Positions 1 through 64,000 of a stretch of 64,000 bases of DNA are shown in pieces. Origin of the DNA: a virus (Duplodnaviria > Caudoviricetes); IMG/VR virus record IMGVR_UViG_3300025449_000001, positions 2,516 to 66,515 of that record. One strand, 5' to 3'. How positions within the stretch are numbered: position 1 is the stretch's first letter; every line of letters begins with the position of its first letter. The position numbers and the translations under genes are program-made. The notes under the pieces are model-generated. The model saw only the letters and a program-made list of their open reading frames with translations. It did no database searches and was not told where the DNA came from.

Positions 1-1508
1 CCAACAGTAAGACCATTAATGGTTGCATCATTTGCTAATGTTAAACTTGTTCCATTAAACGTCATGTTAGAGGAAAATGCAGTTGTACTAGCCGCAGACT
101 GGTATGGAACTTGATTGGTAGAACCGCCAGCAATATTAGCCGCACTACCAGTAACGCTAATTGGCCAGGTGCCAGAAGCGTTTGTGCCAGCCGCGTCAGC
201 CGCGGTGTAGCCCAATGCTGCGTTAATGTTGGTGCTTGTTAGGTAAGTTTTCCATTGGCTCCACACAAACCCGGTTCCAGTGTAAGCTAAAAATCCAGGG
301 TTTGAAGATGTCCCCACCGTTGGTGTTGGTGAAAAGGCGGTTGTGTTTGCCGCAGTTTGGTACGGTATTTGACCGGATGATCCACCAACAATGTTAATTG
401 CACTACCAACACCACTGATGCCAGAGGTTGGTGAGTACGTTGGTAGTGTCGCACCAGCAACCAACACGTTGCCAGACTGTCCAGTAATACTTAAAAATGC
501 TGTTGTATTGGCAGCGGATTGATAAACTATTTGACCAGCCGAACCGCCAGTAATGTTTGCTACAGAGGTCGGTGTTGCCCCAGAGTATCCTGAAATACCA
601 GATCCGCTGTAGCCACTAATGCCACTATAACCACTGATACCACTGTAGCCACTGATACCACTGTAGCCAGACGTTCCAATAGCGCCAGAGTATCCACTAT
701 AACCAGACGTTCCAGTAGCGCCAGAGTATCCACTATAACCAGACGTGCCACTGTAGCCAGATACACCAGAACCACTATAACCACTATAACCCGACGTGCC
801 ACTGTAGCCAGAGAAGCCTGACGTACCCGTTGCGTTTATGCCAGAATAGCCACTGTAGCCAGACGTTCCAGAGCCAGAATAGCCAGATATGCCAGAACCA
901 CTGTAACCAGATATGCCACTGAAGCCAGATATGCCACTGTAGCCAGAATAACCAGATGCTCCGTTTATGCCACTGTACCCTGAAAAACCAGAGAATCCTG
1001 AGAACCCAGAGGCACCATTGGTTCCACTAATACCACTGTATCCACTAATACCACTGTATCCACTGATACCACTGTAGCCAGAGAAGCCACTGTATCCAGA
1101 GTACCCAGACCCGCCACTGAATCCAAGTCCACTGTAACCAGAGATGCCACTAAAGCCACTGTAGCCTGATGGTCCGGTTGTGGATGACCACACAAAACCA
1201 GAGCCATTCCAGCCTAAGTACGTGCCAGATGTGCCCGGTGCCGTTATAAAGGTTGTTGTACTCGCCGCACTTTGGTAGGGTATTTGACCTGACGTGCCAC
1301 CAGAAATGTTGGTGGCGGCAAGGGCGCCAGCTGCCGAGGCTAACAGCACAACGTTACCACTAGTGCCGGTAGCCGTTGACTTGAAGTATAACTTACCATC
1401 GTAGGTGTTAATAGCCAGTTCGCCAGTCGTTAGGTTGGCGGATGATGGTATCACCCCAGATGTTGAGCTAGTGTATAGTTGTATTTGTGTGTAGCCCGAA
1501 GCTGCCAT
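1..1508 (-). CDS. Tail fibre protein with Gly-X-Ser (SGYSGI) repeats; runs off the left edge
   Basis: Manual translation from ATG at 1508: MAASGYTQIQLYTSSTSGVIPSSANLTTGELAINTYDGKLYF..., a long SGYSGISGFSG repeat, ending ...NMTFNGTSLTLANDATINGLTVG with no stop seen. Absent from the ORF track because it is truncated. Confidence 0.85.
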   Translation of the reverse strand, partial: MAASGYTQIQLYTSSTSGVIPSSANLTTGELAINTYDGKLYFKSTATGTSGNVVLLASAAGALAATNISGGTSGQIPYQSAASTTTFITAPGTSGTYLGWNGSGFVWSSTTGPSGYSGFSGISGYSGLGFSGGSGYSGYSGFSGYSGISGYSGISGYSGISGTNGASGFSGFSGFSGYSGINGASGYSGYSGISGFSGISGYSGSGISGYSGSGTSGYSGYSGINATGTSGFSGYSGTSGYSGYSGSGVSGYSGTSGYSGYSGATGTSGYSGYSGAIGTSGYSGISGYSGISGYSGISGYSGSGISGYSGATPTSVANITGGSAGQIVYQSAANTTAFLSITGQSGNVLVAGATLPTYSPTSGISGVGSAINIVGGSSGQIPYQTAANTTAFSPTPTVGTSSNPGFLAYTGTGFVWSQWKTYLTSTNINAALGYTAADAAGTNASGTWPISVTGSAANIAGGSTNQVPYQSAASTTAFSSNMTFNGTSLTLANDATINGLTV

Positions 1509-1511
1509 GTT

Positions 1512-1946
1512 TTATTCCTTTAAGTATTCTAAAACGATGTGTGGTTCAACAAATCGCTCGTTTTGGTGTTCTGTTGCCTCCCACCAAAGAAACTGATTTT
1601 CAACTAAGTAAGACCTATCTTTTAACAGGTTTATGTTTTCTGGATGGCCAAATATTATTGGATCTGATGGCCCCCATAAAACAATTCCTTTTTTACCCTC
1701 GTCCCATGCAAGGTGCTGAAAAAAACTATCAACCCCTATCCACGTACGGCATGTTTGAATTAACTGTCTCAATTCATCTAAGGGTAAGTTTTTTCTAAAA
1801 TCTTCAACTAACTGCTCTTCATCCTCAACACCAACCTGAACAATTGGCTCGTTAATTAGTGCAATCAACTCTTTCCAGTACGGGTAGTTCTTTGGGTTAA
1901 GTTTGCCAGTTCGTAATTTTTGTGAGTAGGGAGATATAATAATCAT
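1512..1946 (-). CDS. Glycosyltransferase family 9-like protein, C-terminal half only
   Basis: WIGVDSFFQHLA...GIVLWGPS resembles the GT9 heptosyltransferase DSGxxHLAxxxgxpxvxlfGPt motif; only 144 aa. Confidence 0.7.
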   Translation of the reverse strand: MIIISPYSQKLRTGKLNPKNYPYWKELIALINEPIVQVGVEDEEQLVEDFRKNLPLDELRQLIQTCRTWIGVDSFFQHLAWDEGKKGIVLWGPSDPIIFGHPENINLLKDRSYLVENQFLWWEATEHQNERFVEPHIVLEYLKE

Positions 1947-2917
1947 AGGTACATCTTCCTAAATGCGTTTTCTAAGCTATCTTTCCACTTCCACGTGTCC
2001 ATTTTTTTATAGATGTTCCACTGGTCAATGTCACCAAAGTAGTCATACGCCTGTGCAATTGACATACCAGGTATGATATCTGGGTAGCATGTAAACACAA
2101 TGGGGTCTTTAATCTCTGGAAGTATGTGCTTAAAAACAATATGATCGCCACGACCACAGTTAAGAACCACAATGGTTTTATCACGACAAGATAGCGTGTT
2201 TTTAAATATCTTCTCGTCATGCTCATATAGTTCTTGCTTGGTTTCCATACGTATGCCACCGTTAGGGTTCTTCATATGCCACGTTGTTGCGTGTGGTACC
2301 GTTAAAATCTTGTACCCTTTTTGGTGTAGCCCATACGTGAACAGCGTCTCTTCTCGGTGCGCAACTCGGGACAGGCCCAAGTTATAATCGTGCACACCAG
2401 CACGATATAAAAAACTACAATGTAAATGCTCAACCTCTTTAGCCTTTTTAATAACACCCCACTGGATGTTTGGTTCATTATCAATGTTGTCTATCTTACC
2501 AGTGACCTTGCTTGTGTCTGGCATGTAGGGTGGTGTTAGTATTGACCCACCTACTGCACCAACATCATCTTCAAAGAACGCCCAGTAAGTCAAATCATCA
2601 AGCACGTTGGGCTCTGGTATGGCGTCATCATCAACACGCCAAACAAAGTCATAACCCATCATGTTGGCTTGTTGGTGAATGTGGTGCTGGCCTTTTTTAC
2701 CAGCAAATACCCACTCCCAAGGGATGCCCTTAATGTCTAACATCTGAAAAAAGTATGCATAAATCATCTCTTTTCGCATGTCTTGTGGCTCATCATTATC
2801 ATCAAAAATAACCAACTTGTCTGGTTGTCTTGTTTGGTTAATGATAGCGTTTAATACTAGGGGCAGTGTTGTAAAGTATCTGCCACGGGTTGCTACGGAA
2901 CAAAGAACCCTATGCAT
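1943..2917 (-). CDS. GT2 glycosyltransferase with a C-terminal GT9 N-terminal-like segment
   Basis: GT-A fold features (VIFDDND, WRVDDD DxD motif, REET); C-terminal VVLNCGRGDHIVF resembles the GT9 GxGD motif. Confidence 0.75.
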   Translation of the reverse strand: MHRVLCSVATRGRYFTTLPLVLNAIINQTRQPDKLVIFDDNDEPQDMRKEMIYAYFFQMLDIKGIPWEWVFAGKKGQHHIHQQANMMGYDFVWRVDDDAIPEPNVLDDLTYWAFFEDDVGAVGGSILTPPYMPDTSKVTGKIDNIDNEPNIQWGVIKKAKEVEHLHCSFLYRAGVHDYNLGLSRVAHREETLFTYGLHQKGYKILTVPHATTWHMKNPNGGIRMETKQELYEHDEKIFKNTLSCRDKTIVVLNCGRGDHIVFKHILPEIKDPIVFTCYPDIIPGMSIAQAYDYFGDIDQWNIYKKMDTWKWKDSLENAFRKMYL

Positions 2918-4130
2918 TGTCCCACCTACAAATCATTAGGTTGCTTGGGTTATGGTTATCCACTGGAACCATTGTGCTTGAAATACCGCCATGATAGTTG
3001 ATATATTCAAACTTAAAGCCAGGGAAATCTTTTTCAGTTAACCCGTGCAACCTGTGGTGCTCGCCCCAAAAGCCTTTGGGCTCATTATGTGGCACCGTAA
3101 TTAAAAGGCGTTTACAGTGCTGTTTTAGCTTCTCTACAACCTCTAAACCATTGTCAAGGTGTTCTATCACCTCAAACGCTATAATGTTACTGTAGCGCCC
3201 AAAATAGAACGTATTGATGTCGGCTTGGTAGAATGTTGCGTTGTCAGACCACTCTTGTTCTTTAGCCACATCAATAATAATTGGGTCATAATCCAAGCCC
3301 AAATACGTTGTGTTGGTTGGTAAGAACTGATAACCATAACCAGTTGAACAGCCAATTTCTAACACAGAACCAGGTAACAAATTCTTTGAAGCCCACTCGT
3401 AACGCTGTGTTTCTCTTGGAAAGACTGGATCATCTTTAAGGAATACAGCCCGTTCATAATTGTTAGATAATAAAAATCTATAATGCTCTGGGTTGTATTT
3501 TTTAGCTAACTTTAATTCGTTTTTATAAAAAGTGTCTTTCCAATTTTGTACAAGATTGTTGTCAAGCACGGTGCCTTCTGCTGCATGGTAAATTGGAAAA
3601 TCACCTCTAAAACCCACATCTATAATATTAAATCCATTTAATTCAGCCTGGTAGCAAAAGTCAATGTCTTCACAACCACCAACACCATAACTTTCATCTA
3701 GCAAACCAATCTTGTCAAAGACTCTTTTTTGTATCATTGCACAAAAAAATACGCCAAAAAACTTTTTTGTAATACTGGAATATAAGGTTAAAACAGCACC
3801 AATGTCACCAACGTCCAATCGTTCTAGCCAGTTCGGGCCTAGTATAATAGTGTCATTGTTTAGAAGCACAATCTTATCTGCCCTTGCTACCTTAATACCC
3901 TCGTTAGTTGCTTTGGCAAACCCTAACTGATCATCATCCCATACGGATGTCATGTGTGGTATTTTAGTGTGTAAATCTTGCAAATAGTCGTGAGTGTTGT
4001 CTGTACAACCATTGGCAGATATTACTAACTCTACATCTTCCATGTTGCTATATTTAATAATACTATCAATACACGGTTTTAAATACTTCTCGCAGTTGTT
4101 ATAGGTTGGTATTACAATGCTGTATTTCAT
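2910..4130 (-). CDS. GT2 glycosyltransferase fused to a class I SAM-dependent methyltransferase
   Basis: N-terminal SIVIPTYN...LLNNDT...GCEDIDF (GT2); C-terminal VLEIGCSTGYG, GLDYD, FEVIEHL (SAM methyltransferase motifs). Confidence 0.85.
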   Translation of the reverse strand: MKYSIVIPTYNNCEKYLKPCIDSIIKYSNMEDVELVISANGCTDNTHDYLQDLHTKIPHMTSVWDDDQLGFAKATNEGIKVARADKIVLLNNDTIILGPNWLERLDVGDIGAVLTLYSSITKKFFGVFFCAMIQKRVFDKIGLLDESYGVGGCEDIDFCYQAELNGFNIIDVGFRGDFPIYHAAEGTVLDNNLVQNWKDTFYKNELKLAKKYNPEHYRFLLSNNYERAVFLKDDPVFPRETQRYEWASKNLLPGSVLEIGCSTGYGYQFLPTNTTYLGLDYDPIIIDVAKEQEWSDNATFYQADINTFYFGRYSNIIAFEVIEHLDNGLEVVEKLKQHCKRLLITVPHNEPKGFWGEHHRLHGLTEKDFPGFKFEYINYHGGISSTMVPVDNHNPSNLMICRWDNA

Positions 4131-4174
4131 ATTTTTCCTAAAAGTTTTTTCAAACTTTCATTGTACCACAAAAA

Positions 4175-4327
4175 TTAAACAGTAAGTTCAGAAGCGGGTA
4201 CTTGTGGGTCGGCTTGCTCTTTAACTTTTAACATGAGTGGAAAATAGCCCATCTTAGCGGGGGTGTCGCCCATGAGGTTCATTAAAGATTGTACTTCTTC
4301 TAGGGTTAGTGTTAATTTAATATCCAT
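4175..4327 (-). CDS. Small hypothetical protein (50 aa)
   Basis: Manual translation MDIKLTLTLEEVQSLMNLMGDTPAKMGYFPLMLKVKEQADPQVPASELTV; fits between neighbouring genes. Confidence 0.65.
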   Translation of the reverse strand: MDIKLTLTLEEVQSLMNLMGDTPAKMGYFPLMLKVKEQADPQVPASELTV

Positions 4328-4332
4328 TTATA

Positions 4333-4647
4333 TTACCAAGGTAGTGGGGTTGCTTTAGGGGTTACTGGCGGATTAACGATACTGTTAATTTGACCATCTA
4401 TGTTTGCGTAGTGGTTGATAAGGTTCTGTGTCTCAGCATTAATCCATCCTAGCACTATGTCTTGAGTTAAACTTTCATACGGTATTTCTAACTCGTCTTC
4501 TTTTGGTGTATAGCGTAGGCTGTCTTGGATTGATGCCTTGTGTGTGCCGTCTGTGCCAGAAACAGTGAAGTTTACGTCTGTCACAAACCCTTGAGGATTT
4601 GGTAGTGTCCTCATTGAATCAATTGTTACTTTGTATGTTATTGCCAT
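4333..4647 (-). CDS. Conserved small tail-fibre-associated phage protein
   Basis: AAGGAG RBS; VTDVNFTVSGTDG...IPYESLTQDIVLGW pattern typical of proteins encoded next to fibre genes. Confidence 0.55.
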   Translation of the reverse strand: MAITYKVTIDSMRTLPNPQGFVTDVNFTVSGTDGTHKASIQDSLRYTPKEDELEIPYESLTQDIVLGWINAETQNLINHYANIDGQINSIVNPPVTPKATPLPW

Positions 4648-4665
4648 TTATTGCTCCTTAAAAAA

Positions 4666-6210
4666 TTAACCGACTTTCCAATTTGTACCATCTGAATAAA
4701 CAGGAGTAAATACTGCACCACCACCTGTAACTGTAGATTGGAATGTAGGCGCTAAAGCATCTGTAACAAATGTTCTTGATCCTCTGCCTACCGTTGATGC
4801 ACTTGGCAAACTTGCTACTGTTGAGTAATTATGAGGGTAACGAAGAACTGTATTAGATGAGTTACCAATAGTTATTTCATTAGATACTGTAATTGCTGAT
4901 GGTGCTGATTGGTAGCCTAATAAAATATTATTAGAGCCTGTTGTAAGAGTGTTACCAGCTTGATAGCCTATTACTGTATTTTGTGCGCCAGTTGTATAGG
5001 AAAACATTGCCCTTGCACCAATAGCTACGTTTGAGCCACCAGTAGTTGAACCACTTACGCCATAGCCAGCGTTGCCACCTATAAATACGTTATCAGCACC
5101 TGTACTATTATAATACCCAGATTGATAACCACCATAAAAACTACCATAAGTATCTGTTGCTGTATATGATAGCCCTGCTTGGTATCCTACTGCTACAGCT
5201 CCGATTGTAGAAGTTATTGAAGATGTTGAAAGAGCTGCATTACCTATTGCTATATGTGTGCTTGCTGCCCCATTTAATCCATTACCTGCAAAATAACCAA
5301 TTGAAATATTATCATTACCTGTACTAAGAAGTCCCCCTGAACTATAATTTATGAATATATTTCTTACGCCTGTGGTTAATGCATTACCTGTTTGGTAACC
5401 AATTGCAACATTATAAATACCTGATGATAAAGTACCTAATGCTTGATAGCCAATAGCAGCGCAGCGAACAGCAGTAGTATAAACACCCATTGCACTAGCG
5501 CCAATAGCTACGTTTAAGCCACCCGTAGTTGAACCATTTACACCATAACCAGCCTGACCACCTATAAATACGTTATCTACGCCTGTTGTGTTGAAATTTC
5601 CAGATTGATTACCAATATAAACACTACCATAGGTATCATTTCCTGAATAACTATTTGCAGCGCTTGTACCTATTGCCGTTGATTTACCATAAATACTTGC
5701 CGAACTAAGAGCGTAATAACCTATTGCCGTATTACTACCACCAGTACTTATACTAGAACCAGCTAAACTCCCAACAAAAGTATTAAAACCCCCAGATGAT
5801 ATTCCTAATCCAGCTTGATATCCAACACTTAAATTATTACCCCCTGTTGCAGTAGCATTCATAGCCCGATAACCAACGGCTGTGTTAGTAGCAACTGAAC
5901 CATTACCCCTGCCGACTGTTAGTGTGCTTATAGTCGCATCGTTTGCTAGGGTTAAGCTTGTACCGTTAAACGTCATGTTGGCAGAGCCAGCGAATGCACC
6001 TGCGTTGTTGTACTGCACCTGTGTTGTCGATCCGCCCGGTGTTCCACCACCGCCTGATGGTGCCTGTGATACCCAAGTTGTTCCATTAGACGTTAACACG
6101 TTACCAGTGGTGCCGACAGCACTTAGCCCAGTACCGCCGTTAGCCGGACCTAGCACACCCGTAGAAGATGCGCCTTCAGCAAGAAACGATAGGTTACGAG
6201 GTATTGTCAT
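4666..6210 (-). CDS. Tail fibre / receptor-binding protein with YadA-head-like beta-roll repeats
   Basis: Repeated NxAIG/VGYQA(G/L) units of about 14 aa; G/S/T-rich; N-terminal MTIPRNLS. Confidence 0.8.
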   Translation of the reverse strand: MTIPRNLSFLAEGASSTGVLGPANGGTGLSAVGTTGNVLTSNGTTWVSQAPSGGGGTPGGSTTQVQYNNAGAFAGSANMTFNGTSLTLANDATISTLTVGRGNGSVATNTAVGYRAMNATATGGNNLSVGYQAGLGISSGGFNTFVGSLAGSSISTGGSNTAIGYYALSSASIYGKSTAIGTSAANSYSGNDTYGSVYIGNQSGNFNTTGVDNVFIGGQAGYGVNGSTTGGLNVAIGASAMGVYTTAVRCAAIGYQALGTLSSGIYNVAIGYQTGNALTTGVRNIFINYSSGGLLSTGNDNISIGYFAGNGLNGAASTHIAIGNAALSTSSITSTIGAVAVGYQAGLSYTATDTYGSFYGGYQSGYYNSTGADNVFIGGNAGYGVSGSTTGGSNVAIGARAMFSYTTGAQNTVIGYQAGNTLTTGSNNILLGYQSAPSAITVSNEITIGNSSNTVLRYPHNYSTVASLPSASTVGRGSRTFVTDALAPTFQSTVTGGGAVFTPVYSDGTNWKVG

Positions 6211-6213
6211 TAA

Positions 6214-6375
6214 TTATAAACTTTTAAGTTTTTCAAGCGTTGCAGTAACTTCTATAATGTCTAAATCTATTTGAGCTAATGGCTCTAAATTACCAAGTGC
6301 AATATTAGCAGACTTAGCATTTTGTAATCCTGTCAATTTATTTTGTAAAACTGTAACTATATCGTCAATCGTCAT
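6214..6375 (-). CDS. Small hypothetical coiled-coil protein (53 aa)
   Basis: Manual translation MTIDDIVTVLQNKLTGLQNAKSANIALGNLEPLAQIDLDIIEVTATLEKLKSL; AAGGAG RBS. Confidence 0.65.
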   Translation of the reverse strand: MTIDDIVTVLQNKLTGLQNAKSANIALGNLEPLAQIDLDIIEVTATLEKLKSL

Positions 6376-6413
6376 AAAAACTCCTTAAAGGGGGCTACTG
6401 CCCCCATACTACA

Positions 6414-7067
6414 TTAGACCGGAACTTCTTCCCATTGGAAAGTAGATAGCAATGATGATGCTGGAATAGCAAAGTTAGACCAGATTGTTGCATATCCACC
6501 TGGTGGGAGAATAATACTACCTTCAAAGTCAAATACTGCTGGAGCTTGAATATCAAAACCAGTTGTTGCCAATGATCCTGTTGTCATCAAAATAGTATCT
6601 AAAGTTACGGCAGTTGGTAATGTAATAGAAGCAGATGCGTAAGAAGCAGCAGTTGGTGAACCACCACCTAAAAATTTATTCTTAGCAGTTGCAGTAACAG
6701 CAGTCAAAGTACCTGAAATTGCAGTACCTGAGTTGAAACCTGTTGCAATACCAACAACACCAGCTAAGTTAGCAAGTGCAAATCCTAAAGATACTTTATT
6801 GATAACCACGTTGTTAGTGTTACCAATTGGGTTATAAAGGACTTGTGCGCCAGTAATAGTGGTAGTTGGAGATGCAGTTGTAGCAGTTGCGATTAGTGTA
6901 GAAACACCAGCCGTAAACATTGCTCTACGATATGTAGTTTCGTAGTAACGACCATGAAGTTCTGAAACGATTGTATCGCCTAATTGTCCAGCACGAGCTG
7001 GTGCTTGTAAGCCAGCAGAGATACTTGATGTAGTAGCAACTGGGCCTACTTGGTTTTGTATTAACAT
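6414..7067 (-). CDS. Putative virion structural protein
   Basis: 217 aa, T/S/A/G-rich, in the late operon, AAGGAG RBS. Confidence 0.55.
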   Translation of the reverse strand: MLIQNQVGPVATTSSISAGLQAPARAGQLGDTIVSELHGRYYETTYRRAMFTAGVSTLIATATTASPTTTITGAQVLYNPIGNTNNVVINKVSLGFALANLAGVVGIATGFNSGTAISGTLTAVTATAKNKFLGGGSPTAASYASASITLPTAVTLDTILMTTGSLATTGFDIQAPAVFDFEGSIILPPGGYATIWSNFAIPASSLLSTFQWEEVPV

Positions 7068-7085
7068 TTAAAGCTCCTTAAAAAT

Positions 7086-8438
7086 TTACTGCTGATTAAT
7101 AAAAAGTGAAGAATCTTGTCTTAATTGGTAAGGTTCATCACCTAGTTGTATGCTTTGTCCTTGTTGTGGAGCAGTAGGCCCTTGCAAAGCCAAAGCGATT
7201 ACTCTTGGTAACTCATACATCTGATGGTTTAATATTTTAACTTCTTGCAATAATTGTGCAAGTAATTCTATTTGTGTCTGACCTTCAAATTGTGAAGTGT
7301 CTTGTATTGTAGTAGGTACTTGGTTGTTATATCCAGCAGCTCCTATTGGTGTGTTACCTGTAATACCATAAGGTGACCCACTATAAGAAATAGACCCAGC
7401 ACTTGATGGTATTGTTCTATTACCTGTAATTAAATCGCCTAATGCGTTAGTTGTAGTTCTTCTTGTTAGGTTTGAAGGGTCAACACCCCCTATAAGAACT
7501 GGGGCAGAAGCTGCGATACCGTTAGTTGCTATAGCCCCACCAACAGGAAAAATGCCTGAAGATGCAGGTAATGCTGGTGCTACACCATTAATTTGAACTA
7601 CGTTTACACCTAACTGTGCAGATGCAGCAGATACTGCCGCACCATTAATTGCAGCTAAGTTTTGCCCAGAAAATTGTGATGAAGTGTTTCGTAAATAATA
7701 AGTAAATGAACCTGCTGTTGTACAAATAATTTTGGCAAATCTACCATAACATGGAACAACATAATTTGAACTTGCTTGTATTAAAGTTTGTGAAATACCA
7801 CTTGTATTATAATTTGGTACAGCTGGTGTATATTGTATGTTATCGTTAGAAAATTGAAACCCGTTTGTAGCAGCAAAAGTAGCATTACTTGTTAAATGGA
7901 TGCTTTGATAACCTGTGGTATCAATAATTGTAATCTCACCAATAGCAGCAGTAATTGTTACAGGCTGTGGTGCATCACTTAAAATAAACGCACCTGATAA
8001 GTCTTGTTTTACTCCTGAGTTTTGAGGCTGAAACTTAATGTTTAATGGAGTATTGTTTGTATCATCCATTGCCCATGCAACTTTGTCTGCATTAGACACA
8101 ACAGATGTAGTACCATCAATAACAATTGTTGCTGAACCAGTAATATTAACTACGTTATAGCGTAAGTATTGTGCCTCTGTACGAACAAAATATAAACCAG
8201 CAGAATCAATTTGCGTTTTTTGGTTTAAAGCATTCAGTTCGGTAACAAGTGCAGGTGACCAATAAACGTTATCTAAAGACCGTTCAAAAGTAATTATTCC
8301 TGAAAATGAAGAACCTGTAACTTGTATAAGTGCCGTAGCATAGCCTGATACATCAATACCTGTACCTGTAACAACACTTGATACCGTTGTATTTAATAAA
8401 TTGGTATTGTCAGCAAAGGGTGTTCCGATATAACTCAT
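7086..8438 (-). CDS. Putative virion structural (tail/baseplate-associated) protein
   Basis: 450 aa beta-rich ORF among fibre genes. Confidence 0.5.
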   Translation of the reverse strand: MSYIGTPFADNTNLLNTTVSSVVTGTGIDVSGYATALIQVTGSSFSGIITFERSLDNVYWSPALVTELNALNQKTQIDSAGLYFVRTEAQYLRYNVVNITGSATIVIDGTTSVVSNADKVAWAMDDTNNTPLNIKFQPQNSGVKQDLSGAFILSDAPQPVTITAAIGEITIIDTTGYQSIHLTSNATFAATNGFQFSNDNIQYTPAVPNYNTSGISQTLIQASSNYVVPCYGRFAKIICTTAGSFTYYLRNTSSQFSGQNLAAINGAAVSAASAQLGVNVVQINGVAPALPASSGIFPVGGAIATNGIAASAPVLIGGVDPSNLTRRTTTNALGDLITGNRTIPSSAGSISYSGSPYGITGNTPIGAAGYNNQVPTTIQDTSQFEGQTQIELLAQLLQEVKILNHQMYELPRVIALALQGPTAPQQGQSIQLGDEPYQLRQDSSLFINQQ

Positions 8439-8761
8439 TATGATACCTCCACCGATGAAACAGTTACATCAGTCGCACCGCTCGCTACCACTTGAAGCGT
8501 ATAATTTCTAGGCACAACAATCTTAGCTGCGTTCATAATATCTAAAGACGTGCCAACTGGAATAATGACATTTTTTACAATATTAGTTGTAACTGTAGCA
8601 CCTGAATTAACTAATGTTACAGACGCAGTTACAGGGCTGGTTGTTGTATTTGCTAATAAACATCCAGTTAAAGTTGCTTGAACACCAGACGTGGTTGGGT
8701 TATACACCGTAGTTATTGTGGTGACGTTTGCTGTTTGTGTAGATACGTAATTAATAGCCAT
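8438..8761 (-). CDS. Putative small virion structural protein
   Basis: 107 aa beta-rich ORF, translationally coupled to its neighbours. Confidence 0.5.
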   Translation of the reverse strand: MAINYVSTQTANVTTITTVYNPTTSGVQATLTGCLLANTTTSPVTASVTLVNSGATVTTNIVKNVIIPVGTSLDIMNAAKIVVPRNYTLQVVASGATDVTVSSVEVS

Positions 8762-8762
8762 A

Positions 8763-10244
8763 TTAAACAGTCATAGAAATTGCTAATGCTACTTGAGCAC
8801 TAGACGTTGCAGAATTAGAGGTTCCGAAAGGAATATTAACATCATTCCCAGTGTATGTAAAATTCGCATTACCTGCGAGGTTTCCTGCGTTATTGTATTG
8901 TATTTGTGTGTTCGAACCACCAGCAAGGATGGTGCCTATAGAGGTCGTATTATAAGCAATCGTCTCTACTATATCACCAGAATTTGCTGCCACAGCCAAA
9001 ACAACGGACGTACCATTAGATGCTGTGTAGTCGGCTGCGTTTAGTAACACACCGTTTAAAAAAACTTCAACATAACCAACCGTATAAGTTACGGTAAACG
9101 TAGTCTGTGAGGCAGACGCTGTAAATGAGGTTCTTGTGTACGTTGAGGTACCACCGCCACCCCCAGTTGAATTAATGGTTACAGCACCAGTACCGCCCGT
9201 TGGCGTTATGGTGATGTTTGTTCCAGCGATGATCTGAGTAACACCCCCAGTTGCTCCAGAGTAACCAGACGTTCCACTATATCCAGATATACCAGAACCA
9301 CTATAGCCCGATATGCCACTATAGCCCGATGTTCCACTATAGCCTGATATGCCAGAACCAGAATAACCAGATACGCCAGAACCAGAATACCCGGATACAC
9401 CAGAATATCCAGAATATCCAGAATAACCACTTACACCACTGTATCCAGATAGCCCTAAACCAGAGTATCCAGAGTATCCAGATATCCCTGAACCTGAATA
9501 GCCAGAAACTCCAGAACCACTATAGCCAGATATGCCACTGTAGCCAGATATGCCACTGTAGCCAGATATACCACTGTAGCCAGATATGCCAGAACCACTA
9601 TAGCCAGATATACCAGAACCACTGTATCCGGATATACCAGAACCACTATAACCAGATATACCACTATAACCAGATATACCACTATAGCCCGATACACCAC
9701 TATAGCCAGATATACCACTGTAGCCAGATATGCCAGAACCACTATACCCAGACACACCAGAACCGCTATAGCCAGATGTTCCGCTGTAACCTGATATGCC
9801 ACTGTAGCCCGATATACCACTATAGCCAGATATACCACTATAGCCAGATAGTCCTAGTCCAGACTGACCACTAAAACCACTAAAACCGCTAAATCCACTA
9901 TATCCCGAGTAACCACTAACACCGGAGCCACTATAGCCTGATTTGCCACTATAGCCAGATATACCACTGTATCCAGATATACCACTATAGCCAGATATAC
10001 CACTATAGCCAGACCAACCCGATACTGGACCCGCCGTGGATGTTGTTCCATCGCTGTAATAGAATATTAAGTACCCCGTTGATGGATTGTATCCAACGTT
10101 AGTAATTAATTTTCCAGGTGAGGCTGCGTTAGCAAGTTGCGATACCGACGCTTGCTTTGTTACACCACCTTGTACAACCACCGTCTGCTCATTACCCGTT
10201 AGGTTATAAGCAATCGGTAGTTGGGTTATCGATTGATCAGCCAT
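8763..10244 (-). CDS. Tail fibre/collar protein with Gly-X-Ser collagen-like repeats
   Basis: About 260 aa of SGYSGI repeats between an N-terminal anchor (ADQSITQLP) and a YTRTSFTASASQTTF...VFLNGVLL beta domain. Confidence 0.8.
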   Translation of the reverse strand: MADQSITQLPIAYNLTGNEQTVVVQGGVTKQASVSQLANAASPGKLITNVGYNPSTGYLIFYYSDGTTSTAGPVSGWSGYSGISGYSGISGYSGISGYSGKSGYSGSGVSGYSGYSGFSGFSGFSGQSGLGLSGYSGISGYSGISGYSGISGYSGTSGYSGSGVSGYSGSGISGYSGISGYSGVSGYSGISGYSGISGYSGSGISGYSGSGISGYSGSGISGYSGISGYSGISGYSGISGYSGSGVSGYSGSGISGYSGYSGLGLSGYSGVSGYSGYSGYSGVSGYSGSGVSGYSGSGISGYSGTSGYSGISGYSGSGISGYSGTSGYSGATGGVTQIIAGTNITITPTGGTGAVTINSTGGGGGTSTYTRTSFTASASQTTFTVTYTVGYVEVFLNGVLLNAADYTASNGTSVVLAVAANSGDIVETIAYNTTSIGTILAGGSNTQIQYNNAGNLAGNANFTYTGNDVNIPFGTSNSATSSAQVALAISMTV

Positions 10245-10253
10245 TTATTATTT

Positions 10254-10862
10254 TTATGTGTATGTAAATGCACCGTATAGGGTTGATGTACCAAACGTAG
10301 AAATAATTGCCACGTCAACAATACCAGTAATCGTATACGATGGTGTAATTGCAGTCATCTGCGTTGGACTAACAATATTAAAACTTATTGCGTTGATTCC
10401 ACCAATTTTTACGTTAGTGATGTTAACAAAGTTAGTTCCAGTAATTGTTATGTTTGTACCACCGGCTAACGGCCCAGATGTTGGTGATATAGAGTACAAC
10501 GTTGGTATTGTAGACGATGGAAAAAACTCATAAATACTGTCTAGGTTCAAGTCACCAGGTGTTCCACCAGTAATAAATACAGAGTTATTATTTTGGAATC
10601 CATTCTCTGTAAGAACCTGATTACCACTAACTGGCCCCGTAGCAACCGATGCGTCAGGCCTTGGAAAACGTAACGCAATGTTTTCTGTTTGTCTTGCTGG
10701 TAAACGCCAAGGATCAAAATTATCTAAATCATCCTTACACACCCGCATGCCAGGGAAATTCGGATCTGGCATTAACTCGACATAAGGAAACTTTCTATTG
10801 CAGCGGTCACAGACCGCCACAGATAGAACAGAGTTTCCCCTAGTGTCAAGATAGACTGGCAT
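10254..10862 (-). CDS. Virion protein with N-terminal Cys cluster and C-terminal IPT/TIG Ig-like domain
   Basis: CDRC...RVC; PTLYSISPTSGPLAGGTNITITGTNF is a typical IPT/TIG start. Confidence 0.75.
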   Translation of the reverse strand: MPVYLDTRGNSVLSVAVCDRCNRKFPYVELMPDPNFPGMRVCKDDLDNFDPWRLPARQTENIALRFPRPDASVATGPVSGNQVLTENGFQNNNSVFITGGTPGDLNLDSIYEFFPSSTIPTLYSISPTSGPLAGGTNITITGTNFVNITNVKIGGINAISFNIVSPTQMTAITPSYTITGIVDVAIISTFGTSTLYGAFTYT

Positions 10863-10864
10863 AA

Positions 10865-11656
10865 TTACGCCGTTTGACTGTTATTCTTAATTAACTTACC
10901 AGTAATAATTACACCAGCGGCAACAGTGGTAGCCGTGCTAGTAACTAATTGCCACTGAATATCAGTTTTTTCTGTGTAAGCAAACGGGTCTGATGCCCTA
11001 TTAGCTGTATAAATAGACACAAAAGGCTGTTGTAATACTGCTAACTTAACACCAGTTACGTTATTAATTGCTTGAACTGAGTAAGTAACAATGTTAGAAG
11101 ACGTGTAACTATTTGAAGTATTAACCTCTGCTAAGTCTAAATAAAACGTATAACCAGCTGGAACCGTATAAATAGTGCTTTGTGTTTTACCAATACCAAT
11201 ATTAATTTGTGCAACAACGTTTGATGATTGTTTTAATGTAATGGTTCCAACGTTTGTGTTTTGACTGGTTCCTGGTGATGTCATTACCATGCTATTAACA
11301 CGAAAATAACTATTTGCTGTTGTAACACCAGTTGTGCCATTTAACGCTAATGTTTCGGAAATAGGTGCGAAATTAGCATCAAGGCCACTAATTAAAACCT
11401 TAGCGCTTGTATCATCGGATGCTGATGAACTTACTAGTGTAAGTGTTGACGCAGATGTTATGTATGTATAAGCAGAAGCATTTTCCCAGACTGGTATCTT
11501 TGTGTTACCAACAGCTGCTTGGTAGCCAAATAAACTTAATACCTGGTGACCCATAATCTGATTACGGGCAACTTGAAGGTCAAAAGGCTCATACGCACCC
11601 TGCAGCGTTACTGAGTGTGGGGGTGCTGATTGTTGTAAGTTTGTTACGAGTGCCAT
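10865..11656 (-). CDS. Putative virion structural protein
   Basis: 263 aa, FDLQVARNQI..H motif, beta-rich, late operon. Confidence 0.55.
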   Translation of the reverse strand: MALVTNLQQSAPPHSVTLQGAYEPFDLQVARNQIMGHQVLSLFGYQAAVGNTKIPVWENASAYTYITSASTLTLVSSSASDDTSAKVLISGLDANFAPISETLALNGTTGVTTANSYFRVNSMVMTSPGTSQNTNVGTITLKQSSNVVAQINIGIGKTQSTIYTVPAGYTFYLDLAEVNTSNSYTSSNIVTYSVQAINNVTGVKLAVLQQPFVSIYTANRASDPFAYTEKTDIQWQLVTSTATTVAAGVIITGKLIKNNSQTA

Positions 11657-11680
11657 AATTAATTTCCTTAAATGTTAGAC

Positions 11681-11700
11681 AAAGGGGGCGAACCCCCTAG
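11681..11700 (-). terminator. Probable intrinsic terminator or hairpin (UUCG loop)
   Basis: Minus strand GGGGG-TTCG-CCCCC-TTTG directly after the stop of 11709-12236. Confidence 0.55.
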
Positions 11701-11708
11701 GTAATTAA

Positions 11709-12236
11709 TTAGCTGTTTGTGTAACCAGAAGCGTATGGAGAGATAGAACCATCTGGATTACGCGCTAGGTAATCAACAATAAATGTACCAGCTAATGTTC
11801 CAGTAACACCAGATGTTATACCAACTGTGTATGTTACCTGCACGTCAGATGTACCAACGCTTAACGCTGCTGTTGCTGCTGTTGTAGCTGTGAAAGCGAT
11901 AGAAATTACGCCACCAGTTGTTAATGGTGTGATTGTTCCAATTGTAACGCCACCAACCGCAACAGTAATCACCATACCAGTAAATGCTGACGGTGCTGTT
12001 GTTTCAATGAGTTTTACGTTGGTGATTAAAGAACCAGCTGGAATCCAAACTGGATCAACTGTAGTAGACGCACTACCAGTTCCATACGTTGTAATGGCCC
12101 CGGCTGCGTTTACGCCAGAAAAATAATTTGGTTGAGAACAAATTACTACGCCAGTATTGTCTGGAGCGATTGTACCGTTGTTTGTTGGGTTGTTACGTTT
12201 AAATACACGAATTGGTGCACTAAATGTTGTGGACAT
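11709..12236 (-). CDS. Putative capsid decoration / minor structural protein
   Basis: T/G/V-rich 175 aa near MCP, with its own late promoter. Confidence 0.55.
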   Translation of the reverse strand: MSTTFSAPIRVFKRNNPTNNGTIAPDNTGVVICSQPNYFSGVNAAGAITTYGTGSASTTVDPVWIPAGSLITNVKLIETTAPSAFTGMVITVAVGGVTIGTITPLTTGGVISIAFTATTAATAALSVGTSDVQVTYTVGITSGVTGTLAGTFIVDYLARNPDGSISPYASGYTNS

Positions 12237-12332
12237 ATTGAGTTCCTTATCTCAGTGGATATCCCAAACTGTCTCTGAGTCGTCTCACCGGGAAGTGTCG
12301 GTGGTCAGAATGGGATTAATCTTCCTATACCT

Positions 12333-12362
12333 ACTAATGCAAAAAAATAGACAAATCCGCCC
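12333..12362 (-). promoter_or_regulatory. Phage late promoter motif GGGCG-N16-TGCATTAGT (copy 1)
   Basis: Exact motif, intergenic, oriented toward 12236. Confidence 0.75.
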
Positions 12363-12814
12363 TAAAAAATAAATTTATTAGATTTTTTTACGTTGTCTTC
12401 ACCAAGGATAACTCTAAGGTTTGAAAATACATGCAGACCAGATACATTCTTGCCCTGTAAGGGAATAATGTGATCCACATGATGTGGTTTGCCAGTTTCA
12501 CGGGTTAGCATGTTGGCTAGTTGATATTTTGCTACTATGAGGTGTGCGTCTTTGTCCCATACTGGGGTGCGTTGTAGTTGTGCAGAACGGCGTTTACCTT
12601 CATAGGCGGCGCGTTTGTCTTTATTATTAGCAAACCATTCACGATTTATAGCATTGTGTGTTTCTATGTTTTCTTCTCGCCATTTTGTTTTTGAATTGGC
12701 TGATTTTGCTGGATTGGCTATTGCCCAAGCACGAGCTCGTTCTTTGGTAAGTTCTTTGTTACGCTCATACCATTCTTTGGCTATACGTTTTTGATTTTCT
12801 TTATCTTTAGGCAT
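12362..12814 (-). CDS. HNH homing endonuclease
   Basis: HHVDHIIPLQGKNVSGLHVFSNL...N..K.N HNH core. Confidence 0.9.
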   Translation of the reverse strand: MPKDKENQKRIAKEWYERNKELTKERARAWAIANPAKSANSKTKWREENIETHNAINREWFANNKDKRAAYEGKRRSAQLQRTPVWDKDAHLIVAKYQLANMLTRETGKPHHVDHIIPLQGKNVSGLHVFSNLRVILGEDNVKKSNKFIF

Positions 12815-12830
12815 AAAAATATTATATCAT

Positions 12831-12862
12831 AAAAAAGCCCAACCTTGTGGGCTGGGCTTTTT
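12831..12862 (-). terminator. Intrinsic terminator after the major capsid gene
   Basis: AAAAAGCCCAGCCCACAAGGTTGGGCTTTTTT on the minus strand. Confidence 0.8.
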
Positions 12863-12880
12863 ATTATTACAAGGCTTTGA

Positions 12881-13798
12881 TTAAAGACCTGCAGTACCAA
12901 AAATATTCCTTGCGTCGTGCCATCCTGTAGCATAACGCTCAGTAGCTTTATAGCGCATGCTATCTGTTTCAAAGTCGCCTTCCATTGATTTCTCCATTGG
13001 ACGACGCATAACGAGCATGAGTCCATTTTCAGCATCAGTCTGAATCCACCAAGCTTTGCTTGAGCTCAAACGAGTAACAACGTGTGCGCCTTTTGGTAGC
13101 ATACCTGTTGACTTGATTGGGTTCAAATCGTTGTCAGCAGTACCAGAACGGAGAACAGACTTGAGGATAACCTCTGCCTGGAACTCGAGTGCTGGAGGAA
13201 CAACTAACTGTTCTGCCTTCAAGCGGATACGCTTACCGTTATTGTCAACAGCAGAGCGGATTTGAATTAACAACTGTTCAACAGAAGTTTGGCTCAAAGA
13301 AGCAGCTGTAGATAACTGGTTAGAGTAAGAAGCGCCGTTAGCGATTGGATGAGCTGTGTTGATCAATGTTACGCCATCACCACCAACATAACCTGCTGTG
13401 AAAGCAAAGTTTAAAATGTTTGCACATAATGTCTCTTTAGTTTCAATCATAGATTGTGCTAAGTGTTTAGCAAATGTTGATCCGATACGAATGTGATCAC
13501 CATCTTCCATCAATACTTTGGTTAAAGCATATGCTAAACCATAAATTTGATAAATGAAGCGAGTGATATACAATGTACCACCCTGGTCATAGCTGACAGG
13601 AGTTCCGTCAGGCATCGCAGGAGCGGCATTCATACCGTATAACATTACTTCTTCGTGATAGTTACGTGGAATACCTTGGATTTGTTCTACGAATCCTTTC
13701 CACTCATCAGCACGTTGCTCATATACACCATCAAAGACTTCGTTGATAATCGGTTCGACTACCGCACGAAAGTCTGTACTACGCATTGGGGTTGCCAT
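12881..13798 (-). CDS. Major capsid protein (Mu gpT-like, HK97 fold)
   Basis: 305 aa; GYVGGDGVTL...HP, LVVPPALEF, MEGDFETDSMRYKATERY..GW; followed by a strong terminator. Confidence 0.85.
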   Translation of the reverse strand: MATPMRSTDFRAVVEPIINEVFDGVYEQRADEWKGFVEQIQGIPRNYHEEVMLYGMNAAPAMPDGTPVSYDQGGTLYITRFIYQIYGLAYALTKVLMEDGDHIRIGSTFAKHLAQSMIETKETLCANILNFAFTAGYVGGDGVTLINTAHPIANGASYSNQLSTAASLSQTSVEQLLIQIRSAVDNNGKRIRLKAEQLVVPPALEFQAEVILKSVLRSGTADNDLNPIKSTGMLPKGAHVVTRLSSSKAWWIQTDAENGLMLVMRRPMEKSMEGDFETDSMRYKATERYATGWHDARNIFGTAGL

Positions 13799-13822
13799 GT
13801 GTTAGTTCCTTTCGTTAGTTAA

Positions 13823-14485
13823 TTAGACCGATACCGAAGCGGCAGCGAATTGGTTGTTACAGATTTGAACCTGAACGATTGTGTAAGTGTCACCCCATTG
13901 GTTTGTGTTACCAGCTGGGTATGCTACTTCACGTCCGAGTCCTACTACACGCACTTGACCTTGGTTACCAGAACCTACAGCAGTTGCTAACAACGCTGTG
14001 GTAGAGAAACCTGCACCACCAGTACCAATAGAGTATCCATCAGTTACAGTTGATCCAGTTGTTGTGTCAAAGTTGTACTCAGTTCCGATTGCTGCAGAAG
14101 TTGCAGAACCATTAACTTGAGCTTCATATACGAGTGCTGGGTCTGTGAAAATCCAGAAAACGATGTTTGTAGAAGCGTCTAATGTAGTTTTAGCAGCATA
14201 TTTAGATACAGAACGACGACCGTCAGAGTTGGTGTACTCTACACCGTCAAAAACACCATAAACCTTACCACTTGAAGCAGTTTGGTTAGCGATTGTTAAT
14301 TGGCCAGAAGATGTGATCGCTACAGGTTGAAACTGCCAGAAAGACTGGCCAGATGACAACGAGTAAGGAGCAGTATATGTTGTACCAGGGACAAATGTGT
14401 TTGTACCAACGAATGGTACTGCACGATCTAATCCACTTGGATGATATACAGGTTTCAGGCCAAAGGGTTGAAATGTTGCAGACAT
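13823..14485 (-). CDS. Capsid-associated (cement/decoration) protein
   Basis: PFGLKPV N-terminus, GVFDGVEYT; immediately upstream of MCP. Confidence 0.6.
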   Translation of the reverse strand: MSATFQPFGLKPVYHPSGLDRAVPFVGTNTFVPGTTYTAPYSLSSGQSFWQFQPVAITSSGQLTIANQTASSGKVYGVFDGVEYTNSDGRRSVSKYAAKTTLDASTNIVFWIFTDPALVYEAQVNGSATSAAIGTEYNFDTTTGSTVTDGYSIGTGGAGFSTTALLATAVGSGNQGQVRVVGLGREVAYPAGNTNQWGDTYTIVQVQICNNQFAAASVSV

Positions 14486-14511
14486 TTATTTTTCCTTTGT
14501 TTTGAAGTTTG

Positions 14512-15066
14512 TTATGAAAATCGAATATTACTATTCGCTTTAGCGGCTTCTTTTTCCATTTCCAAAATGCCTCCTTCAAGAATAGAACGACCACCTTTGC
14601 CTTCTTGAGCGGTGCTCCGAACTTGCGCGGTGATATTACGTTGATGCTCAAGAGGATCCTCGAGATGCAACATTTTCATCACTTCTTGATAGATTTCATC
14701 TGGTAATTTAAAGAGAACCATCTCATTACAGCTAACACAGCCTTCAAACTTGCCTGAGCTCATTTTGCCTAAGTTTTCAAAGCCCTTACCTAATTCCGAG
14801 GCTTTCACTGGCTCATAACCCAACGCCATGCGTTTGTCGATACTGTCATAATTGTTTGTGGAGGATAACCAGCACAAATGAAACCCAGGTATAATACCTG
14901 GAGGCAAATCAGGTAATGCACTGTTTTGCCATTTATCACGAAACGCAGCTACACGTTCCTTTTTCGATATTGCTTCAGGATCCTCAATGAGGATTCTTTC
15001 TTTTGTTTCTTCGACTCTGTCCAATAGACGGTCTTCTAAATTACGTTTGATTCTTGTATTTGCCAT
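14512..15066 (-). CDS. Conserved hypothetical head-module protein
   Basis: 184 aa between scaffold and capsid genes; GFHLCWLS..GYEPV. Confidence 0.5.
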   Translation of the reverse strand: MANTRIKRNLEDRLLDRVEETKERILIEDPEAISKKERVAAFRDKWQNSALPDLPPGIIPGFHLCWLSSTNNYDSIDKRMALGYEPVKASELGKGFENLGKMSSGKFEGCVSCNEMVLFKLPDEIYQEVMKMLHLEDPLEHQRNITAQVRSTAQEGKGGRSILEGGILEMEKEAAKANSNIRFS

Positions 15067-15071
15067 GATAA

Positions 15072-16055
15072 TTAACCTTTATTTTGACGATCGTACATTG
15101 CGTATGCACGAATCATTTTGTTTCGTTTTTCTACATCGTCCCATGCGCCAGCATCTCTAATTGCTTGGACACGCTCGGGGCTTAATCTAATAGAGCCTGG
15201 TTTCATACCAGATTCACTAGCTACACGACTAGACGCTGTTGGACCCGCTCCACGTTTTGATGTAGTACCTTTACTAGCGTATCTATGAGGTAAACGTGAT
15301 TTTAATCGGTTATCTAACTCCTCCCAGTATTCACTGTCAGAAGGATCCCAACCATCAGAAACAAGTTCTTGGTCAATTACTTTGGCAATTCTACTATCTG
15401 TATCTCTAGCTTGAGGATCATACCAAGAATTCTTTTTTAACCACTGTGTGGCTAATTGTTGAACTTCTGTGGCAATTTCATTCGGCACATTTTGCTTTGG
15501 TGCCTTTGCTTCCTCAATCTGTTTCTTTTTGTAATATTGGGCTTGTTGCAGACGCTGTTTAGCCTCTGTCAACTGTTCCAAATATTCTACTTGAGCATTT
15601 GCATCATTTACTTGTGTTGCTTGCAATAGTTTTAATTTAGCATATTCAACTCTAGCGGCTTCGTCTTCAATAGACTTATCCAACTGTGCAAATTGATATG
15701 ATGCTGCTGTATTTTCAACTTTAGCAAGACGTTCTGCTAATTCTGCATTGCGACGCTCAAGTGCACTAATCTTGTTTTTTGAAGAAATTTCACGTTGTTT
15801 TACAAGTTCTTTTTTAAGTTTGCGTTCTTGTCTACGTTGTTCACGAATTGCTTCACGGTCTTCTTCCGTTTCGCCTTCGTCATTACTTTCTTCAGATGTT
15901 TCAGCATGAACTTCTTCTTCATCATATTCTTCATCATCTTCGTGATGTTTTTTTGTATCTTCTGGAGAATCAAAATCCTCTGGAAAATCAATTTTTGCTA
16001 ATGCCGAGCCGTCTTCCATCTCTTTGACGGGTATATCCTTTTCATTTTCACTCAT
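15072..16055 (-). CDS. Putative capsid scaffolding protein
   Basis: Acidic N-terminus, long coiled coil, C-terminal helix pair; located between portal and MCP. Confidence 0.65.
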   Translation of the reverse strand: MSENEKDIPVKEMEDGSALAKIDFPEDFDSPEDTKKHHEDDEEYDEEEVHAETSEESNDEGETEEDREAIREQRRQERKLKKELVKQREISSKNKISALERRNAELAERLAKVENTAASYQFAQLDKSIEDEAARVEYAKLKLLQATQVNDANAQVEYLEQLTEAKQRLQQAQYYKKKQIEEAKAPKQNVPNEIATEVQQLATQWLKKNSWYDPQARDTDSRIAKVIDQELVSDGWDPSDSEYWEELDNRLKSRLPHRYASKGTTSKRGAGPTASSRVASESGMKPGSIRLSPERVQAIRDAGAWDDVEKRNKMIRAYAMYDRQNKG

Positions 16056-16070
16056 AATTTTCTTTCAAAA

Positions 16071-16511
16071 TTAGTCTACAAAAGCTTTCATTTTCTGCGC
16101 ATATTCAAAACTTTTAATGCGAGAAATGATTTCACGGGCTTGTAATGTAATAAACACTACTGCACCACTATCATCACCTGGGTCAACAACAAAACGGTCT
16201 CCACCATACTTAATTGTCCTTACCAAATCACCTTCTTTACACCAAGGGCCTTCAATCCAAGGCTCTAATGTGTCCGGTGATTTATATGCTAAAGGTCCAA
16301 TTTGTATTACTTTGGCTACTGTTTCATTAAACTTCAGTGTTTGTTGAGTTTCATCAACAAAAATGATGCCACCTTTGCTTTTTACTTTTTGTCTACGTAA
16401 CTGAACCAATACTCTGTCTCCAGCCACCTCTACACCAGGATCTACAATCGGAAAACATTCCAATTCTGTACGTAAATCTGCTTCTTCATTTTGCTTATAA
16501 TCTATTGCCAT
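16071..16511 (-). CDS. groES: GroES-like co-chaperonin
   Basis: GDRVLV...SKGGII...AKVIQIGP...CKEGDLV..IKYGG; start reassigned to MAIDYKQ. Confidence 0.85.
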   Translation of the reverse strand: MAIDYKQNEEADLRTELECFPIVDPGVEVAGDRVLVQLRRQKVKSKGGIIFVDETQQTLKFNETVAKVIQIGPLAYKSPDTLEPWIEGPWCKEGDLVRTIKYGGDRFVVDPGDDSGAVVFITLQAREIISRIKSFEYAQKMKAFVD

Positions 16512-16530
16512 ACGGCAAACTCCTTGACCT

Positions 16531-16722
16531 CTACAGGTCTTCGTCATCCTCCGATAATATTGCTTCAATAATCGCTAGGGCATCGGATAAACCCTCACGT
16601 TTACCTACATACCGTTGATAAGAATCAAAAGTGTGTATGTTAATGCCAGAAGCAATTGCCTCTGTCATTTCGTTGTTTGCGGTTTTAATTCTTTTCAGAA
16701 TCTCGCTTAAAATATCTCTCAT
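16531..16722 (-). CDS. Small conserved hypothetical protein
   Basis: 63 aa, YQRYVGKREGL; directly downstream of a late promoter. Confidence 0.6.
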   Translation of the reverse strand: MRDILSEILKRIKTANNEMTEAIASGINIHTFDSYQRYVGKREGLSDALAIIEAILSEDDEDL

Positions 16723-16728
16723 ACTCTT

Positions 16729-16758
16729 ACTAATGCAAACATTGAGGCAAATCCGCCC
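16729..16758 (-). promoter_or_regulatory. Phage late promoter motif (copy 2)
   Basis: GGGCG-N16-TGCATTAGT exact. Confidence 0.75.
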
Positions 16759-16764
16759 CTAAAA

Positions 16765-16974
16765 TCAATAAAAGTTTCCGCTACCAATGTCTTTGAGGTT
16801 TTTATCTGGTCCAACTTTGCTTCCTTTAGCCATTTTGTTACCATTTAAAACAGCATTATTAGCACGTTTGCTTCCAGATGGTCCGTTTTCTACTTTTTGG
16901 TCTGGGCCACCAGCATAGCCAGGTGTGCCAGTCATTTTATAGGCTTTACGAAAACCTAATTCATCTTTTGCCAT
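16765..16974 (-). CDS. Small K/G-rich hypothetical protein (69 aa)
   Basis: MAKDELGFRKAYKMTG...; likely start at 16974 after AAGGA. Confidence 0.6.
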   Translation of the reverse strand: MAKDELGFRKAYKMTGTPGYAGGPDQKVENGPSGSKRANNAVLNGNKMAKGSKVGPDKNLKDIGSGNFY

Positions 16975-16975
16975 G

Positions 16976-19885
16976 TTATTGTCCTTCTTGTGGTTGTGAT
17001 TGTTGTGGTTGTTGCGCTTGTTGTTGCTCCATTTGAGCCATTTGTTGCTGATGTTGCTCATTTGCTTGTTGCAACTGCTGTTGATGCTGTTGATCTGCTT
17101 GTTGTAGACCTTGTTGGTGCTGTTGTGCCGCTTGTTGTGTTTCTAAAGCATGTTGTTGCTGTGCTTTTTCCATTTCAATCTGGTTTTGCACCTGTTGTGA
17201 CTGTTGTTCAAATGTTTGTTGCTGTACAGCCAGTCCATGTTGTCTAATATCTTGGTTTGCAGCGTTAATAGCATCCAAAGCAGACTGATTTTGTTCTGCT
17301 TCAAGTTGTCTTTGTTGCTGATCCATCTGTGCTTGTGCTGAAATCATTGCAACACGCTCTTTTGCAGCATTATTGATGTTAGCCATTGCAATATCTGTTG
17401 CATTACGTTGGTTATCGATACTAGTTTGTGTTGAATACTTAGCTTGTAACTCTTGAACTTTCTGTTGCAACTCTGCCAATTTGAGTTGATACTCTTGTTG
17501 TTGTTTTTGAGCATCCAACTGCATACGAGCTTGCATTTCTTCTGTTTTGCGTTTGGTTTCTGCCATTTGTGTTTGCAGAATAACGTTGGCTGTTGGGTCT
17601 TGACCAAGCATTTGTTGTTGTTTTGCTTGTTGGGCTTGTGCAACTTTTTGTGATAACAACTGAATTTGTTGAACATAAGGTGCCAAATTTGTTTTGGCGT
17701 CTTGGTCAACCAATTTAGAGGCTAATGCAAGCGCTTTTTGAGCGTTTTGGTCAAGTGGTTTCTCTTTATGTAACTCAAAATCATCTTTTCCTGATCCTGC
17801 TTGAGCCACATAATTACGCATTTCTTGCAAATAGTGCAAGGTTAAGTGTTGTTTGATGTGTTCTAAGGCAAGTGGTGAGAATACAGGCCCAATAACTGGG
17901 TTTCCACCATATGCTGGGTTGTTTGCATACTCCAAATGCACTTGAATATGGGCAATGTGATCTTGGTCTGGGAATGCGGCAGACGCTTGACCCATTGTCA
18001 TTGCTACGTTTTCAAGTGCTGGGTTAGATTCCACCACACCTTGAGGGTTTGGTAGCACTTCGGAGACTGCTGGTATCTTCATTTGACTTAAAATACGGCT
18101 ATATACCGCACGTATATTAAACATTCCTGGGGGCGCAGATGTTGCTAATTGCAACAATGCTTGATTTTGAGCCAATCTCTGTGTTTCAGAAAAAATATTG
18201 GGATCAGAAACCGGTCTAACGTCATTGTTGTAAGCAAAATCACGTACTTCAATTTCTTCGCCAGACTGGTTGTCCATTTCATCAAGGTACCAGTGGTTAA
18301 TACGAGAGATAATTTTTAAAGATTTAGCTTGTGAACGGTGCAAACGTGCATGAATGCTTGAGAAAACCTTAGCACCTTGTTCAATTAATGCTTGTGTTGT
18401 ACCAACAGGCATTTGATTATTGGCTTCACCAATTTTTTCTTCTGCCGTTGTCACCACACCTTTGGCTTGGTCAGTTAACCAACCCAATAATGAAAATAAA
18501 ACATTAGATGGTGGGTTAAATGGCATTGGCATTGCCAATTTACGCACATCGTCCACACCGGGCGCACCTTCAATTTCAACTACTTGGGTAGGTTCAATCC
18601 TATCACTTTGTCCACCAATGCGTCCACCCTTGAGTTTAAGCATTGTCTGACTGTTGTTAATATGCGCAGCATCAAGGAGAGCACGAAGTGAGCCAGTGAG
18701 AGCGGCAGCAAGACCGCCAATAAGGTGAGGTAAACCAATAGCATAAGCGCCGCGCCAAGGTATGAACTTAAATTCAACGTACCAGTCCATCTTTTCAAGT
18801 TTTTCATCGCCAGATTCCCAATTACGTTTTAAAGATAATACCTTGCTAGTTGTTTCGTCAATTGTTAAAATGTATGGTGCACGTTTTCCATCGGTTTCTG
18901 AATCATCTTCCAACCGCATAAAACATGTAATCTCATAAATTCTACGTAAACCATCCACATTTTTAGAAGGTAAATCTTTTCCTTCAATTTTATCATTTGC
19001 TTTTGCAGATTGTGTTTGGTCATTGAGTGGTGCATCTGAAGAATATTCAGAATCTATGTCAACATAAATACCTTGCTCCACACGTTGAAGGAAAATATCT
19101 TCAGTAATGTCTTGAACTTCTGTTACACGTTGGGCTGTGTAGAAATTTGTAGATGAATAAGGTAACAGAATGTTATCAATTGGCACCCATTCACACATTG
19201 GGCGCTTTTGTTCGTCATCATAACGCCATTTTAAGAACTGTGAACCACCGAGTGGTAACTGAGTGAGCAATTGCTCCATCTCATCACGATATTCTGGAAT
19301 TTGTTCTGTCAACTGCCAATTCATAAATGTTACTTTACGATCTGCAGTACTTTCTTTTTTGCGGTCAGCCTCGCCCTTAATGTTGGATTTAACCAATCCA
19401 TCGGGCGGTAAAAGTTCTTTTGCTGAGTTTGCAGCAAAATCTACACAAGCTTCTGCCATAACTGGATGAACAACTTTACTAGCACCGTCGAAAGTAGCAC
19501 CGCCTGGAGCGTCCTTACCAAGACCAGTGCGACGTAATCCCTCTTCATATTGTTTGTCCCTTTGCTCTCTTGATTCTTTATCGACGTCAATTAAGTCTAA
19601 GTATTCAATTGCAAGGGAATTTAAAGTTTGCTCGTCAAACTCTTCTGCTAAGTTAGCATAAAACTCTGGATTCTTTTGCGGACCTTCTTTTTCTTGGAAA
19701 TTTACTACTACAGAGCCATCTTCAAGCTCTATAACTTCTTGTTCTACTTGGTCATCTTCTAAATCAAACATCTCTGCATATGCTTCCATGTCCTCATCTT
19801 GACCTTCTTTTTTGTGAAGATCATCTTCAGCGTCAAGATTAAGCAGGTTACTGCCAGCTTGAATCGGTAATATTGGATTTGCCAT
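16976..19885 (-). CDS. Portal protein with long Gln-rich C-terminal extension
   Basis: 969 aa directly downstream of TerL; HPVMAEACVDF, GGSQFLK, coiled-coil Q-rich tail. Confidence 0.85.
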   Translation of the reverse strand: MANPILPIQAGSNLLNLDAEDDLHKKEGQDEDMEAYAEMFDLEDDQVEQEVIELEDGSVVVNFQEKEGPQKNPEFYANLAEEFDEQTLNSLAIEYLDLIDVDKESREQRDKQYEEGLRRTGLGKDAPGGATFDGASKVVHPVMAEACVDFAANSAKELLPPDGLVKSNIKGEADRKKESTADRKVTFMNWQLTEQIPEYRDEMEQLLTQLPLGGSQFLKWRYDDEQKRPMCEWVPIDNILLPYSSTNFYTAQRVTEVQDITEDIFLQRVEQGIYVDIDSEYSSDAPLNDQTQSAKANDKIEGKDLPSKNVDGLRRIYEITCFMRLEDDSETDGKRAPYILTIDETTSKVLSLKRNWESGDEKLEKMDWYVEFKFIPWRGAYAIGLPHLIGGLAAALTGSLRALLDAAHINNSQTMLKLKGGRIGGQSDRIEPTQVVEIEGAPGVDDVRKLAMPMPFNPPSNVLFSLLGWLTDQAKGVVTTAEEKIGEANNQMPVGTTQALIEQGAKVFSSIHARLHRSQAKSLKIISRINHWYLDEMDNQSGEEIEVRDFAYNNDVRPVSDPNIFSETQRLAQNQALLQLATSAPPGMFNIRAVYSRILSQMKIPAVSEVLPNPQGVVESNPALENVAMTMGQASAAFPDQDHIAHIQVHLEYANNPAYGGNPVIGPVFSPLALEHIKQHLTLHYLQEMRNYVAQAGSGKDDFELHKEKPLDQNAQKALALASKLVDQDAKTNLAPYVQQIQLLSQKVAQAQQAKQQQMLGQDPTANVILQTQMAETKRKTEEMQARMQLDAQKQQQEYQLKLAELQQKVQELQAKYSTQTSIDNQRNATDIAMANINNAAKERVAMISAQAQMDQQQRQLEAEQNQSALDAINAANQDIRQHGLAVQQQTFEQQSQQVQNQIEMEKAQQQHALETQQAAQQHQQGLQQADQQHQQQLQQANEQHQQQMAQMEQQQAQQPQQSQPQEGQ

Positions 19886-19926
19886 ATGCTTTTATAAAAA
19901 ATTGGTGAATGAAGATTCCTATTTAC

Positions 19927-19956
19927 ACTAATGCAAAAAATAGGAGGTTTACGCCC
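19927..19956 (-). promoter_or_regulatory. Phage late promoter motif (copy 3)
   Basis: GGGCG-N16-TGCATTAGT exact, upstream of portal. Confidence 0.75.
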
Positions 19957-19968
19957 TTAAATAATTAA

Positions 19969-21414
19969 TTATTGTGCGTAAGGATTTGCAGTTCTTTTTC
20001 TGTAATCGTCGTCAGCGTAACTATAATCTCTGGCTGGCAACGGGTCTAATTGAATCCATCCTGAGTCTCTAAGTACTCGTAATGCTTGTGAAAGTGAGTC
20101 CACATAGTCATCATGACCCCCCGCTTCTGGGAATGAACACACTTGACGTAAAAATCTTTTTGCCCAATGGGCAAATTCGCCTTTTTGTGTTGGCTCTTCT
20201 GGAATATATACCTTGCCTTTTGACACAATTGGTGCTACAATATTAAGACGTTGAACTTTATCAGCACGTCCTGGGTTGTAACTTCGGACTGGCACTTGGG
20301 CGCCTTGAAGTTCTTGTATCAAAGAGATACCAGCAGACTTGTCTTCCATCAAAATAAGGTCAGCCTTACGCCCTTTAGCAAACGTATTGTCAGCTCCGTA
20401 AACAACCTCTTTAAAATCATCAATCACTTTACGTCGAAGTTCTGGGTAAGATAAATGAGCATCCCAAGAATCCAATAAAATAATGCACGTGCCGACGTCA
20501 GTCTGTTCAAAAATTCCCCACACTGTACACGCTGTTGGGTCATTCATGGTTTTTTCTGAGGTGGCTGGGTCATAAGACGCAATCACATATTCCAAGTTTG
20601 GTGTTGGCTTTTTAGCTGGCCACATCTTAAACATCTTACGCTTGATAATACCCGCAGCTTCTGGGTCAAGTATTTGTCCATAAATCTCTTGTTTTCCAAT
20701 GTCGGTGCCATCATACGTCTCAAGCTGTTTAAAGAACGTTTCTGAAAGGTTTTGTCTATTGTCGTAAGATGAAGCATTTGCCACATACACATCACCACCC
20801 ACTTTGCCCTCATTAAGGTCAACAATTAACTCTTTTGGTTTAGGTGTGGTTGTGATAATTTGCTGAACACGTGCAAGCCTTGGATCACGCAAACGTAATG
20901 TAAACTGCACACCGTCATACGCCTCGTCAATATAATCAAACGCACACAACTCATCAAACCACGCACCATGATATTGCTTACCACGATAACGCTCAGGTTC
21001 TGAACCAGGTATGCCCTGTATCAAAGAACCATTTTTTAAAGTAATCTCAAACAAGGATTTATTGTAACTCTCAATCAACGACGGTGGTATGATGTTAAGT
21101 AATCCCGAATCACCTTCAAAGCACGTTGCCCTAATGTCGTTAGATGTCGGTGCTGTTACCAACCAACGGGTGTTATCCAAGGTTGCCGCACGTATTCCAA
21201 TCCAATGTGACGCTGTGTGAGTCTTTCCAGATCCTCGACCCGCCAACATGAGGAATGTATCATACTCGCCATCTTCTGGTTCTTTTTGATGCGGAAGTGC
21301 TTGTAACTTCCATTTGATTTGCCATGTGGCTAAGTCAAGTTGTTCTTTAGGCCAGTGCTGTCGATCTTTAATAAACTTTTCAATAAGTTTTTGGTTTTGT
21401 GGACTTAGTGACAT
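19969..21414 (-). CDS. terL: Terminase large subunit
   Basis: Walker A AGRGSGKT, Walker B AWFDE, nuclease SYDPA...HDDYVD. Confidence 0.95.
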   Translation of the reverse strand: MSLSPQNQKLIEKFIKDRQHWPKEQLDLATWQIKWKLQALPHQKEPEDGEYDTFLMLAGRGSGKTHTASHWIGIRAATLDNTRWLVTAPTSNDIRATCFEGDSGLLNIIPPSLIESYNKSLFEITLKNGSLIQGIPGSEPERYRGKQYHGAWFDELCAFDYIDEAYDGVQFTLRLRDPRLARVQQIITTTPKPKELIVDLNEGKVGGDVYVANASSYDNRQNLSETFFKQLETYDGTDIGKQEIYGQILDPEAAGIIKRKMFKMWPAKKPTPNLEYVIASYDPATSEKTMNDPTACTVWGIFEQTDVGTCIILLDSWDAHLSYPELRRKVIDDFKEVVYGADNTFAKGRKADLILMEDKSAGISLIQELQGAQVPVRSYNPGRADKVQRLNIVAPIVSKGKVYIPEEPTQKGEFAHWAKRFLRQVCSFPEAGGHDDYVDSLSQALRVLRDSGWIQLDPLPARDYSYADDDYRKRTANPYAQ

Positions 21415-22376
21415 GGTATAAATCCTTCACCTACCAAAAAACCTGTGTCTGGGCTGTCAGTTTCAATATGCACACACAATTGCTCTGGCAGAGGTATAAC
21501 CTCTCGAATATATCGACGAGCCAAATGCACCCTTGTTTTGGGTTCTTTTTGATTATGGACTAATGGTAGCTTTGATTTAAAAAAGATACTGTAGTTGTTT
21601 AATATGTTGTCGTGTTGCACTGTGATTTTATGTCCTAAAGATTCTAACAATCCTTGCATCTGTAAAATAATGGCATAATGCTTTGAACTAAATCTAAACT
21701 TATTCTTTGCTACTGAATACTGATAGGATTTAGCATGCATAATGCCACGTAATAATTCAATTCGCTGTTCTTCTGAACCCATCAGATAGTTGTTTGGTAT
21801 CTTGTGGGTGGGGTATCCAACCAAGTGACTTTCGATTGTTGGTGTAACTGAAAACTTTTTTTCGCCTGTGGGTAATTTTGAATGTTCTTTTACTTTATAC
21901 CCACAGTCTTTAAATTGTTCATGAACGTATTCAGAAAATCCTCTAGGTGCCGCCATGGTTTTGTCAGACCGCCGATTAAAAAACCAAAATCCAAATAAGA
22001 ACGGCGGCACTGGTAATGTTTGATGTGGTAGTTTAATGGGTTGTGTTGTTGGTAAAGAAAGCCTTTCATCTGTTTCCAATAAATCTAAAACGCTAACTTC
22101 CAATAACTTTTGCCTAAATTTTTGAACGCCTTTGTAACGTAATAAGTGTTCTCTATAATAACCCGTCTCTACCAAAAATGATAGGTGCTGGTCACCACAA
22201 ACTTCCAATTTATCGTTAAATTGGACAGCATAGCATTTAGGCGATCTGTATTCTTGAACTAACGTAACAGTACAAGGATTACCTTGTTGATCAAAAACAA
22301 CATCACCTTTTTTTAGGTTGTGTGCCGTTTTCCAATAATCCAAGGTTAAAATCTTCTGATTCGCTAGTATCGCCAT
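21405..22376 (-). CDS. Free-standing degenerate intein (Hint plus LAGLIDADG-like domain) without exteins
   Basis: N-terminal AILANQKILTLDYWKTAHNLKKGDVVFDQQG (intein block A), GDQHL (block B), degenerate LAGLIDADG blocks, C-terminal FLVGEGFIPCH-stop (block G without Asn). Confidence 0.85.
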   Translation of the reverse strand: MAILANQKILTLDYWKTAHNLKKGDVVFDQQGNPCTVTLVQEYRSPKCYAVQFNDKLEVCGDQHLSFLVETGYYREHLLRYKGVQKFRQKLLEVSVLDLLETDERLSLPTTQPIKLPHQTLPVPPFLFGFWFFNRRSDKTMAAPRGFSEYVHEQFKDCGYKVKEHSKLPTGEKKFSVTPTIESHLVGYPTHKIPNNYLMGSEEQRIELLRGIMHAKSYQYSVAKNKFRFSSKHYAIILQMQGLLESLGHKITVQHDNILNNYSIFFKSKLPLVHNQKEPKTRVHLARRYIREVIPLPEQLCVHIETDSPDTGFLVGEGFIPCH

Positions 22377-22644
22377 AAATTAAATTCAATACCCATTCGT
22401 CTAACCAATGCCCAAGCGGCATTCTAATATCATTTTGCACAGTGGCAGGTAACTTTCTCATATCAAACGTTTCTGATAACTTTAACCTAAACTCAAGATA
22501 TTTAATTGTTTCTTGGTCAAATATGTTCGCTGGCACGTTTGCTAACCCAAAATTGTAGTTTGTGCAAACAAATACCCTGAAGCCACCGAAACTTCGATTT
22601 GCATTTTCCAATGCCCCTTGAATTTGATATAAGTATTTACTCAT
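22303..22644 (-). CDS. Hypothetical protein, first gene of the terminase operon
   Basis: Start reassigned to MSKYLYQIQG, just downstream of the late promoter. Confidence 0.6.
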   Translation of the reverse strand: MSKYLYQIQGALENANRSFGGFRVFVCTNYNFGLANVPANIFDQETIKYLEFRLKLSETFDMRKLPATVQNDIRMPLGHWLDEWVLNLIYGDTSESEDFNLGLLENGTQPKKR

Positions 22645-22650
22645 ACATCC

Positions 22651-22680
22651 ACTAATGCAAAAAATTATCTGTATCCGCCC
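22651..22680 (-). promoter_or_regulatory. Phage late promoter motif (copy 4)
   Basis: GGGCG-N16-TGCATTAGT exact. Confidence 0.75.
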
Positions 22681-22705
22681 TTTTTCCAAAAATAAATCCA
22701 AATTT

Positions 22706-22928
<223 letters not shown>

Positions 22929-23076
22929 TTAAAAAAATTTTAGAAATGAAAAAACTTGTGGTTTGGGCACCCCCCGGGCCGCCCGAAGGCCGAGAGGCTC
23001 AAATTGGTGGTGTCGCTTTTTTGCAACACCCCCTTATCACATTGTGGTAGATCATTTCACAATGCGGCATGGCCTA

Positions 23077-23245
23077 GTTAGTGAGTGCTTACTAACATAC
23101 AGGCGGCGCACCAACATGGTGCATGGCCAAAGTGAGTGAGTGCTTACTTACCTGGCTGCACCAATGTAGTGCATAGGTTAGTGAGTGCTTACTAACATAC
23201 CAGGCTGCACCAATGTAGTGCATAGGTTAGTGAGTGCTTACTAAC
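23077..23245. repeat. Tandem array of alternating palindromes (GTTAGTGAGTGCTTACTAAC x4; NtrC-box-like x3)
   Basis: Units at 23077, 23132, 23177 and 23226, separated by (C/T)GCACCAnnnT(G/A)GTGCA at 23107, 23157 and 23206. Confidence 0.85.
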
Positions 23246-23514
23246 ATAGGCTAGGCGTGTGTGAGGCAACGAGGCAATGTGGTGCGTAAAACCAGCACTA
23301 ACTAGAATGAATTATCACCTAAAAACTATAATCAATTTAGAGGCGTTTTAAGAGGGTATAGAGCGATTTTTACTTATTTTGATACCCTATCATTAAAATC
23401 TAATTATCTCTAGTCTAAGGGTAAACCCTAATAGGGTAAACACCTATGTTTATTTATTACCAATATGGTATTTTAATGATGTATTTATTAATTATATATA
23501 GAGAGGAAAATACA

Positions 23515-24231
23515 ATGTTTAAAAGAAAACAATTATTAGGTTTTAATACTAATGCCAAAACAATCAAAGGGGAAAAAATAGGATTCTATACTGGCATTCT
23601 ATACCTAGCACCAAACGATATTAGTGGTTATCAAGTTTGCCCTATGGCAAAATTAGCAAAATGTGATATTCCTTGTTTGTATACAAGCGGAAGAGGTGCA
23701 TTTAATAGTATTCAAAAAGCGAGAATCGAAAAAACTAAATATTTTTTTGAAAATCGTAACGATTTTATGATTAATATTTGTAAAGATATTCTTAAGGGTA
23801 TTAAAAAAGCAAAACAATTAAACCAAGAATTATTAATTAGATTAAATGGCACAAGTGATATTAAATTTGAAAATGTAGATTTTACTTATAATGGTAATCA
23901 CTACAATAATATTATGGAATGTTTTCCTAATGTACAATTTTACGATTACACTAAGATCCCTAATAGGAATAATCTTCCAAGTAATTATGATTTAACATTC
24001 TCTTATTCCAATGCAATAACATTTCACAAATATAATGATATTGCAATAAACAATAAAGAGCGTATCGCAGTAGTTTTTAGATACGAGAGAGATATACCTA
24101 AAACATTTAAGGGTTTAAATGTAATTGGAGGGGATAATTCGGATGTTAGACACATCGAAGATAAAAATACTATTGTGGCATTATATGCTAAGGGTAAAGC
24201 AATTAAGGATAATAGTGGTTTTGTAGTTTAA
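23515..24231 (+). CDS. GP88-family phage protein (Cys-cluster)
   Basis: YLAP...CPMAKLAKCDIPCLYTSGRG...IRLNGTSDI...FYDYTK...YDLTFS; start reassigned after GAGAGGA. Confidence 0.7.
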   Translation: MFKRKQLLGFNTNAKTIKGEKIGFYTGILYLAPNDISGYQVCPMAKLAKCDIPCLYTSGRGAFNSIQKARIEKTKYFFENRNDFMINICKDILKGIKKAKQLNQELLIRLNGTSDIKFENVDFTYNGNHYNNIMECFPNVQFYDYTKIPNRNNLPSNYDLTFSYSNAITFHKYNDIAINNKERIAVVFRYERDIPKTFKGLNVIGGDNSDVRHIEDKNTIVALYAKGKAIKDNSGFVV

Positions 24232-24324
24232 TATTACTTTATAATCCATTATATTAATATAGTGGATTATAGGATTAATATTATATTAATCATTTATTAA
24301 TTAATTTATAAGGATATTAATATT

Positions 24325-24492
24325 ATGTGGAATTTTAAAAATGGAGGTTTTGTAAGTAAGAGCGAATTTTTCGAATATCTAAGAGATATACAGAGATTAT
24401 CTCAGAATGATATTGATAATATGTTTAAGGGTTTTACAGAAAAACAAATAAACGATTATTCAAAACAATATATCGATAATGAGGGGGTTTAA
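24325..24492 (+). CDS. Small early hypothetical protein (55 aa)
   Basis: Manual translation MWNFKNGGFVSKSEFFEYLRD...; AAGGA RBS. Confidence 0.55.
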   Translation: MWNFKNGGFVSKSEFFEYLRDIQRLSQNDIDNMFKGFTEKQINDYSKQYIDNEGV

Positions 24493-24494
24493 TC

Positions 24495-24731
24495 ATGGAA
24501 AAAAGACAAGTAAACACAATAGCATTTGACATTAAAAAACATTGGAAAAAACCATACTTTGGAGCAATACCATATCTTGAGGCTATGACTCATTTACATA
24601 CTGTCAACGACATGTATATGTATGATGATGGAAAATCAATAGTTAGATATTTTTTAGCGAATTCTAGCACGTTTAGGGGGGAAGAGGCTAAGAGATTAAA
24701 ATTAGAATTAAAATCATTATTAAACGATTAA
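24495..24731 (+). CDS. Conserved small phage protein
   Basis: YFGAIPYLEAM...SIVRYFLANSSTFRGEEAKRLKLELK. Confidence 0.7.
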   Translation: MEKRQVNTIAFDIKKHWKKPYFGAIPYLEAMTHLHTVNDMYMYDDGKSIVRYFLANSSTFRGEEAKRLKLELKSLLND

Positions 24732-24746
24732 ATAATCCACTATTAC

Positions 24747-24777
24747 AAAACCCTAGTATTTACTAGGGTTTTTTTTT
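24747..24777 (+). terminator. Intrinsic terminator
   Basis: AAAACCCTAG-TATTTA-CTAGGGTTTT followed by a T run. Confidence 0.8.
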
Positions 24778-24790
24778 CGACTAAATTAAA

Positions 24791-25283
24791 AGTGTTGTTT
24801 CCTGGCAACATAGGGTAAACCCCTATTGACAAATACTAATGCACCATATTGGTGCGGCCAGATTAGGGTAAACCCTAATGATCAGAATGCCCTATATTCA
24901 ACGATTACATGAGGGGTAATGCACTTGTATTAAAACACCATAAAATCGCTCTATGCCCCTTTAAATGCCCTTACAATCGATTTTCATATGATGAAATCCT
25001 GGTTTTGCAATAAAACAACACATAGGGTAAACCCCTATTGACAGAAAAAGTGTTGTGATCATACAACATTAGGGTAAACACCTATTGACTGTTGTTTCCT
25101 GGCAACATAAGGGTAAACCCTTATTGACTTCTGGATCCAGCACCATATTGGTGCGCCAGGATTAGGGTAAACCCTAACGATTAGAACGCCCTATATTCAA
25201 CGATTAGACATGAGTTAATGCACTTGTATTAAAACACCATAAAATCGCTCTATGCCCCTAAAAATGCCCTTAAAATCGATTCT
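24791..25283. repeat. Degenerate direct duplication of about 190 bp carrying operator-like palindromes
   Basis: 24791-24983 resembles 25089-25283; contains TGTTG-N8-CAACA, TAGGG-N4/5-CCCTA, NtrC-like boxes and AAAATCGCTCTA. Confidence 0.8.
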
Positions 25284-25405
25284 GTATTTAATACCATCAA
25301 CAAACTATCAAATCTGTATTAGGGTTTTCCCTAATATGTTTTTTCTGTCAGTTTGCTATCCTATAGGTGTAGTAATTATTTAATCAATTTAATAAAGGAA
25401 TTTAT

Positions 25406-25636
25406 ATGGATAACGTAGAAAAGATTTTGAATAGTAAAGGTAAATTTTTTACTGTGACATTTACCAAAAAAGATGGCACTACTAGGGTAATGAATTGTCG
25501 ATTAGGTGTGACTAAATACCTTAAAGGTGGTGAGTCTACTTTAAACCCTAATGATTATATAACAGTTTACGATGTGCAGTCTAAGGGTTATCGTGCTATC
25601 AATCGTAAAACTATTATTGATGTAAAGGGGTTATGA
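25406..25636 (+). CDS. Small SH3/WYL_2-like phage protein
   Basis: FFTVTFTKKDGTTRVMNCRLGV...VYDVQSKGYRAI. Confidence 0.6.
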   Translation: MDNVEKILNSKGKFFTVTFTKKDGTTRVMNCRLGVTKYLKGGESTLNPNDYITVYDVQSKGYRAINRKTIIDVKGL

Positions 25637-25734
25637 TATGAAATATATCATTGCTCTTGGTGAGTTAATTTTATGCTTTGGTATTGGTATTGTTTTAGGT
25701 TTAACTTATTTATACGCTAAAGGAGGTTATTAAT

Positions 25735-26034
25735 ATGTTTACTATTCATGATGTAGATAATATAGAATCCAATGATTGTGACGAAGAGGAATACTATCGT
25801 TCCATTCAACGTGCTATTAACGATGGTATGTGGAATATGCAAGGTTCATACGGAAGAACCATGATGGAGGCTATAGAGTGTGGTTATTGCCTCTTAGGTA
25901 AAAAAGCATTTACTGATTATTATGGGAACATCATACCCTCTAGATTCCAAGTAGTATCACATTCTAAAGGTGGTATTGAATATGTTAAAAAAATGATGGG
26001 TAATGAGTGGTATAAGATGATGGAGGAATTATAA
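25735..26034 (+). CDS. Conserved early hypothetical protein
   Basis: GGAGG RBS; WNMQGSYGRTMMEAIECGYCLL...DYYGN. Confidence 0.65.
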   Translation: MFTIHDVDNIESNDCDEEEYYRSIQRAINDGMWNMQGSYGRTMMEAIECGYCLLGKKAFTDYYGNIIPSRFQVVSHSKGGIEYVKKMMGNEWYKMMEEL

Positions 26035-26146
26035 AGAACATTAGGGCAAACCCTTGTGTTGTTTCCAGGCAACATTAGGGTTTATCCTAGTAGTTTTTTA
26101 TTTTGATTGATTCATAATAGTAGTATCAATTTTTTATGGAGGTAGT

Positions 26147-26323
26147 ATGGATATTATTGAAAAGCAAATACTTGACGAAGCTTTAAAGCACTATAGAGGC
26201 TATCTTTTAAATGAAATGCGTAGAATGGGTCAAGACGATTTAAAACGTTATGGACGTGAAACTAACGAATTGATGGCTAAGTGTGAGAACCTTATTAAAC
26301 GAACATGGGAGGGATGTTTATGA
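26147..26323 (+). CDS. Small early hypothetical protein
   Basis: Manual translation MDIIEKQILDEALKHYRG...; GGAGG RBS. Confidence 0.55.
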   Translation: MDIIEKQILDEALKHYRGYLLNEMRRMGQDDLKRYGRETNELMAKCENLIKRTWEGCL

Positions 26324-26493
26324 AAGTATTTATAAATGGTTTTATAGCAGACAAGCAACACGAAAACGATGACAATACATTTCAATTTGTAATGGATAGA
26401 ATCCAAGAATCCATGCGAGATGGTGTTTATGAAGGGTATTTAGAATCCTACCCATTTTATGCAGTTAATTTTTATATTAGGGAGGTTAAATAA
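26320..26493 (+). CDS. Small early hypothetical protein
   Basis: MKVFINGF...; ATGA overlap with the previous gene. Confidence 0.55.
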   Translation: MKVFINGFIADKQHENDDNTFQFVMDRIQESMRDGVYEGYLESYPFYAVNFYIREVK

Positions 26494-26690
26494 TGAACAA
26501 TCATATATTTTTATGTAAATGGAGCGAGGGAGATGAATCCCTTGTTCAATTAGTAGAATCCTCATTCTTTAGTGATTCTAATGGATATAAAGAATCAGAT
26601 ATTTTACTAATTGGAAAAATGCAAGTAGGTGATACCTTAGACTTGTCAGATGGAATTAGTCAATATCACGAAATACAAAAGTTAATATAA
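26493..26690 (+). CDS. Small acidic early protein
   Basis: GGAGG RBS; TAATG coupling. Confidence 0.6.
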   Translation: MNNHIFLCKWSEGDESLVQLVESSFFSDSNGYKESDILLIGKMQVGDTLDLSDGISQYHEIQKLI

Positions 26691-26714
26691 TAACATTCTT
26701 TAATAGGAGGTTTT

Positions 26715-26936
26715 ATGCAATACATTGTTAAACAAGTGAATGATCGATGGGACAATGGTTTTTATTACCAAGAAAAATCATTTGTGGATATTTGTAAGTA
26801 TTTTGAACCATTTGATGGTGAAGAGGACGAAGAAGTCGATTATATGATTGAGCAAATCGCAACGTTAAACGTTGATGAGTCATATATTCATAATTTTTTT
26901 GGTGATAATAGTTTTATGTTTAAACGTATTAGTTAA
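26715..26936 (+). CDS. Small acidic early protein
   Basis: AGGAGG RBS; D/E-rich (DGEEDEEVD). Confidence 0.6.
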   Translation: MQYIVKQVNDRWDNGFYYQEKSFVDICKYFEPFDGEEDEEVDYMIEQIATLNVDESYIHNFFGDNSFMFKRIS

Positions 26937-26946
26937 GGAGAAAAAA

Positions 26947-27333
26947 ATGGGTCGTTATTATTATGGTGATGTAGAGGGTAAGTTTTGGTTTGGTGTGCAG
27001 TCTTCAGACGATGGAGAATACTTTGGTGCAGTCGCTTGCGAACCAAACACCATTGACTATCACGTTGAAGATATTGAAAAGGTAAGAGAGGGGGTTGAAA
27101 ATTGTTTGGATAAACTCGGCAGCAATTGCAGTAAATTGACTGAATTTTTTAATAGTGTGGATGGATATAATGAATCCATGATTCAAGACTATTATAAAAC
27201 CCACTTTAATGAAGACATTGAAGAGAAAACCATTCGAGAATTATTATGCTGGTTTGCTCGCCTGGAATTAGGAACAAAGATTCTTAAATATATGGAAGAG
27301 CATGACGAATGCTATTTTACTGCTGAAATATAG
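26947..27333 (+). CDS. Conserved phage protein (MGRYYYGDVEGKFWFGVQSSDD)
   Basis: AAGGAG RBS before 26947. Confidence 0.7.
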   Translation: MGRYYYGDVEGKFWFGVQSSDDGEYFGAVACEPNTIDYHVEDIEKVREGVENCLDKLGSNCSKLTEFFNSVDGYNESMIQDYYKTHFNEDIEEKTIRELLCWFARLELGTKILKYMEEHDECYFTAEI

Positions 27334-27341
27334 GAGGTTTT

Positions 27342-27494
27342 ATGGAAGATTTTAGTATTTATTTTACTGTCATTGTGACAGATACAAGTGGTAATACCAT
27401 TACCGAGATTCGTGCCTCAAAGTTTTCTGATGAGGTTTTACATATGATTGTTGAAGAAACTGCAATGATTTTAAAAATGGAGGAAAGTAAATGA
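27342..27494 (+). CDS. Small early hypothetical protein (50 aa)
   Basis: Manual translation MEDFSIYFTV...; AGGAGG RBS. Confidence 0.55.
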   Translation: MEDFSIYFTVIVTDTSGNTITEIRASKFSDEVLHMIVEETAMILKMEESK

Positions 27495-27679
27495 CTAATG
27501 ATTTAAAAACAATAGCCAATAATGTATTTTATGATATGGAGGCGAAAAGTTATCCGAATGGTGACTCGGCTTATTCTGACTCACATCGAATCGCTTTTGT
27601 ATTAGGTTTTATGTATGGCTATCGATTCTTAAATGACAATGGAGAAAAGCATGAAGACAATTTACTTCGCTCGTTATGA
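27491..27679 (+). CDS. Small early hypothetical protein
   Basis: GGAGG RBS; ATGA overlap. Confidence 0.55.
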   Translation: MTNDLKTIANNVFYDMEAKSYPNGDSAYSDSHRIAFVLGFMYGYRFLNDNGEKHEDNLLRSL

Positions 27680-27878
27680 TTCAAGGAATTTTAGTTTTGA
27701 GGCTTATGGAATGTCTGCAGCAGAGGCTAAAAAAGTATTGCTTGACGGATTAAAAACACATACTGATCAATATAACCTTGAGGATGACTGGTGGTATCCA
27801 AGTGATGTGTTTGTTGGTGAATTTGTCTTGGATAAGTGCTATCGTGATGGCAGTTTAATTAAGAGGGAGGACGCATGA
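27651..27878 (+). CDS. Small early hypothetical protein
   Basis: MKTIYFARYDSRNFSFEAYG...; GGAG RBS. Confidence 0.6.
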   Translation: MKTIYFARYDSRNFSFEAYGMSAAEAKKVLLDGLKTHTDQYNLEDDWWYPSDVFVGEFVLDKCYRDGSLIKREDA

Positions 27879-28075
27879 CTCGAACAGAAATGATTAAGGC
27901 CTTGACTGAATATGAATTGCTATATTTACATTCCAATATTGAAGATATAGAGGCAGTCACCGATTTTTTTGCTACTGGTGGATATATGACCATGAAAACT
28001 AGCGTCATTGAAAGTATTTACAATTTTAAATTTAAGGGGGAAGTATGGAATTTAACACAAGTAGAGATGCAATAA
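27875..28075 (+). CDS. Small early hypothetical protein
   Basis: GGAGG RBS; ATGA overlap. Confidence 0.55.
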   Translation: MTRTEMIKALTEYELLYLHSNIEDIEAVTDFFATGGYMTMKTSVIESIYNFKFKGEVWNLTQVEMQ

Positions 28076-28377
28076 AATACCTTACTGAAAACAATTTGGA
28101 AGATATTCCAGTTAGCCTGGAATTGCATTTAAATAAAAAACCAAAGATTGAAGTTTGGTATGGCACATTTGAATTTGGTCGTTTTAATATAGGCACAGAT
28201 TATTTTGATATGTGTGTTATCAATGCCATTGATGAAAAAACATTGCTGGAAAATGATTCTGAAATTATTGAAAACTATATGCTGGATAATAGTTATGAGA
28301 GTTGGTTTATTCCATCAGAATGTAGTAATTTTGAGATTGTATATTCTGATCAATACGTGAGGGATAATAATCTATGA
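28045..28377 (+). CDS. Acidic early hypothetical protein
   Basis: 110 aa, E/D/N-rich. Confidence 0.55.
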   Translation: MEFNTSRDAIKYLTENNLEDIPVSLELHLNKKPKIEVWYGTFEFGRFNIGTDYFDMCVINAIDEKTLLENDSEIIENYMLDNSYESWFIPSECSNFEIVYSDQYVRDNNL

Positions 28378-28649
28378 AAAAAGCATTACTGTGTTTATTG
28401 TTTGCTTTAAATTGTAATGCTAAAGATTTAGCCTACGCAGATAATGTAATTGGTGGAATGACAGTATTAACTAATGGTGTTTGCCGTTATAATAGGGATA
28501 TGCTTGAGGCATATGCCACAAATGATAAAGATCAAAAGTTATATGCTTGTTATGTAATAGTTGATAACAATGTGTTTTTTGTTTTAAAGGATGGTTCAGT
28601 AAGAATGATGTTAAAAAAACAGTTTCAGTTAATGAAAGGTTCTGTATGA
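28374..28649 (+). CDS. Small exported protein (signal peptide)
   Basis: MKKALLCLLFALNCNAK N-terminus; two internal Cys. Confidence 0.55.
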   Translation: MKKALLCLLFALNCNAKDLAYADNVIGGMTVLTNGVCRYNRDMLEAYATNDKDQKLYACYVIVDNNVFFVLKDGSVRMMLKKQFQLMKGSV

Positions 28650-29884
28650 AATACTTATCAGTATGTAGTGGTGTCGAGGCCGCAACAGTTGCTTGGCACC
28701 AAATGGGATGGAGTCCAGTCGCATTTAGTGAGATTGAACCCTTCCCATCAGCAGTATTAGCACATCATTATCCCAATGTGCCTAATCTTGGGGATATGAC
28801 TAAATATAAGGAGTGGAATTTAAATGAATCAATTGATATCCTCGTTGGAGGAACCCCATGCCAATCTTTCTCAGTCGCTGGACTCAGAAAAGGACTCGAA
28901 GATCCAAGAGGCAACCTCGCTCTCACCTATATTGGAATTCTTGACAAGTTTAAGCCAAGATGGTGTATTTGGGAAAACGTTGCAGGTGTCCTCAGTTCAA
29001 ATGGAGGACGGGATTTTGGTTCCTTCCTCGGGGCGTTGGCTGAACTCGGGTATGGGTTCGCATACCGAGTGTTGGACTCACAATTTTTCGGAGTCCCACA
29101 AAGGAGGCGTCGAGTCTTTGTTGTCGGATGTCTTAATGGAGGGATCAGTGCATCCAAGGTTTTATTTGAGCCCGAAAGCTTGTTTGGGGTTGATAAGAAG
29201 AGCAGAAGAACGAAACAAACAACTTCCGCCTATGTTAAAAGTTGCTCTCCTACGGGTGATAGAACAATCGGAACTCTCTTTGCAAGAGATTACAAAGGAA
29301 TAGGTAATCAAGATCTAACTGATGGGAGGGGGCTAGTGCTCGAACCAATTTTTTACGAGAACCATCCAAATGATTCTAGGGTTAAAGAAATGGGCAACAC
29401 TTGCACTACTGTGACATCAAGGTGGGGCACTGGTGGTGGCAATGTGCCTTTTGTTCAAAAAGTAATTGCACTGGCAGAGAATACCATTGGTCGGCAACCA
29501 CAAAATGGTGGCAATGGTAATGGGTTTACCGAGGATGGTCCAATGTACACCTTAAATGCAACTGGTGTACATGGCGTGGCTTACGCTTTTGAGCCTGGCA
29601 TTGCTAAAAGAGAGGGAGAACCTAATCGTTTTGTTGAGGAATTATCACCAACATTACGAGCTAGTATGGGAGATAATCAAGTTGCAATGGCAAATCATAT
29701 GGCCGTAAGACGATTGACTCCTATTGAAACCGAACGCCTCCAAGGCTTTCCCGATGATTACACCAATATACCATGGCGTAATAAACTAGAATCACCCGAT
29801 GGTTTACGTTATAAGGCAATGGGGAACTCGATGACTGTTAATGTAATGCGATGGATTGGTCAGCGTATCTCAATGTTCAATTAA
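28646..29884 (+). CDS. dcm: DNA (cytosine-5)-methyltransferase
   Basis: Motifs I (SVCSGVE), IV (GGTPCQSFS), VI (ENV), VIII (QRRRRVF), IX (RRLTPIETERLQGFP) and X (YKAMGNS). Confidence 0.95.
   Translation: MKYLSVCSGVEAATVAWHQMGWSPVAFSEIEPFPSAVLAHHYPNVPNLGDMTKYKEWNLNESIDILVGGTPCQSFSVAGLRKGLEDPRGNLALTYIGILDKFKPRWCIWENVAGVLSSNGGRDFGSFLGALAELGYGFAYRVLDSQFFGVPQRRRRVFVVGCLNGGISASKVLFEPESLFGVDKKSRRTKQTTSAYVKSCSPTGDRTIGTLFARDYKGIGNQDLTDGRGLVLEPIFYENHPNDSRVKEMGNTCTTVTSRWGTGGGNVPFVQKVIALAENTIGRQPQNGGNGNGFTEDGPMYTLNATGVHGVAYAFEPGIAKREGEPNRFVEELSPTLRASMGDNQVAMANHMAVRRLTPIETERLQGFPDDYTNIPWRNKLESPDGLRYKAMGNSMTVNVMRWIGQRISMFN
28824..29303 (+). CDS. Overprinted ORF resembling the M.EcoHK31I beta subunit
   Basis: Alternate frame inside dcm with AAGGAG RBS; SLLSDVL...FYLSPKACLGLIRRAEERNKQLPPMLKVAL. 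Confidence 0.65.
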   Translation: MNQLISSLEEPHANLSQSLDSEKDSKIQEATSLSPILEFLTSLSQDGVFGKTLQVSSVQMEDGILVPSSGRWLNSGMGSHTECWTHNFSESHKGGVESLLSDVLMEGSVHPRFYLSPKACLGLIRRAEERNKQLPPMLKVALLRVIEQSELSLQEITKE

Positions 29885-30382
29885 TTTGTTATTTTTTGAA
29901 ATGTTTTCTGTAGCAGTTAGTATTTGTAAGTTCCAAGGCACATGTAGCCCACAAACTTCCTTTCCTTTTAGTGGAATAATGTGGTCTACATGGTGTTGAA
30001 CACCAGTTTGCTCAGATATCTTTAAGCAATTCTTATATATTTTAGTAATTTGTTTTTTGTGATCATCTGTTAGCCATTGTGGTGTGGCATTTAATTTAGT
30101 CGCTCTTCGTTTTGCTGCGTCGGAATAAATTTTATCTTTATGATTTTTTCTGTAATTCTTTTTTATTTTTTTAATTTTACATAAATTAGTTTTTCTATAA
30201 TTTGTACTTCTTTTAATGTTTTTTAATTGTAATTTTTTAAAAATTGTTGTGCAAACCCATCTTTCTCTAAAAAATCCATTCTTTTTTAATTCTGTTAATT
30301 TATAAGTTGAAAATACATAGCCATCCTCACGAATATCTCCATATTTAAAAGGCAAATTGGTCTTTGGATTGAGTCGTTTCAT
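29870..30382 (-). CDS. HNH homing endonuclease, antisense in the early region
   Basis: HHVDHIIPLKGKEVCGLHVPWNL...N..K.N. Confidence 0.9.
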   Translation of the reverse strand: MKRLNPKTNLPFKYGDIREDGYVFSTYKLTELKKNGFFRERWVCTTIFKKLQLKNIKRSTNYRKTNLCKIKKIKKNYRKNHKDKIYSDAAKRRATKLNATPQWLTDDHKKQITKIYKNCLKISEQTGVQHHVDHIIPLKGKEVCGLHVPWNLQILTATENISKNNKLIEH

Positions 30383-30411
30383 TGTGATACTCCAGTAAAG
30401 TAATTGATAGT

Positions 30412-30467
30412 AGAGGGTAAGTTCTTGTTACTGGCAAGAACAAGATTGTCGACATCCTGTCCCCTCT
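30412..30467 (-). ncRNA. Candidate structured 5' leader RNA (three-way junction), copy 1
   Basis: AGAGGG/CCCTCT, ACAGGAT/ATCTTGT and TCTTG/CAAGA stems; homologous to 31994-32048. Confidence 0.55.
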
Positions 30468-30473
30468 ATACTT

Positions 30474-30503
30474 ACTAATGCAAAAAGTCAAATAAATTCG
30501 CCC
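30474..30503 (-). promoter_or_regulatory. Phage late promoter motif (copy 5)
   Basis: GGGCG-N16-TGCATTAGT exact. Confidence 0.75.
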
Positions 30504-30555
30504 TAAATTTTATAATGTGGTATACTGTTGTTATTATACAACAGTTTGGAACTCC

Positions 30556-31122
30556 ATGATTGACAATGACATCCTTAGTGATTACCTACAATCATTGTAT
30601 GGTATAGAACCTCTAACAACAGAGGAAGAGCATGAACTTGCTAAAAAAATTCAACAAGGTGATGACGCAGCATTAAACAAATTGATCACCCATAACCTTC
30701 GATTTGTGGTGTATTTGGTTCGACAGATGACTGCCTGGAATCATAGTAATATGCCAGTTGAAGATATTATTGCTATTGGTAATGAGGCTTTACTGATCTC
30801 AGCAAAACGATGGAAACCCAAAAACAATTCTAAGTTTGCCACTTATGCAAAACCATTCATTCTTAAAGGTGTAAGAAGAGAACTGGATAATACAGAGAAT
30901 TTGATTCGTTTACCTATTAACATTAAACAAAACATTAAACGATTAAATTACACAGAAAGAAAATTATCTCAAATTTTAGGGCGGACTCCTAAAAACATCG
31001 AGTTAGCAGAAATGTTGGGCGTTTCTGAACAAAAAATATATGAATTAAAAAACTACATGGCAAGAGAGCCAATTTCCATTGATCACTTAAATACAGAAAG
31101 GTTTACAGATGAAGAGGATTGA
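30556..31122 (+). CDS. Sigma70-family sigma factor, regions 1.2-3 only (no region 4)
   Basis: YLQSL...LTTEEEHELA (1.2), LITHNLRFVVYL (2.1), DIIAIGNEALL..KFATYA (2.2-2.3), IRLP (2.4), LGRTPKNIELAEMLG (3); ends at EPISID..EED. Confidence 0.9.
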   Translation: MIDNDILSDYLQSLYGIEPLTTEEEHELAKKIQQGDDAALNKLITHNLRFVVYLVRQMTAWNHSNMPVEDIIAIGNEALLISAKRWKPKNNSKFATYAKPFILKGVRRELDNTENLIRLPINIKQNIKRLNYTERKLSQILGRTPKNIELAEMLGVSEQKIYELKNYMAREPISIDHLNTERFTDEED

Positions 31123-31417
31123 ACTAAATCCCGAACAAACAAAAGCTTACAATCGTTTTATATTAGCCAGAGATAGAATTAGGAAAAGTAAGAAATGGAT
31201 TAGGCCTTCTGAAATATCTCATGCAGTTGACGTGCAAGGATTGAACCATCCATTATTCGTCATCAATGACAATTATTTGGAGTACCAGGAGGCTTTTATG
31301 GAGTGGTTAAGGGTAGAGCCTCAGTTTAGGGAAAAACAGCGTATGCGAGCATCTAGAGGTGATTATGGGGTTCAAGATAATTGGGAAGAAAAAGAAACCA
31401 AGGTAGAAGAGTTATGA
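31109..31417 (+). CDS. Hypothetical protein
   Basis: 102 aa, coupled to the sigma gene. Confidence 0.6.
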   Translation: MKRIELNPEQTKAYNRFILARDRIRKSKKWIRPSEISHAVDVQGLNHPLFVINDNYLEYQEAFMEWLRVEPQFREKQRMRASRGDYGVQDNWEEKETKVEEL

Positions 31418-31614
31418 TTTCAGTCTATCCAGTTGATATTTATGACAAAAATGGTAATCTAACCAAAATAGAATATTATGATTCCGTATCCAAAGAGTTT
31501 GTTATCCAAGCGGAATGGGATGACAGAGAAGAGCAAATATCCAAAAATAGGGAGGAATTCAGAAAATGGTGCACTCTTATGCTAAAAAGACTAGGTTATG
31601 AAGTTTTGATATGA
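31414..31614 (+). CDS. Hypothetical protein
   Basis: MISVYPVDIYD...; ATGA overlap. Confidence 0.55.
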   Translation: MISVYPVDIYDKNGNLTKIEYYDSVSKEFVIQAEWDDREEQISKNREEFRKWCTLMLKRLGYEVLI

Positions 31615-31964
31615 TTGTTTTGTTTTTCTAACCATTCAGCTACTTTAATGATATCTTCATAGTTTGCATTACTTTTAATATAATTTGCCTTCATAGAAAT
31701 CCAAACAACATTACCTTCAACATATCCCAATTGGGGATTTATTCGATCCAATGAAGGAGAATTAAAATAAGCTGCACGAGGTCTTTCAGTGCTTTCCCTA
31801 ACCCACATCAAAGGGATATTAAAGACTGGGCAAAAATCTGTTGCTATAGATTTTAAATAAGATTGAGTTAAATTAAAAGGTAGGTTTTTTGCTTTTGCTC
31901 TTGCTTTAACAGTAGTAAGAATATTTTTTATTCTTCCGTTTTTAGTAGTTCCGTTCGTTGGCAT
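31596..31964 (-). CDS. His-Me finger (HNH-like, SLDRI type) endonuclease
   Basis: CPVF...PSLDRINPQLGYVEGNVVWISMKAN; start reassigned to MPTNGTT after GGAG. Confidence 0.8.
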   Translation of the reverse strand: MPTNGTTKNGRIKNILTTVKARAKAKNLPFNLTQSYLKSIATDFCPVFNIPLMWVRESTERPRAAYFNSPSLDRINPQLGYVEGNVVWISMKANYIKSNANYEDIIKVAEWLEKQNNHIKTS

Positions 31965-31993
31965 ATTGATACTCCGATAAGTAATTGATAGGT

Positions 31994-32048
31994 AGAGGGT
32001 AAGTCCTTGTATCGGCAAGGACAAGATTGTCGACATCCTGTCCCCTCT
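31994..32048 (-). ncRNA. Candidate structured 5' leader RNA (three-way junction), copy 2
   Basis: Same as copy 1 with compensatory CCTTG/CAAGG in P3. Confidence 0.55.
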
Positions 32049-32054
32049 ATATTT

Positions 32055-32084
32055 ACTAATGCAATAAATGAAAGAAATTCGCCC
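32055..32084 (-). promoter_or_regulatory. Phage late promoter motif (copy 6)
   Basis: GGGCG-N16-TGCATTAGT exact. Confidence 0.75.
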
Positions 32085-32109
32085 TCAATCCAAAAATAAA
32101 TTAAAATTT

Positions 32110-32328
32110 GTACCAGTAGTACCAGAAGTACCCCTTGTTTTTACTTTATCCTATATTTTCTTTTTTTCTTTTTTAAAAATAAAAATAAAAACGAAAGTAA
32201 GGGGTACTTCTGGTACTACTGGTACTCAACTTTTTTTATTTCTTTAATATTCAACAACTTAAAAGCACAATGTTTCACGGAATGTTTCACGAAAGGGGTA
32301 CAAATTTACAACAAAGGGGTACAAATTT
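32110..32328. repeat. Origin-like element copy B, immediately upstream of the primase-helicase gene
   Basis: Same 27-bp inverted repeat (32110-32136 / 32199-32225) and direct repeats as copy A. Confidence 0.85.
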
Positions 32329-32370
32329 CTAAAAAACGTGTATACTGATACTAAATTTAGAAAGGAACAT

Positions 32371-34695
32371 ATGGAAAAACCATCAGCACTACCAGTTAAT
32401 TTTTCAGAAATCCCTATGGAGCTGAAACAAATCCCACGATGGGTTTTATGGAACCATACCGAAGTGGGTAGTGAAGGGAATCGGCATTGGAGTAAAATCC
32501 CTTTTCAGACAGACGGCAAACAAGCAAAAGCAAATGATCCAAGCACCTGGACTGATTTTTTGTCCGTCCAGGCTGCGTATGAGAAAAATCCCAATCGATT
32601 CAGTGGCATAGGGTTTGTCTTTAGTGATGAAGACAACCTTATTGGTGTGGATTTGGATAAGTGTTATGACCAATCCAACGGTTTCACAAATGTTGCACTG
32701 CAACAAATTGCTGATTCGATTGATGGATACATGGAGGTATCGCCATCGGGTAAGGGTGTGAAGATATTCACAAGGGCAATGTTGCGTGTTGCCCACGTTG
32801 ATCATTCGATTGGATTTGAGTGCTACCCACATGGTAGGTATTTTACTGTTACGGGTCATCATATCAAAGGTGAGATTCCAACGACAGAGCAGAACATTGT
32901 GGATATTATTCCAGAGCGAATTGCCCACATCACTGGTGATGATTTTGCAGACTATAAACCACCCGTGCCCGAGTATGACTTGGCAAGAGTGGAGAGTGAA
33001 CTATTATCCCAATTATCACCCGAATGTGGGTATTTAGATTGGTTGAATATTGGACAAGCACTACATCACCAATTCAAAGGTGATTTAGAGGCGTGTGATT
33101 TGTGGGATAGGTGGTCGTATGCTGATGGTAATTATCCTAAATATGCAGAGTCGGGCAAGTATTCATGCACGGAGAAGTGGAGGTCTTTTAGACGAACTGC
33201 TGGTTCAACATTTACATTACGTTCACTTATTTTCAAAGTCAACCAAAAGCAAAGAAAGGAGGCATTGGAGCGTGGTGAAATCATTTTAGATAATGGTGCG
33301 ATGAACCATGCCAGGACATTTCTAGATGGTATGTATTCTAGTGAAGAAGGATACACATTGGTTCATTACGCTGATGAGTTTTATTCCCACGTCAACACCC
33401 ACTATGAAATTATTGAAGAGTTAACAGTCCGTTCTAAACTATATACCTTTTTGGATAAGTGTAAGAAGAGTGGGAAGAAAGGTGCGTTGGAGGCGTTTAA
33501 TCCATCACCAGCCAGTGTGTCTGCGGCCTTGGATGCTATTAAGTCACTTACCCATTTACCAAACCATGCCAACACAAAGCCACCGATTTGGTTAGAGAAG
33601 TATGCAGACAACCAACCCGATTCTAAGGATTTGATTTCCCTACAAAATGGCATATTTCACCTTAAAGACTATACTGTTCTGCCACATTCGTTAGGGTTCT
33701 TTACGCCCAACTCACTACCATTCCCCTATGATGCAAATGCAAAATGCCCCGAGTGGATGAAGTTTTTGAATTCAGTTTGGTCAGAAGATCAAGAATCGAT
33801 TGATTGTTTGCAAGAGATGATGGGTTATATTTTGAGTGGTGACACACGTCAACAAAAGTTTTTTAATATTATTGGCCCACGTCGTTCGGGTAAGGGGACG
33901 ATTAACAAAGTGCTGGTGGAGTTGTTAGGACAACACAATACAGTGGCACCACAATTGGAGGAACTCTGCGATACTTTCGGTCTTCAACCTTGGCTTGGCA
34001 AGTTACTCGCTTCTTTTACTGATGCAAGAGCACCTGAACGAAACCGCAGCGCGGTTGTGTCTCAGCTGCTACGTATTGTCGGTGGCGATACAGTTACTGT
34101 TAATCGAAAGAACAAGGAGGCATGGAACGGGTACCTGCCGACACGAATAGTTGTGTATTCAAACGAGGCATTACAGTTAACAGAAAACTCAAACGCTTTG
34201 ACGGGTCGTATGATTGTAATTAAGATGACAAAATCCTTTTTTGGTGATGAGGATACCGAACTGTATCCAAGATTGGCGAAGGAGTTGTCGGGTATTTTTA
34301 ACTGGGCCATGGAAGGGTTAAAACGTAGACTGGCAAGAGGTGGGCATTTTATTCAACCAAAATCAGGCAAACACCTATTAGAGTTGATGGCTGAGTTAGG
34401 TAACCCCATTGGTTCGTTTGTGGAGGATGTGTTAGAATTCCATCCAACCGACTCTGTCCCCAAAGATGATGTGTTTGCATGTTATAAGAGATGGGCATTG
34501 TCAAAATCGATACCCCCTGGAACGGAGCTTGCGTTTAAGAGAAGGTTTTTGGCTGCGACACAAGAGCATCAGATTGATGTGGATGTTGATCGTAGTAATG
34601 GTGGTCGAGTGCATATTTACAGAGGGGTGCGTTTGAATGAGAAAGCGAAAAGATATGTAGAGAGTATCCAATCTTTTACGGAGGATGTGTTTTGA
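32371..34695 (+). CDS. Primase-polymerase fused to PriCT-2 and D5-like SF3 helicase
   Basis: GVDLD..EVSPSGKGVKIF (AEP), WLNIGQALH..WDRWS (PriCT-2), IIGPRRSGKGT (Walker A). Confidence 0.9.
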   Translation: MEKPSALPVNFSEIPMELKQIPRWVLWNHTEVGSEGNRHWSKIPFQTDGKQAKANDPSTWTDFLSVQAAYEKNPNRFSGIGFVFSDEDNLIGVDLDKCYDQSNGFTNVALQQIADSIDGYMEVSPSGKGVKIFTRAMLRVAHVDHSIGFECYPHGRYFTVTGHHIKGEIPTTEQNIVDIIPERIAHITGDDFADYKPPVPEYDLARVESELLSQLSPECGYLDWLNIGQALHHQFKGDLEACDLWDRWSYADGNYPKYAESGKYSCTEKWRSFRRTAGSTFTLRSLIFKVNQKQRKEALERGEIILDNGAMNHARTFLDGMYSSEEGYTLVHYADEFYSHVNTHYEIIEELTVRSKLYTFLDKCKKSGKKGALEAFNPSPASVSAALDAIKSLTHLPNHANTKPPIWLEKYADNQPDSKDLISLQNGIFHLKDYTVLPHSLGFFTPNSLPFPYDANAKCPEWMKFLNSVWSEDQESIDCLQEMMGYILSGDTRQQKFFNIIGPRRSGKGTINKVLVELLGQHNTVAPQLEELCDTFGLQPWLGKLLASFTDARAPERNRSAVVSQLLRIVGGDTVTVNRKNKEAWNGYLPTRIVVYSNEALQLTENSNALTGRMIVIKMTKSFFGDEDTELYPRLAKELSGIFNWAMEGLKRRLARGGHFIQPKSGKHLLELMAELGNPIGSFVEDVLEFHPTDSVPKDDVFACYKRWALSKSIPPGTELAFKRRFLAATQEHQIDVDVDRSNGGRVHIYRGVRLNEKAKRYVESIQSFTEDVF

Positions 34696-34919
34696 GACAA
34701 TTTGTGCGTAGAAACGACTTTACAAAAATATTTGGTGGAATTGGTAGACGCCGCACCAAAAAATCAATAAACTATATCTTAAAGCCTAAAAGATTTCATT
34801 TAATGATGATTAGGCGTGGTCATATTGGTTGGCGTAACAAAACATGGAGTAGGTTGTCTTTATTAAAAATTCGTATAAGATTTGGTGTATATCCACCAGG
34901 TAAAAAGTTTAGGAGGTAG
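34692..34919 (+). CDS. Basic hypothetical protein
   Basis: R/K-rich 75 aa, overlaps the primase stop. Confidence 0.45.
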   Translation: MRQFVRRNDFTKIFGGIGRRRTKKSINYILKPKRFHLMMIRRGHIGWRNKTWSRLSLLKIRIRFGVYPPGKKFRR

Positions 34920-34920
34920 T

Positions 34921-35082
34921 ATGTATAAACTGTATGATGAAGATGGCGAGTATATGCGCTGGGTTAAGCGTAGAGAAGAAGCACAGGCTTTATTAGCAAC
35001 ACACCAAGGGTGGAAGGTTAAATATGTTAAAATTCCACGTAAGACAATTGATTTAAACCAATTTGAGGAGGCACCATTTTGA
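34921..35082 (+). CDS. Small hypothetical protein
   Basis: AGGAGG RBS; MYKLYDEDG...FEEAPF. Confidence 0.65.
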   Translation: MYKLYDEDGEYMRWVKRREEAQALLATHQGWKVKYVKIPRKTIDLNQFEEAPF

Positions 35083-35270
35083 TTGATCGTTTATATTTAG
35101 GGTTTGGCATTGTCACCCTGTTGTTTTGTATGTTTATTATATTTTTAACCGAACTGTCTAACAGAGAGACTACCAGACTCTTAAAGGCGTGTGAGTTAGC
35201 AGAAATAAGTGCCGACTTTACACCGCAAGAGAAGGCGCAGTGCAGAATATTAAGGAGGCAAGTGAGATGA
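35079..35270 (+). CDS. Small membrane protein
   Basis: N-terminal hydrophobic helix; CELAEISADF. Confidence 0.55.
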   Translation: MIDRLYLGFGIVTLLFCMFIIFLTELSNRETTRLLKACELAEISADFTPQEKAQCRILRRQVR

Positions 35271-35611
35271 CAGCAAATGAACTAGCAGACGCAATGGGAA
35301 TTCGTGCATTAATTCGCAGACAAGCAACGAGCCGTAAAAGTGTGCAAGAAGGGGCTGACGATAGGCTTGCTGACCAATTAGAACAAGCTGCCACCATGCT
35401 ACGTCAACAAGCCAAAGAAATTGAGGAATTGAAATTGCGTATTAGTCAACTTTTAGAAACGCAAGATTACTTGTATAAAAAACATGATTCAGACAAAACT
35501 GAAATAGAAACATTGAAAGAAAAATCAGAACATTGGGAAGAAAAATACAGAGATGCAATAGCAGATTTAAGTATTGAAAATTATTGGAGGATGGGAAATG
35601 ACAGCAAATGA
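35267..35611 (+). CDS. Coiled-coil hypothetical protein (MTANELAD type)
   Basis: AGGAGG RBS; ATGA overlap. Confidence 0.55.
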   Translation: MTANELADAMGIRALIRRQATSRKSVQEGADDRLADQLEQAATMLRQQAKEIEELKLRISQLLETQDYLYKKHDSDKTEIETLKEKSEHWEEKYRDAIADLSIENYWRMGNDSK

Positions 35612-36494
35612 ACTAGCTGATATAAATGAGTGGTCTTGTTGTGCTCATAGTAAACAAGTTTCTGCCATGCTACGCCAACAAGAAGACCGAATAAACGTAT
35701 TGGAAGCTAATCAAAAGATAGAGTTAAATATAAAAGAAAAAGCATTGCAATACATAGCGGAATTGGAAAAAGAAATTGAGGAGTTAAAAAATGATAAAAA
35801 TATTGACCAAATGAGCAAAAATGATAAAAATATTGACCAAATGAGCAAGCCTATTGCTTGGATGGACAAAAATGGATATGTTTATGGTAAACACGAAACA
35901 CGACCAATAGAAGCTGATATTCCTCTTTACACCCATTCTAACACCCAATCACACCCAATTGAACCAATAGCAATGCGTTATGACTTTGATGGTTATGGAT
36001 ACAAATACATTGACTCAGGCTCAGGGAGCGATTGGCAAACGAGAGAGAAGGGAGAGTTTCTTTACACCAAGCCATTCTTTAGTCAAAAACCTGTTGCTAT
36101 GATGGTAAAAATTGATGGGTTTGATAAACCTGAGTTTACTACAACCTGTAGTTCTGCTGCACTAAAACATCCTAACTATACTGCATTGTATGACCATCCA
36201 CCCATAGCTTTTGCTGAATTAGAAGCTGGGGAGAGTATTCCTCTTTACGAACATTCTGAAGATAGAGATTCTGCTATCTACGCAACTGGCTATTGGAATG
36301 GTATTCATAAAGCTAAAGAAAAAAATGAAACCTTAGACACAAGGTCTTACTTGATTGGTAGATATGATGGTTTGCGTGAAATAAGTGATGAGGAAATACT
36401 AGCCCTATGGGTAAAGAAAAACAATCTAAATGGTGCTAAAGATATTTTAGATTTTGCTAGAGATTTATTAAAGAAAGCGAGTGAGAATGATTAG
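35598..36494 (+). CDS. Mosaic hypothetical protein (MTANELAD N-terminus, repeated KPVA/PLYT modules)
   Basis: Repeated KP(I/V)A...LY(T/D)(H/K)P modules; internal duplication KNDKNIDQMS x2. Confidence 0.55.
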   Translation: MTANELADINEWSCCAHSKQVSAMLRQQEDRINVLEANQKIELNIKEKALQYIAELEKEIEELKNDKNIDQMSKNDKNIDQMSKPIAWMDKNGYVYGKHETRPIEADIPLYTHSNTQSHPIEPIAMRYDFDGYGYKYIDSGSGSDWQTREKGEFLYTKPFFSQKPVAMMVKIDGFDKPEFTTTCSSAALKHPNYTALYDHPPIAFAELEAGESIPLYEHSEDRDSAIYATGYWNGIHKAKEKNETLDTRSYLIGRYDGLREISDEEILALWVKKNNLNGAKDILDFARDLLKKASEND

Positions 36495-36684
36495 AAAAAA
36501 AGCATTGCTATTGCAAAAAAGATTTAAAAGATTTAATAAATATAATGACAAAGCCAAATTAGAAATGGCTACAGAAGTTGTTGAAATTTTACCAATACTT
36601 GTTGAGCAAATTAATTATTTAGATAAGGTAAATACAGAAATGTATCATAAATTAAAATTTTATATGAAAGCGAGTGAGAAATGA
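36487..36684 (+). CDS. Small hypothetical protein
   Basis: Coupled overlap; ends KASEK. Confidence 0.5.
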   Translation: MIRKKALLLQKRFKRFNKYNDKAKLEMATEVVEILPILVEQINYLDKVNTEMYHKLKFYMKASEK

Positions 36685-36862
36685 TTTTTATGTTTTATAT
36701 GTTTTATATTTATGTAATGGGAATAGTCTGTGGTTATTTTATTGCTAAATTAATAGCACTAAACGAGGAGGATAAATGATATTAAATTTCGTATTACTAA
36801 TTATAGCTTTTACAGTTTGTTTGTGTGCATTGATATGGATGATTGAAAAGGTAACGAAATGA
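36681..36862 (+). CDS. Two tiny hydrophobic ORFs (36681-36779 and 36776-36862)
   Basis: Manual translation MIFMFYMF... (32 aa) and MILNFVLL... (28 aa), chained by ATGA overlaps. Confidence 0.45.
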
Positions 36863-37464
36863 TTGAAAACACTTTACCTTATTATGAAGTTGACGCTGGC
36901 CATTTTAGTGTTAAAATAAAAGTATGCTTTTCTGATAATGCATTTCAACAAGCTATAAGAGATTCTAAAATAACAACTAGGCATAATGCTTTAGATTTAG
37001 GTATTGCGGAATCACATTATATTATTCAAGATGGTACGCTGCATTCTATGTTGGCTATTGTATTTAATTATGATGAAATGAAAAAGTTAGATGCTTTGGA
37101 GCGTATGGGAATTATTTACCATGAAGTATCCCATACAACCACCCATGTATTTCAGTACATTGGTGAAGACGAATCTAAAATTGGTGATGAGTCTCGATCA
37201 TATTTAGGTGAACATATTTTTAAACAAGTATTTGCAGTATATGCGACAGAGGATGAGACACGTGAGAGTGCTAGAAAAAGAAATAGAACAGCATCTGGTG
37301 AAAAAAATAAAGCAATCGTCGGGGCTTTGTTACAAATGGCTTTCGACAGTGACGGGAGTGCCGGATCGGATAGTGTTTCTGAATCAAAAAGTATACCTAG
37401 TGGAACTAAAAACACAAAGCGGGATACTAAGCCCAAGACAAACGCTCGTATTCGCAGAACTTGA
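36859..37464 (+). CDS. Putative zincin-type metalloprotein (HExxH)
   Basis: IIYHEVSHTTTH...E..SY; C-terminus overlaps VRR-NUC. Confidence 0.6.
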   Translation: MIENTLPYYEVDAGHFSVKIKVCFSDNAFQQAIRDSKITTRHNALDLGIAESHYIIQDGTLHSMLAIVFNYDEMKKLDALERMGIIYHEVSHTTTHVFQYIGEDESKIGDESRSYLGEHIFKQVFAVYATEDETRESARKRNRTASGEKNKAIVGALLQMAFDSDGSAGSDSVSESKSIPSGTKNTKRDTKPKTNARIRRT

Positions 37465-37546
37465 AAAAGCAGGCTTTCCAGTATATGTGTTAAAATCTAA
37501 AGAAGATGTGGAGGCATTTGTTGAGTCAAGCCAAAGAAACATATAA
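37253..37546 (+). CDS. VRR-NUC domain nuclease
   Basis: EKEIE...GVPDRIVF...VELK...LSPRQ. Confidence 0.9.
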   Translation: MRHVRVLEKEIEQHLVKKIKQSSGLCYKWLSTVTGVPDRIVFLNQKVYLVELKTQSGILSPRQTLVFAELEKAGFPVYVLKSKEDVEAFVESSQRNI

Positions 37547-38318
37547 TCTTCGTGCGAGGTATGGAATTACAGCAGAGGATAAGAAAGAAAAAATACAAAG
37601 TCAAGGAAATGTCTGTGCTATTTGTAAACAAACATTTAAAAACAAATTAGATACACACATGGATCATTGCCATACAACAAATGTATTACGAGGTGTGCTT
37701 TGTGGTAAATGTAACCTAGGCTTAGGGAAGTTTAATGACTCCCCTCAACTTTTAAGATACGCAGCAATTTATTTGGAATACCATGCTAAACAAAACCAAC
37801 CTTCATCCATACCAACTGGAAGTCATCAAGAAAGCCAAGACATTGCCTCATATGGGCCTGTTTATGGAGCCAGGACTCGGGAAGACTGTGACGGCGCTCA
37901 CCATCATATCGGAGAGCCCGAAGGGCACGACACTGATAGTAGCCCCCAAGAGAGTAGCGGAGTCAGTATGGGCTCAGGAGTGTCAGAAGTGGAAACATTT
38001 GGCACATCTGAAAGTAGCAAAGATCATGGGCTCGCCAAAGAACAGACTGAGCGCATTAGAAAGTTTGTCGAACATATATGTAGTGAATCTAGAGAACTTG
38101 GTATGGCTATTAGAGCAGAACAAAAAGTTCGACTACCTCATTATCGACGAATCAAGTCGTTTCAAAGATTCCTCGACAAAAAGGTTCAAGGCACTCAAGA
38201 AACACCTAAAATCGTTCAAGAGGCGGCTAATCCTAACTGGTACACCATCTCCACAGAGCCTGCAAGACCTTTGGAGTCAAGTTGGTATCCTAGACCTAGG
38301 CTCCAGATTAGAGACTAG
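37506..38318 (+). CDS. Recombination endonuclease VII-like protein with long C-terminal overlap of the helicase gene
   Basis: YGIT...CAIC...MDHCH....RGVLCGKCNLGLG. Confidence 0.8.
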   Translation: MWRHLLSQAKETYNLRARYGITAEDKKEKIQSQGNVCAICKQTFKNKLDTHMDHCHTTNVLRGVLCGKCNLGLGKFNDSPQLLRYAAIYLEYHAKQNQPSSIPTGSHQESQDIASYGPVYGARTREDCDGAHHHIGEPEGHDTDSSPQESSGVSMGSGVSEVETFGTSESSKDHGLAKEQTERIRKFVEHICSESRELGMAIRAEQKVRLPHYRRIKSFQRFLDKKVQGTQETPKIVQEAANPNWYTISTEPARPLESSWYPRPRLQIRD

Positions 38319-39111
38319 CCTAACAAAGTTTAGGGATAAGTACATGGACCCAGGTCAAAGGAATAGGCACACCGGCGTGGTTTATAATTGGGTTTTAAAA
38401 AATGGTGCAGTGCAACAAATACAAGAAAAGATTAGTGATATTTGTTTTTCGTTAAAGGCAGAAGATTATTTACAACTGCCAACACTAACCAAGTTGTACC
38501 AAACGATTGAGATAGATGATAACGTAAGGAAGCAATATGACGAACTTAGAAAAGACATGGTCCTTAGTACAGATACGGGGAACATCACAGCTACAACAGC
38601 AGCGACGTTGGCGGGCAAGTTACTCCAGTTCACCAGCGGCGCGGTATATACAGAAGATGGAGGGACGCAGGAAGTACACAGTGCTAAGTTGGAACGTCTT
38701 GAATCGATCATGGAAGAGTCTTCTTCCCCGACGCTCGTATTCTATCATTTCAAACACTCCCTTCAACGAATACGCCTTGCTTTCCCAGAGGCGGTGGTGC
38801 TGGACGACGACAACATTGAAGCGTGGCGTCGTGGTGAGATTCGTATGCTCCTTGCCCATCCCCAAAGTGGGGGAATCGGGATCAATTTACAGTGCAACGT
38901 TGGAGAGACAGCCCAAACAATCTGGTTTGATTTACCATGGAGTTCAGAAAACTACATCCAAGCCAACGCAAGAATATACCGCCAAGGGCAAGAAAAACCG
39001 GTTCTCATACACCATTTAACAGTAGCAAACAGTATTGATGAAAAAGTAGTAAAAGTATTAGAAGGTAAGATTAACATTCAAGAGGCACTATTAGACGCAC
39101 TAAAATTATGA
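37783..39111 (+). CDS. SNF2-family helicase
   Basis: MEPGLGKT, IIDESS, LTGTP, QANARIYRQGQ. Confidence 0.92.
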   Translation: MLNKTNLHPYQLEVIKKAKTLPHMGLFMEPGLGKTVTALTIISESPKGTTLIVAPKRVAESVWAQECQKWKHLAHLKVAKIMGSPKNRLSALESLSNIYVVNLENLVWLLEQNKKFDYLIIDESSRFKDSSTKRFKALKKHLKSFKRRLILTGTPSPQSLQDLWSQVGILDLGSRLETSLTKFRDKYMDPGQRNRHTGVVYNWVLKNGAVQQIQEKISDICFSLKAEDYLQLPTLTKLYQTIEIDDNVRKQYDELRKDMVLSTDTGNITATTAATLAGKLLQFTSGAVYTEDGGTQEVHSAKLERLESIMEESSSPTLVFYHFKHSLQRIRLAFPEAVVLDDDNIEAWRRGEIRMLLAHPQSGGIGINLQCNVGETAQTIWFDLPWSSENYIQANARIYRQGQEKPVLIHHLTVANSIDEKVVKVLEGKINIQEALLDALKL

Positions 39112-39413
39112 CAGCAAAAATACAAGCAGTGGCACCAAGATTATCTGACGAAGATCCAGATCCAATAGAACAAGACGAAACAGAGGGCATATCATCAAAC
39201 ATGGTGGAGGGGACAGGCTGGCTACTATGGGACGTAGAAGATATAATAGAAATAAAACATTTAATTGCAACTCGAATGCCAGAAAAATCCAGAGTTATTT
39301 TAGATGCTTTTTTACAGGGTTTGATGTATAATGATATCAATGTAAGCGAAAAATATTGGCGGTATCATTTCAATGCGGGTATTGAATTTATAAAGAAAGA
39401 ACTTAAACTATGA
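39108..39413 (+). CDS. Stand-alone sigma70 region 4-like HTH protein
   Basis: Acidic N-terminal linker, then MPEKSRVILDAFLQGLMYNDINVSEKYWRYHFNAGIEFIKKEL, which resembles the LxxrerxIl..G.sy.EI..vs...vr.....ai.kLk pattern. Confidence 0.5.
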   Translation: MTAKIQAVAPRLSDEDPDPIEQDETEGISSNMVEGTGWLLWDVEDIIEIKHLIATRMPEKSRVILDAFLQGLMYNDINVSEKYWRYHFNAGIEFIKKELKL

Positions 39414-39583
39414 TATTTGTTATTGAACATGAAAAAGATGGTGTTTGGCAATTACAAAGTTTGGTGGATGTTGATGAAATTAATCCATCGGAATTTGAAC
39501 CAGTTAAAAAGATTTTTTTATGTGAAACGAAAGAGGAAGCTGCTATAGTCATTAGCGAAATAAGAAAGGAACAATTTGAATGA
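39410..39583 (+). CDS. Small hypothetical protein (57 aa)
   Basis: Manual translation MIFVIEHEKDGVWQ...; ATGA overlaps at both ends. Confidence 0.55.
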   Translation: MIFVIEHEKDGVWQLQSLVDVDEINPSEFEPVKKIFLCETKEEAAIVISEIRKEQFE

Positions 39584-39831
39584 AATATGATTATGAATTA
39601 CTTAAAATGGAACACGACAATGTTAACCATCCAAAACATTATACACAACACCCCAGTGGTATCGAGTGCATCGAGATTACCGAACATATGGGATTTAATC
39701 TCGGTAATGCCATTAAGTATATATGGAGGGCATTCCTTAAAGATGATCCAGTTGAGAACCTACGAAAAGCGGTTTGGTATATCAACAGAGAAATAGCAAG
39801 AATCACTAAACACGAAGGATGTGGAAAATGA
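39580..39831 (+). CDS. DUF3310 protein (T7 gp1.7-like nucleotide kinase family)
   Basis: VNHPKHYT..GIECIE..FNLGNAIKYIWRA..LRKAVWY. Confidence 0.85.
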   Translation: MKYDYELLKMEHDNVNHPKHYTQHPSGIECIEITEHMGFNLGNAIKYIWRAFLKDDPVENLRKAVWYINREIARITKHEGCGK

Positions 39832-40052
39832 TAATTGAACTTGACTGCGATTTTGCAGATGATATAACACGACAAAGTTTGATTCAAACGTATGTTAATT
39901 TATCGAAAGATATAAAAAATAATAAAAACATGCATGAAGATGATTTGGAAATATATAAACAAGTTGTTGCTGCAATTGAAGTATTAGGCAAATGGTATTT
40001 CGTTAATTTTCAAAATGATGTTAAAAATTATAAGAAAAGGAAAACCAAATGA
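39819..40052 (+). CDS. Hypothetical protein
   Basis: Coupled ORF. Confidence 0.55.
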   Translation: MWKMIIELDCDFADDITRQSLIQTYVNLSKDIKNNKNMHEDDLEIYKQVVAAIEVLGKWYFVNFQNDVKNYKKRKTK

Positions 40053-40345
40053 AACTATTTAGCCAGTATGACCGTTTTGAATTGGAACAAGACATTATTA
40101 AGATGTGGAATACGTCAGAATTATTAAAGGAGTTTGTTCGCCAGTACCTAGACAGTCCCACAATCATGTCAGAAGACGAGGTGGGCAACTACATCGATGG
40201 CATTATGCGAGTCCATGATTTGCAGTGCCAGCGTCTTTGGGATGGGTTTGAATTAATGATAGAGAACAAGCATTTTGAGAGCTGGGACAATAAATATTTT
40301 GAAAATCATCCTGTTATCATACCAAAGAAAGGAAAGAAAAAATGA
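40049..40345 (+). CDS. Conserved hypothetical protein (DRFELEQDI)
   Basis: Coupled ORF. Confidence 0.6.
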   Translation: MKLFSQYDRFELEQDIIKMWNTSELLKEFVRQYLDSPTIMSEDEVGNYIDGIMRVHDLQCQRLWDGFELMIENKHFESWDNKYFENHPVIIPKKGKKK

Positions 40346-40554
40346 GCACCGAAACAGATCCATTAGACACCTTTGTTGTTACTTTGCAGTACACGTTAAA
40401 AGATATTAATCTATTGATTAACAGTATGAATCGCCCAGTTGAAACACCGGTTATGCAGTGGGCAAATTTTATCAATGACATCCACCTACAAATTGAACCT
40501 CAAGTGAAAGAACTAAATGAATCTAAGACAACTACTAAAGAAAGCGGGAGTTAG
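40342..40554 (+). CDS. Hypothetical protein
   Basis: Coupled ORF. Confidence 0.55.
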   Translation: MSTETDPLDTFVVTLQYTLKDINLLINSMNRPVETPVMQWANFINDIHLQIEPQVKELNESKTTTKESGS

Positions 40555-40747
40555 TAACGACATCATCAAAGAAGTCGAGCGTAAAGCGGCTAAAACATCA
40601 GCCGAAATGGAAGCAGAACATCGAGAAAAAGCAATGGCAATGACTAAAATGATGTTGAATGATGTCATTCGTGCCAATCAAGCAGCACAAGAAGCCAGTC
40701 CGAAAGAACCGCCCTTTAAAAAACGTGTGATTATTACACCAGATTAA
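40517..40747 (+). CDS. Hypothetical protein
   Basis: MNLRQLLKKAG...; ends at the late promoter. Confidence 0.55.
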   Translation: MNLRQLLKKAGVSNDIIKEVERKAAKTSAEMEAEHREKAMAMTKMMLNDVIRANQAAQEASPKEPPFKKRVIITPD

Positions 40748-40777
40748 GGGCGGTTTTTGACCATTTTTTGCATTAGT
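40748..40777 (+). promoter_or_regulatory. Phage late promoter motif (copy 7, plus strand)
   Basis: GGGCG-N16-TGCATTAGT exact. Confidence 0.75.
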
Positions 40778-40961
40778 AAATATAGGGAGTAGAACTCGTC
40801 GGGAGACGCTTCGAAACCTTTTCTTAGTTACCAAATGCCTAGAATATTGAAAGATATGCTGGACTGAAGACTCGGTTGACGCACACTTTTTGGTAATGTT
40901 TAGAAGTAAAACCAGTACGGGAGGGGTGACTGGTCTCCCACCTAATTCAAAAGGAACGCCT

Positions 40962-41114
40962 ATGGCAACTAAACCCGGATTGTATGCCAACATTCATGCT
41001 AAACAGGAGCGCATAAAAGCCGGCTCTGGCGAAAAAATGCGTAAACCAGGCACTAAAGGTGCCCCAACAGCTAAATCATTTAAAGAGTCTGCAAAGACAG
41101 CAAAGGTAAAATAA
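40962..41114 (+). CDS. Small basic protein (GLYANIHAK family)
   Basis: AAGGA RBS; MATKPGLYANIHAKQERI...GAPT. Confidence 0.7.
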   Translation: MATKPGLYANIHAKQERIKAGSGEKMRKPGTKGAPTAKSFKESAKTAKVK

Positions 41115-41389
41115 TGGCAACTAAACACGACAAACCAATTCCTAAGAAAACAACTGGTAAGGACAAGACATACAACAAGACCGAACAAGGTGCTGGTATG
41201 ACTGCCAAAGGTCGTGCTGAATACAATGCCAAAAATGGAAGTAATTTAAAAGCCCCAGCCCCGCACCCAAAGACCGAATCAGATAAAGGTCGTAAAGCCT
41301 CTTTCTGCGCCCGTATGGAGGGTGTTGTTAGAAAATCAAAAGGCCCCGCTGAAAGAGCGAAGGCGTCTCTTAAAAATTGGAATTGTTAA
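41114..41389 (+). CDS. DUF6321-like basic protein
   Basis: GAGMTAKGRAEYN..GSNLKAP..RKASFCARM..LKNWNC. Confidence 0.7.
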   Translation: MATKHDKPIPKKTTGKDKTYNKTEQGAGMTAKGRAEYNAKNGSNLKAPAPHPKTESDKGRKASFCARMEGVVRKSKGPAERAKASLKNWNC

Positions 41390-41778
41390 TGGCTACCAAA
41401 AAACCAACAGTTAAATATGTATTTAAACCCGAGATGTGCGAACGCATCATAGAACTCGGAAAAAATGGTGCATCTCAAAAAATGATGTTTGCCGATATTG
41501 GAATTAACAAAGCCGTAGCAGAAACTTGGAAAAAGAATCACCCCGAGTTTGCTGATGCATTAGATACAGCAGTAACCCATAGCCAAGCCTATTGGGAAAA
41601 AATGATTTTGGATAATGTGAACAACAGAGGCTTCAATAGCCGAATAGCCGAAATCGCTCTTCGTGGTCAATTTCAAGCTGACTACAGAGAAACCAGAGAT
41701 ATTAAACTAGACGCCAAAGTGGAAACTAAGGTCGATTTCAACAAAGAAATATCAGATTTACTTTCCGCCCTAAAATAA
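41389..41778 (+). CDS. Terminase small subunit-like protein (HTH)
   Basis: KYxFKPEMCERIIELGKNGAS..IGI..TWKKNHPEFADAL...AYWE resembles the P22 gp3-like TerS pattern. Confidence 0.6.
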   Translation: MATKKPTVKYVFKPEMCERIIELGKNGASQKMMFADIGINKAVAETWKKNHPEFADALDTAVTHSQAYWEKMILDNVNNRGFNSRIAEIALRGQFQADYRETRDIKLDAKVETKVDFNKEISDLLSALK

Positions 41779-41797
41779 TATATATTTTTAATTTGGG

Positions 41798-41826
41798 TTG
41801 ACTTATGTATATTTTTGCATTAGTAT
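41798..41826 (+). promoter_or_regulatory. Host sigma70-type promoter overlapping a phage -10 motif
   Basis: TTGACT-N17-TAGTAT; contains TGCATTAGT with GGGTT at the GGGCG position. Confidence 0.65.
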
Positions 41827-41856
41827 ATATACATATCAACCGAATTGAAAGAATAT

Positions 41857-43011
41857 ATGACAACTCACGCTCTTTTAAGTGCCTCCAGTTCCAAAAGGTG
41901 GCTAATGTGCACTCCTTCAGCAAGACTTGAAGCAACTCTTCCAGAACCTAAAAGAAGTACCAAGGGGATTGATTTCTCTGCGGAGGGTACATTGGCTCAC
42001 ACATTAAGTGAAATACGCTTAAAACTCTATTTTAATCAAATTAACCATGAAGAATATGCAAAAGAATACGAAGAGGTCAAATCGCATGACATATATCGAA
42101 ATTATACGGAAGAGGAAAGGCTTGATTTCGAGGATAACGTCGATAATTATGTTCTTTATATTCGTAGCCAAATTGGTGAAGGGGATACGCCGCTATTTGA
42201 GCAACGTGTGGACTTCTCTGATTGGGTTCCTGATGGCTTTGGTACGGCCGATGTGGTTATACTTTCTGAGCGCACCATTCATATCTACGACCTCAAGTTT
42301 GGAAGAGGGATCCCCGTTTCAGCCGTCGACAACAGCCAACTCAGACTCTACGCCCTCGGTGCGTATGCCAAATTCAAAGAAGATTACCCCAATATCAAGG
42401 AAGTCAGCTACACCATCCATCAACCACGACTTGACAGTATTAGCACAGATGGGACAACCATCGAAAAACTCCTCGATTGGGCAAAATATTATGTTAGCCA
42501 AAAAGCCAAGAAGGCGTGGGCAGGGTCAGGCGAGTTTCTCCCAGGTGAATGGTGCCAATTCTGTAAAGCAAAAGCCCAGTGTCGTGCCAGATCAGACTTC
42601 AACACCGAACTCGCCAAACAAGAATTCAAAGAACCCCCGCTCCTCAGTGAAGAAGAACTCAACGACGTCCTCGCCAAAGCGCAAGACTTAAAAACATGGG
42701 CGAACGATGTAGAAGAGTTTGCCCTTAATCGAGCGATTGAAGAGAACAAAATACCAAAGGGGTATAAGTTAGGCACCACAACAACACATCGTAAGATATT
42801 AGATAACCAACTTGCTGCGGCAGTATTGGTTGAACATGGATTATCAGAGTCATTGTTGTGGGAACCGCCAAAACTTAAATCACTTGCAACATTAGAAAAG
42901 ATTGGTCCCAAAGGCAAAGTAGCGGCTTGGTTGGGTGATTTAGTTATTCGTCCAGAAGGACAGCCCAAGTTAGTTCGTATTAAAGAAACAGCAAAGGATG
43001 ACTTTAAATGA
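41857..43011 (+). CDS. DUF2800 PD-(D/E)xK exonuclease (Cas4-like)
   Basis: HALLSASSSKRW..C, FGTADVVI..DLKFG..QLRLYALG, GEWCQFCKAKAQC. Confidence 0.88.
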   Translation: MTTHALLSASSSKRWLMCTPSARLEATLPEPKRSTKGIDFSAEGTLAHTLSEIRLKLYFNQINHEEYAKEYEEVKSHDIYRNYTEEERLDFEDNVDNYVLYIRSQIGEGDTPLFEQRVDFSDWVPDGFGTADVVILSERTIHIYDLKFGRGIPVSAVDNSQLRLYALGAYAKFKEDYPNIKEVSYTIHQPRLDSISTDGTTIEKLLDWAKYYVSQKAKKAWAGSGEFLPGEWCQFCKAKAQCRARSDFNTELAKQEFKEPPLLSEEELNDVLAKAQDLKTWANDVEEFALNRAIEENKIPKGYKLGTTTTHRKILDNQLAAAVLVEHGLSESLLWEPPKLKSLATLEKIGPKGKVAAWLGDLVIRPEGQPKLVRIKETAKDDFK

Positions 43012-43157
43012 ACGCTTGGTTAATTGGAATGATTGGTGTAGTTTATTTTTTCGTAGCAATACAATTTTTAATGAAAGGCCAAGTAGGCATGGGAATCTCA
43101 TTCTTAGGGTATGCCCTAGGAAATGTAGGTTTAGTCTTAGTAACATTACAATCATAA
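43008..43157 (+). CDS. Small two-helix membrane protein (49 aa)
   Basis: Manual translation MNAWLIGMIGVVYFFVAIQFLMKGQVGMGISFLGYALGNVGLVLVTLQS. Confidence 0.65.
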   Translation: MNAWLIGMIGVVYFFVAIQFLMKGQVGMGISFLGYALGNVGLVLVTLQS

Positions 43158-43168
43158 GCGAGGCACCT

Positions 43169-43426
43169 ATGCAAGTAAGTTGTTTTGGAACCACCCTTGA
43201 AGTACCAGAACAGTTAATTAATTCTTATATTAAAGATTTTGATGGATTACCTGGAAGTGGGCAAAGAGAGTCTGTGTTGCATCTACGCAACAGTGTTTAT
43301 GAAGTATTTGACTACATAGCAGAAGACCCCGAAGCCCTTGAAGAATATACCTATAGGCATCAATTCATTAACGCATTGGCAGTACACAGAGCATTAGAAG
43401 TACATGGTATCTTGCACGATGCATAA
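43169..43426 (+). CDS. Hypothetical protein
   Basis: Start reassigned to MQVSCFG after GAGG. Confidence 0.6.
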   Translation: MQVSCFGTTLEVPEQLINSYIKDFDGLPGSGQRESVLHLRNSVYEVFDYIAEDPEALEEYTYRHQFINALAVHRALEVHGILHDA

Positions 43427-43439
43427 AAACGTGTATAAT
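43412..43439 (+). promoter_or_regulatory. Host sigma70-type promoter for ssb
   Basis: TTGCAC-N16-TATAAT with an extended TG. Confidence 0.55.
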
Positions 43440-43504
43440 AGATTTATGGGTAGACGAACTAGCCCCAATTGAAGTCTGGTTCTAACGTTAATAGGAGTTT
43501 TAAA

Positions 43505-44020
43505 ATGCAGTCAAACAAAGTAAAAGTTGTAACTGGTAAAGTACGTTTTTCATATGCTAATGTGTTTGTTCCAAAAGCAGCAATGGAAGGTAGCACACCA
43601 AAGTATTCTGTATCAATTCTGATCCCAAAATCAGATAAAGAAGGTGTTGCTAAACTTCAAAAAGCTTTTGAAGAATGTAAAACAAGTAATGCTGCATTCT
43701 TTGGTGGTGCTGTACCAAAGTTGTTAAAAGGTGGTTTACGTGATGGTGATGCTGAACGTGAAGATGAGGCATATGCTGGTCATTATTTTATCAATGCCAA
43801 CTCAGCACAAAAGCCTGAGATTGTAGATGCACAACGTGAAGAGTTGTTTGACCAAAGCGAGTTTTATAGTGGTTGCTATGGCCGTGCTTCCATCACTTTC
43901 TATCCATACAATGCACAAGGTTCTAAGGGTATTGCATGTGGTTTAAATAACTTGCAAAAGTTGGAAGATGGTGAAAAGTTAGGTGGTGGTTCTTCTGCAG
44001 CATCTGATTTCGCAGACTAA
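43505..44020 (+). CDS. ssb: DUF2815 single-stranded DNA-binding protein (Enc34 type)
   Basis: VRFSYANVF..KYSVSILIPK..LRDGD..YSGCYGRAS..GLNNLQKLEDGEKL..DF. Confidence 0.88.
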   Translation: MQSNKVKVVTGKVRFSYANVFVPKAAMEGSTPKYSVSILIPKSDKEGVAKLQKAFEECKTSNAAFFGGAVPKLLKGGLRDGDAEREDEAYAGHYFINANSAQKPEIVDAQREELFDQSEFYSGCYGRASITFYPYNAQGSKGIACGLNNLQKLEDGEKLGGGSSAASDFAD

Positions 44021-44256
44021 GTTGTAACACGGCTTAGGGTAACGGCCTAAGTTCTTTGTAGTAATGGGTAAAATGTTTATTGGAGCGCTGAAAAACCTTA
44101 GCGATGAGAGATTGAAGCCGAGTCGTGGCTAAAGCACCTGCCATTTAAGCAACCGCCGACGGGTAGTAATAAACAAAGTAGCCCACCTTGTAGCACGGGG
44201 AGTGTCCGTAGAAACTGCGGCCTCCCTTTTTTATCAACCCAAACCGAGAATAATAA

Positions 44257-46131
44257 ATGGATCAATACAGACAATATATAGCCGCTAGTCGCTATGCAAG
44301 ATTCCTTGACGAAAAAGGAAGACGTGAAACTTGGGAAGAAACTGTTCAAAGATATATAAATTATGTGTTTGACAGAACATCGGCAATTAAAAATAATATT
44401 GAATTGAAAGAAGAGTTATATAATGCCATATTAAAAATGGAATGTGTACCTTCAATGCGCGCAGTAATGACTGCGGGAAAGGCTGCAGATCGTGATAACA
44501 CCAGTATCTACAATTGCTCGTATTTACCAGTCGATGACCCAAAATCGTTCGACGAAGCTATGTACATCTTGCTCTGCGGTACTGGCGTCGGATTCTCAGT
44601 TGAGTCAAAATACATCAATCAATTGCCCGAAGTGCCAGACAACCTTTTTGCAAGCGAACACGCCATCAGAGTGCACGACTCTAAAGAAGGATGGGCAAAA
44701 GCCCTTCGACTTATCATTGCACACCTATATGCAGGCGAAATCCCAAAATGGGACACTTCTGGAGTTAGACCTGCCGGAGCACGACTCAAAACATTTGGTG
44801 GAAGAGCTTCAGGGCCGAAACCATTAGAAGATTTATTTGAATTTACAATTAACTTGTTTAAAAACGCAAAGGGTCGTAAGCTTCATTCATTAGAGTGCCA
44901 TGACTTAATGTGTAAAATTGGTGAGGTTGTAGTTGTGGGTGGCGTTCGCCGCTCGGCTATGATCTCATTATCAGACCTAGACGATGAAAGGATTCGACAT
45001 GCTAAAGCTGGTCCGTGGTGGGAAACTGCACCTCACCGTGCACTCGCAAATAATAGCGCGGTTTATAATGAAACACCTACCGTTGGAAAGTTTATGGAAG
45101 AGTGGTTATCTTTATACAATTCACATAGCGGAGAAAGAGGGATATTCAACCGTGAGGCTGCAAAAAAAACCGTGGAAAAATACTCTCACCGTAATCCTAA
45201 CTTTGAATTCGGAACTAACCCCTGCTCAGAAATCATTCTTCGACCATACCAATTTTGTAATCTTACGGAGGTAGTAATTAGACATGACGACACAAGAGAA
45301 ACTCTCCTGCGCAAGGTGCGGCTCGCAGCTATCCTTGGCACCATCCAAGCCACTTTTACAAAGTTCCCCTATCTGCGGAAGGTGTGGCAGAGAAATACTG
45401 AAGATGAACGGCTTTTGGGTGTCTCCCTCACTGGCATTTATGACAACAAACTCACCTGCACCCAAGGAGGACAATTAAATGTACTACTCGAAGAGCTCAG
45501 AGAAGAGGCTAGACGAACAAACGAAGAATTTGCTGGACTGCTTGGAATCCCTGTATCAGCTGCAATTACATGTGTTAAGCCATCGGGCACAGTTTCACAA
45601 CTTGTCGACTCGGCATCGGGGATTCACCCGAGACATTCTAAGTATTATATCCGACGAGTGCGAGGAGATTCAAAAGACCCTCTCACCCAATTCTTAATCC
45701 AACAAGGCATACCCAATGAACCATGTGTTTATAAACCCGAACAAACAACCGTATTCTCTTTCCCCCAACGAGCGCCTGACGGACTCACTCGAGAGGACGT
45801 TGATTCAATATCACACCTCGAATTATGGCTCACCTACCAGCGTAAATTTACAGAACATAAACCTTCGATTACTGTTTCAGTGGAAGAAAAAGATTGGCCT
45901 AAAGTTGGTGCATGGGTGTGGGAAAATTTTAATGAACTCTCTGGAGTCTCTTTTCTTCCTTATTCAGAGCATAGTTATAGACAAGCACCTTATGAACAGT
46001 GTACTGAAGAAGAGTATTTGGCATTAAAAGCTCAAGTACCAATAATTGATTGGATATTGTTTAAAGAAGAAACTGACAATGTGGAAGGAAGTCAAATGCT
46101 CGCTTGTGTTGCTGGAGTCTGTGAAATATAG
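44257..46131 (+). CDS. nrdJ: Class II (B12-dependent) ribonucleotide reductase
   Basis: SRYAR..RRETW, YNCSY, TNPCSEI..CNLTE, TCVKPSGTVSQL, C-terminal CVAGVCEI; no NrdB partner gene. Confidence 0.9.
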   Translation: MDQYRQYIAASRYARFLDEKGRRETWEETVQRYINYVFDRTSAIKNNIELKEELYNAILKMECVPSMRAVMTAGKAADRDNTSIYNCSYLPVDDPKSFDEAMYILLCGTGVGFSVESKYINQLPEVPDNLFASEHAIRVHDSKEGWAKALRLIIAHLYAGEIPKWDTSGVRPAGARLKTFGGRASGPKPLEDLFEFTINLFKNAKGRKLHSLECHDLMCKIGEVVVVGGVRRSAMISLSDLDDERIRHAKAGPWWETAPHRALANNSAVYNETPTVGKFMEEWLSLYNSHSGERGIFNREAAKKTVEKYSHRNPNFEFGTNPCSEIILRPYQFCNLTEVVIRHDDTRETLLRKVRLAAILGTIQATFTKFPYLRKVWQRNTEDERLLGVSLTGIYDNKLTCTQGGQLNVLLEELREEARRTNEEFAGLLGIPVSAAITCVKPSGTVSQLVDSASGIHPRHSKYYIRRVRGDSKDPLTQFLIQQGIPNEPCVYKPEQTTVFSFPQRAPDGLTREDVDSISHLELWLTYQRKFTEHKPSITVSVEEKDWPKVGAWVWENFNELSGVSFLPYSEHSYRQAPYEQCTEEEYLALKAQVPIIDWILFKEETDNVEGSQMLACVAGVCEI

Positions 46132-46154
46132 TTTTTCCTTCGTGGTTGGGTTTT

Positions 46155-46179
46155 GGGGGCTTGCGAGCCCCCTTTTTTT
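46155..46179 (+). terminator. Intrinsic terminator
   Basis: GGGGGCT-TGCG-AGCCCCC-TTTTTTT. Confidence 0.85.
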
Positions 46180-46216
46180 ATGTTACACTGAACGCTAATA
46201 TAAAAAGGAACCGAAT

Positions 46217-48127
46217 ATGATTTACTCAATCGACTTTGAAACACGTAGCATTATCGACTTAACAGAACAGGGACTTGACGTATATGCCAATGACCCCAGC
46301 ACAGAGGTATTATGTGTTGCATTTGGTACATCGCCAGATGCCATAGGGCTTTATATACCTAGCAGAAAAACTCCGGGTGCTTTAGTGGAGCACGTCCGCA
46401 ACGGCGGCAAAATACAAGCATGGAACGCACTGTTTGAGTATGCTATTTGGAACTGTGTCTGTGTGCCAAAGTACGGCTGGCCACCACTAAAATTAAACCA
46501 AGTGATTGACAGTATGGCAATAGCCGCAGCAAATAACATACCACAATCTTTAGATGAAGCTGGTAAGTTTTTAAATGCTGAACATAAGAAAGATACAATA
46601 GGCGCTAAGTTAATTCAGAAACTGTGTAAGCCTAATAAGAAGGGTGAGTTTAATGATGACCCAGAACTTATGTCACAGTTGTTTGATTACTGTCAACAAG
46701 ACGTTCGTACTGAAATGTCCATCGTTTCAAAACTACGCCCGCTATCTGCTACAGAACAAGAAGTCTGGGAGTTAACACAGCGGATTAACCTGCGTGGTGT
46801 GCCAGTTGATCCAAAAGAACTCCAAAACGCCGTAAAAGCGGTTCAGAGCGCACAAAAAGAATTAGATGATGAGTTACTAGGACTGACAGGTTGTAAGCCG
46901 TCTGAACGCGCTAAATTGCTGAATTGGATTAACAGAAACAGTGCAGACAAATTAGATGATTTAACAGAAAAGACCGTTACAAAATGGTTGAACTGTGAAA
47001 TAGCACCAATCATTCGTAGGGTATTAGAATTAAGACAAGAAGGAAGCCAAACTAGCGTGGCTAAGTACGCTAAAATGTTGGAGATACAAAGAGATGGAAA
47101 AATACGAAATACGTTGGTCTACCATGGGGCGTCTACAGGTCGTTGGGCTAGTCGTGGTGGACTTAATTTACAGAATATCGCTAGGCCTAGCCTTGAGGAT
47201 GAACAAATTGAGGATGCAATACCAAGAGTCTTTAACCAAGGAGTTGGTACCATGCGAGAACTTAGTTCACTGGTGCGAAGTGCGATTAGGGCTCCTATGG
47301 AGCAGACCTTCGTTGATGTGGATTTTTCGTCCATCGAAAATAGGGTCGGAGTATGGCTTGCCGGACAAACAGACAAAATCGAACTCTTCAGAAAGGGACT
47401 AGATGAGTACAAAGTCTTTGCATCAGAAAATTTGTATCGAATACCATATGAAATTGTTTCAAGAGAACAGCGACAAATTGCCAAGTCCGCCGTCCTTGGT
47501 GCAATGTTTGGACAAGGAGCAACAGGACTTGTCAAATATGCTGAGGGCATGGGAGTTAGTCTATCAGAAGCGCAAGCAAAAGAGGCAGTAAACAAATACC
47601 GTGCGTCATATTTTAAAGTAAAAGATATGTGGTACGACTGCGAACAAGCCGCTAAGGATGCGATTAATGATCCAGGAAAGAGTTATTCCGTGGGTAAAAT
47701 TATGATTAAGGTGGAGAATAATGCACTGTGGATGAAACTACCCAGCAGTCGTCGTATCTGTTGGCAACGGCCACAAATCGAGGCTCAGTTGACACCATGG
47801 GGTGAGATGCGAGATTGTGTTACTGTTCATAGCCAAAATACTTACACCAGACAATGGGCAAGGAATGCTTTGATTGGTAGCAGTATTTTCCAATCCGCTG
47901 TTCAAGCTACCGCTAGGGATTTCTTGGCTAATGCTATGCTTAACCTCGAATTGGCTGGCTATGAGTTGGTGAATTCCGTACATGATGAAGTGCTCCTATT
48001 AGTAGAAGAACAAAACGCTGAAACTGCACTTGATGAAGTGGTCAATATAATGACCACTCCACCATCTTGGGCTCCAGGTTTTCCTTTAGCTGCCGAGGGC
48101 TGGCATGGAAAACGTTATAGGAAGTAA
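46217..48127 (+). CDS. polA: Family A DNA polymerase with 3'-5' exonuclease
   Basis: IDFET (ExoI), YCQQD (ExoIII), DFSSIE (A), RQIAKSAVLG (B), VHDE (C). Confidence 0.93.
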   Translation: MIYSIDFETRSIIDLTEQGLDVYANDPSTEVLCVAFGTSPDAIGLYIPSRKTPGALVEHVRNGGKIQAWNALFEYAIWNCVCVPKYGWPPLKLNQVIDSMAIAAANNIPQSLDEAGKFLNAEHKKDTIGAKLIQKLCKPNKKGEFNDDPELMSQLFDYCQQDVRTEMSIVSKLRPLSATEQEVWELTQRINLRGVPVDPKELQNAVKAVQSAQKELDDELLGLTGCKPSERAKLLNWINRNSADKLDDLTEKTVTKWLNCEIAPIIRRVLELRQEGSQTSVAKYAKMLEIQRDGKIRNTLVYHGASTGRWASRGGLNLQNIARPSLEDEQIEDAIPRVFNQGVGTMRELSSLVRSAIRAPMEQTFVDVDFSSIENRVGVWLAGQTDKIELFRKGLDEYKVFASENLYRIPYEIVSREQRQIAKSAVLGAMFGQGATGLVKYAEGMGVSLSEAQAKEAVNKYRASYFKVKDMWYDCEQAAKDAINDPGKSYSVGKIMIKVENNALWMKLPSSRRICWQRPQIEAQLTPWGEMRDCVTVHSQNTYTRQWARNALIGSSIFQSAVQATARDFLANAMLNLELAGYELVNSVHDEVLLLVEEQNAETALDEVVNIMTTPPSWAPGFPLAAEGWHGKRYRK

Positions 48128-49042
48128 TTACTTCTTTTTAACGGCGGCTAGTCCGCCTTTTTTATATTTTTTTGTTTCATTGGTAAGTGGTTCATTACGC
48201 TCACGTAAATAATTAACACCAGCCAATCCAAGTGCTGTTGGAACCGCAACTGGGGCTAATGGGGGATATAAAGACGCAGCACTTGCAACACCTTCTAACC
48301 CATGCAATAAGGCTCCAGTTTTGTCTCCTTGATTATATCGGTTATACGCCTCTGTACCAGCATATCCAGCACCAAAACCACCAGCCAATGGTCCTAAAAC
48401 TTTAGCAATAGGGGCGTAAGCACTTCCCATTTTACCGAGAACTTGTTTACCACCCTCGAACACACGATTCGATAGTTTTGCTTTTTCAGCGGCTTGGGCG
48501 GCAATTTTAGCATCTTCTGCTGCTTTTATTTCTTGAACTGTTTTTGGTGGAAGTGCAATTCCTGCTTGTGTTAAACTTCCTCCAGCCATTGGACCACCAC
48601 GACCAACAATTGCTTTTAATGCCTCAGCCGTATCTTCACTTGGTTTACCCATAAATGAACCGGCAAAATCAACACCTGTTACACCTTTAGTCCATTTAGT
48701 TGGTTTGACATCTTGTAATTTAATTTGTGCCTGTACTTCTGGTGATAGATTGACAAACTTTTTTAATAATTCATTTTCTGCTTGTGTTGCACCGTATTTT
48801 TTTATTCCTTTAAATGCAGCATATGGCAAACCAGCAATAATACCACCACCTAATTCTGCACCCGCACCAGCAACGCCGCCTAAAACTGGTGGTGTTGGCT
48901 CAAACTTTTCACCACTTAATGATTGAATGTGATCATAAATTTTTTGGGCATCAATTTTGGCTTGTTGATCACCTTTTTCAGCTAAATTATGTGCTTCTCT
49001 TAACTGATTATATAACTCATTTATTTGTTCGGTTTGTGCCAT
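48128..49042 (-). CDS. Putative internal virion / ejection protein
   Basis: A/G-rich with hydrophobic helices; last gene of the tail operon; ends YKKGG. Confidence 0.5.
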   Translation of the reverse strand: MAQTEQINELYNQLREAHNLAEKGDQQAKIDAQKIYDHIQSLSGEKFEPTPPVLGGVAGAGAELGGGIIAGLPYAAFKGIKKYGATQAENELLKKFVNLSPEVQAQIKLQDVKPTKWTKGVTGVDFAGSFMGKPSEDTAEALKAIVGRGGPMAGGSLTQAGIALPPKTVQEIKAAEDAKIAAQAAEKAKLSNRVFEGGKQVLGKMGSAYAPIAKVLGPLAGGFGAGYAGTEAYNRYNQGDKTGALLHGLEGVASAASLYPPLAPVAVPTALGLAGVNYLRERNEPLTNETKKYKKGGLAAVKKK

Positions 49043-51044
49043 ATCGGTTTTTCCAAGTATTTAATTCATCCTCTGAAGGTCCAGTATTTTGTTTTTTTTC
49101 ACCAAAGCCAATTTCGGATGACGACAATTCTGGAAAATGGCTTTTTAATCTTTCTTCTTTTTCTTTAAACACATTTTTAAACGCATCAGTTCTTTCAAAT
49201 TGACCATAATCGGCTTTTGAACCCCCATGATTTTGTTGATAATCGTCCCAAGCATTAATTAATTTCTCATGTGCTCTAAAATTTTCAGCATAAAGAATGG
49301 CAAAATATCTATTAGCCTCAGCAGGATTTTTAGATTGCAACCCACTTGCTTCTGTTGCGGCTTTTGTTTCTAAATCAGAAACGTTACCAGTTCCTTTAAA
49401 TACTGAACTTCTATATGCAAGTGCTAACCTATTTGCGGAAGATTCAAATATTTTACGATTTTTTATTTCATCTGGTGTTAGTTGTCTTTCTAAAAGTGGC
49501 TCAACATCTTTACCTGTTACAAATTTAATTCCTTCTGCTAGACTTCCAGTTAATTTGTTTCCATAAGTTATACCAACAGATTTTGGACTTTTATCTAATA
49601 TATTTAATGCTGTTCGAGCATCTTGTTGATTGCTAGAAATTTCATCTCTAGATTTTTCTAAAGCAGCACGACGTTTACCAGTTTCAACACCAGCTTCTTT
49701 TAATGCTGCATCAGTAAATTGTTTCCCTCTTTCTTTACTTTCTACAGTAGGAATTTCACCTTGTTCGGTAACTTGGCTAGGTTGTTTTGCTTTAATTTCT
49801 TCAATGTGCAAATGATTACCTCTTGAATTGCCAGTATTACCAGCCGCACCAATAATTGTTTCAGGTGAAATTGTGTCACCAGGTTTAACATTAACCTTAT
49901 TAAAATGTGCTAAACGATAATATTTACCGTCTGACCCACGAACAACTGCCGTGTTACCAAATCCACCAGATAACTCAGTTGGTGTAACTTCCATAACTTT
50001 ACCACCCATTATAGGTGACAATAATTGATGTGTTTTTGTCGTTACTGGAGTATTTGCAGCTAAAGGAATATCATATCCCGCATGTTGCTCTGTCTGACCA
50101 GTTTGTGGATTAATACGAGGACCAGGGCCACTTGAAACACCAGAAGGTAATGCACTAGGTTGTGGTGAAGGGGCTGCACTAGGTTGTTGTGGCTGAGGTG
50201 CACCAGATTCCTGTTGTTGCATAAAAGATGGTGTTATTTGTGTTTCACCAGATTGTGATCCTGATGTAATAATTTTTTTATTTGGTTCGTAAGCTAATGG
50301 GAAGTTTTGACGTAAAAGTAAACTTCTATATGGCTCTTTTTGTTTCATAATAAATTCATACGTTTTTGCTGTCTCAGAAAGTTTTTCACGATCAGCTAGT
50401 GCTCCATACATAGCATTACTATGTGTTGTAAGTTGTTTTTGTAAAAATGCTTGAGCTTCATCAGGTTTATTATCGTTTAATAATCTTAAAAATTCTTCTT
50501 TCGCTGGAGCAGTCATAAAACTAAGATTATCTCCACCAGCACTAGGTATGCCACCAGCACTAGGTGTGCCACCAGCACTAGGTATGCCACCAGCACTAGG
50601 TGTGCCACCAGCACTAGGTGTGCCACCAGCACTAGGAGCACCAATACCGCTTTTTAATGATTCTAAATTTCTTTTTGCGGCATTTTGGCTTGCACCAAAT
50701 GCCGCCATGTTTTGCATGATGTTGTATTTGTTAGCGCGGTCTTGCTCTTCTTGTTCTTGAATATTTCTAAATGCTGGTTGCTTGTCGTACTGAGTCCAAG
50801 CATGTGCTTTTTGTAAAGCATTTTGAAATTTATTCATAGGATTATCATACTCAGCCAGCATCTTTTGCATATTTTCAAGTATGCTCTTGCTGTCTTCAGC
50901 ACCCATAACGGTGCCTTTAGGTGCAGAGAAAGAACCTAATTGGCCTTTAGCACCAGGTTTATAAGTTACGGGAGTAGATACAGCTTGTGTATCTGTAGAT
51001 TCATCTTTTAATGTATCTAGTGGAGCAGTATTTTCGTTTGCCAT
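49017..51044 (-). CDS. Internal virion protein with M23 peptidase domain
   Basis: HAGYDI...GGFGN...LAH...GNTGNSRGNHLHIE (HxxxD and HxH zinc ligands). Confidence 0.85.
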   Translation of the reverse strand: MANENTAPLDTLKDESTDTQAVSTPVTYKPGAKGQLGSFSAPKGTVMGAEDSKSILENMQKMLAEYDNPMNKFQNALQKAHAWTQYDKQPAFRNIQEQEEQDRANKYNIMQNMAAFGASQNAAKRNLESLKSGIGAPSAGGTPSAGGTPSAGGIPSAGGTPSAGGIPSAGGDNLSFMTAPAKEEFLRLLNDNKPDEAQAFLQKQLTTHSNAMYGALADREKLSETAKTYEFIMKQKEPYRSLLLRQNFPLAYEPNKKIITSGSQSGETQITPSFMQQQESGAPQPQQPSAAPSPQPSALPSGVSSGPGPRINPQTGQTEQHAGYDIPLAANTPVTTKTHQLLSPIMGGKVMEVTPTELSGGFGNTAVVRGSDGKYYRLAHFNKVNVKPGDTISPETIIGAAGNTGNSRGNHLHIEEIKAKQPSQVTEQGEIPTVESKERGKQFTDAALKEAGVETGKRRAALEKSRDEISSNQQDARTALNILDKSPKSVGITYGNKLTGSLAEGIKFVTGKDVEPLLERQLTPDEIKNRKIFESSANRLALAYRSSVFKGTGNVSDLETKAATEASGLQSKNPAEANRYFAILYAENFRAHEKLINAWDDYQQNHGGSKADYGQFERTDAFKNVFKEKEERLKSHFPELSSSEIGFGEKKQNTGPSEDELNTWKNRYGTNRTNK

Positions 51045-51058
51045 ATTTTATTCCTTAA

Positions 51059-52135
51059 TTAACCTGCACCATAAGCATTAGGGTCATAAATAGAACCAGC
51101 TTGATTTGGATCAGTAGAAACCTCTCCCGTTGTTGGGTCTATTGTTGGTGCTGTTGCGTTTGAACCACCAGAAGATACAGAACCGCTAGTATCTATTAAA
51201 GTTCCAGATGGGGTATATGTTTGACCATTAAGAATATAGTTACCACTTCCGCTTGGGTCTAATGTTGCTCCTGCGGGAACGCCAGCGGGTAGTCCAGTAT
51301 TACCACCAAAAAAGTTTTTAATTGTAGGTAATAATCCTTGAACACCAGGAATATAGCCAGATGCACCTGGCGTACCAACACCGGATGTTCCAAAAAGTGT
51401 ATTTAATAAACTTGTACCAGCTGTAGGTATGTTTGATAACGAACCGAGCATAGACAAAGGCGACATTTGATTTTGTTGAGATACTGTAGTTGGTGCATTG
51501 ATTGAGTTAACTAGATTAGCGTAGTTTGTAGCACCTTGGAATGGTGCATTCATTTGTGCAGCACCAGTTGTTAATCCAGCTGTAACTCCTTGAGCACCAA
51601 CATTACCTTGACCAGTTGCAGCTTGTACACCTGTTTGTTGATTCTGTAACGCAGATTGCATTTGTTGTGCTTGGAGTTGTGATAGTGCATTTGCTTTTGC
51701 AGTATCCACTGCTGTTTGTCCACGCAAACTACCAAAATTACCAGAACCAATAGCACCAGCCTCAGTGCCAGATGTTAATGATGGTAACAACTGATTTAAC
51801 TGATTTTGTTGTGCAGCAAATAGACCACCCATTGCTGTATTTGTATTTGGTGTAACGTTTCCAGAAGTATCTGTAATCCACGGATTTGCTGCACCAGACG
51901 CAATGGTGTTTAAATTGGTGCTTGCTTGCGTAAATGGATTGCTATTACCTTGTAATGTATTAACAGCACCTTGTGCGGCAGTTTGCCCAAACGTAGGGGC
52001 ATTTGCCGCAGCACTACCAGCATTGCTGACAATGTTTTGTTGCGCTGTATCCATCCAAGATGGTAATGTGGTTTGAACTTGCTGGGTATCAGCAAGTAAA
52101 TTATTTAACCCTGAAGAAGACGTTGTTCCAGCCAT
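51059..52135 (-). CDS. Putative DNA ejection / pilot protein
   Basis: Q/G/A/N-rich; GxFGSLRGQ motif. Confidence 0.55.
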   Translation of the reverse strand: MAGTTSSSGLNNLLADTQQVQTTLPSWMDTAQQNIVSNAGSAAANAPTFGQTAAQGAVNTLQGNSNPFTQASTNLNTIASGAANPWITDTSGNVTPNTNTAMGGLFAAQQNQLNQLLPSLTSGTEAGAIGSGNFGSLRGQTAVDTAKANALSQLQAQQMQSALQNQQTGVQAATGQGNVGAQGVTAGLTTGAAQMNAPFQGATNYANLVNSINAPTTVSQQNQMSPLSMLGSLSNIPTAGTSLLNTLFGTSGVGTPGASGYIPGVQGLLPTIKNFFGGNTGLPAGVPAGATLDPSGSGNYILNGQTYTPSGTLIDTSGSVSSGGSNATAPTIDPTTGEVSTDPNQAGSIYDPNAYGAG

Positions 52136-55100
52136 TATACTCTCACTTTTTTCTTAGCTTCTAATAAATAACCTAACGCACCCTTGCTATCTGGGGGTAA
52201 ATGTTTTGCGTCATGTTTTTGTTTATGTGATCTAACTACTTTTAAAAATTCATCTAATACTTTAGCGCCACTATCATTACTACCATTACCTAAACTAGAT
52301 ACTACATCAGCAGGTATTACAAATTCGCCGTTTGCTAACATTGCTGGAATACTATCGCTAGTACCATCACCATCACCAGTTACATAGCGGTGTTTGATTG
52401 AATTTAAACCACCCTCGCTAAAGAACTGTGGGTTATGCCCCTCTGGTAATGTTCTATCTTGAAATGCCATTCCACCATCAGCAAACAATTCAGCACCATG
52501 CCAGTTTGTTAATTTAGGATGTTGCACAGTTTGACCATGCATTAATTTAGGTGCCATAGATAAATCACCACCCTCTGCTTTATGTATTATACCACCAGTT
52601 GCGGCATTTTGTATTTCCGCTAATTGATTTGGATTAGGCATTGGTTGTGCATATGTATCAACCGGTATGTTATAAGCATTTGCTAATGGCGAGGCAATTT
52701 GGTTACCTTTTATTAACGTTGCTTTCGGAGAAGTTTTTGACATATTATTTAGTGATGATTGTAAATTATTTACATTTCCAGTTAAGTTAGATACATTAGT
52801 GCCTAACGTATTAACTTGATTACTAACATTACTTTGTACATTATTAATTGCTGCGGTTAAACTAACACCCATAGCAACTTGACCAGCAACTGCTTGTTTT
52901 TGTGCTGAACTTAAACTAGACAACGCATCATTAGTTGCTTGTTGGTTAGCTTCATTTGTAGCTTGGTTTTGTTGTACCGTAGTTCCTAAATTTTGAATTG
53001 CACTTGTATTTGAAGTAATCCCTGCATTTGCATTGTTTAATCCTGTATTTAGATTGCCAACATCTTGACTGATTCCACCAACAGTTCCTTGAAGATTAGT
53101 TAATCCTGTGTTTAGATTTCCAACTTGTGTTCCTAATCCACCAATTTGACCTTGTAAATTAGTTTGTACGGCATCAATAGCATTGCCTAAAGTAGTTCCT
53201 TGATTTGCAATATCAATGGCTTGTTGCTTTTGTGCATCATTTAATTTTGCAAAATCAGATTGTTCTTGTGCCGTAGAATTTGCCAAAATAACATTGGTAG
53301 TGTTTTGATTTTGAGTTACCGTATTTGATAAATTGTTTACTTGACTACCAATGTTTGAAACATTCTGATTGGTTTGATTTAAGCCTTGTTGAACCATATT
53401 AATCGCAGTATTTGTATCAATACCTTGTTGTGTTAATTGATTAACAATGGCTTTTTGTGAATCAGACAAGTTAGATAATGCTGTATTCGTAGATGCTTGG
53501 TTAGTACTAACTGTGTTTGCAAGGTTAGCAACATTATTTGTAACAGCATCGATTGCTTGTTGTGTTGTTGCCCCTTGGTCAATTAATGCTTGGGCTTGTG
53601 CTTGTTGTTGTGTATTTAACGATGCTAATTGATTATTAATCGGTGTTAAATCTACTGCGGGTGTTGTAGGTGTAACTACATTGGTAGGTGTAGCTACATT
53701 GGTAGGTGTAACTACGTTGGTAGGTGTAACTACATTGGTAGGTGTAGCTACATTGGTAGGTGTAGCTACATTGGTAGGTGTAACTACGTTGGTAGGTGTA
53801 ACTACGTTAGTAGGTGTTGTGTTATCACTAGGTAAAGGAGGTAATGGTGGATTAGGGTTTATTGGAGGTCTATTGTCAGGCTGTTGTAACGGATCTTGCG
53901 GTATAAGTTCTTGATTTGTAGCATTAGTTTGTGTAACACTTGATAAAGGTGCAGTATTATCGTTTGATTCTGTGTTGTTTGAACTAGAAGATGAAGCATC
54001 AAGTGGGACTGATGAAATTAAATTTCCATCACTATCATAAGTATTAATAGTTCCATCGGGCATTGTTACAGTACCGTCAGGATTTAATGTACCAACGCCA
54101 GATGCAGACCCATTTGCGCCTAATGATGTTGTATCTCCAGATGGCAAATTAGAAATAGACACATTATCAGTTGTTGGTGCATTAAACGATGGTAAATTAC
54201 CTACTGTAGATGTAGGTGCATCACTAACAGTTCCTGTCGTATTTGCACTAGCCAATGTTCCTAAATTAGAACTTGCATTAGGTAGTGTTATTGGTGTTAA
54301 TACAGAAGCTAATAAAGGAGATGGTGTGCTTAAATCTAATGTAGTTTGTGGTGTTAAAGTATCTAAAGCGCCGCTAGGTAATGTAGTATTACTAACAATA
54401 TTTTGAGCGGTATTCACATCACCAGTTGCTAGTGCGTTAATAACATTTGTGTTACCGCTGTTAACAGCATTAATTAATTCTTGATTGCCGGTTGTTTGTG
54501 CAACATCCATAGCAGTTTGATTAGTTTGTGCAACAGCATCTAATGTACTAGTAGGTGTATCTGTAGTAGGTGTAGTAAATGTAGGTGTAGTAAATGTAGG
54601 TGCAGATTGTCCTAATGTTTGACTCTGTTGTATTGCTTTAGCCAAAGCATCATCTAAAGCCGATTGACCTGTATCTATTGGTGTTGTAGGTGTAGTAGTT
54701 GTAGGTGTAGGTGTAGTAAATGTAGGTGTAGTAAATGTAGGTGCAGATTGTCCTAATGATTGACTCTGTTGTATTGCTTTAGCCAAAGCATCATCTAAAG
54801 CCGATTGACCTGTATCTATTGGTTGAGAAGCCCCATTTGGTGAATAAGGCACATCATTTGTATAATCAGGTACTGATGGATTATTCAATAATGCATTTGC
54901 ACCCGTAGTTAATCCTGCACTTGCTAATGCACCACCTATAATATTTTGTGTTAAATTATTTGTATTTCCTGTTTTTAAAGCATTTGAAATTGTATTTACT
55001 GCGCTTTGTCCAGCAGATGCTAATGATGGGTCTAAATTTGGGTCTATAGTATTTAAAGCTTGAGTTGTAGTACCACCAATTAACCCTGATAATGCTCCTG

Positions 55101-56637
55101 ATAAAGCACCTTTTCCTACATCACCATTATTTAATACAGCGCCTGTCGCACCGCCCGCAGTTCCTGATGCTATTCCTGAACCAATCGTTCCCGCACCAAG
55201 TTGTCCTGCAACATTTCCTGCACCTGCACCTATACCACCCGTTATAGCACCCGTTGCTAAACCTTTTGGTGTTATTGGTTGTCCTGTTAACACATCAACT
55301 GCTGCGGTTGTGCCTGCACCCTTTAAAGCCCCTGTTCCTGCACTTGTAAGGGCATTTCCTAAATCAACTCCTGTTGAACCCATTGGTAAGGATGAGGCAT
55401 CGGTTAATCCACCCAAGCCCGTTCCTGAACTTACTGTTCCTGTGCCAACACCAACACCCGTTCCGCCTGAGCCTAAAGTAGAACTTCCAACATTAGTTCC
55501 TACTGTTAATGGATTAGGTGGTGTGTAAACAGTATCAAATGTAAATCCATTTGGGCCTAAAGTTGCTTTTGATACAGTTCCATTATAACTAACCGTATAA
55601 GTTGTACCATCAGGTGAAACATATGTACTTCCTACATTACCATAGTCATACGCTAATCTTGAACCATCAGGAACACCCGTTGGTAATGAATTAGTTTCGG
55701 GCAATGAATTAAAATAACTGTTAGATGTTGTTGGTATATTAGCAGTTGCTGTTGCATTAGAAGCTTCTGTGCCAAGATTGGACACTTCTGAAGCCGCTGG
55801 ATTTATTGGTGCTTCAGGAACGCCATTGATATATATAGTTGGTTGTATATCACCAATTGCAAGTTGCATTCCCTGTTCTGATAAGTTTCCATTAATTAAT
55901 GGCGCTAATTCATCTAAATTTGCACCACTACTAATTAATTGTGATATTGGGGCACCCGCATTATATAAATCAGAAACAGAAGCACCACCATCAATTAATT
56001 GTGATACTGAAATTCCATTTTGTAATAGTTCACCAACATTTCCACCTGCTTGTAATACTTCAGGTATAGATGCTCCTGCATTTACCAATGAACTTGTACT
56101 TGCACCCGCATTTAACAAATCAGAAGTTGAAGCACCTGCTTGTAAAGCTTGATCTAATGTTGCAACTCCATGTGTATAACTTTCAATAGCTGTTGCTGGC
56201 GTAGCTAAATTTTGTAATGTGCTTATTTGATTGGCCGAAATTGCATTGCCTAACTCAGCATCCTCAATATCTGCTGCGGTTAATTCACCTTGACCAGCAA
56301 GATTAAGTAAATCAGGGTCATAAATACCTGCCGCCATTAAAGCCGCAGCACCTATTGTCCCCCACCCCCCAGGTATGCTGTTATCAACAAAACTTCCTAA
56401 TTTTCCTACCGCATCGCTTGCTTGTCCAATAACGGGAATATTGCTTATATCAACATAATGAAACGGGTTTAAATCACCCAACCCAAAAAATTCAGGAAGT
56501 CCTGTTTTTGGATTAATTGTTCCACTACCACCTAATGCTTTTAATAAAGCAGCTTCTTGTGGATTAATATGAGCAAGCATCGTGTCACCATTACGACCCG
56601 ATTGTGCTAATTGCTCAAGTGGAGATAATTTTTTCAT
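52135..56637 (-). CDS. Large low-complexity internal virion protein (1500 aa)
   Basis: MLAHINPQEAALLKALGGSGTINP N-terminus; PTNV(V/A)T repeats; N/Q coiled coil; C-terminal GDGTSDSIPAMLANGEFVIPADVV. Confidence 0.7.
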   Translation of the reverse strand: MKKLSPLEQLAQSGRNGDTMLAHINPQEAALLKALGGSGTINPKTGLPEFFGLGDLNPFHYVDISNIPVIGQASDAVGKLGSFVDNSIPGGWGTIGAAALMAAGIYDPDLLNLAGQGELTAADIEDAELGNAISANQISTLQNLATPATAIESYTHGVATLDQALQAGASTSDLLNAGASTSSLVNAGASIPEVLQAGGNVGELLQNGISVSQLIDGGASVSDLYNAGAPISQLISSGANLDELAPLINGNLSEQGMQLAIGDIQPTIYINGVPEAPINPAASEVSNLGTEASNATATANIPTTSNSYFNSLPETNSLPTGVPDGSRLAYDYGNVGSTYVSPDGTTYTVSYNGTVSKATLGPNGFTFDTVYTPPNPLTVGTNVGSSTLGSGGTGVGVGTGTVSSGTGLGGLTDASSLPMGSTGVDLGNALTSAGTGALKGAGTTAAVDVLTGQPITPKGLATGAITGGIGAGAGNVAGQLGAGTIGSGIASGTAGGATGAVLNNGDVGKGALSGALSGLIGGTTTQALNTIDPNLDPSLASAGQSAVNTISNALKTGNTNNLTQNIIGGALASAGLTTGANALLNNPSVPDYTNDVPYSPNGASQPIDTGQSALDDALAKAIQQSQSLGQSAPTFTTPTFTTPTPTTTTPTTPIDTGQSALDDALAKAIQQSQTLGQSAPTFTTPTFTTPTTDTPTSTLDAVAQTNQTAMDVAQTTGNQELINAVNSGNTNVINALATGDVNTAQNIVSNTTLPSGALDTLTPQTTLDLSTPSPLLASVLTPITLPNASSNLGTLASANTTGTVSDAPTSTVGNLPSFNAPTTDNVSISNLPSGDTTSLGANGSASGVGTLNPDGTVTMPDGTINTYDSDGNLISSVPLDASSSSSNNTESNDNTAPLSSVTQTNATNQELIPQDPLQQPDNRPPINPNPPLPPLPSDNTTPTNVVTPTNVVTPTNVATPTNVATPTNVVTPTNVVTPTNVATPTNVVTPTTPAVDLTPINNQLASLNTQQQAQAQALIDQGATTQQAIDAVTNNVANLANTVSTNQASTNTALSNLSDSQKAIVNQLTQQGIDTNTAINMVQQGLNQTNQNVSNIGSQVNNLSNTVTQNQNTTNVILANSTAQEQSDFAKLNDAQKQQAIDIANQGTTLGNAIDAVQTNLQGQIGGLGTQVGNLNTGLTNLQGTVGGISQDVGNLNTGLNNANAGITSNTSAIQNLGTTVQQNQATNEANQQATNDALSSLSSAQKQAVAGQVAMGVSLTAAINNVQSNVSNQVNTLGTNVSNLTGNVNNLQSSLNNMSKTSPKATLIKGNQIASPLANAYNIPVDTYAQPMPNPNQLAEIQNAATGGIIHKAEGGDLSMAPKLMHGQTVQHPKLTNWHGAELFADGGMAFQDRTLPEGHNPQFFSEGGLNSIKHRYVTGDGDGTSDSIPAMLANGEFVIPADVVSSLGNGSNDSGAKVLDEFLKVVRSHKQKHDAKHLPPDSKGALGYLLEAKKKVRV

Positions 56638-56665
56638 TTTGTTTTAGGTTAATTATTCTATATCT

Positions 56666-56695
56666 ACTAATGCAAAAAATAAGGTGTTTTCGCCC
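56666..56695 (-). promoter_or_regulatory. Phage late promoter motif (copy 8)
   Basis: GGGCG-N16-TGCATTAGT exact. Confidence 0.75.
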
Positions 56696-56699
56696 TAGA

Positions 56700-56969
56700 T
56701 TAATGGCTTTTACCATTAATAATTAATGTTACTTCTTTAGCCCAATCTTGCCAATTTTCAAATGTTTCTGGGTTGGGAACTGGAAATGCAGAAAACGTAA
56801 ATGTACTAGCAATTACTGTGGCTGTATCTTTCCAATTTTCTTCTGGGTGGTAGGGTATGTTTAACTGACCATAATAAATAATAAAATTACCATTCCAGTC
56901 TTCCCAGCTTGATAGTTCTGGGTTAAATGGAAAGAACTGTTGGTTAATTTTATTGACATAAGTTGTCAA
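56700..56969 (-). CDS. Small conserved tail-module protein
   Basis: PNPETFENWQDWA motif. Confidence 0.6.
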   Translation of the reverse strand: MTTYVNKINQQFFPFNPELSSWEDWNGNFIIYYGQLNIPYHPEENWKDTATVIASTFTFSAFPVPNPETFENWQDWAKEVTLIINGKSH

Positions 56970-59122
56970 GGTCTTTCATCTCCATACTCAGCAGTTATTA
57001 ATAAACGCCCCATTTCAAAGTTGCCATTTAATACATTAGATTCAAACTTTAAACGTACCAAGCGATGTTCTATACGCAAGTCAATCTTATCTGTATGGGG
57101 TTCAAAATAATATGGTCCAGAATCTTCTTCAGTTGTGCTATTAGCAAACTTACGACCTAAAACAGTCATTGACATGGTGCCAGTTTGTAAGAAGTTTGGT
57201 TCAACACGACGAAGGTGCATACGACGGTTAATACCAATTAATCCATCTTGGCTAGGATTACCAGTTAACCAACTAATGTCACTGGTTGTGATACTAGAAT
57301 ACACAGCTTGTTCAGTATTAAGGTTAACTTGGTTTTGACCAAACTCATGTTGCCAAATAGTGTATCCACTGGTTTGTTGATAAACCAAGGTTCCTATAGC
57401 AACAGTATTAGAAGTCGCCCCAGTGAAAGATATAAGTGTCACGCCAGGGGCACCAATAGTGGCATTAATAGTATATACAGAAGATGTTACTTGAAAAGTT
57501 TGGCCAGACTGTGCTGATAAAGAAAATGTTAATATACTACCAGGACTAAATACCGACGTAACATCACCAGAGATATACATTTGGTTGTTAGATGCTGCGG
57601 GCAAACTTGCTGGGTGGTTTATTACAGTATAGGGTCTACTAAACGACGGGGTATAGTTCCAATCAGCCCATATTGGCGTTGGAAACAACTCTGTAGTGTA
57701 ACCACAAGAACGTTGTGCCCCCACAGCTTGTCCCACGTCATACCAAATTTTATCTTTAACGTTATAGATAATTGCATCGGTACATTCTGTTGCTGTACCT
57801 CTTGGATAAAAGAACCAAATCTCATTATATCTTGGCACTTTCGTAGCCCAGACTTTTTGACGTTGTGTATAGTTTAGATTATCAAATAGGTAATTTATAT
57901 TCTTATCATTTGGAACTACTACAACACTGCCGTTGTAAGCATAGAACCTGTCAACACCCATCCAATAATATACACCGTCCATCTCGACCACAGAATTTGA
58001 TGACATGATGGAGATTTGGCTTGAAACAATATCGTAGTTCCAAAACTGACTCACTGTCGCTGTACTAGAGGCGGATGAGTTAAATGAAACACGAATAAGA
58101 GAATCTGTTGCCCAGAATAAGCCAGCTGGTGAGTTAGTACCACCACGCATTGGCATACCCTTAACAATCTTAGAGGCAGATACGTTAACTTGGTTTGCTA
58201 ATGGGCCATTCCAGTCATAAAAGTTTTGCTGTGTATAAGTGCTACTAACATTGTTATTAGCTATATAACCATGTGAGCCGTATACAAAAATAAATGGATA
58301 CAACACACAAACACCGCCATCAACACTAACAGGCTGGTATGTTGGGTTTGAACCTGCACTATCTGACAATCCACTAAATGTCCAAGTGTTACCCGCCGTT
58401 GGGGTAATGTTACCAACTAAAACTTGTGATGTAACACCATTATCGATATCAATAAGGTTATAACCAGGGTGTGCAAACATCTGCAGTTGCCCACCAGCTG
58501 GGCTAAACTGTGCATCAAACTGCCACATAACTCGATATGGGCCTAATGCTGGATCAGCAGTAAATACTGAAGAGTTGTTTAACCATACTGTTGTTGGGCT
58601 ACCAGTAATTGTTCCGGTAACGTTAACCGTTGTATTTGGTGATGTATAGGTTGCTGTTGTGGTAACAAAGTTAACTGGAGATGTTTGACTAAATATAACA
58701 TTAGTTCCAGTTGGGAATAATGCAGTTACATTACCAGCGATTGTAAAACTAGAACTTGTTTTTGATACTAAAGTAAATGGCACCGTGCCAGGTAAAATAC
58801 TAACAACAAACGGACCACTACCAACACCGTAGTTAATACCGCAGTTAAATACGTCTAGTTCTTTATAGTTTCCAGCAAAAATATAGTTAACGCCATTATA
58901 CGGCTGAGAAATCATCCCCCTATATATGCCGGTATTACTAGTAAACAATGTACGGTAGCCACCCATCTTTTTAGGGTCGCCACGTTGAAACCTACACCAC
59001 ACGCCATCGGTGTATTGGTCGTTTTGAAACTGTGTGCCATCACGCTTAATCCCAGCCGGTATTGCTAGGCTGTAGATTGAAGTATACTGTGCGTTGTCTT
59101 GTTGCTGATTATCAGCCGCCAT
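56966..59122 (-). CDS. Tail nozzle / DNA stabilization protein (P22 gp10 / T7 gp12-like)
   Basis: 718 aa beta-rich; DGVWCRFQRG.P.KMGG N-terminus, NEIWFFYP, RLVRLKFES. Confidence 0.7.
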   Translation of the reverse strand: MAADNQQQDNAQYTSIYSLAIPAGIKRDGTQFQNDQYTDGVWCRFQRGDPKKMGGYRTLFTSNTGIYRGMISQPYNGVNYIFAGNYKELDVFNCGINYGVGSGPFVVSILPGTVPFTLVSKTSSSFTIAGNVTALFPTGTNVIFSQTSPVNFVTTTATYTSPNTTVNVTGTITGSPTTVWLNNSSVFTADPALGPYRVMWQFDAQFSPAGGQLQMFAHPGYNLIDIDNGVTSQVLVGNITPTAGNTWTFSGLSDSAGSNPTYQPVSVDGGVCVLYPFIFVYGSHGYIANNNVSSTYTQQNFYDWNGPLANQVNVSASKIVKGMPMRGGTNSPAGLFWATDSLIRVSFNSSASSTATVSQFWNYDIVSSQISIMSSNSVVEMDGVYYWMGVDRFYAYNGSVVVVPNDKNINYLFDNLNYTQRQKVWATKVPRYNEIWFFYPRGTATECTDAIIYNVKDKIWYDVGQAVGAQRSCGYTTELFPTPIWADWNYTPSFSRPYTVINHPASLPAASNNQMYISGDVTSVFSPGSILTFSLSAQSGQTFQVTSSVYTINATIGAPGVTLISFTGATSNTVAIGTLVYQQTSGYTIWQHEFGQNQVNLNTEQAVYSSITTSDISWLTGNPSQDGLIGINRRMHLRRVEPNFLQTGTMSMTVLGRKFANSTTEEDSGPYYFEPHTDKIDLRIEHRLVRLKFESNVLNGNFEMGRLLITAEYGDERP

Positions 59123-60397
59123 TTAGAACGTTCCACCACTAATTGATGTTGCATTAAGTTGTGCCTTAACAGTTACTAATGGTGTTGATAAATTAGTAGC
59201 ATTTATATCAACAATTTCAGTACCGTTTGCAGCTAATCCTAATATACTGGATCCTACTAGGTACATACCAGTATTGCCGTCATTTAAAAAGGAATATGAC
59301 GGTGACGTTGCTGTACCATTAATTGCTTTAAAATAAGAGGATGAAGATGAATTTAAAACGTATAAAAATGCTCCGTCACTTAATAAAGTATATGTTTGTC
59401 CTATACCTAAAGATAGTGGTGTTTGGCTACTACCCTGATTTTGGAAAGTAATAGAGTCATTAATGTTAGTACAGTTATTTACCATTACATACAACTGTGT
59501 AATAGCTGGTAATGTTACCGCCAACGTGGCGTTGCGGGTACCTGATTGTGAAACATATGTTTGAATGATTGGTGCATTTGAAACAAGGTTTAATGTACCA
59601 CCGGAGATAGCGTCTACGTCATAAGTTGCTGATGTAAATACCACGTTGTTAGGTGTAACCCAACCAACCGTAATAAATTGACTAGAACTATTATCATAAA
59701 ATATAAAACCAGAATCGCCTGGATTTGTTGTAATAGATGTTTGGTTATTAATTGTTTGTGGTGATACAGGCGTAAAAATCAAAGAACCGGAACCACTATT
59801 TCTAAACGCAATAAACCAGCCTGTTGAAAGTGAAGTAATACTTGGCAAGGATATATTGCCTAAGCCACCAGTCCAGTTATATGTTGCCGCACGACTTAAG
59901 TTAGTAATTGTTGGTGCTACAGAAACATCAATAATGTTTTGTGTAGTTGCTAGTTGACCATTAACTGTTGTCAAGCCAGCACCAGCCAATGTTGCTGCAT
60001 CAGCAGAGGATGTTCCTGTGCCAAATGTTACGTTACCCCACGTACCTGCAGCTGTTGAATTGTCTTGTAAATAAAAGTATTTAGATACACCAGCGGCAAC
60101 AGTTACAGAGTTACCACCAGAAAAATCTTTGATAACAAACGAGTTAGAACCAAGGTTGCGAAATAAAATATCAGCACCTACAGTGCCCTGGTCTGCCTCT
60201 GGAAGACTAATAGCAAGCCCCGTTGTTGTCGCTGTACAGTCAATGATACGTGTTGCTGGAACCTGACCGGTTCCTTGGTTAACAATTGCTGGCCAAAATA
60301 AAGGTGTATTAGATCCAAACGTGAGTGCTGAATATGACACATCCGTTGGTGTAACAATTGTGCCTGTAAAAGGGGAGGTAAATACTGGAGTAGTCAT
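59123..60397 (-). CDS. Tail structural protein (proximal fibre / adaptor)
   Basis: S/T-rich; PSYSFLND..TGMY motif. Confidence 0.55.
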   Translation of the reverse strand: MTTPVFTSPFTGTIVTPTDVSYSALTFGSNTPLFWPAIVNQGTGQVPATRIIDCTATTTGLAISLPEADQGTVGADILFRNLGSNSFVIKDFSGGNSVTVAAGVSKYFYLQDNSTAAGTWGNVTFGTGTSSADAATLAGAGLTTVNGQLATTQNIIDVSVAPTITNLSRAATYNWTGGLGNISLPSITSLSTGWFIAFRNSGSGSLIFTPVSPQTINNQTSITTNPGDSGFIFYDNSSSQFITVGWVTPNNVVFTSATYDVDAISGGTLNLVSNAPIIQTYVSQSGTRNATLAVTLPAITQLYVMVNNCTNINDSITFQNQGSSQTPLSLGIGQTYTLLSDGAFLYVLNSSSSSYFKAINGTATSPSYSFLNDGNTGMYLVGSSILGLAANGTEIVDINATNLSTPLVTVKAQLNATSISGGTF

Positions 60398-60400
60398 ATA

Positions 60401-61015
60401 TTAAGGTTCCTGAATCGTAGTATTGCGATCTATACGACGTGAATCGTCTTCTTTCTTTAGTGAGGTTATTGCATCTGTGTAATATTGTTTCCATACAGGA
60501 AGTTTATCTAATGCTTTTAAATAACCTTGTGCTTGTAATAAAGCACCATATAACATAGCCTGTGGTGCAATCTGTGTCCATAAATTCTGCTGATTAGTGG
60601 CATCTAATGGTTGTATTTCAGCGTAGTAAATAATTTCCACTGGATAGGATTTGTTTGGTGCTGGGGCAAAATTCCAATTACTATAATCATAGTCAGCATA
60701 ATACAAAGGCTGACCACCAGAAGATTCAGAAAGATACATTGACACATAGTCTTGACTGCGAAGTTTAACTGGCTGACCATTTACCTTCATTGAAACTGTT
60801 TTACGCCAACGTGATGGTTTATTTAACACAGTTTGGTTAGTAGCCAAATTAGTTTCCACAACAATCAACTGCATGTAAGTCTTTAACTCAGCCGCAATAG
60901 AAGACTCAGTAAGTGCTATAAGGTTTGGGATTTGAGCAATAAAGCCATCGTCATCACGCTCCATATAGTCAATAATATTCGCTACAAGCGAATTGTAGTT
61001 CATTATTACGCTCAT
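60401..61015 (-). CDS. Head-tail adaptor protein
   Basis: LIALTESSI..YYADY..FAPAP..LYGALLQA. Confidence 0.65.
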   Translation of the reverse strand: MSVIMNYNSLVANIIDYMERDDDGFIAQIPNLIALTESSIAAELKTYMQLIVVETNLATNQTVLNKPSRWRKTVSMKVNGQPVKLRSQDYVSMYLSESSGGQPLYYADYDYSNWNFAPAPNKSYPVEIIYYAEIQPLDATNQQNLWTQIAPQAMLYGALLQAQGYLKALDKLPVWKQYYTDAITSLKKEDDSRRIDRNTTIQEP

Positions 61016-61554
61016 TTTAAAACCTCATATCCATATTTAGCAGCATTATATTTAACTCGTTTTTGTATTTTTTTATAAGGCTCATTTAAGTAACTTGCTA
61101 AATCTTTTATACAGTCAAAAGTTTTATTATTGTATTTAACTTTTATTGCTAGTGGGTGTTTGTTTTTTGCAATTTTTGCACCATTACCATAATTTGGATT
61201 TTTATCTCCATGTCGACCATACATAGGATTTTTATTGCCTTTAAAACGGTCAGACATTTTTTGTTTATGTTCTTCTGTGTGTTTATATCCGTTACACCCA
61301 TCGCCACCGTTTGTTAAATTTACTAATTGATAACCCATACTTTTAAAACAATCAATTAAAACAATTTCATGTTGTTTTGCTTCTTCCGCAGTGCCCCATT
61401 CAGCTAATATTTGCACCTTTGGTTTTCCATATTTAGCAACAACATTTTTCCAGTAATTACTTCTTTTGTAAAAATCATACGGGCGCCTAGCATTACCTAT
61501 ACCAATATAAAATATGGTATTGTCTGGTTTGTAGTGAGCGTAAGTGCAAATCAT
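61012..61554 (-). CDS. GIY-YIG-like homing endonuclease with NUMOD3 motif
   Basis: YAHY..IFYIGIG..R..E..LI..LVNLTNGGDG; GYKHTEEHKQKMS. Confidence 0.8.
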   Translation of the reverse strand: MICTYAHYKPDNTIFYIGIGNARRPYDFYKRSNYWKNVVAKYGKPKVQILAEWGTAEEAKQHEIVLIDCFKSMGYQLVNLTNGGDGCNGYKHTEEHKQKMSDRFKGNKNPMYGRHGDKNPNYGNGAKIAKNKHPLAIKVKYNNKTFDCIKDLASYLNEPYKKIQKRVKYNAAKYGYEVLK

Positions 61555-61555
61555 A

Positions 61556-62629
61556 TCAGCGGGAATAATAACTTATATTAGGTTGCAAGTATATGGGGCT
61601 ACGATCTCTGTCCTCTTCACTAGCCTGTAAGAACGCTTTCTCTGCCTGTGCTTCTAAATATGTGATTCGTGTCATATCCACACCTGGCAGTTGTAATGAC
61701 ATGGAGTGTGATAATTGTTTTTGTATACAATTAATCCATCTGTCTGGTACATATATTTGATTAGTTAATGATCCAACGTCCATCATTTGTTTTTCGACAA
61801 TCAACTGAAACATTTGATATGGGTTGTTAGGCACGGGCCATAGATACATAGATGGCTCAATTGTACGGTCAAACCAATACTGCAATGAACGAACAGATGG
61901 GAATTGTTTGTTTGGTAGGTTCCAATAATCATCACGATTAAGTCGTGCTAGTGGAATAACTTGTTGACTTGTTGAGAATACAATTTGACGTACAGAGAAT
62001 GTTGTTGCAACAGTCTCACGCAGACGATAGAACAAATGTGGCTCTGTAATTGAAATATTGTAATACTGCCACTGTTTATCCGTCATGGTGATGGATGGAA
62101 ATGTCTGTTTTGTAATCCAGTTAATTCCATCATCACTATACTCATACACAAGGTTATAAGTTTGTGTTGTGTTGTTTGGTGCGTAGCAGTTCCAACCAAC
62201 GTAGTAAACGCTCTGTGCTTGCTGATAACCAAGCCCTAACCAGTTTTCTGAAACTGTTGAGGTTGCAAGGGATGTTAATGTGGAGTTTTGATTGAATGCG
62301 TTTGGTGATGTTGAGTTATCTGTTGGTAAATAGGTAGATGCTTGGATGTTTTGAACATAAACCCAGTTAGCCTCACGAACATCGATAATAGTCTTTGGTA
62401 GTATTAATTGTTGTTGCTGTGTAAGAGCACCATAAAGTTGGTTCTCTAGTAACCATAAATTAACACCAAGGTTGGATAAATTTTGCAAATTATAAAACAA
62501 CGCCTGTTTAGCCGCTTCAATATATTCAGGCGTCATTTCTTCTGCTGTTTTACCAGCATCACGATAAGCAAATGAAATTAACTGGTCAACATTAATTGTT
62601 GTTTGACCAGTTGTATTACTATAAGCCAT
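61556..62629 (-). CDS. Tail tubular / adaptor protein with insertion domain
   Basis: NLSNLGVNLW..RLNRDDYWNLPNK..YWFDR..YLWPVP. Confidence 0.65.
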   Translation of the reverse strand: MAYSNTTGQTTINVDQLISFAYRDAGKTAEEMTPEYIEAAKQALFYNLQNLSNLGVNLWLLENQLYGALTQQQQLILPKTIIDVREANWVYVQNIQASTYLPTDNSTSPNAFNQNSTLTSLATSTVSENWLGLGYQQAQSVYYVGWNCYAPNNTTQTYNLVYEYSDDGINWITKQTFPSITMTDKQWQYYNISITEPHLFYRLRETVATTFSVRQIVFSTSQQVIPLARLNRDDYWNLPNKQFPSVRSLQYWFDRTIEPSMYLWPVPNNPYQMFQLIVEKQMMDVGSLTNQIYVPDRWINCIQKQLSHSMSLQLPGVDMTRITYLEAQAEKAFLQASEEDRDRSPIYLQPNISYYSR

Positions 62630-62630
62630 A

Positions 62631-62798
62631 TTATCTTCCTCGGCCAGAAGCTCGTTTAGTTACTTTTTGAGGTAATTTATTAGATGCAGGTCCAGCTTTT
62701 ACAAATTCTTTACCAACCTTTTTAGGTATGCCTAATGTGCTTTTACCAGAAGCCGCGGCATACATCGCGGCTTGCTGGTCTTTTGATTTGTATGGCAT
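62631..62798 (-). CDS. Small basic protein (55 aa)
   Basis: Manual translation [35 protein letters not shown]... Confidence 0.7.
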
Positions 62799-63769
62799 TA
62801 CTTCTTACCTGCACGACCACCACGTTTTTGTGCTGGCATTGCACCCATCGGTGCAGTTGGTTGTGGTGTTGGCGCTGCTGGTTGAGTTGGAGCTGGTTGT
62901 GGTGCGCTATCTTGCCCCATTCCAGCTAATCCCATAGCCATATTTTCACCAGGACTCATTTGTTTACCAGCCATTTGTTGCATTCTTTTAGCTTTTAAAT
63001 ACTCAGCATTTTCTTTTGCTGCTTTAGCATTTTGTGCTGATGAACCCATAACGTAATCCGATAGTTTGCCAACCAAACTACCGGCTTGCATCTTTTTTAT
63101 TTTACCACCAGTCTTATATCCATCAATATCGTCAATGGCATCTTTGTCGCTTAGGCGACTTGGTTTAATGGTAGCTTTATTGGGTGCGTCCGCCTTCTTG
63201 TCACCGGTTGGTTTGACCTTAATCATATTAACCTTATCACCAGATGGCTTAGACTTTTCTTTTTCTACGTCGCTACCACCAAACGCTGGTTTAGCAGAAC
63301 CTTTAGATGGTGCATCAGCCTTCTTGTCGCCCGTTGGTTTAACCTTAATTGTTGCAACCTTGTCACCAGCTGGCTTAAACTTTTCTTTTTCTACGTCGCT
63401 AACGCCGGTTCTGCCACCAGACTTTAACATCTTTGGTTTTTCTATTTTAACTTCAGCAATTTCTTTTTTGTCTGTAGCGTCTTTTTTGGCACCATAGACA
63501 GCGCTGCCATCCTTAAACTTTCTTACCGTGCCCTTTTCTTTTTTAGAACGCCCGCCAGACTTTAGTTTAATCTCTGTAGGCTCTTTATCATGTTCGGCTT
63601 CGTCATGCTGTTTAAACGCCTTTTTGATCATGGCTTTGTCTTGTGCTTCATCTTCTTTTTCTACAGAGCCACCTTTTCTATAAGCACTTCCACCGCCACA
63701 CATTTCTTTTTTAGCATGACCGCCTTCTTTGAAGTGCGCCATTTTAGGTAGTGTTTTAAATCCGTCCAT
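62798..63769 (-). CDS. Lys-rich protein with repeated xKxGG motifs (putative internal head protein)
   Basis: FKEGG, YRKGG, LKSGG x2, YKTGG, QKRGG; duplicated SDVEKEK.KP.GDK unit. Confidence 0.6.
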
Positions 63770-63820
63770 TTTATATCCTCGAGGTTAATATTGTGAATAG
63801 GATGATCAGTCCTTATATCT

Positions 63821-63850
63821 ACTAATGCAAAAAACTAGGTATTTTCGCCC
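63821..63850 (-). promoter_or_regulatory. Phage late promoter motif (copy 9)
   Basis: GGGCG-N16-TGCATTAGT exact. Confidence 0.75.
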
Positions 63851-64000
63851 TTAAATGGCGTTAAAAATAACCTTTTTTCAGCCTCCCTACGTGGCATTAA
63901 AACAATGGGTCTATTCCACATAAGAATGGCTTCAGCCGCGCCTGCGTAGTCTTTTTGGTTTAATCTTTTAACCACGGAAGAGCTTTTGAAAGCGTTTGCC
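63835..64000 (-). CDS. Phage lysozyme (GH24), C-terminal fragment; runs off the right edge
   Basis: Manual translation ...AFKSSSVVKRLNQKDYAGAAEAILMWNRPIVLMPRREAEKRLFL. Confidence 0.8.
   Translation of the reverse strand, partial: ANAFKSSSVVKRLNQKDYAGAAEAILMWNRPIVLMPRREAEKRLFLTPFKGENT

Follow-up and report, generated by a model that had tools for sequence, protein, structure and literature searches.

A candidate two-polypeptide sigma factor, divided in region 3.2, and its putative bipartite promoters in a family of uncultured phages

How could a phage sigma factor that ends before region 4 serve promoters that carry an invariant element at a -35-like position? The question is raised by a stretch of viral DNA of 64,000 nucleotides (hereafter the window), in which a sequence-only reading had noticed a sigma gene that stops after region 3, a separate open reading frame that begins with an acidic stretch followed by a sigma4-like pattern, and an upstream GGGCG at fixed spacing in the late promoter. 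From these observations it was proposed that the phage encodes a two-component sigma, the second half of which is co-expressed with the replication genes and acts as an AND-gate timer for late transcription. Our results, which derive from sequence comparison and structure prediction, favor a phage sigma that would consist of two polypeptides cut in region 3.2 and act on its own bipartite promoters, and we hold this reading with modest confidence. The two polypeptides are referred to below as sigma-N and ORF101, the candidate sigma-C.

Within the open reading frame at 30517-31122 on the forward strand, the ATG at 30556 is the start common to the homologues and yields a sigma-N of 188 aa. Pfam identifies Sigma70_r1_2 (PF00140) at residues 5-38 (31.9 bits, curated cut-off 22), Sigma70_r2 (PF04542) at residues 43-104 (29.1 bits, curated cut-off 24) and Sigma70_r3 (PF04539) at residues 126-177 (38.2 bits, curated cut-off 25.3), and no region 4 at E<=1. 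The only PHROG match is to a general sigma factor family, PHROG 351 (1.5e-30), and in hhalign comparisons with full-length sigmas the protein aligns over RpoD residues 337-514 with a probability of 99.9%. Since the profile alignment spans these residues, the C-terminus lies inside region 3.2, close to the position that corresponds to RpoD 520; the end falls ~16 residues past the EPIS(I/L)D motif. Regions 1.2 and 3 are traits of sigma-70 groups 1-3, and region 2 provides core binding and -10 recognition. Judged by its domain content, sigma-N is a member of the sigma-70 family with regions 1.2, 2 and 3 and without region 4. The loss of region 4 is a trait of the whole family: the metagenomic homologues number 546, their length is 186-221 aa among the 120 matches listed, and every member of the aligned family stops 14-18 residues past EPIS(I/L)D. 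No close full-length relative was found, the search for longer homologues returning one unrelated full-length sigma of 31% identity.

The window holds nine exact copies of GGGCG-N16-TGCATTAGT and one variant with two mismatches (Table 1). At up to two mismatches these 10 matches compare with 0.24 expected, and none of 100 shuffles reached 10. Among 23 sites drawn from three genomes, conservation reaches at least 90% for each of GGGCG, TTTGCATTAGT and a T-A step that follows after 6-7 nt, and the invariant 9-mer TGCATTAGT occupies the position of an extended -10 (TGn plus hexamer). The geometry fits a -35 element, a spacer of 17-18 bp, a TGn-hexamer (putative extended -10) and a start at a T/A step, where the conserved A 7 nt past TGCATTAGT is the predicted first base. 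Within the promoter, GGGC is conserved across the family; in relatives whose sigma is 47-51% identical it stands at unchanged spacing, and the putative recognition helix of ORF101, (S/T)EKYWRYH, is retained with it. A comparison of this helix with the -35 box for covariation gave no informative variation among clades, because both are conserved across them.

Table 1. Coordinates in the window of the two candidate sigma genes and of the putative phage promoters.
Feature	Coordinates	Strand	Basis
Phage promoter, before head-gene operon	12333..12362	-	GGGCG-N16-TGCATTAGT
Phage promoter	16729..16758	-	GGGCG-N16-TGCATTAGT
Phage promoter, before portal gene	19927..19956	-	GGGCG-N16-TGCATTAGT
Phage promoter, before packaging genes	22651..22680	-	GGGCG-N16-TGCATTAGT
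Phage promoter, before leftward HNH-type gene adjoining sigma gene	30474..30503	-	GGGCG-N16-TGCATTAGT
sigma-N (regions 1.2, 2, 3; ends in 3.2)	30556..31122	+	Pfam, PHROG 351, hhalign, homologue lengths
Phage promoter, before second leftward endonuclease-type gene	32055..32084	-	GGGCG-N16-TGCATTAGT
ORF101, candidate sigma-C (acidic motif and predicted HTH at ~40-101)	39108..39413	+	Alignments, AF2, PDB fold comparison, Pfam in relatives
First phage promoter in rightward orientation, 1.3 kb past ORF101; marks end of early block	40748..40777	+	Motif scan
Variant promoter (GGGTT for GGGCG, overlapping TTGAC), before exonuclease, SSB, RNR and DNA polymerase genes	41795..41824	+	Motif scan; same site in relatives
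Phage promoter, before 1500-aa structural gene	56666..56695	-	GGGCG-N16-TGCATTAGT
Phage promoter	63821..63850	-	GGGCG-N16-TGCATTAGT

ORF101 is a protein of 101 aa, conserved in ~590 proteins, the ATG of which overlaps the stop codon of a SNF2-type helicase gene. Family alignments reveal a conserved acidic motif, PRLSDE-D-E-D, at the N-terminus, and the order of an acidic 3.2-like stretch, ~30 residues, a 4.1-like helix and then a helix-turn-helix (HTH) mirrors the layout from region 3.2 to region 4.1. In the AF2 model the pLDDT is 85-97 over residues 41-100, and no helix is assigned at the first, short helix of the HTH. When the model was compared with 48,161 PDB chains, ranks 1-25 were taken by sigma domain 4 only, the matches covering the whole domain (rmsd 2-4 A over 55-69 residues) at Z 8.5-6.0, where a Z of ~8 is middling for small helical domains. 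Residues ~40-101 are consequently predicted to form a sigma domain 4-like HTH. Sequence comparison points weakly in the same direction. Sigma70_r4_2 (PF08281) is matched by eight of 31 close relatives of ORF101 (best E 2.5e-4) and by four of 20 members of the wider family, whereas the copy of ORF101 in the window matches no region 4 entry of Pfam. Aligned by hhalign against nine sigmas, the ORF101 family meets RpoD 551-611 in the expected register, a result which we do not count as proof because the probability is only 2.7%; the same comparison against only one full-length sigma was of no use, and the ORF101 profile, run by hmmsearch against the sequences of the PDB, returned no sigma and chance kinase matches only (E >=0.39). 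Two JGI records label ORF101 homologues as ‘sigma24 family’, and the protein-atlas neighbours of ORF101 include r4 clusters.

It could be argued from the same fold that ORF101 is a free-standing activator with a sigma4/LuxR-like HTH, which would bind GGGCG in a class II-like position over the -35 and recruit sigma-N RNA polymerase while remaining off the beta-flap. The fold class is indeed common to LuxR/FixJ effector domains, although chains of this type reach a Z of at most 6 and all activator HTHs stand below the sigma domain 4 chains in the search. Should the TATAG further downstream serve as the -10, the centre of GGGCG would fall near -43, a position used by activators, and the failure to find a fused sigma-ORF101 form (see below) also suits two independent proteins. 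Moreover, sigma-N may be able to do without a domain 4, since a sigma70 devoid of region 4 can reportedly work at extended -10 promoters. Against the activator speak the region 3.2-4.1 layout that precedes the HTH, and the exact N16 in all copies of the promoter, which fits a reader held rigidly on RNA polymerase. We therefore regard this alternative as possible but doubtful.

A second alternative draws on charge. ORF101 is strongly acidic overall, with an HTH domain that is approximately neutral, and this acidity would also fit a flap binder that does not bind DNA, such as T4 gp33. ORF101 would then be a gp33-like co-activator on the beta-flap, and GGGCG would be read by another factor, act via DNA shape, or represent the remnant of an upstream terminator. 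In one relative (G003) many GGGCG boxes do make up the 5' side of hairpins that resemble terminators (GGGCG...CGCCC, then a T run), but a complementary arm is present at none of the nine boxes in the window. T4 late promoters lack a -35 consensus (PMC12867686) and possess a -10 only, whereas GGGCG is invariant here. Furthermore, K82, W84, R85, Y86 and H87 of the putative recognition helix are kept throughout the family, and ORF101 matches no PHROG family at E<=0.01, the gp33 families included. Taken with these points, a gp33-like role without DNA reading appears improbable.

Two lines of evidence bear on whether sigma-N and ORF101 belong together. First, from the sigma side, ORF101 is found in 17 of 17 loci with enough downstream span, on the same strand and directly after the SNF2 helicase, one seeming exception (L004) having been resolved. 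From the ORF101 side, a truncated sigma lies upstream in 12 loci and 11 kb away in a thirteenth, and in a distant clade in which ORF101 is ~26% identical the truncated sigma is also there, 4.7 kb upstream. The two genes are thus present together in every related record that is long enough. However, this should be interpreted with some caution since two core genes of one syntenic phage family co-occur anyway, and the weight of the co-occurrence is limited accordingly. Secondly, searches for another region 4 gave no competing candidate: six-frame searches with PF08281 and PF04545 in five relatives at least 97% complete (CheckV) revealed no other shared region 4, and did not detect ORF101 either, and a home-made r4 profile gave nothing significant in the window. 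A profile search with ORF101 of 1.84 billion representatives recovered 33 clusters, all short except those of 229 aa (P0253) and 129 aa (P0254, which looks chimeric), and no natural sigma-ORF101 fusion.

Two further genes were considered as partners of sigma-N and rejected. The gene at 31109-31417 is translationally coupled downstream of the sigma gene and conserved in nearer relatives but undetected in the most distant clades, and for its AF2 model (pLDDT 71) the PDB offers neither a sigma-like nor a clear match. A 56-aa r4.2-like mini-gene (PF04545, 26.6 bits) of the relative with the hairpins, G003, occurs neither in the window nor at any other locus.

The genes for sigma-N and ORF101 lie 8 kb apart on one strand and within one block (~23-40.7 kb), in which no rightward phage-type promoter was found, and no convincing terminator separates the two genes. 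A scan of this early block for consensus promoters and terminators was uninformative, with 71 promoter-like sites compared to 72.7 expected. The genes for replication, which are T7-like (exonuclease, gp2.5-like SSB, RNR and DNA polymerase), are situated downstream of phage-type promoters, and would therefore be targets of the system rather than genes co-expressed with ORF101. The AND-gate timer is thus unsupported, because both genes sit in the same early block. The remainder of the sequence-only reading fared better. The end of sigma after region 3, the acidic start and predicted domain 4 fold of ORF101 and the GGGCG at fixed spacing were all borne out, as was the expected co-occurrence of the truncated sigma with a stand-alone region 4 candidate; what stands of the two-component sigma is hence the domain content of both proteins, their co-occurrence throughout the family and the architecture of the promoter. 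It is improbable that ORF101 is unrelated to sigma-N and regulates early genes or host transcription, with sigma-N acting alone on a long TGCATTAGT element. Although relatives also carry TGCATTAGT sites without GGGCG, which makes -35-independent use of this element plausible, the invariant GGGCG at fixed spacing would be left unexplained, and the early block yielded no further conserved HTH.

We infer, under the favored reading of a two-polypeptide sigma, that sigma-N and ORF101 pair on RNA polymerase and that each takes one element of the promoter. The rightward early block with both genes would presumably be transcribed by the host holoenzyme. Sigma-N would bind core RNA polymerase and read TGCATTAGT as an extended -10, the acidic N-terminal segment of ORF101 would replace the latter half of the 3.2 linker, and its HTH, seated on the beta-flap, would read GGGCG (about -36 to -31), with 17-18 bp between this box and the -10 hexamer downstream. 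Acting jointly, sigma-N and ORF101 would divert host RNA polymerase to approximately ten phage promoters, and these would drive the T7-like replication, structural, packaging and lysis genes as well as two endonuclease genes.

It could be hypothesized further that the split, which would cut the sigma finger (3.2) and leave an acidic stretch on each half, constitutes a built-in cascade. Sigma-N alone would then act on -35-less TGCATTAGT promoters, and on GGGCG promoters together with ORF101, which would be a separable and possibly autoregulated module for specificity and timing. In one relative (L028) a GGGCG-less TGCATTAGT site is located directly upstream of ORF101, between two inverted CGCCC boxes. 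We put this extension forward tentatively, as a rather unlikely elaboration of the two-polypeptide sigma.

To our knowledge, split sigmas are known from a handful of systems only, namely T4, SPO1, SigO-RsoA and Tn916, all of which are minimal or ECF-like. The novel point here is that the cut would fall in region 3.2 of a primary-like sigma which carries regions 1.2, 2 and 3. The 3.2 linker threads the active-site cleft and the RNA exit channel of RNA polymerase, and if our reading is true it need not be continuous. The phage would also offer an orthogonal sigma in two parts, natural in origin and matched to a defined bipartite promoter, which would be useful in the design of AND-gate circuits, and host RNA polymerase reprogramming by a large family of uncultured phages of ~65 kb (more than 500 sequences) would be explained. 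The system is a small one, comprising two genes and a promoter of 30 bp, and is tractable in vitro.

Compared with the single-chain group 1/2 sigma-70 factors of the RpoD type, the likeness lies in the alignment of sigma-N (99.9%), the 3.2-4.1-HTH order of ORF101 and the -35/spacer/TGn/-10 form of the promoter; the differences are the use of two genes, the shortened first HTH helix of ORF101 and promoter elements (GGGCG, and ATTAGT or CATTAG) unlike TTGACA and TATAAT. In T4 late transcription (gp55/gp33 with the gp45 clamp) the phage sigma likewise has no domain 4, and a small acidic protein from a gene of its own, gp33, takes the place of domain 4 on RNA polymerase, the role that we propose for ORF101. 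The pair of gp55, a minimal sigma, and gp33, a co-activator that binds the beta-flap, has been called ‘a split sigma factor’ (PMC12867686; bioRxiv 10.64898/2026.10.01.756105). However, gp55 is a region 2-like core whereas sigma-N has regions 1.2, 2 and 3, and ORF101, with no sequence similarity to gp33 detected in PHROG, is predicted to carry an HTH of genuine domain 4 type. A gene for a sliding clamp was not seen among those replication genes in the window that have a PHROG annotation, which make up a T7-like module. SigO-RsoA (YvrI-YvrHa of B. subtilis), Sig7-Sig8 of Tn916 and gp33/gp34 of SPO1 divide the reading of -10 and -35 between two polypeptides associated with RNA polymerase, as we infer for the present phage. 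These systems are ECF-like (group 4), with a region 2 protein and a region 4 protein, and their genes are adjacent, whereas here the genes are far apart and the N-terminal part would be a group 1/2-like sigma with regions 1.2 and 3, cut in 3.2.

The simplest account of our results, and the one towards which we lean, is that the truncated sigma (sigma-N) and the 101-aa product of a downstream gene (ORF101) form one sigma factor of two polypeptides. At the phage promoter, GGGCG-N16-TGCATTAGT, sigma-N would read the extended -10-like 9-mer, and ORF101 would contribute the end of the linker and domain 4 and would read GGGCG, the -35-like box.

The window spans nearly an entire phage genome. Three IMG/VR relatives, of 64-66 kb and with direct terminal repeats, carry a rating of complete; two linear related records (63 and 68 kb) have completeness ratings of 97-100%. 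Megablast against GenBank phages gave no match and no close relative there, and the best protein match of sigma-N among these phages has 36% identity. Terminase, portal, head, tail and lysis functions lie on leftward operons. A rightward block (~23-48 kb) carries a cytosine methylase, the sigma, a primase-helicase, a VRR-NUC-type nuclease, an SNF2-type helicase and ORF101, whose ATG overlaps the helicase stop codon. The sigma gene is flanked by two leftward endonuclease-type genes, each with its own phage promoter and sharing a 111-nt upstream stretch of 81% identity (repeat D16).

Coordinates of features in the window and in related loci
Feature	Location	Strand	Detail
Endonuclease-type gene	29870-30382	-	
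Sigma-N gene	30556-31122	+	ATG at 30556; 188 aa
Overlapping gene	31109-31417	+	102 aa
Endonuclease-type gene	31596-32036	-	
ORF101	39108-39413	+	101 aa
Small ORF	40517-40747	+	76 aa; ends at first rightward phage promoter
Rightward phage promoters	40748 onward	+	
Variant promoter	41795-41824	+	GGGTTGAC replaces GGGCG
T7-like replication module	41845-48127		exonuclease, gp2.5-like SSB, ribonucleotide reductase (RNR), family A DNA polymerase; right of ORF101
TGCATTAGT without GGGCG	L028 16757, L004 12342, L010 10047, L012 10307		
GTG(G/A)AAT-class promoters	L004 4722, L010 2592, L012 2854, L013 11424, L028 10339, others		absent from window
r4.2-like gene	L018 15324-15494 (= G003:C1:17515-17682)	- (G003)	56 aa

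The start of sigma-N is common to its homologues. Regions 1.2, 2 and 3 exceed the Pfam cut-offs, region 4 was not found in the same search, and the protein matches PHROG 351 (sigma factor, 1.5e-30). A word-indexed search of 5.8 billion proteins gave 546 homologues, and the 120 of these that were listed are 186-221 aa long and share its three domains. An alignment covered 21 members, down to 46% identity; each of them has an acidic tail and ends 14-18 residues past the conserved motif EPIS(I/L)D. When compared as a profile with nine full-length sigmas, sigma-N aligned to RpoD 337-514 with 99.9% probability, and its end therefore lies within region 3.2, the sigma finger. When we searched longer proteins, we obtained one full-length sigma (31% identity), which is unrelated. 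The truncation is a stable family trait rather than a broken gene, and the sequence-only reading of a sigma lacking region 4 holds. The 102-aa gene overlaps the sigma gene 3' end by 14 nt, so that it is probably translationally coupled to it. It is kept in nearer relatives and its product has invariant NHPL, VEP and GDY motifs; an AlphaFold2 model (pLDDT 71) had no clear PDB match, and the product may be an RNA polymerase or sigma accessory protein.

The case for a sigma4-like ORF101 comes chiefly from its fold. In the AlphaFold2 model residues 1-35 are disordered, and residues 41-100 (pLDDT 85-97) form helices 43-55, 59-69 and 81-98. The best Foldseek matches were almost all sigma domain 4, with weak E-values, and gave Z 7-8.4 on re-alignment. 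In an unbiased comparison with 48,161 representative chains, ranks 1-25 were sigma domain 4 (Z 8.5-6.0, rmsd 2-4 A, 55-69 residues), including sigma-H, CnrH, sigma-E r4 on -35 DNA, BldN, SigL, SigD4, SigR4, SigK, SigB and SigF; LuxR/FixJ-type domains ranked lower. Support from sequence is weak but consistent: Pfam Sigma70_r4_2 matched 8/31 and 4/20 family members (best E 2.5e-4), hhalign placed the family on RpoD 551-611 in the expected register with a probability of only 2.7%, r4 clusters are among its protein-atlas neighbours (score 0.91), and two of the ~590 homologues (92-114 aa) bear the JGI name 'sigma24 family protein'. The window's own ORF101 has no region 4 match in Pfam, a PDB sequence search with the ORF101 profile found no sigma, and six-frame Pfam r4 searches of relatives did not pick up ORF101. 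The earlier claim of a sigma4-like protein with an acidic beginning is supported by the predicted fold and by the N-terminus, and weakly by sequence matches. The N-terminal part is the most conserved (P10 R11 L12 S13 D14 E15 D18 E21 Q22 D23), with E21 invariant and L12 and D18 nearly so in the wider family. DED-P-D-P-I-E-Q-D resembles DEDSHLGDFIED, a likeness judged by eye within an acidic segment and carrying no test value. The order of parts, acidic stretch, ~30 residues, 4.1-like helix and HTH, parallels that from region 3.2 to 4.2 in full-length sigmas. We consider it rather unlikely that ORF101 is instead a separate activator.

Turning to the DNA that the two-polypeptide sigma would read, the promoter occurs in nine exact copies and one variant, against 0.24 expected by chance, and all copies point into genes. 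When 23 sites are compared (window plus two relatives), conservation reaches at least 90% for each of three features: GGGCG, TTTGCATTAGT and, 6-7 nt downstream of the latter, a T-A step. On a sigma-70-type reading, TG would lie at -15/-14, ATTAGT at -12 to -7, a conserved A at +1 and GGGCGR at -36 to -31, with a spacer of 17-18 bp. Relatives with sigmas only 47-51% identical have GGGC(N)-N16-TGCAT(A/T)(A/G)GT; the box and its spacing thus match the ORF101 helix (S/T)EKYWRYH in conservation, in agreement with the fixed upstream GGGCG noted at first. A GGGCG so conserved also bears on the view of ORF101 as a gp33-like flap binder that reads no DNA, which appears improbable. No hairpin was found at GGGCG in the window. 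At many sites of one relative (G003, loci L056-L059) GGGCG makes up the 5' side of a hairpin, after which come a T run and, immediately, TGCATTAGT; these look like combined or overlapping terminator-promoter units. With GGGTTGAC in place of GGGCG, the variant is also readable as a host-type promoter, TTGACT-N17-TAGTAT; the equivalent site in G003 and a second relative (G002) lies inside a terminator-like hairpin, GGGGC...GCCCC. Relatives also have a second promoter class ~0.9 kb downstream of the sigma gene, in which GTG(G/A)AAT replaces GGGCG ~17 nt upstream of TGCATTAGT.

Co-occurrence of the two genes, as had been anticipated, was found at every locus with sufficient span. First, starting from the sigma (42 IMG/VR loci), ORF101 was present on the same strand wherever enough downstream sequence existed, directly or ~1.4 kb past the SNF2-type helicase; in one apparent exception (L004) it lies just past the fetched stretch. 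Secondly, starting from ORF101, the truncated sigma was present in 12 loci having ~10 kb upstream, and in L094 it lies 11 kb upstream; the contigs that lack it are cut off too early to be informative. Even in a distant clade (L071, ORF101 ~26% identical) a sigma with the same stop point lies 4.7 kb upstream. No fused sigma-ORF101 protein was found among 1.84 billion representatives, and five near-complete relatives encode no other conserved region 4. That ORF101 is unrelated to sigma-N has little probability. One relative has an extra r4.2-like gene (Sigma70_r4, 26.6 bits, above the Pfam cut-off, HTH part only), absent from the window and all other fetched loci.

The proposal that the two halves act as a timer of late transcription fared less well. 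The two genes share one rightward block, in which the first rightward phage-type promoter comes only at 40748 and nothing between the genes convinces as a terminator. This layout therefore gives no suggestion that the halves are timed differently. The so-called late promoters also precede the replication genes right of 40.7 kb, and the sigma regulon is therefore middle and late, not late only. In some relatives TGCATTAGT without GGGCG, with a pair of inverted CGCCC boxes (12 nt apart) ahead of it, stands immediately upstream of ORF101 (as in L028, where the boxes flank the site) or, where a gene has been inserted in front of ORF101, upstream of that gene. Such sites may be -35-independent, autoregulated promoters, and that in L028 is a hint of separate timing, a reading that we consider rather unlikely. 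The 76-aa ORF product is faintly HTH-like in its first 25 residues and was the best match of a home-made region 4 profile (E 0.84, non-significant).

Known split sigmas include T4 gp55/gp33, SPO1 gp33/gp34, SigO-RsoA and Tn916 Sig7-Sig8 (PMC12867686; bioRxiv 10.64898/2026.10.01.756105). These are based on minimal or ECF-like sigmas. Our search of an incomplete literature collection found no paper describing the ORF101/sigma-N family or a cut point in region 3.2. In contrast to the known cases, sigma-N resembles a primary sigma and has regions 1.2 and 3, the division falls within region 3.2, and the two genes are 8 kb apart. Moreover, whereas T4 late promoters are without a -35 element (PMC12867686), the promoter in the window has a strict -35-like box.
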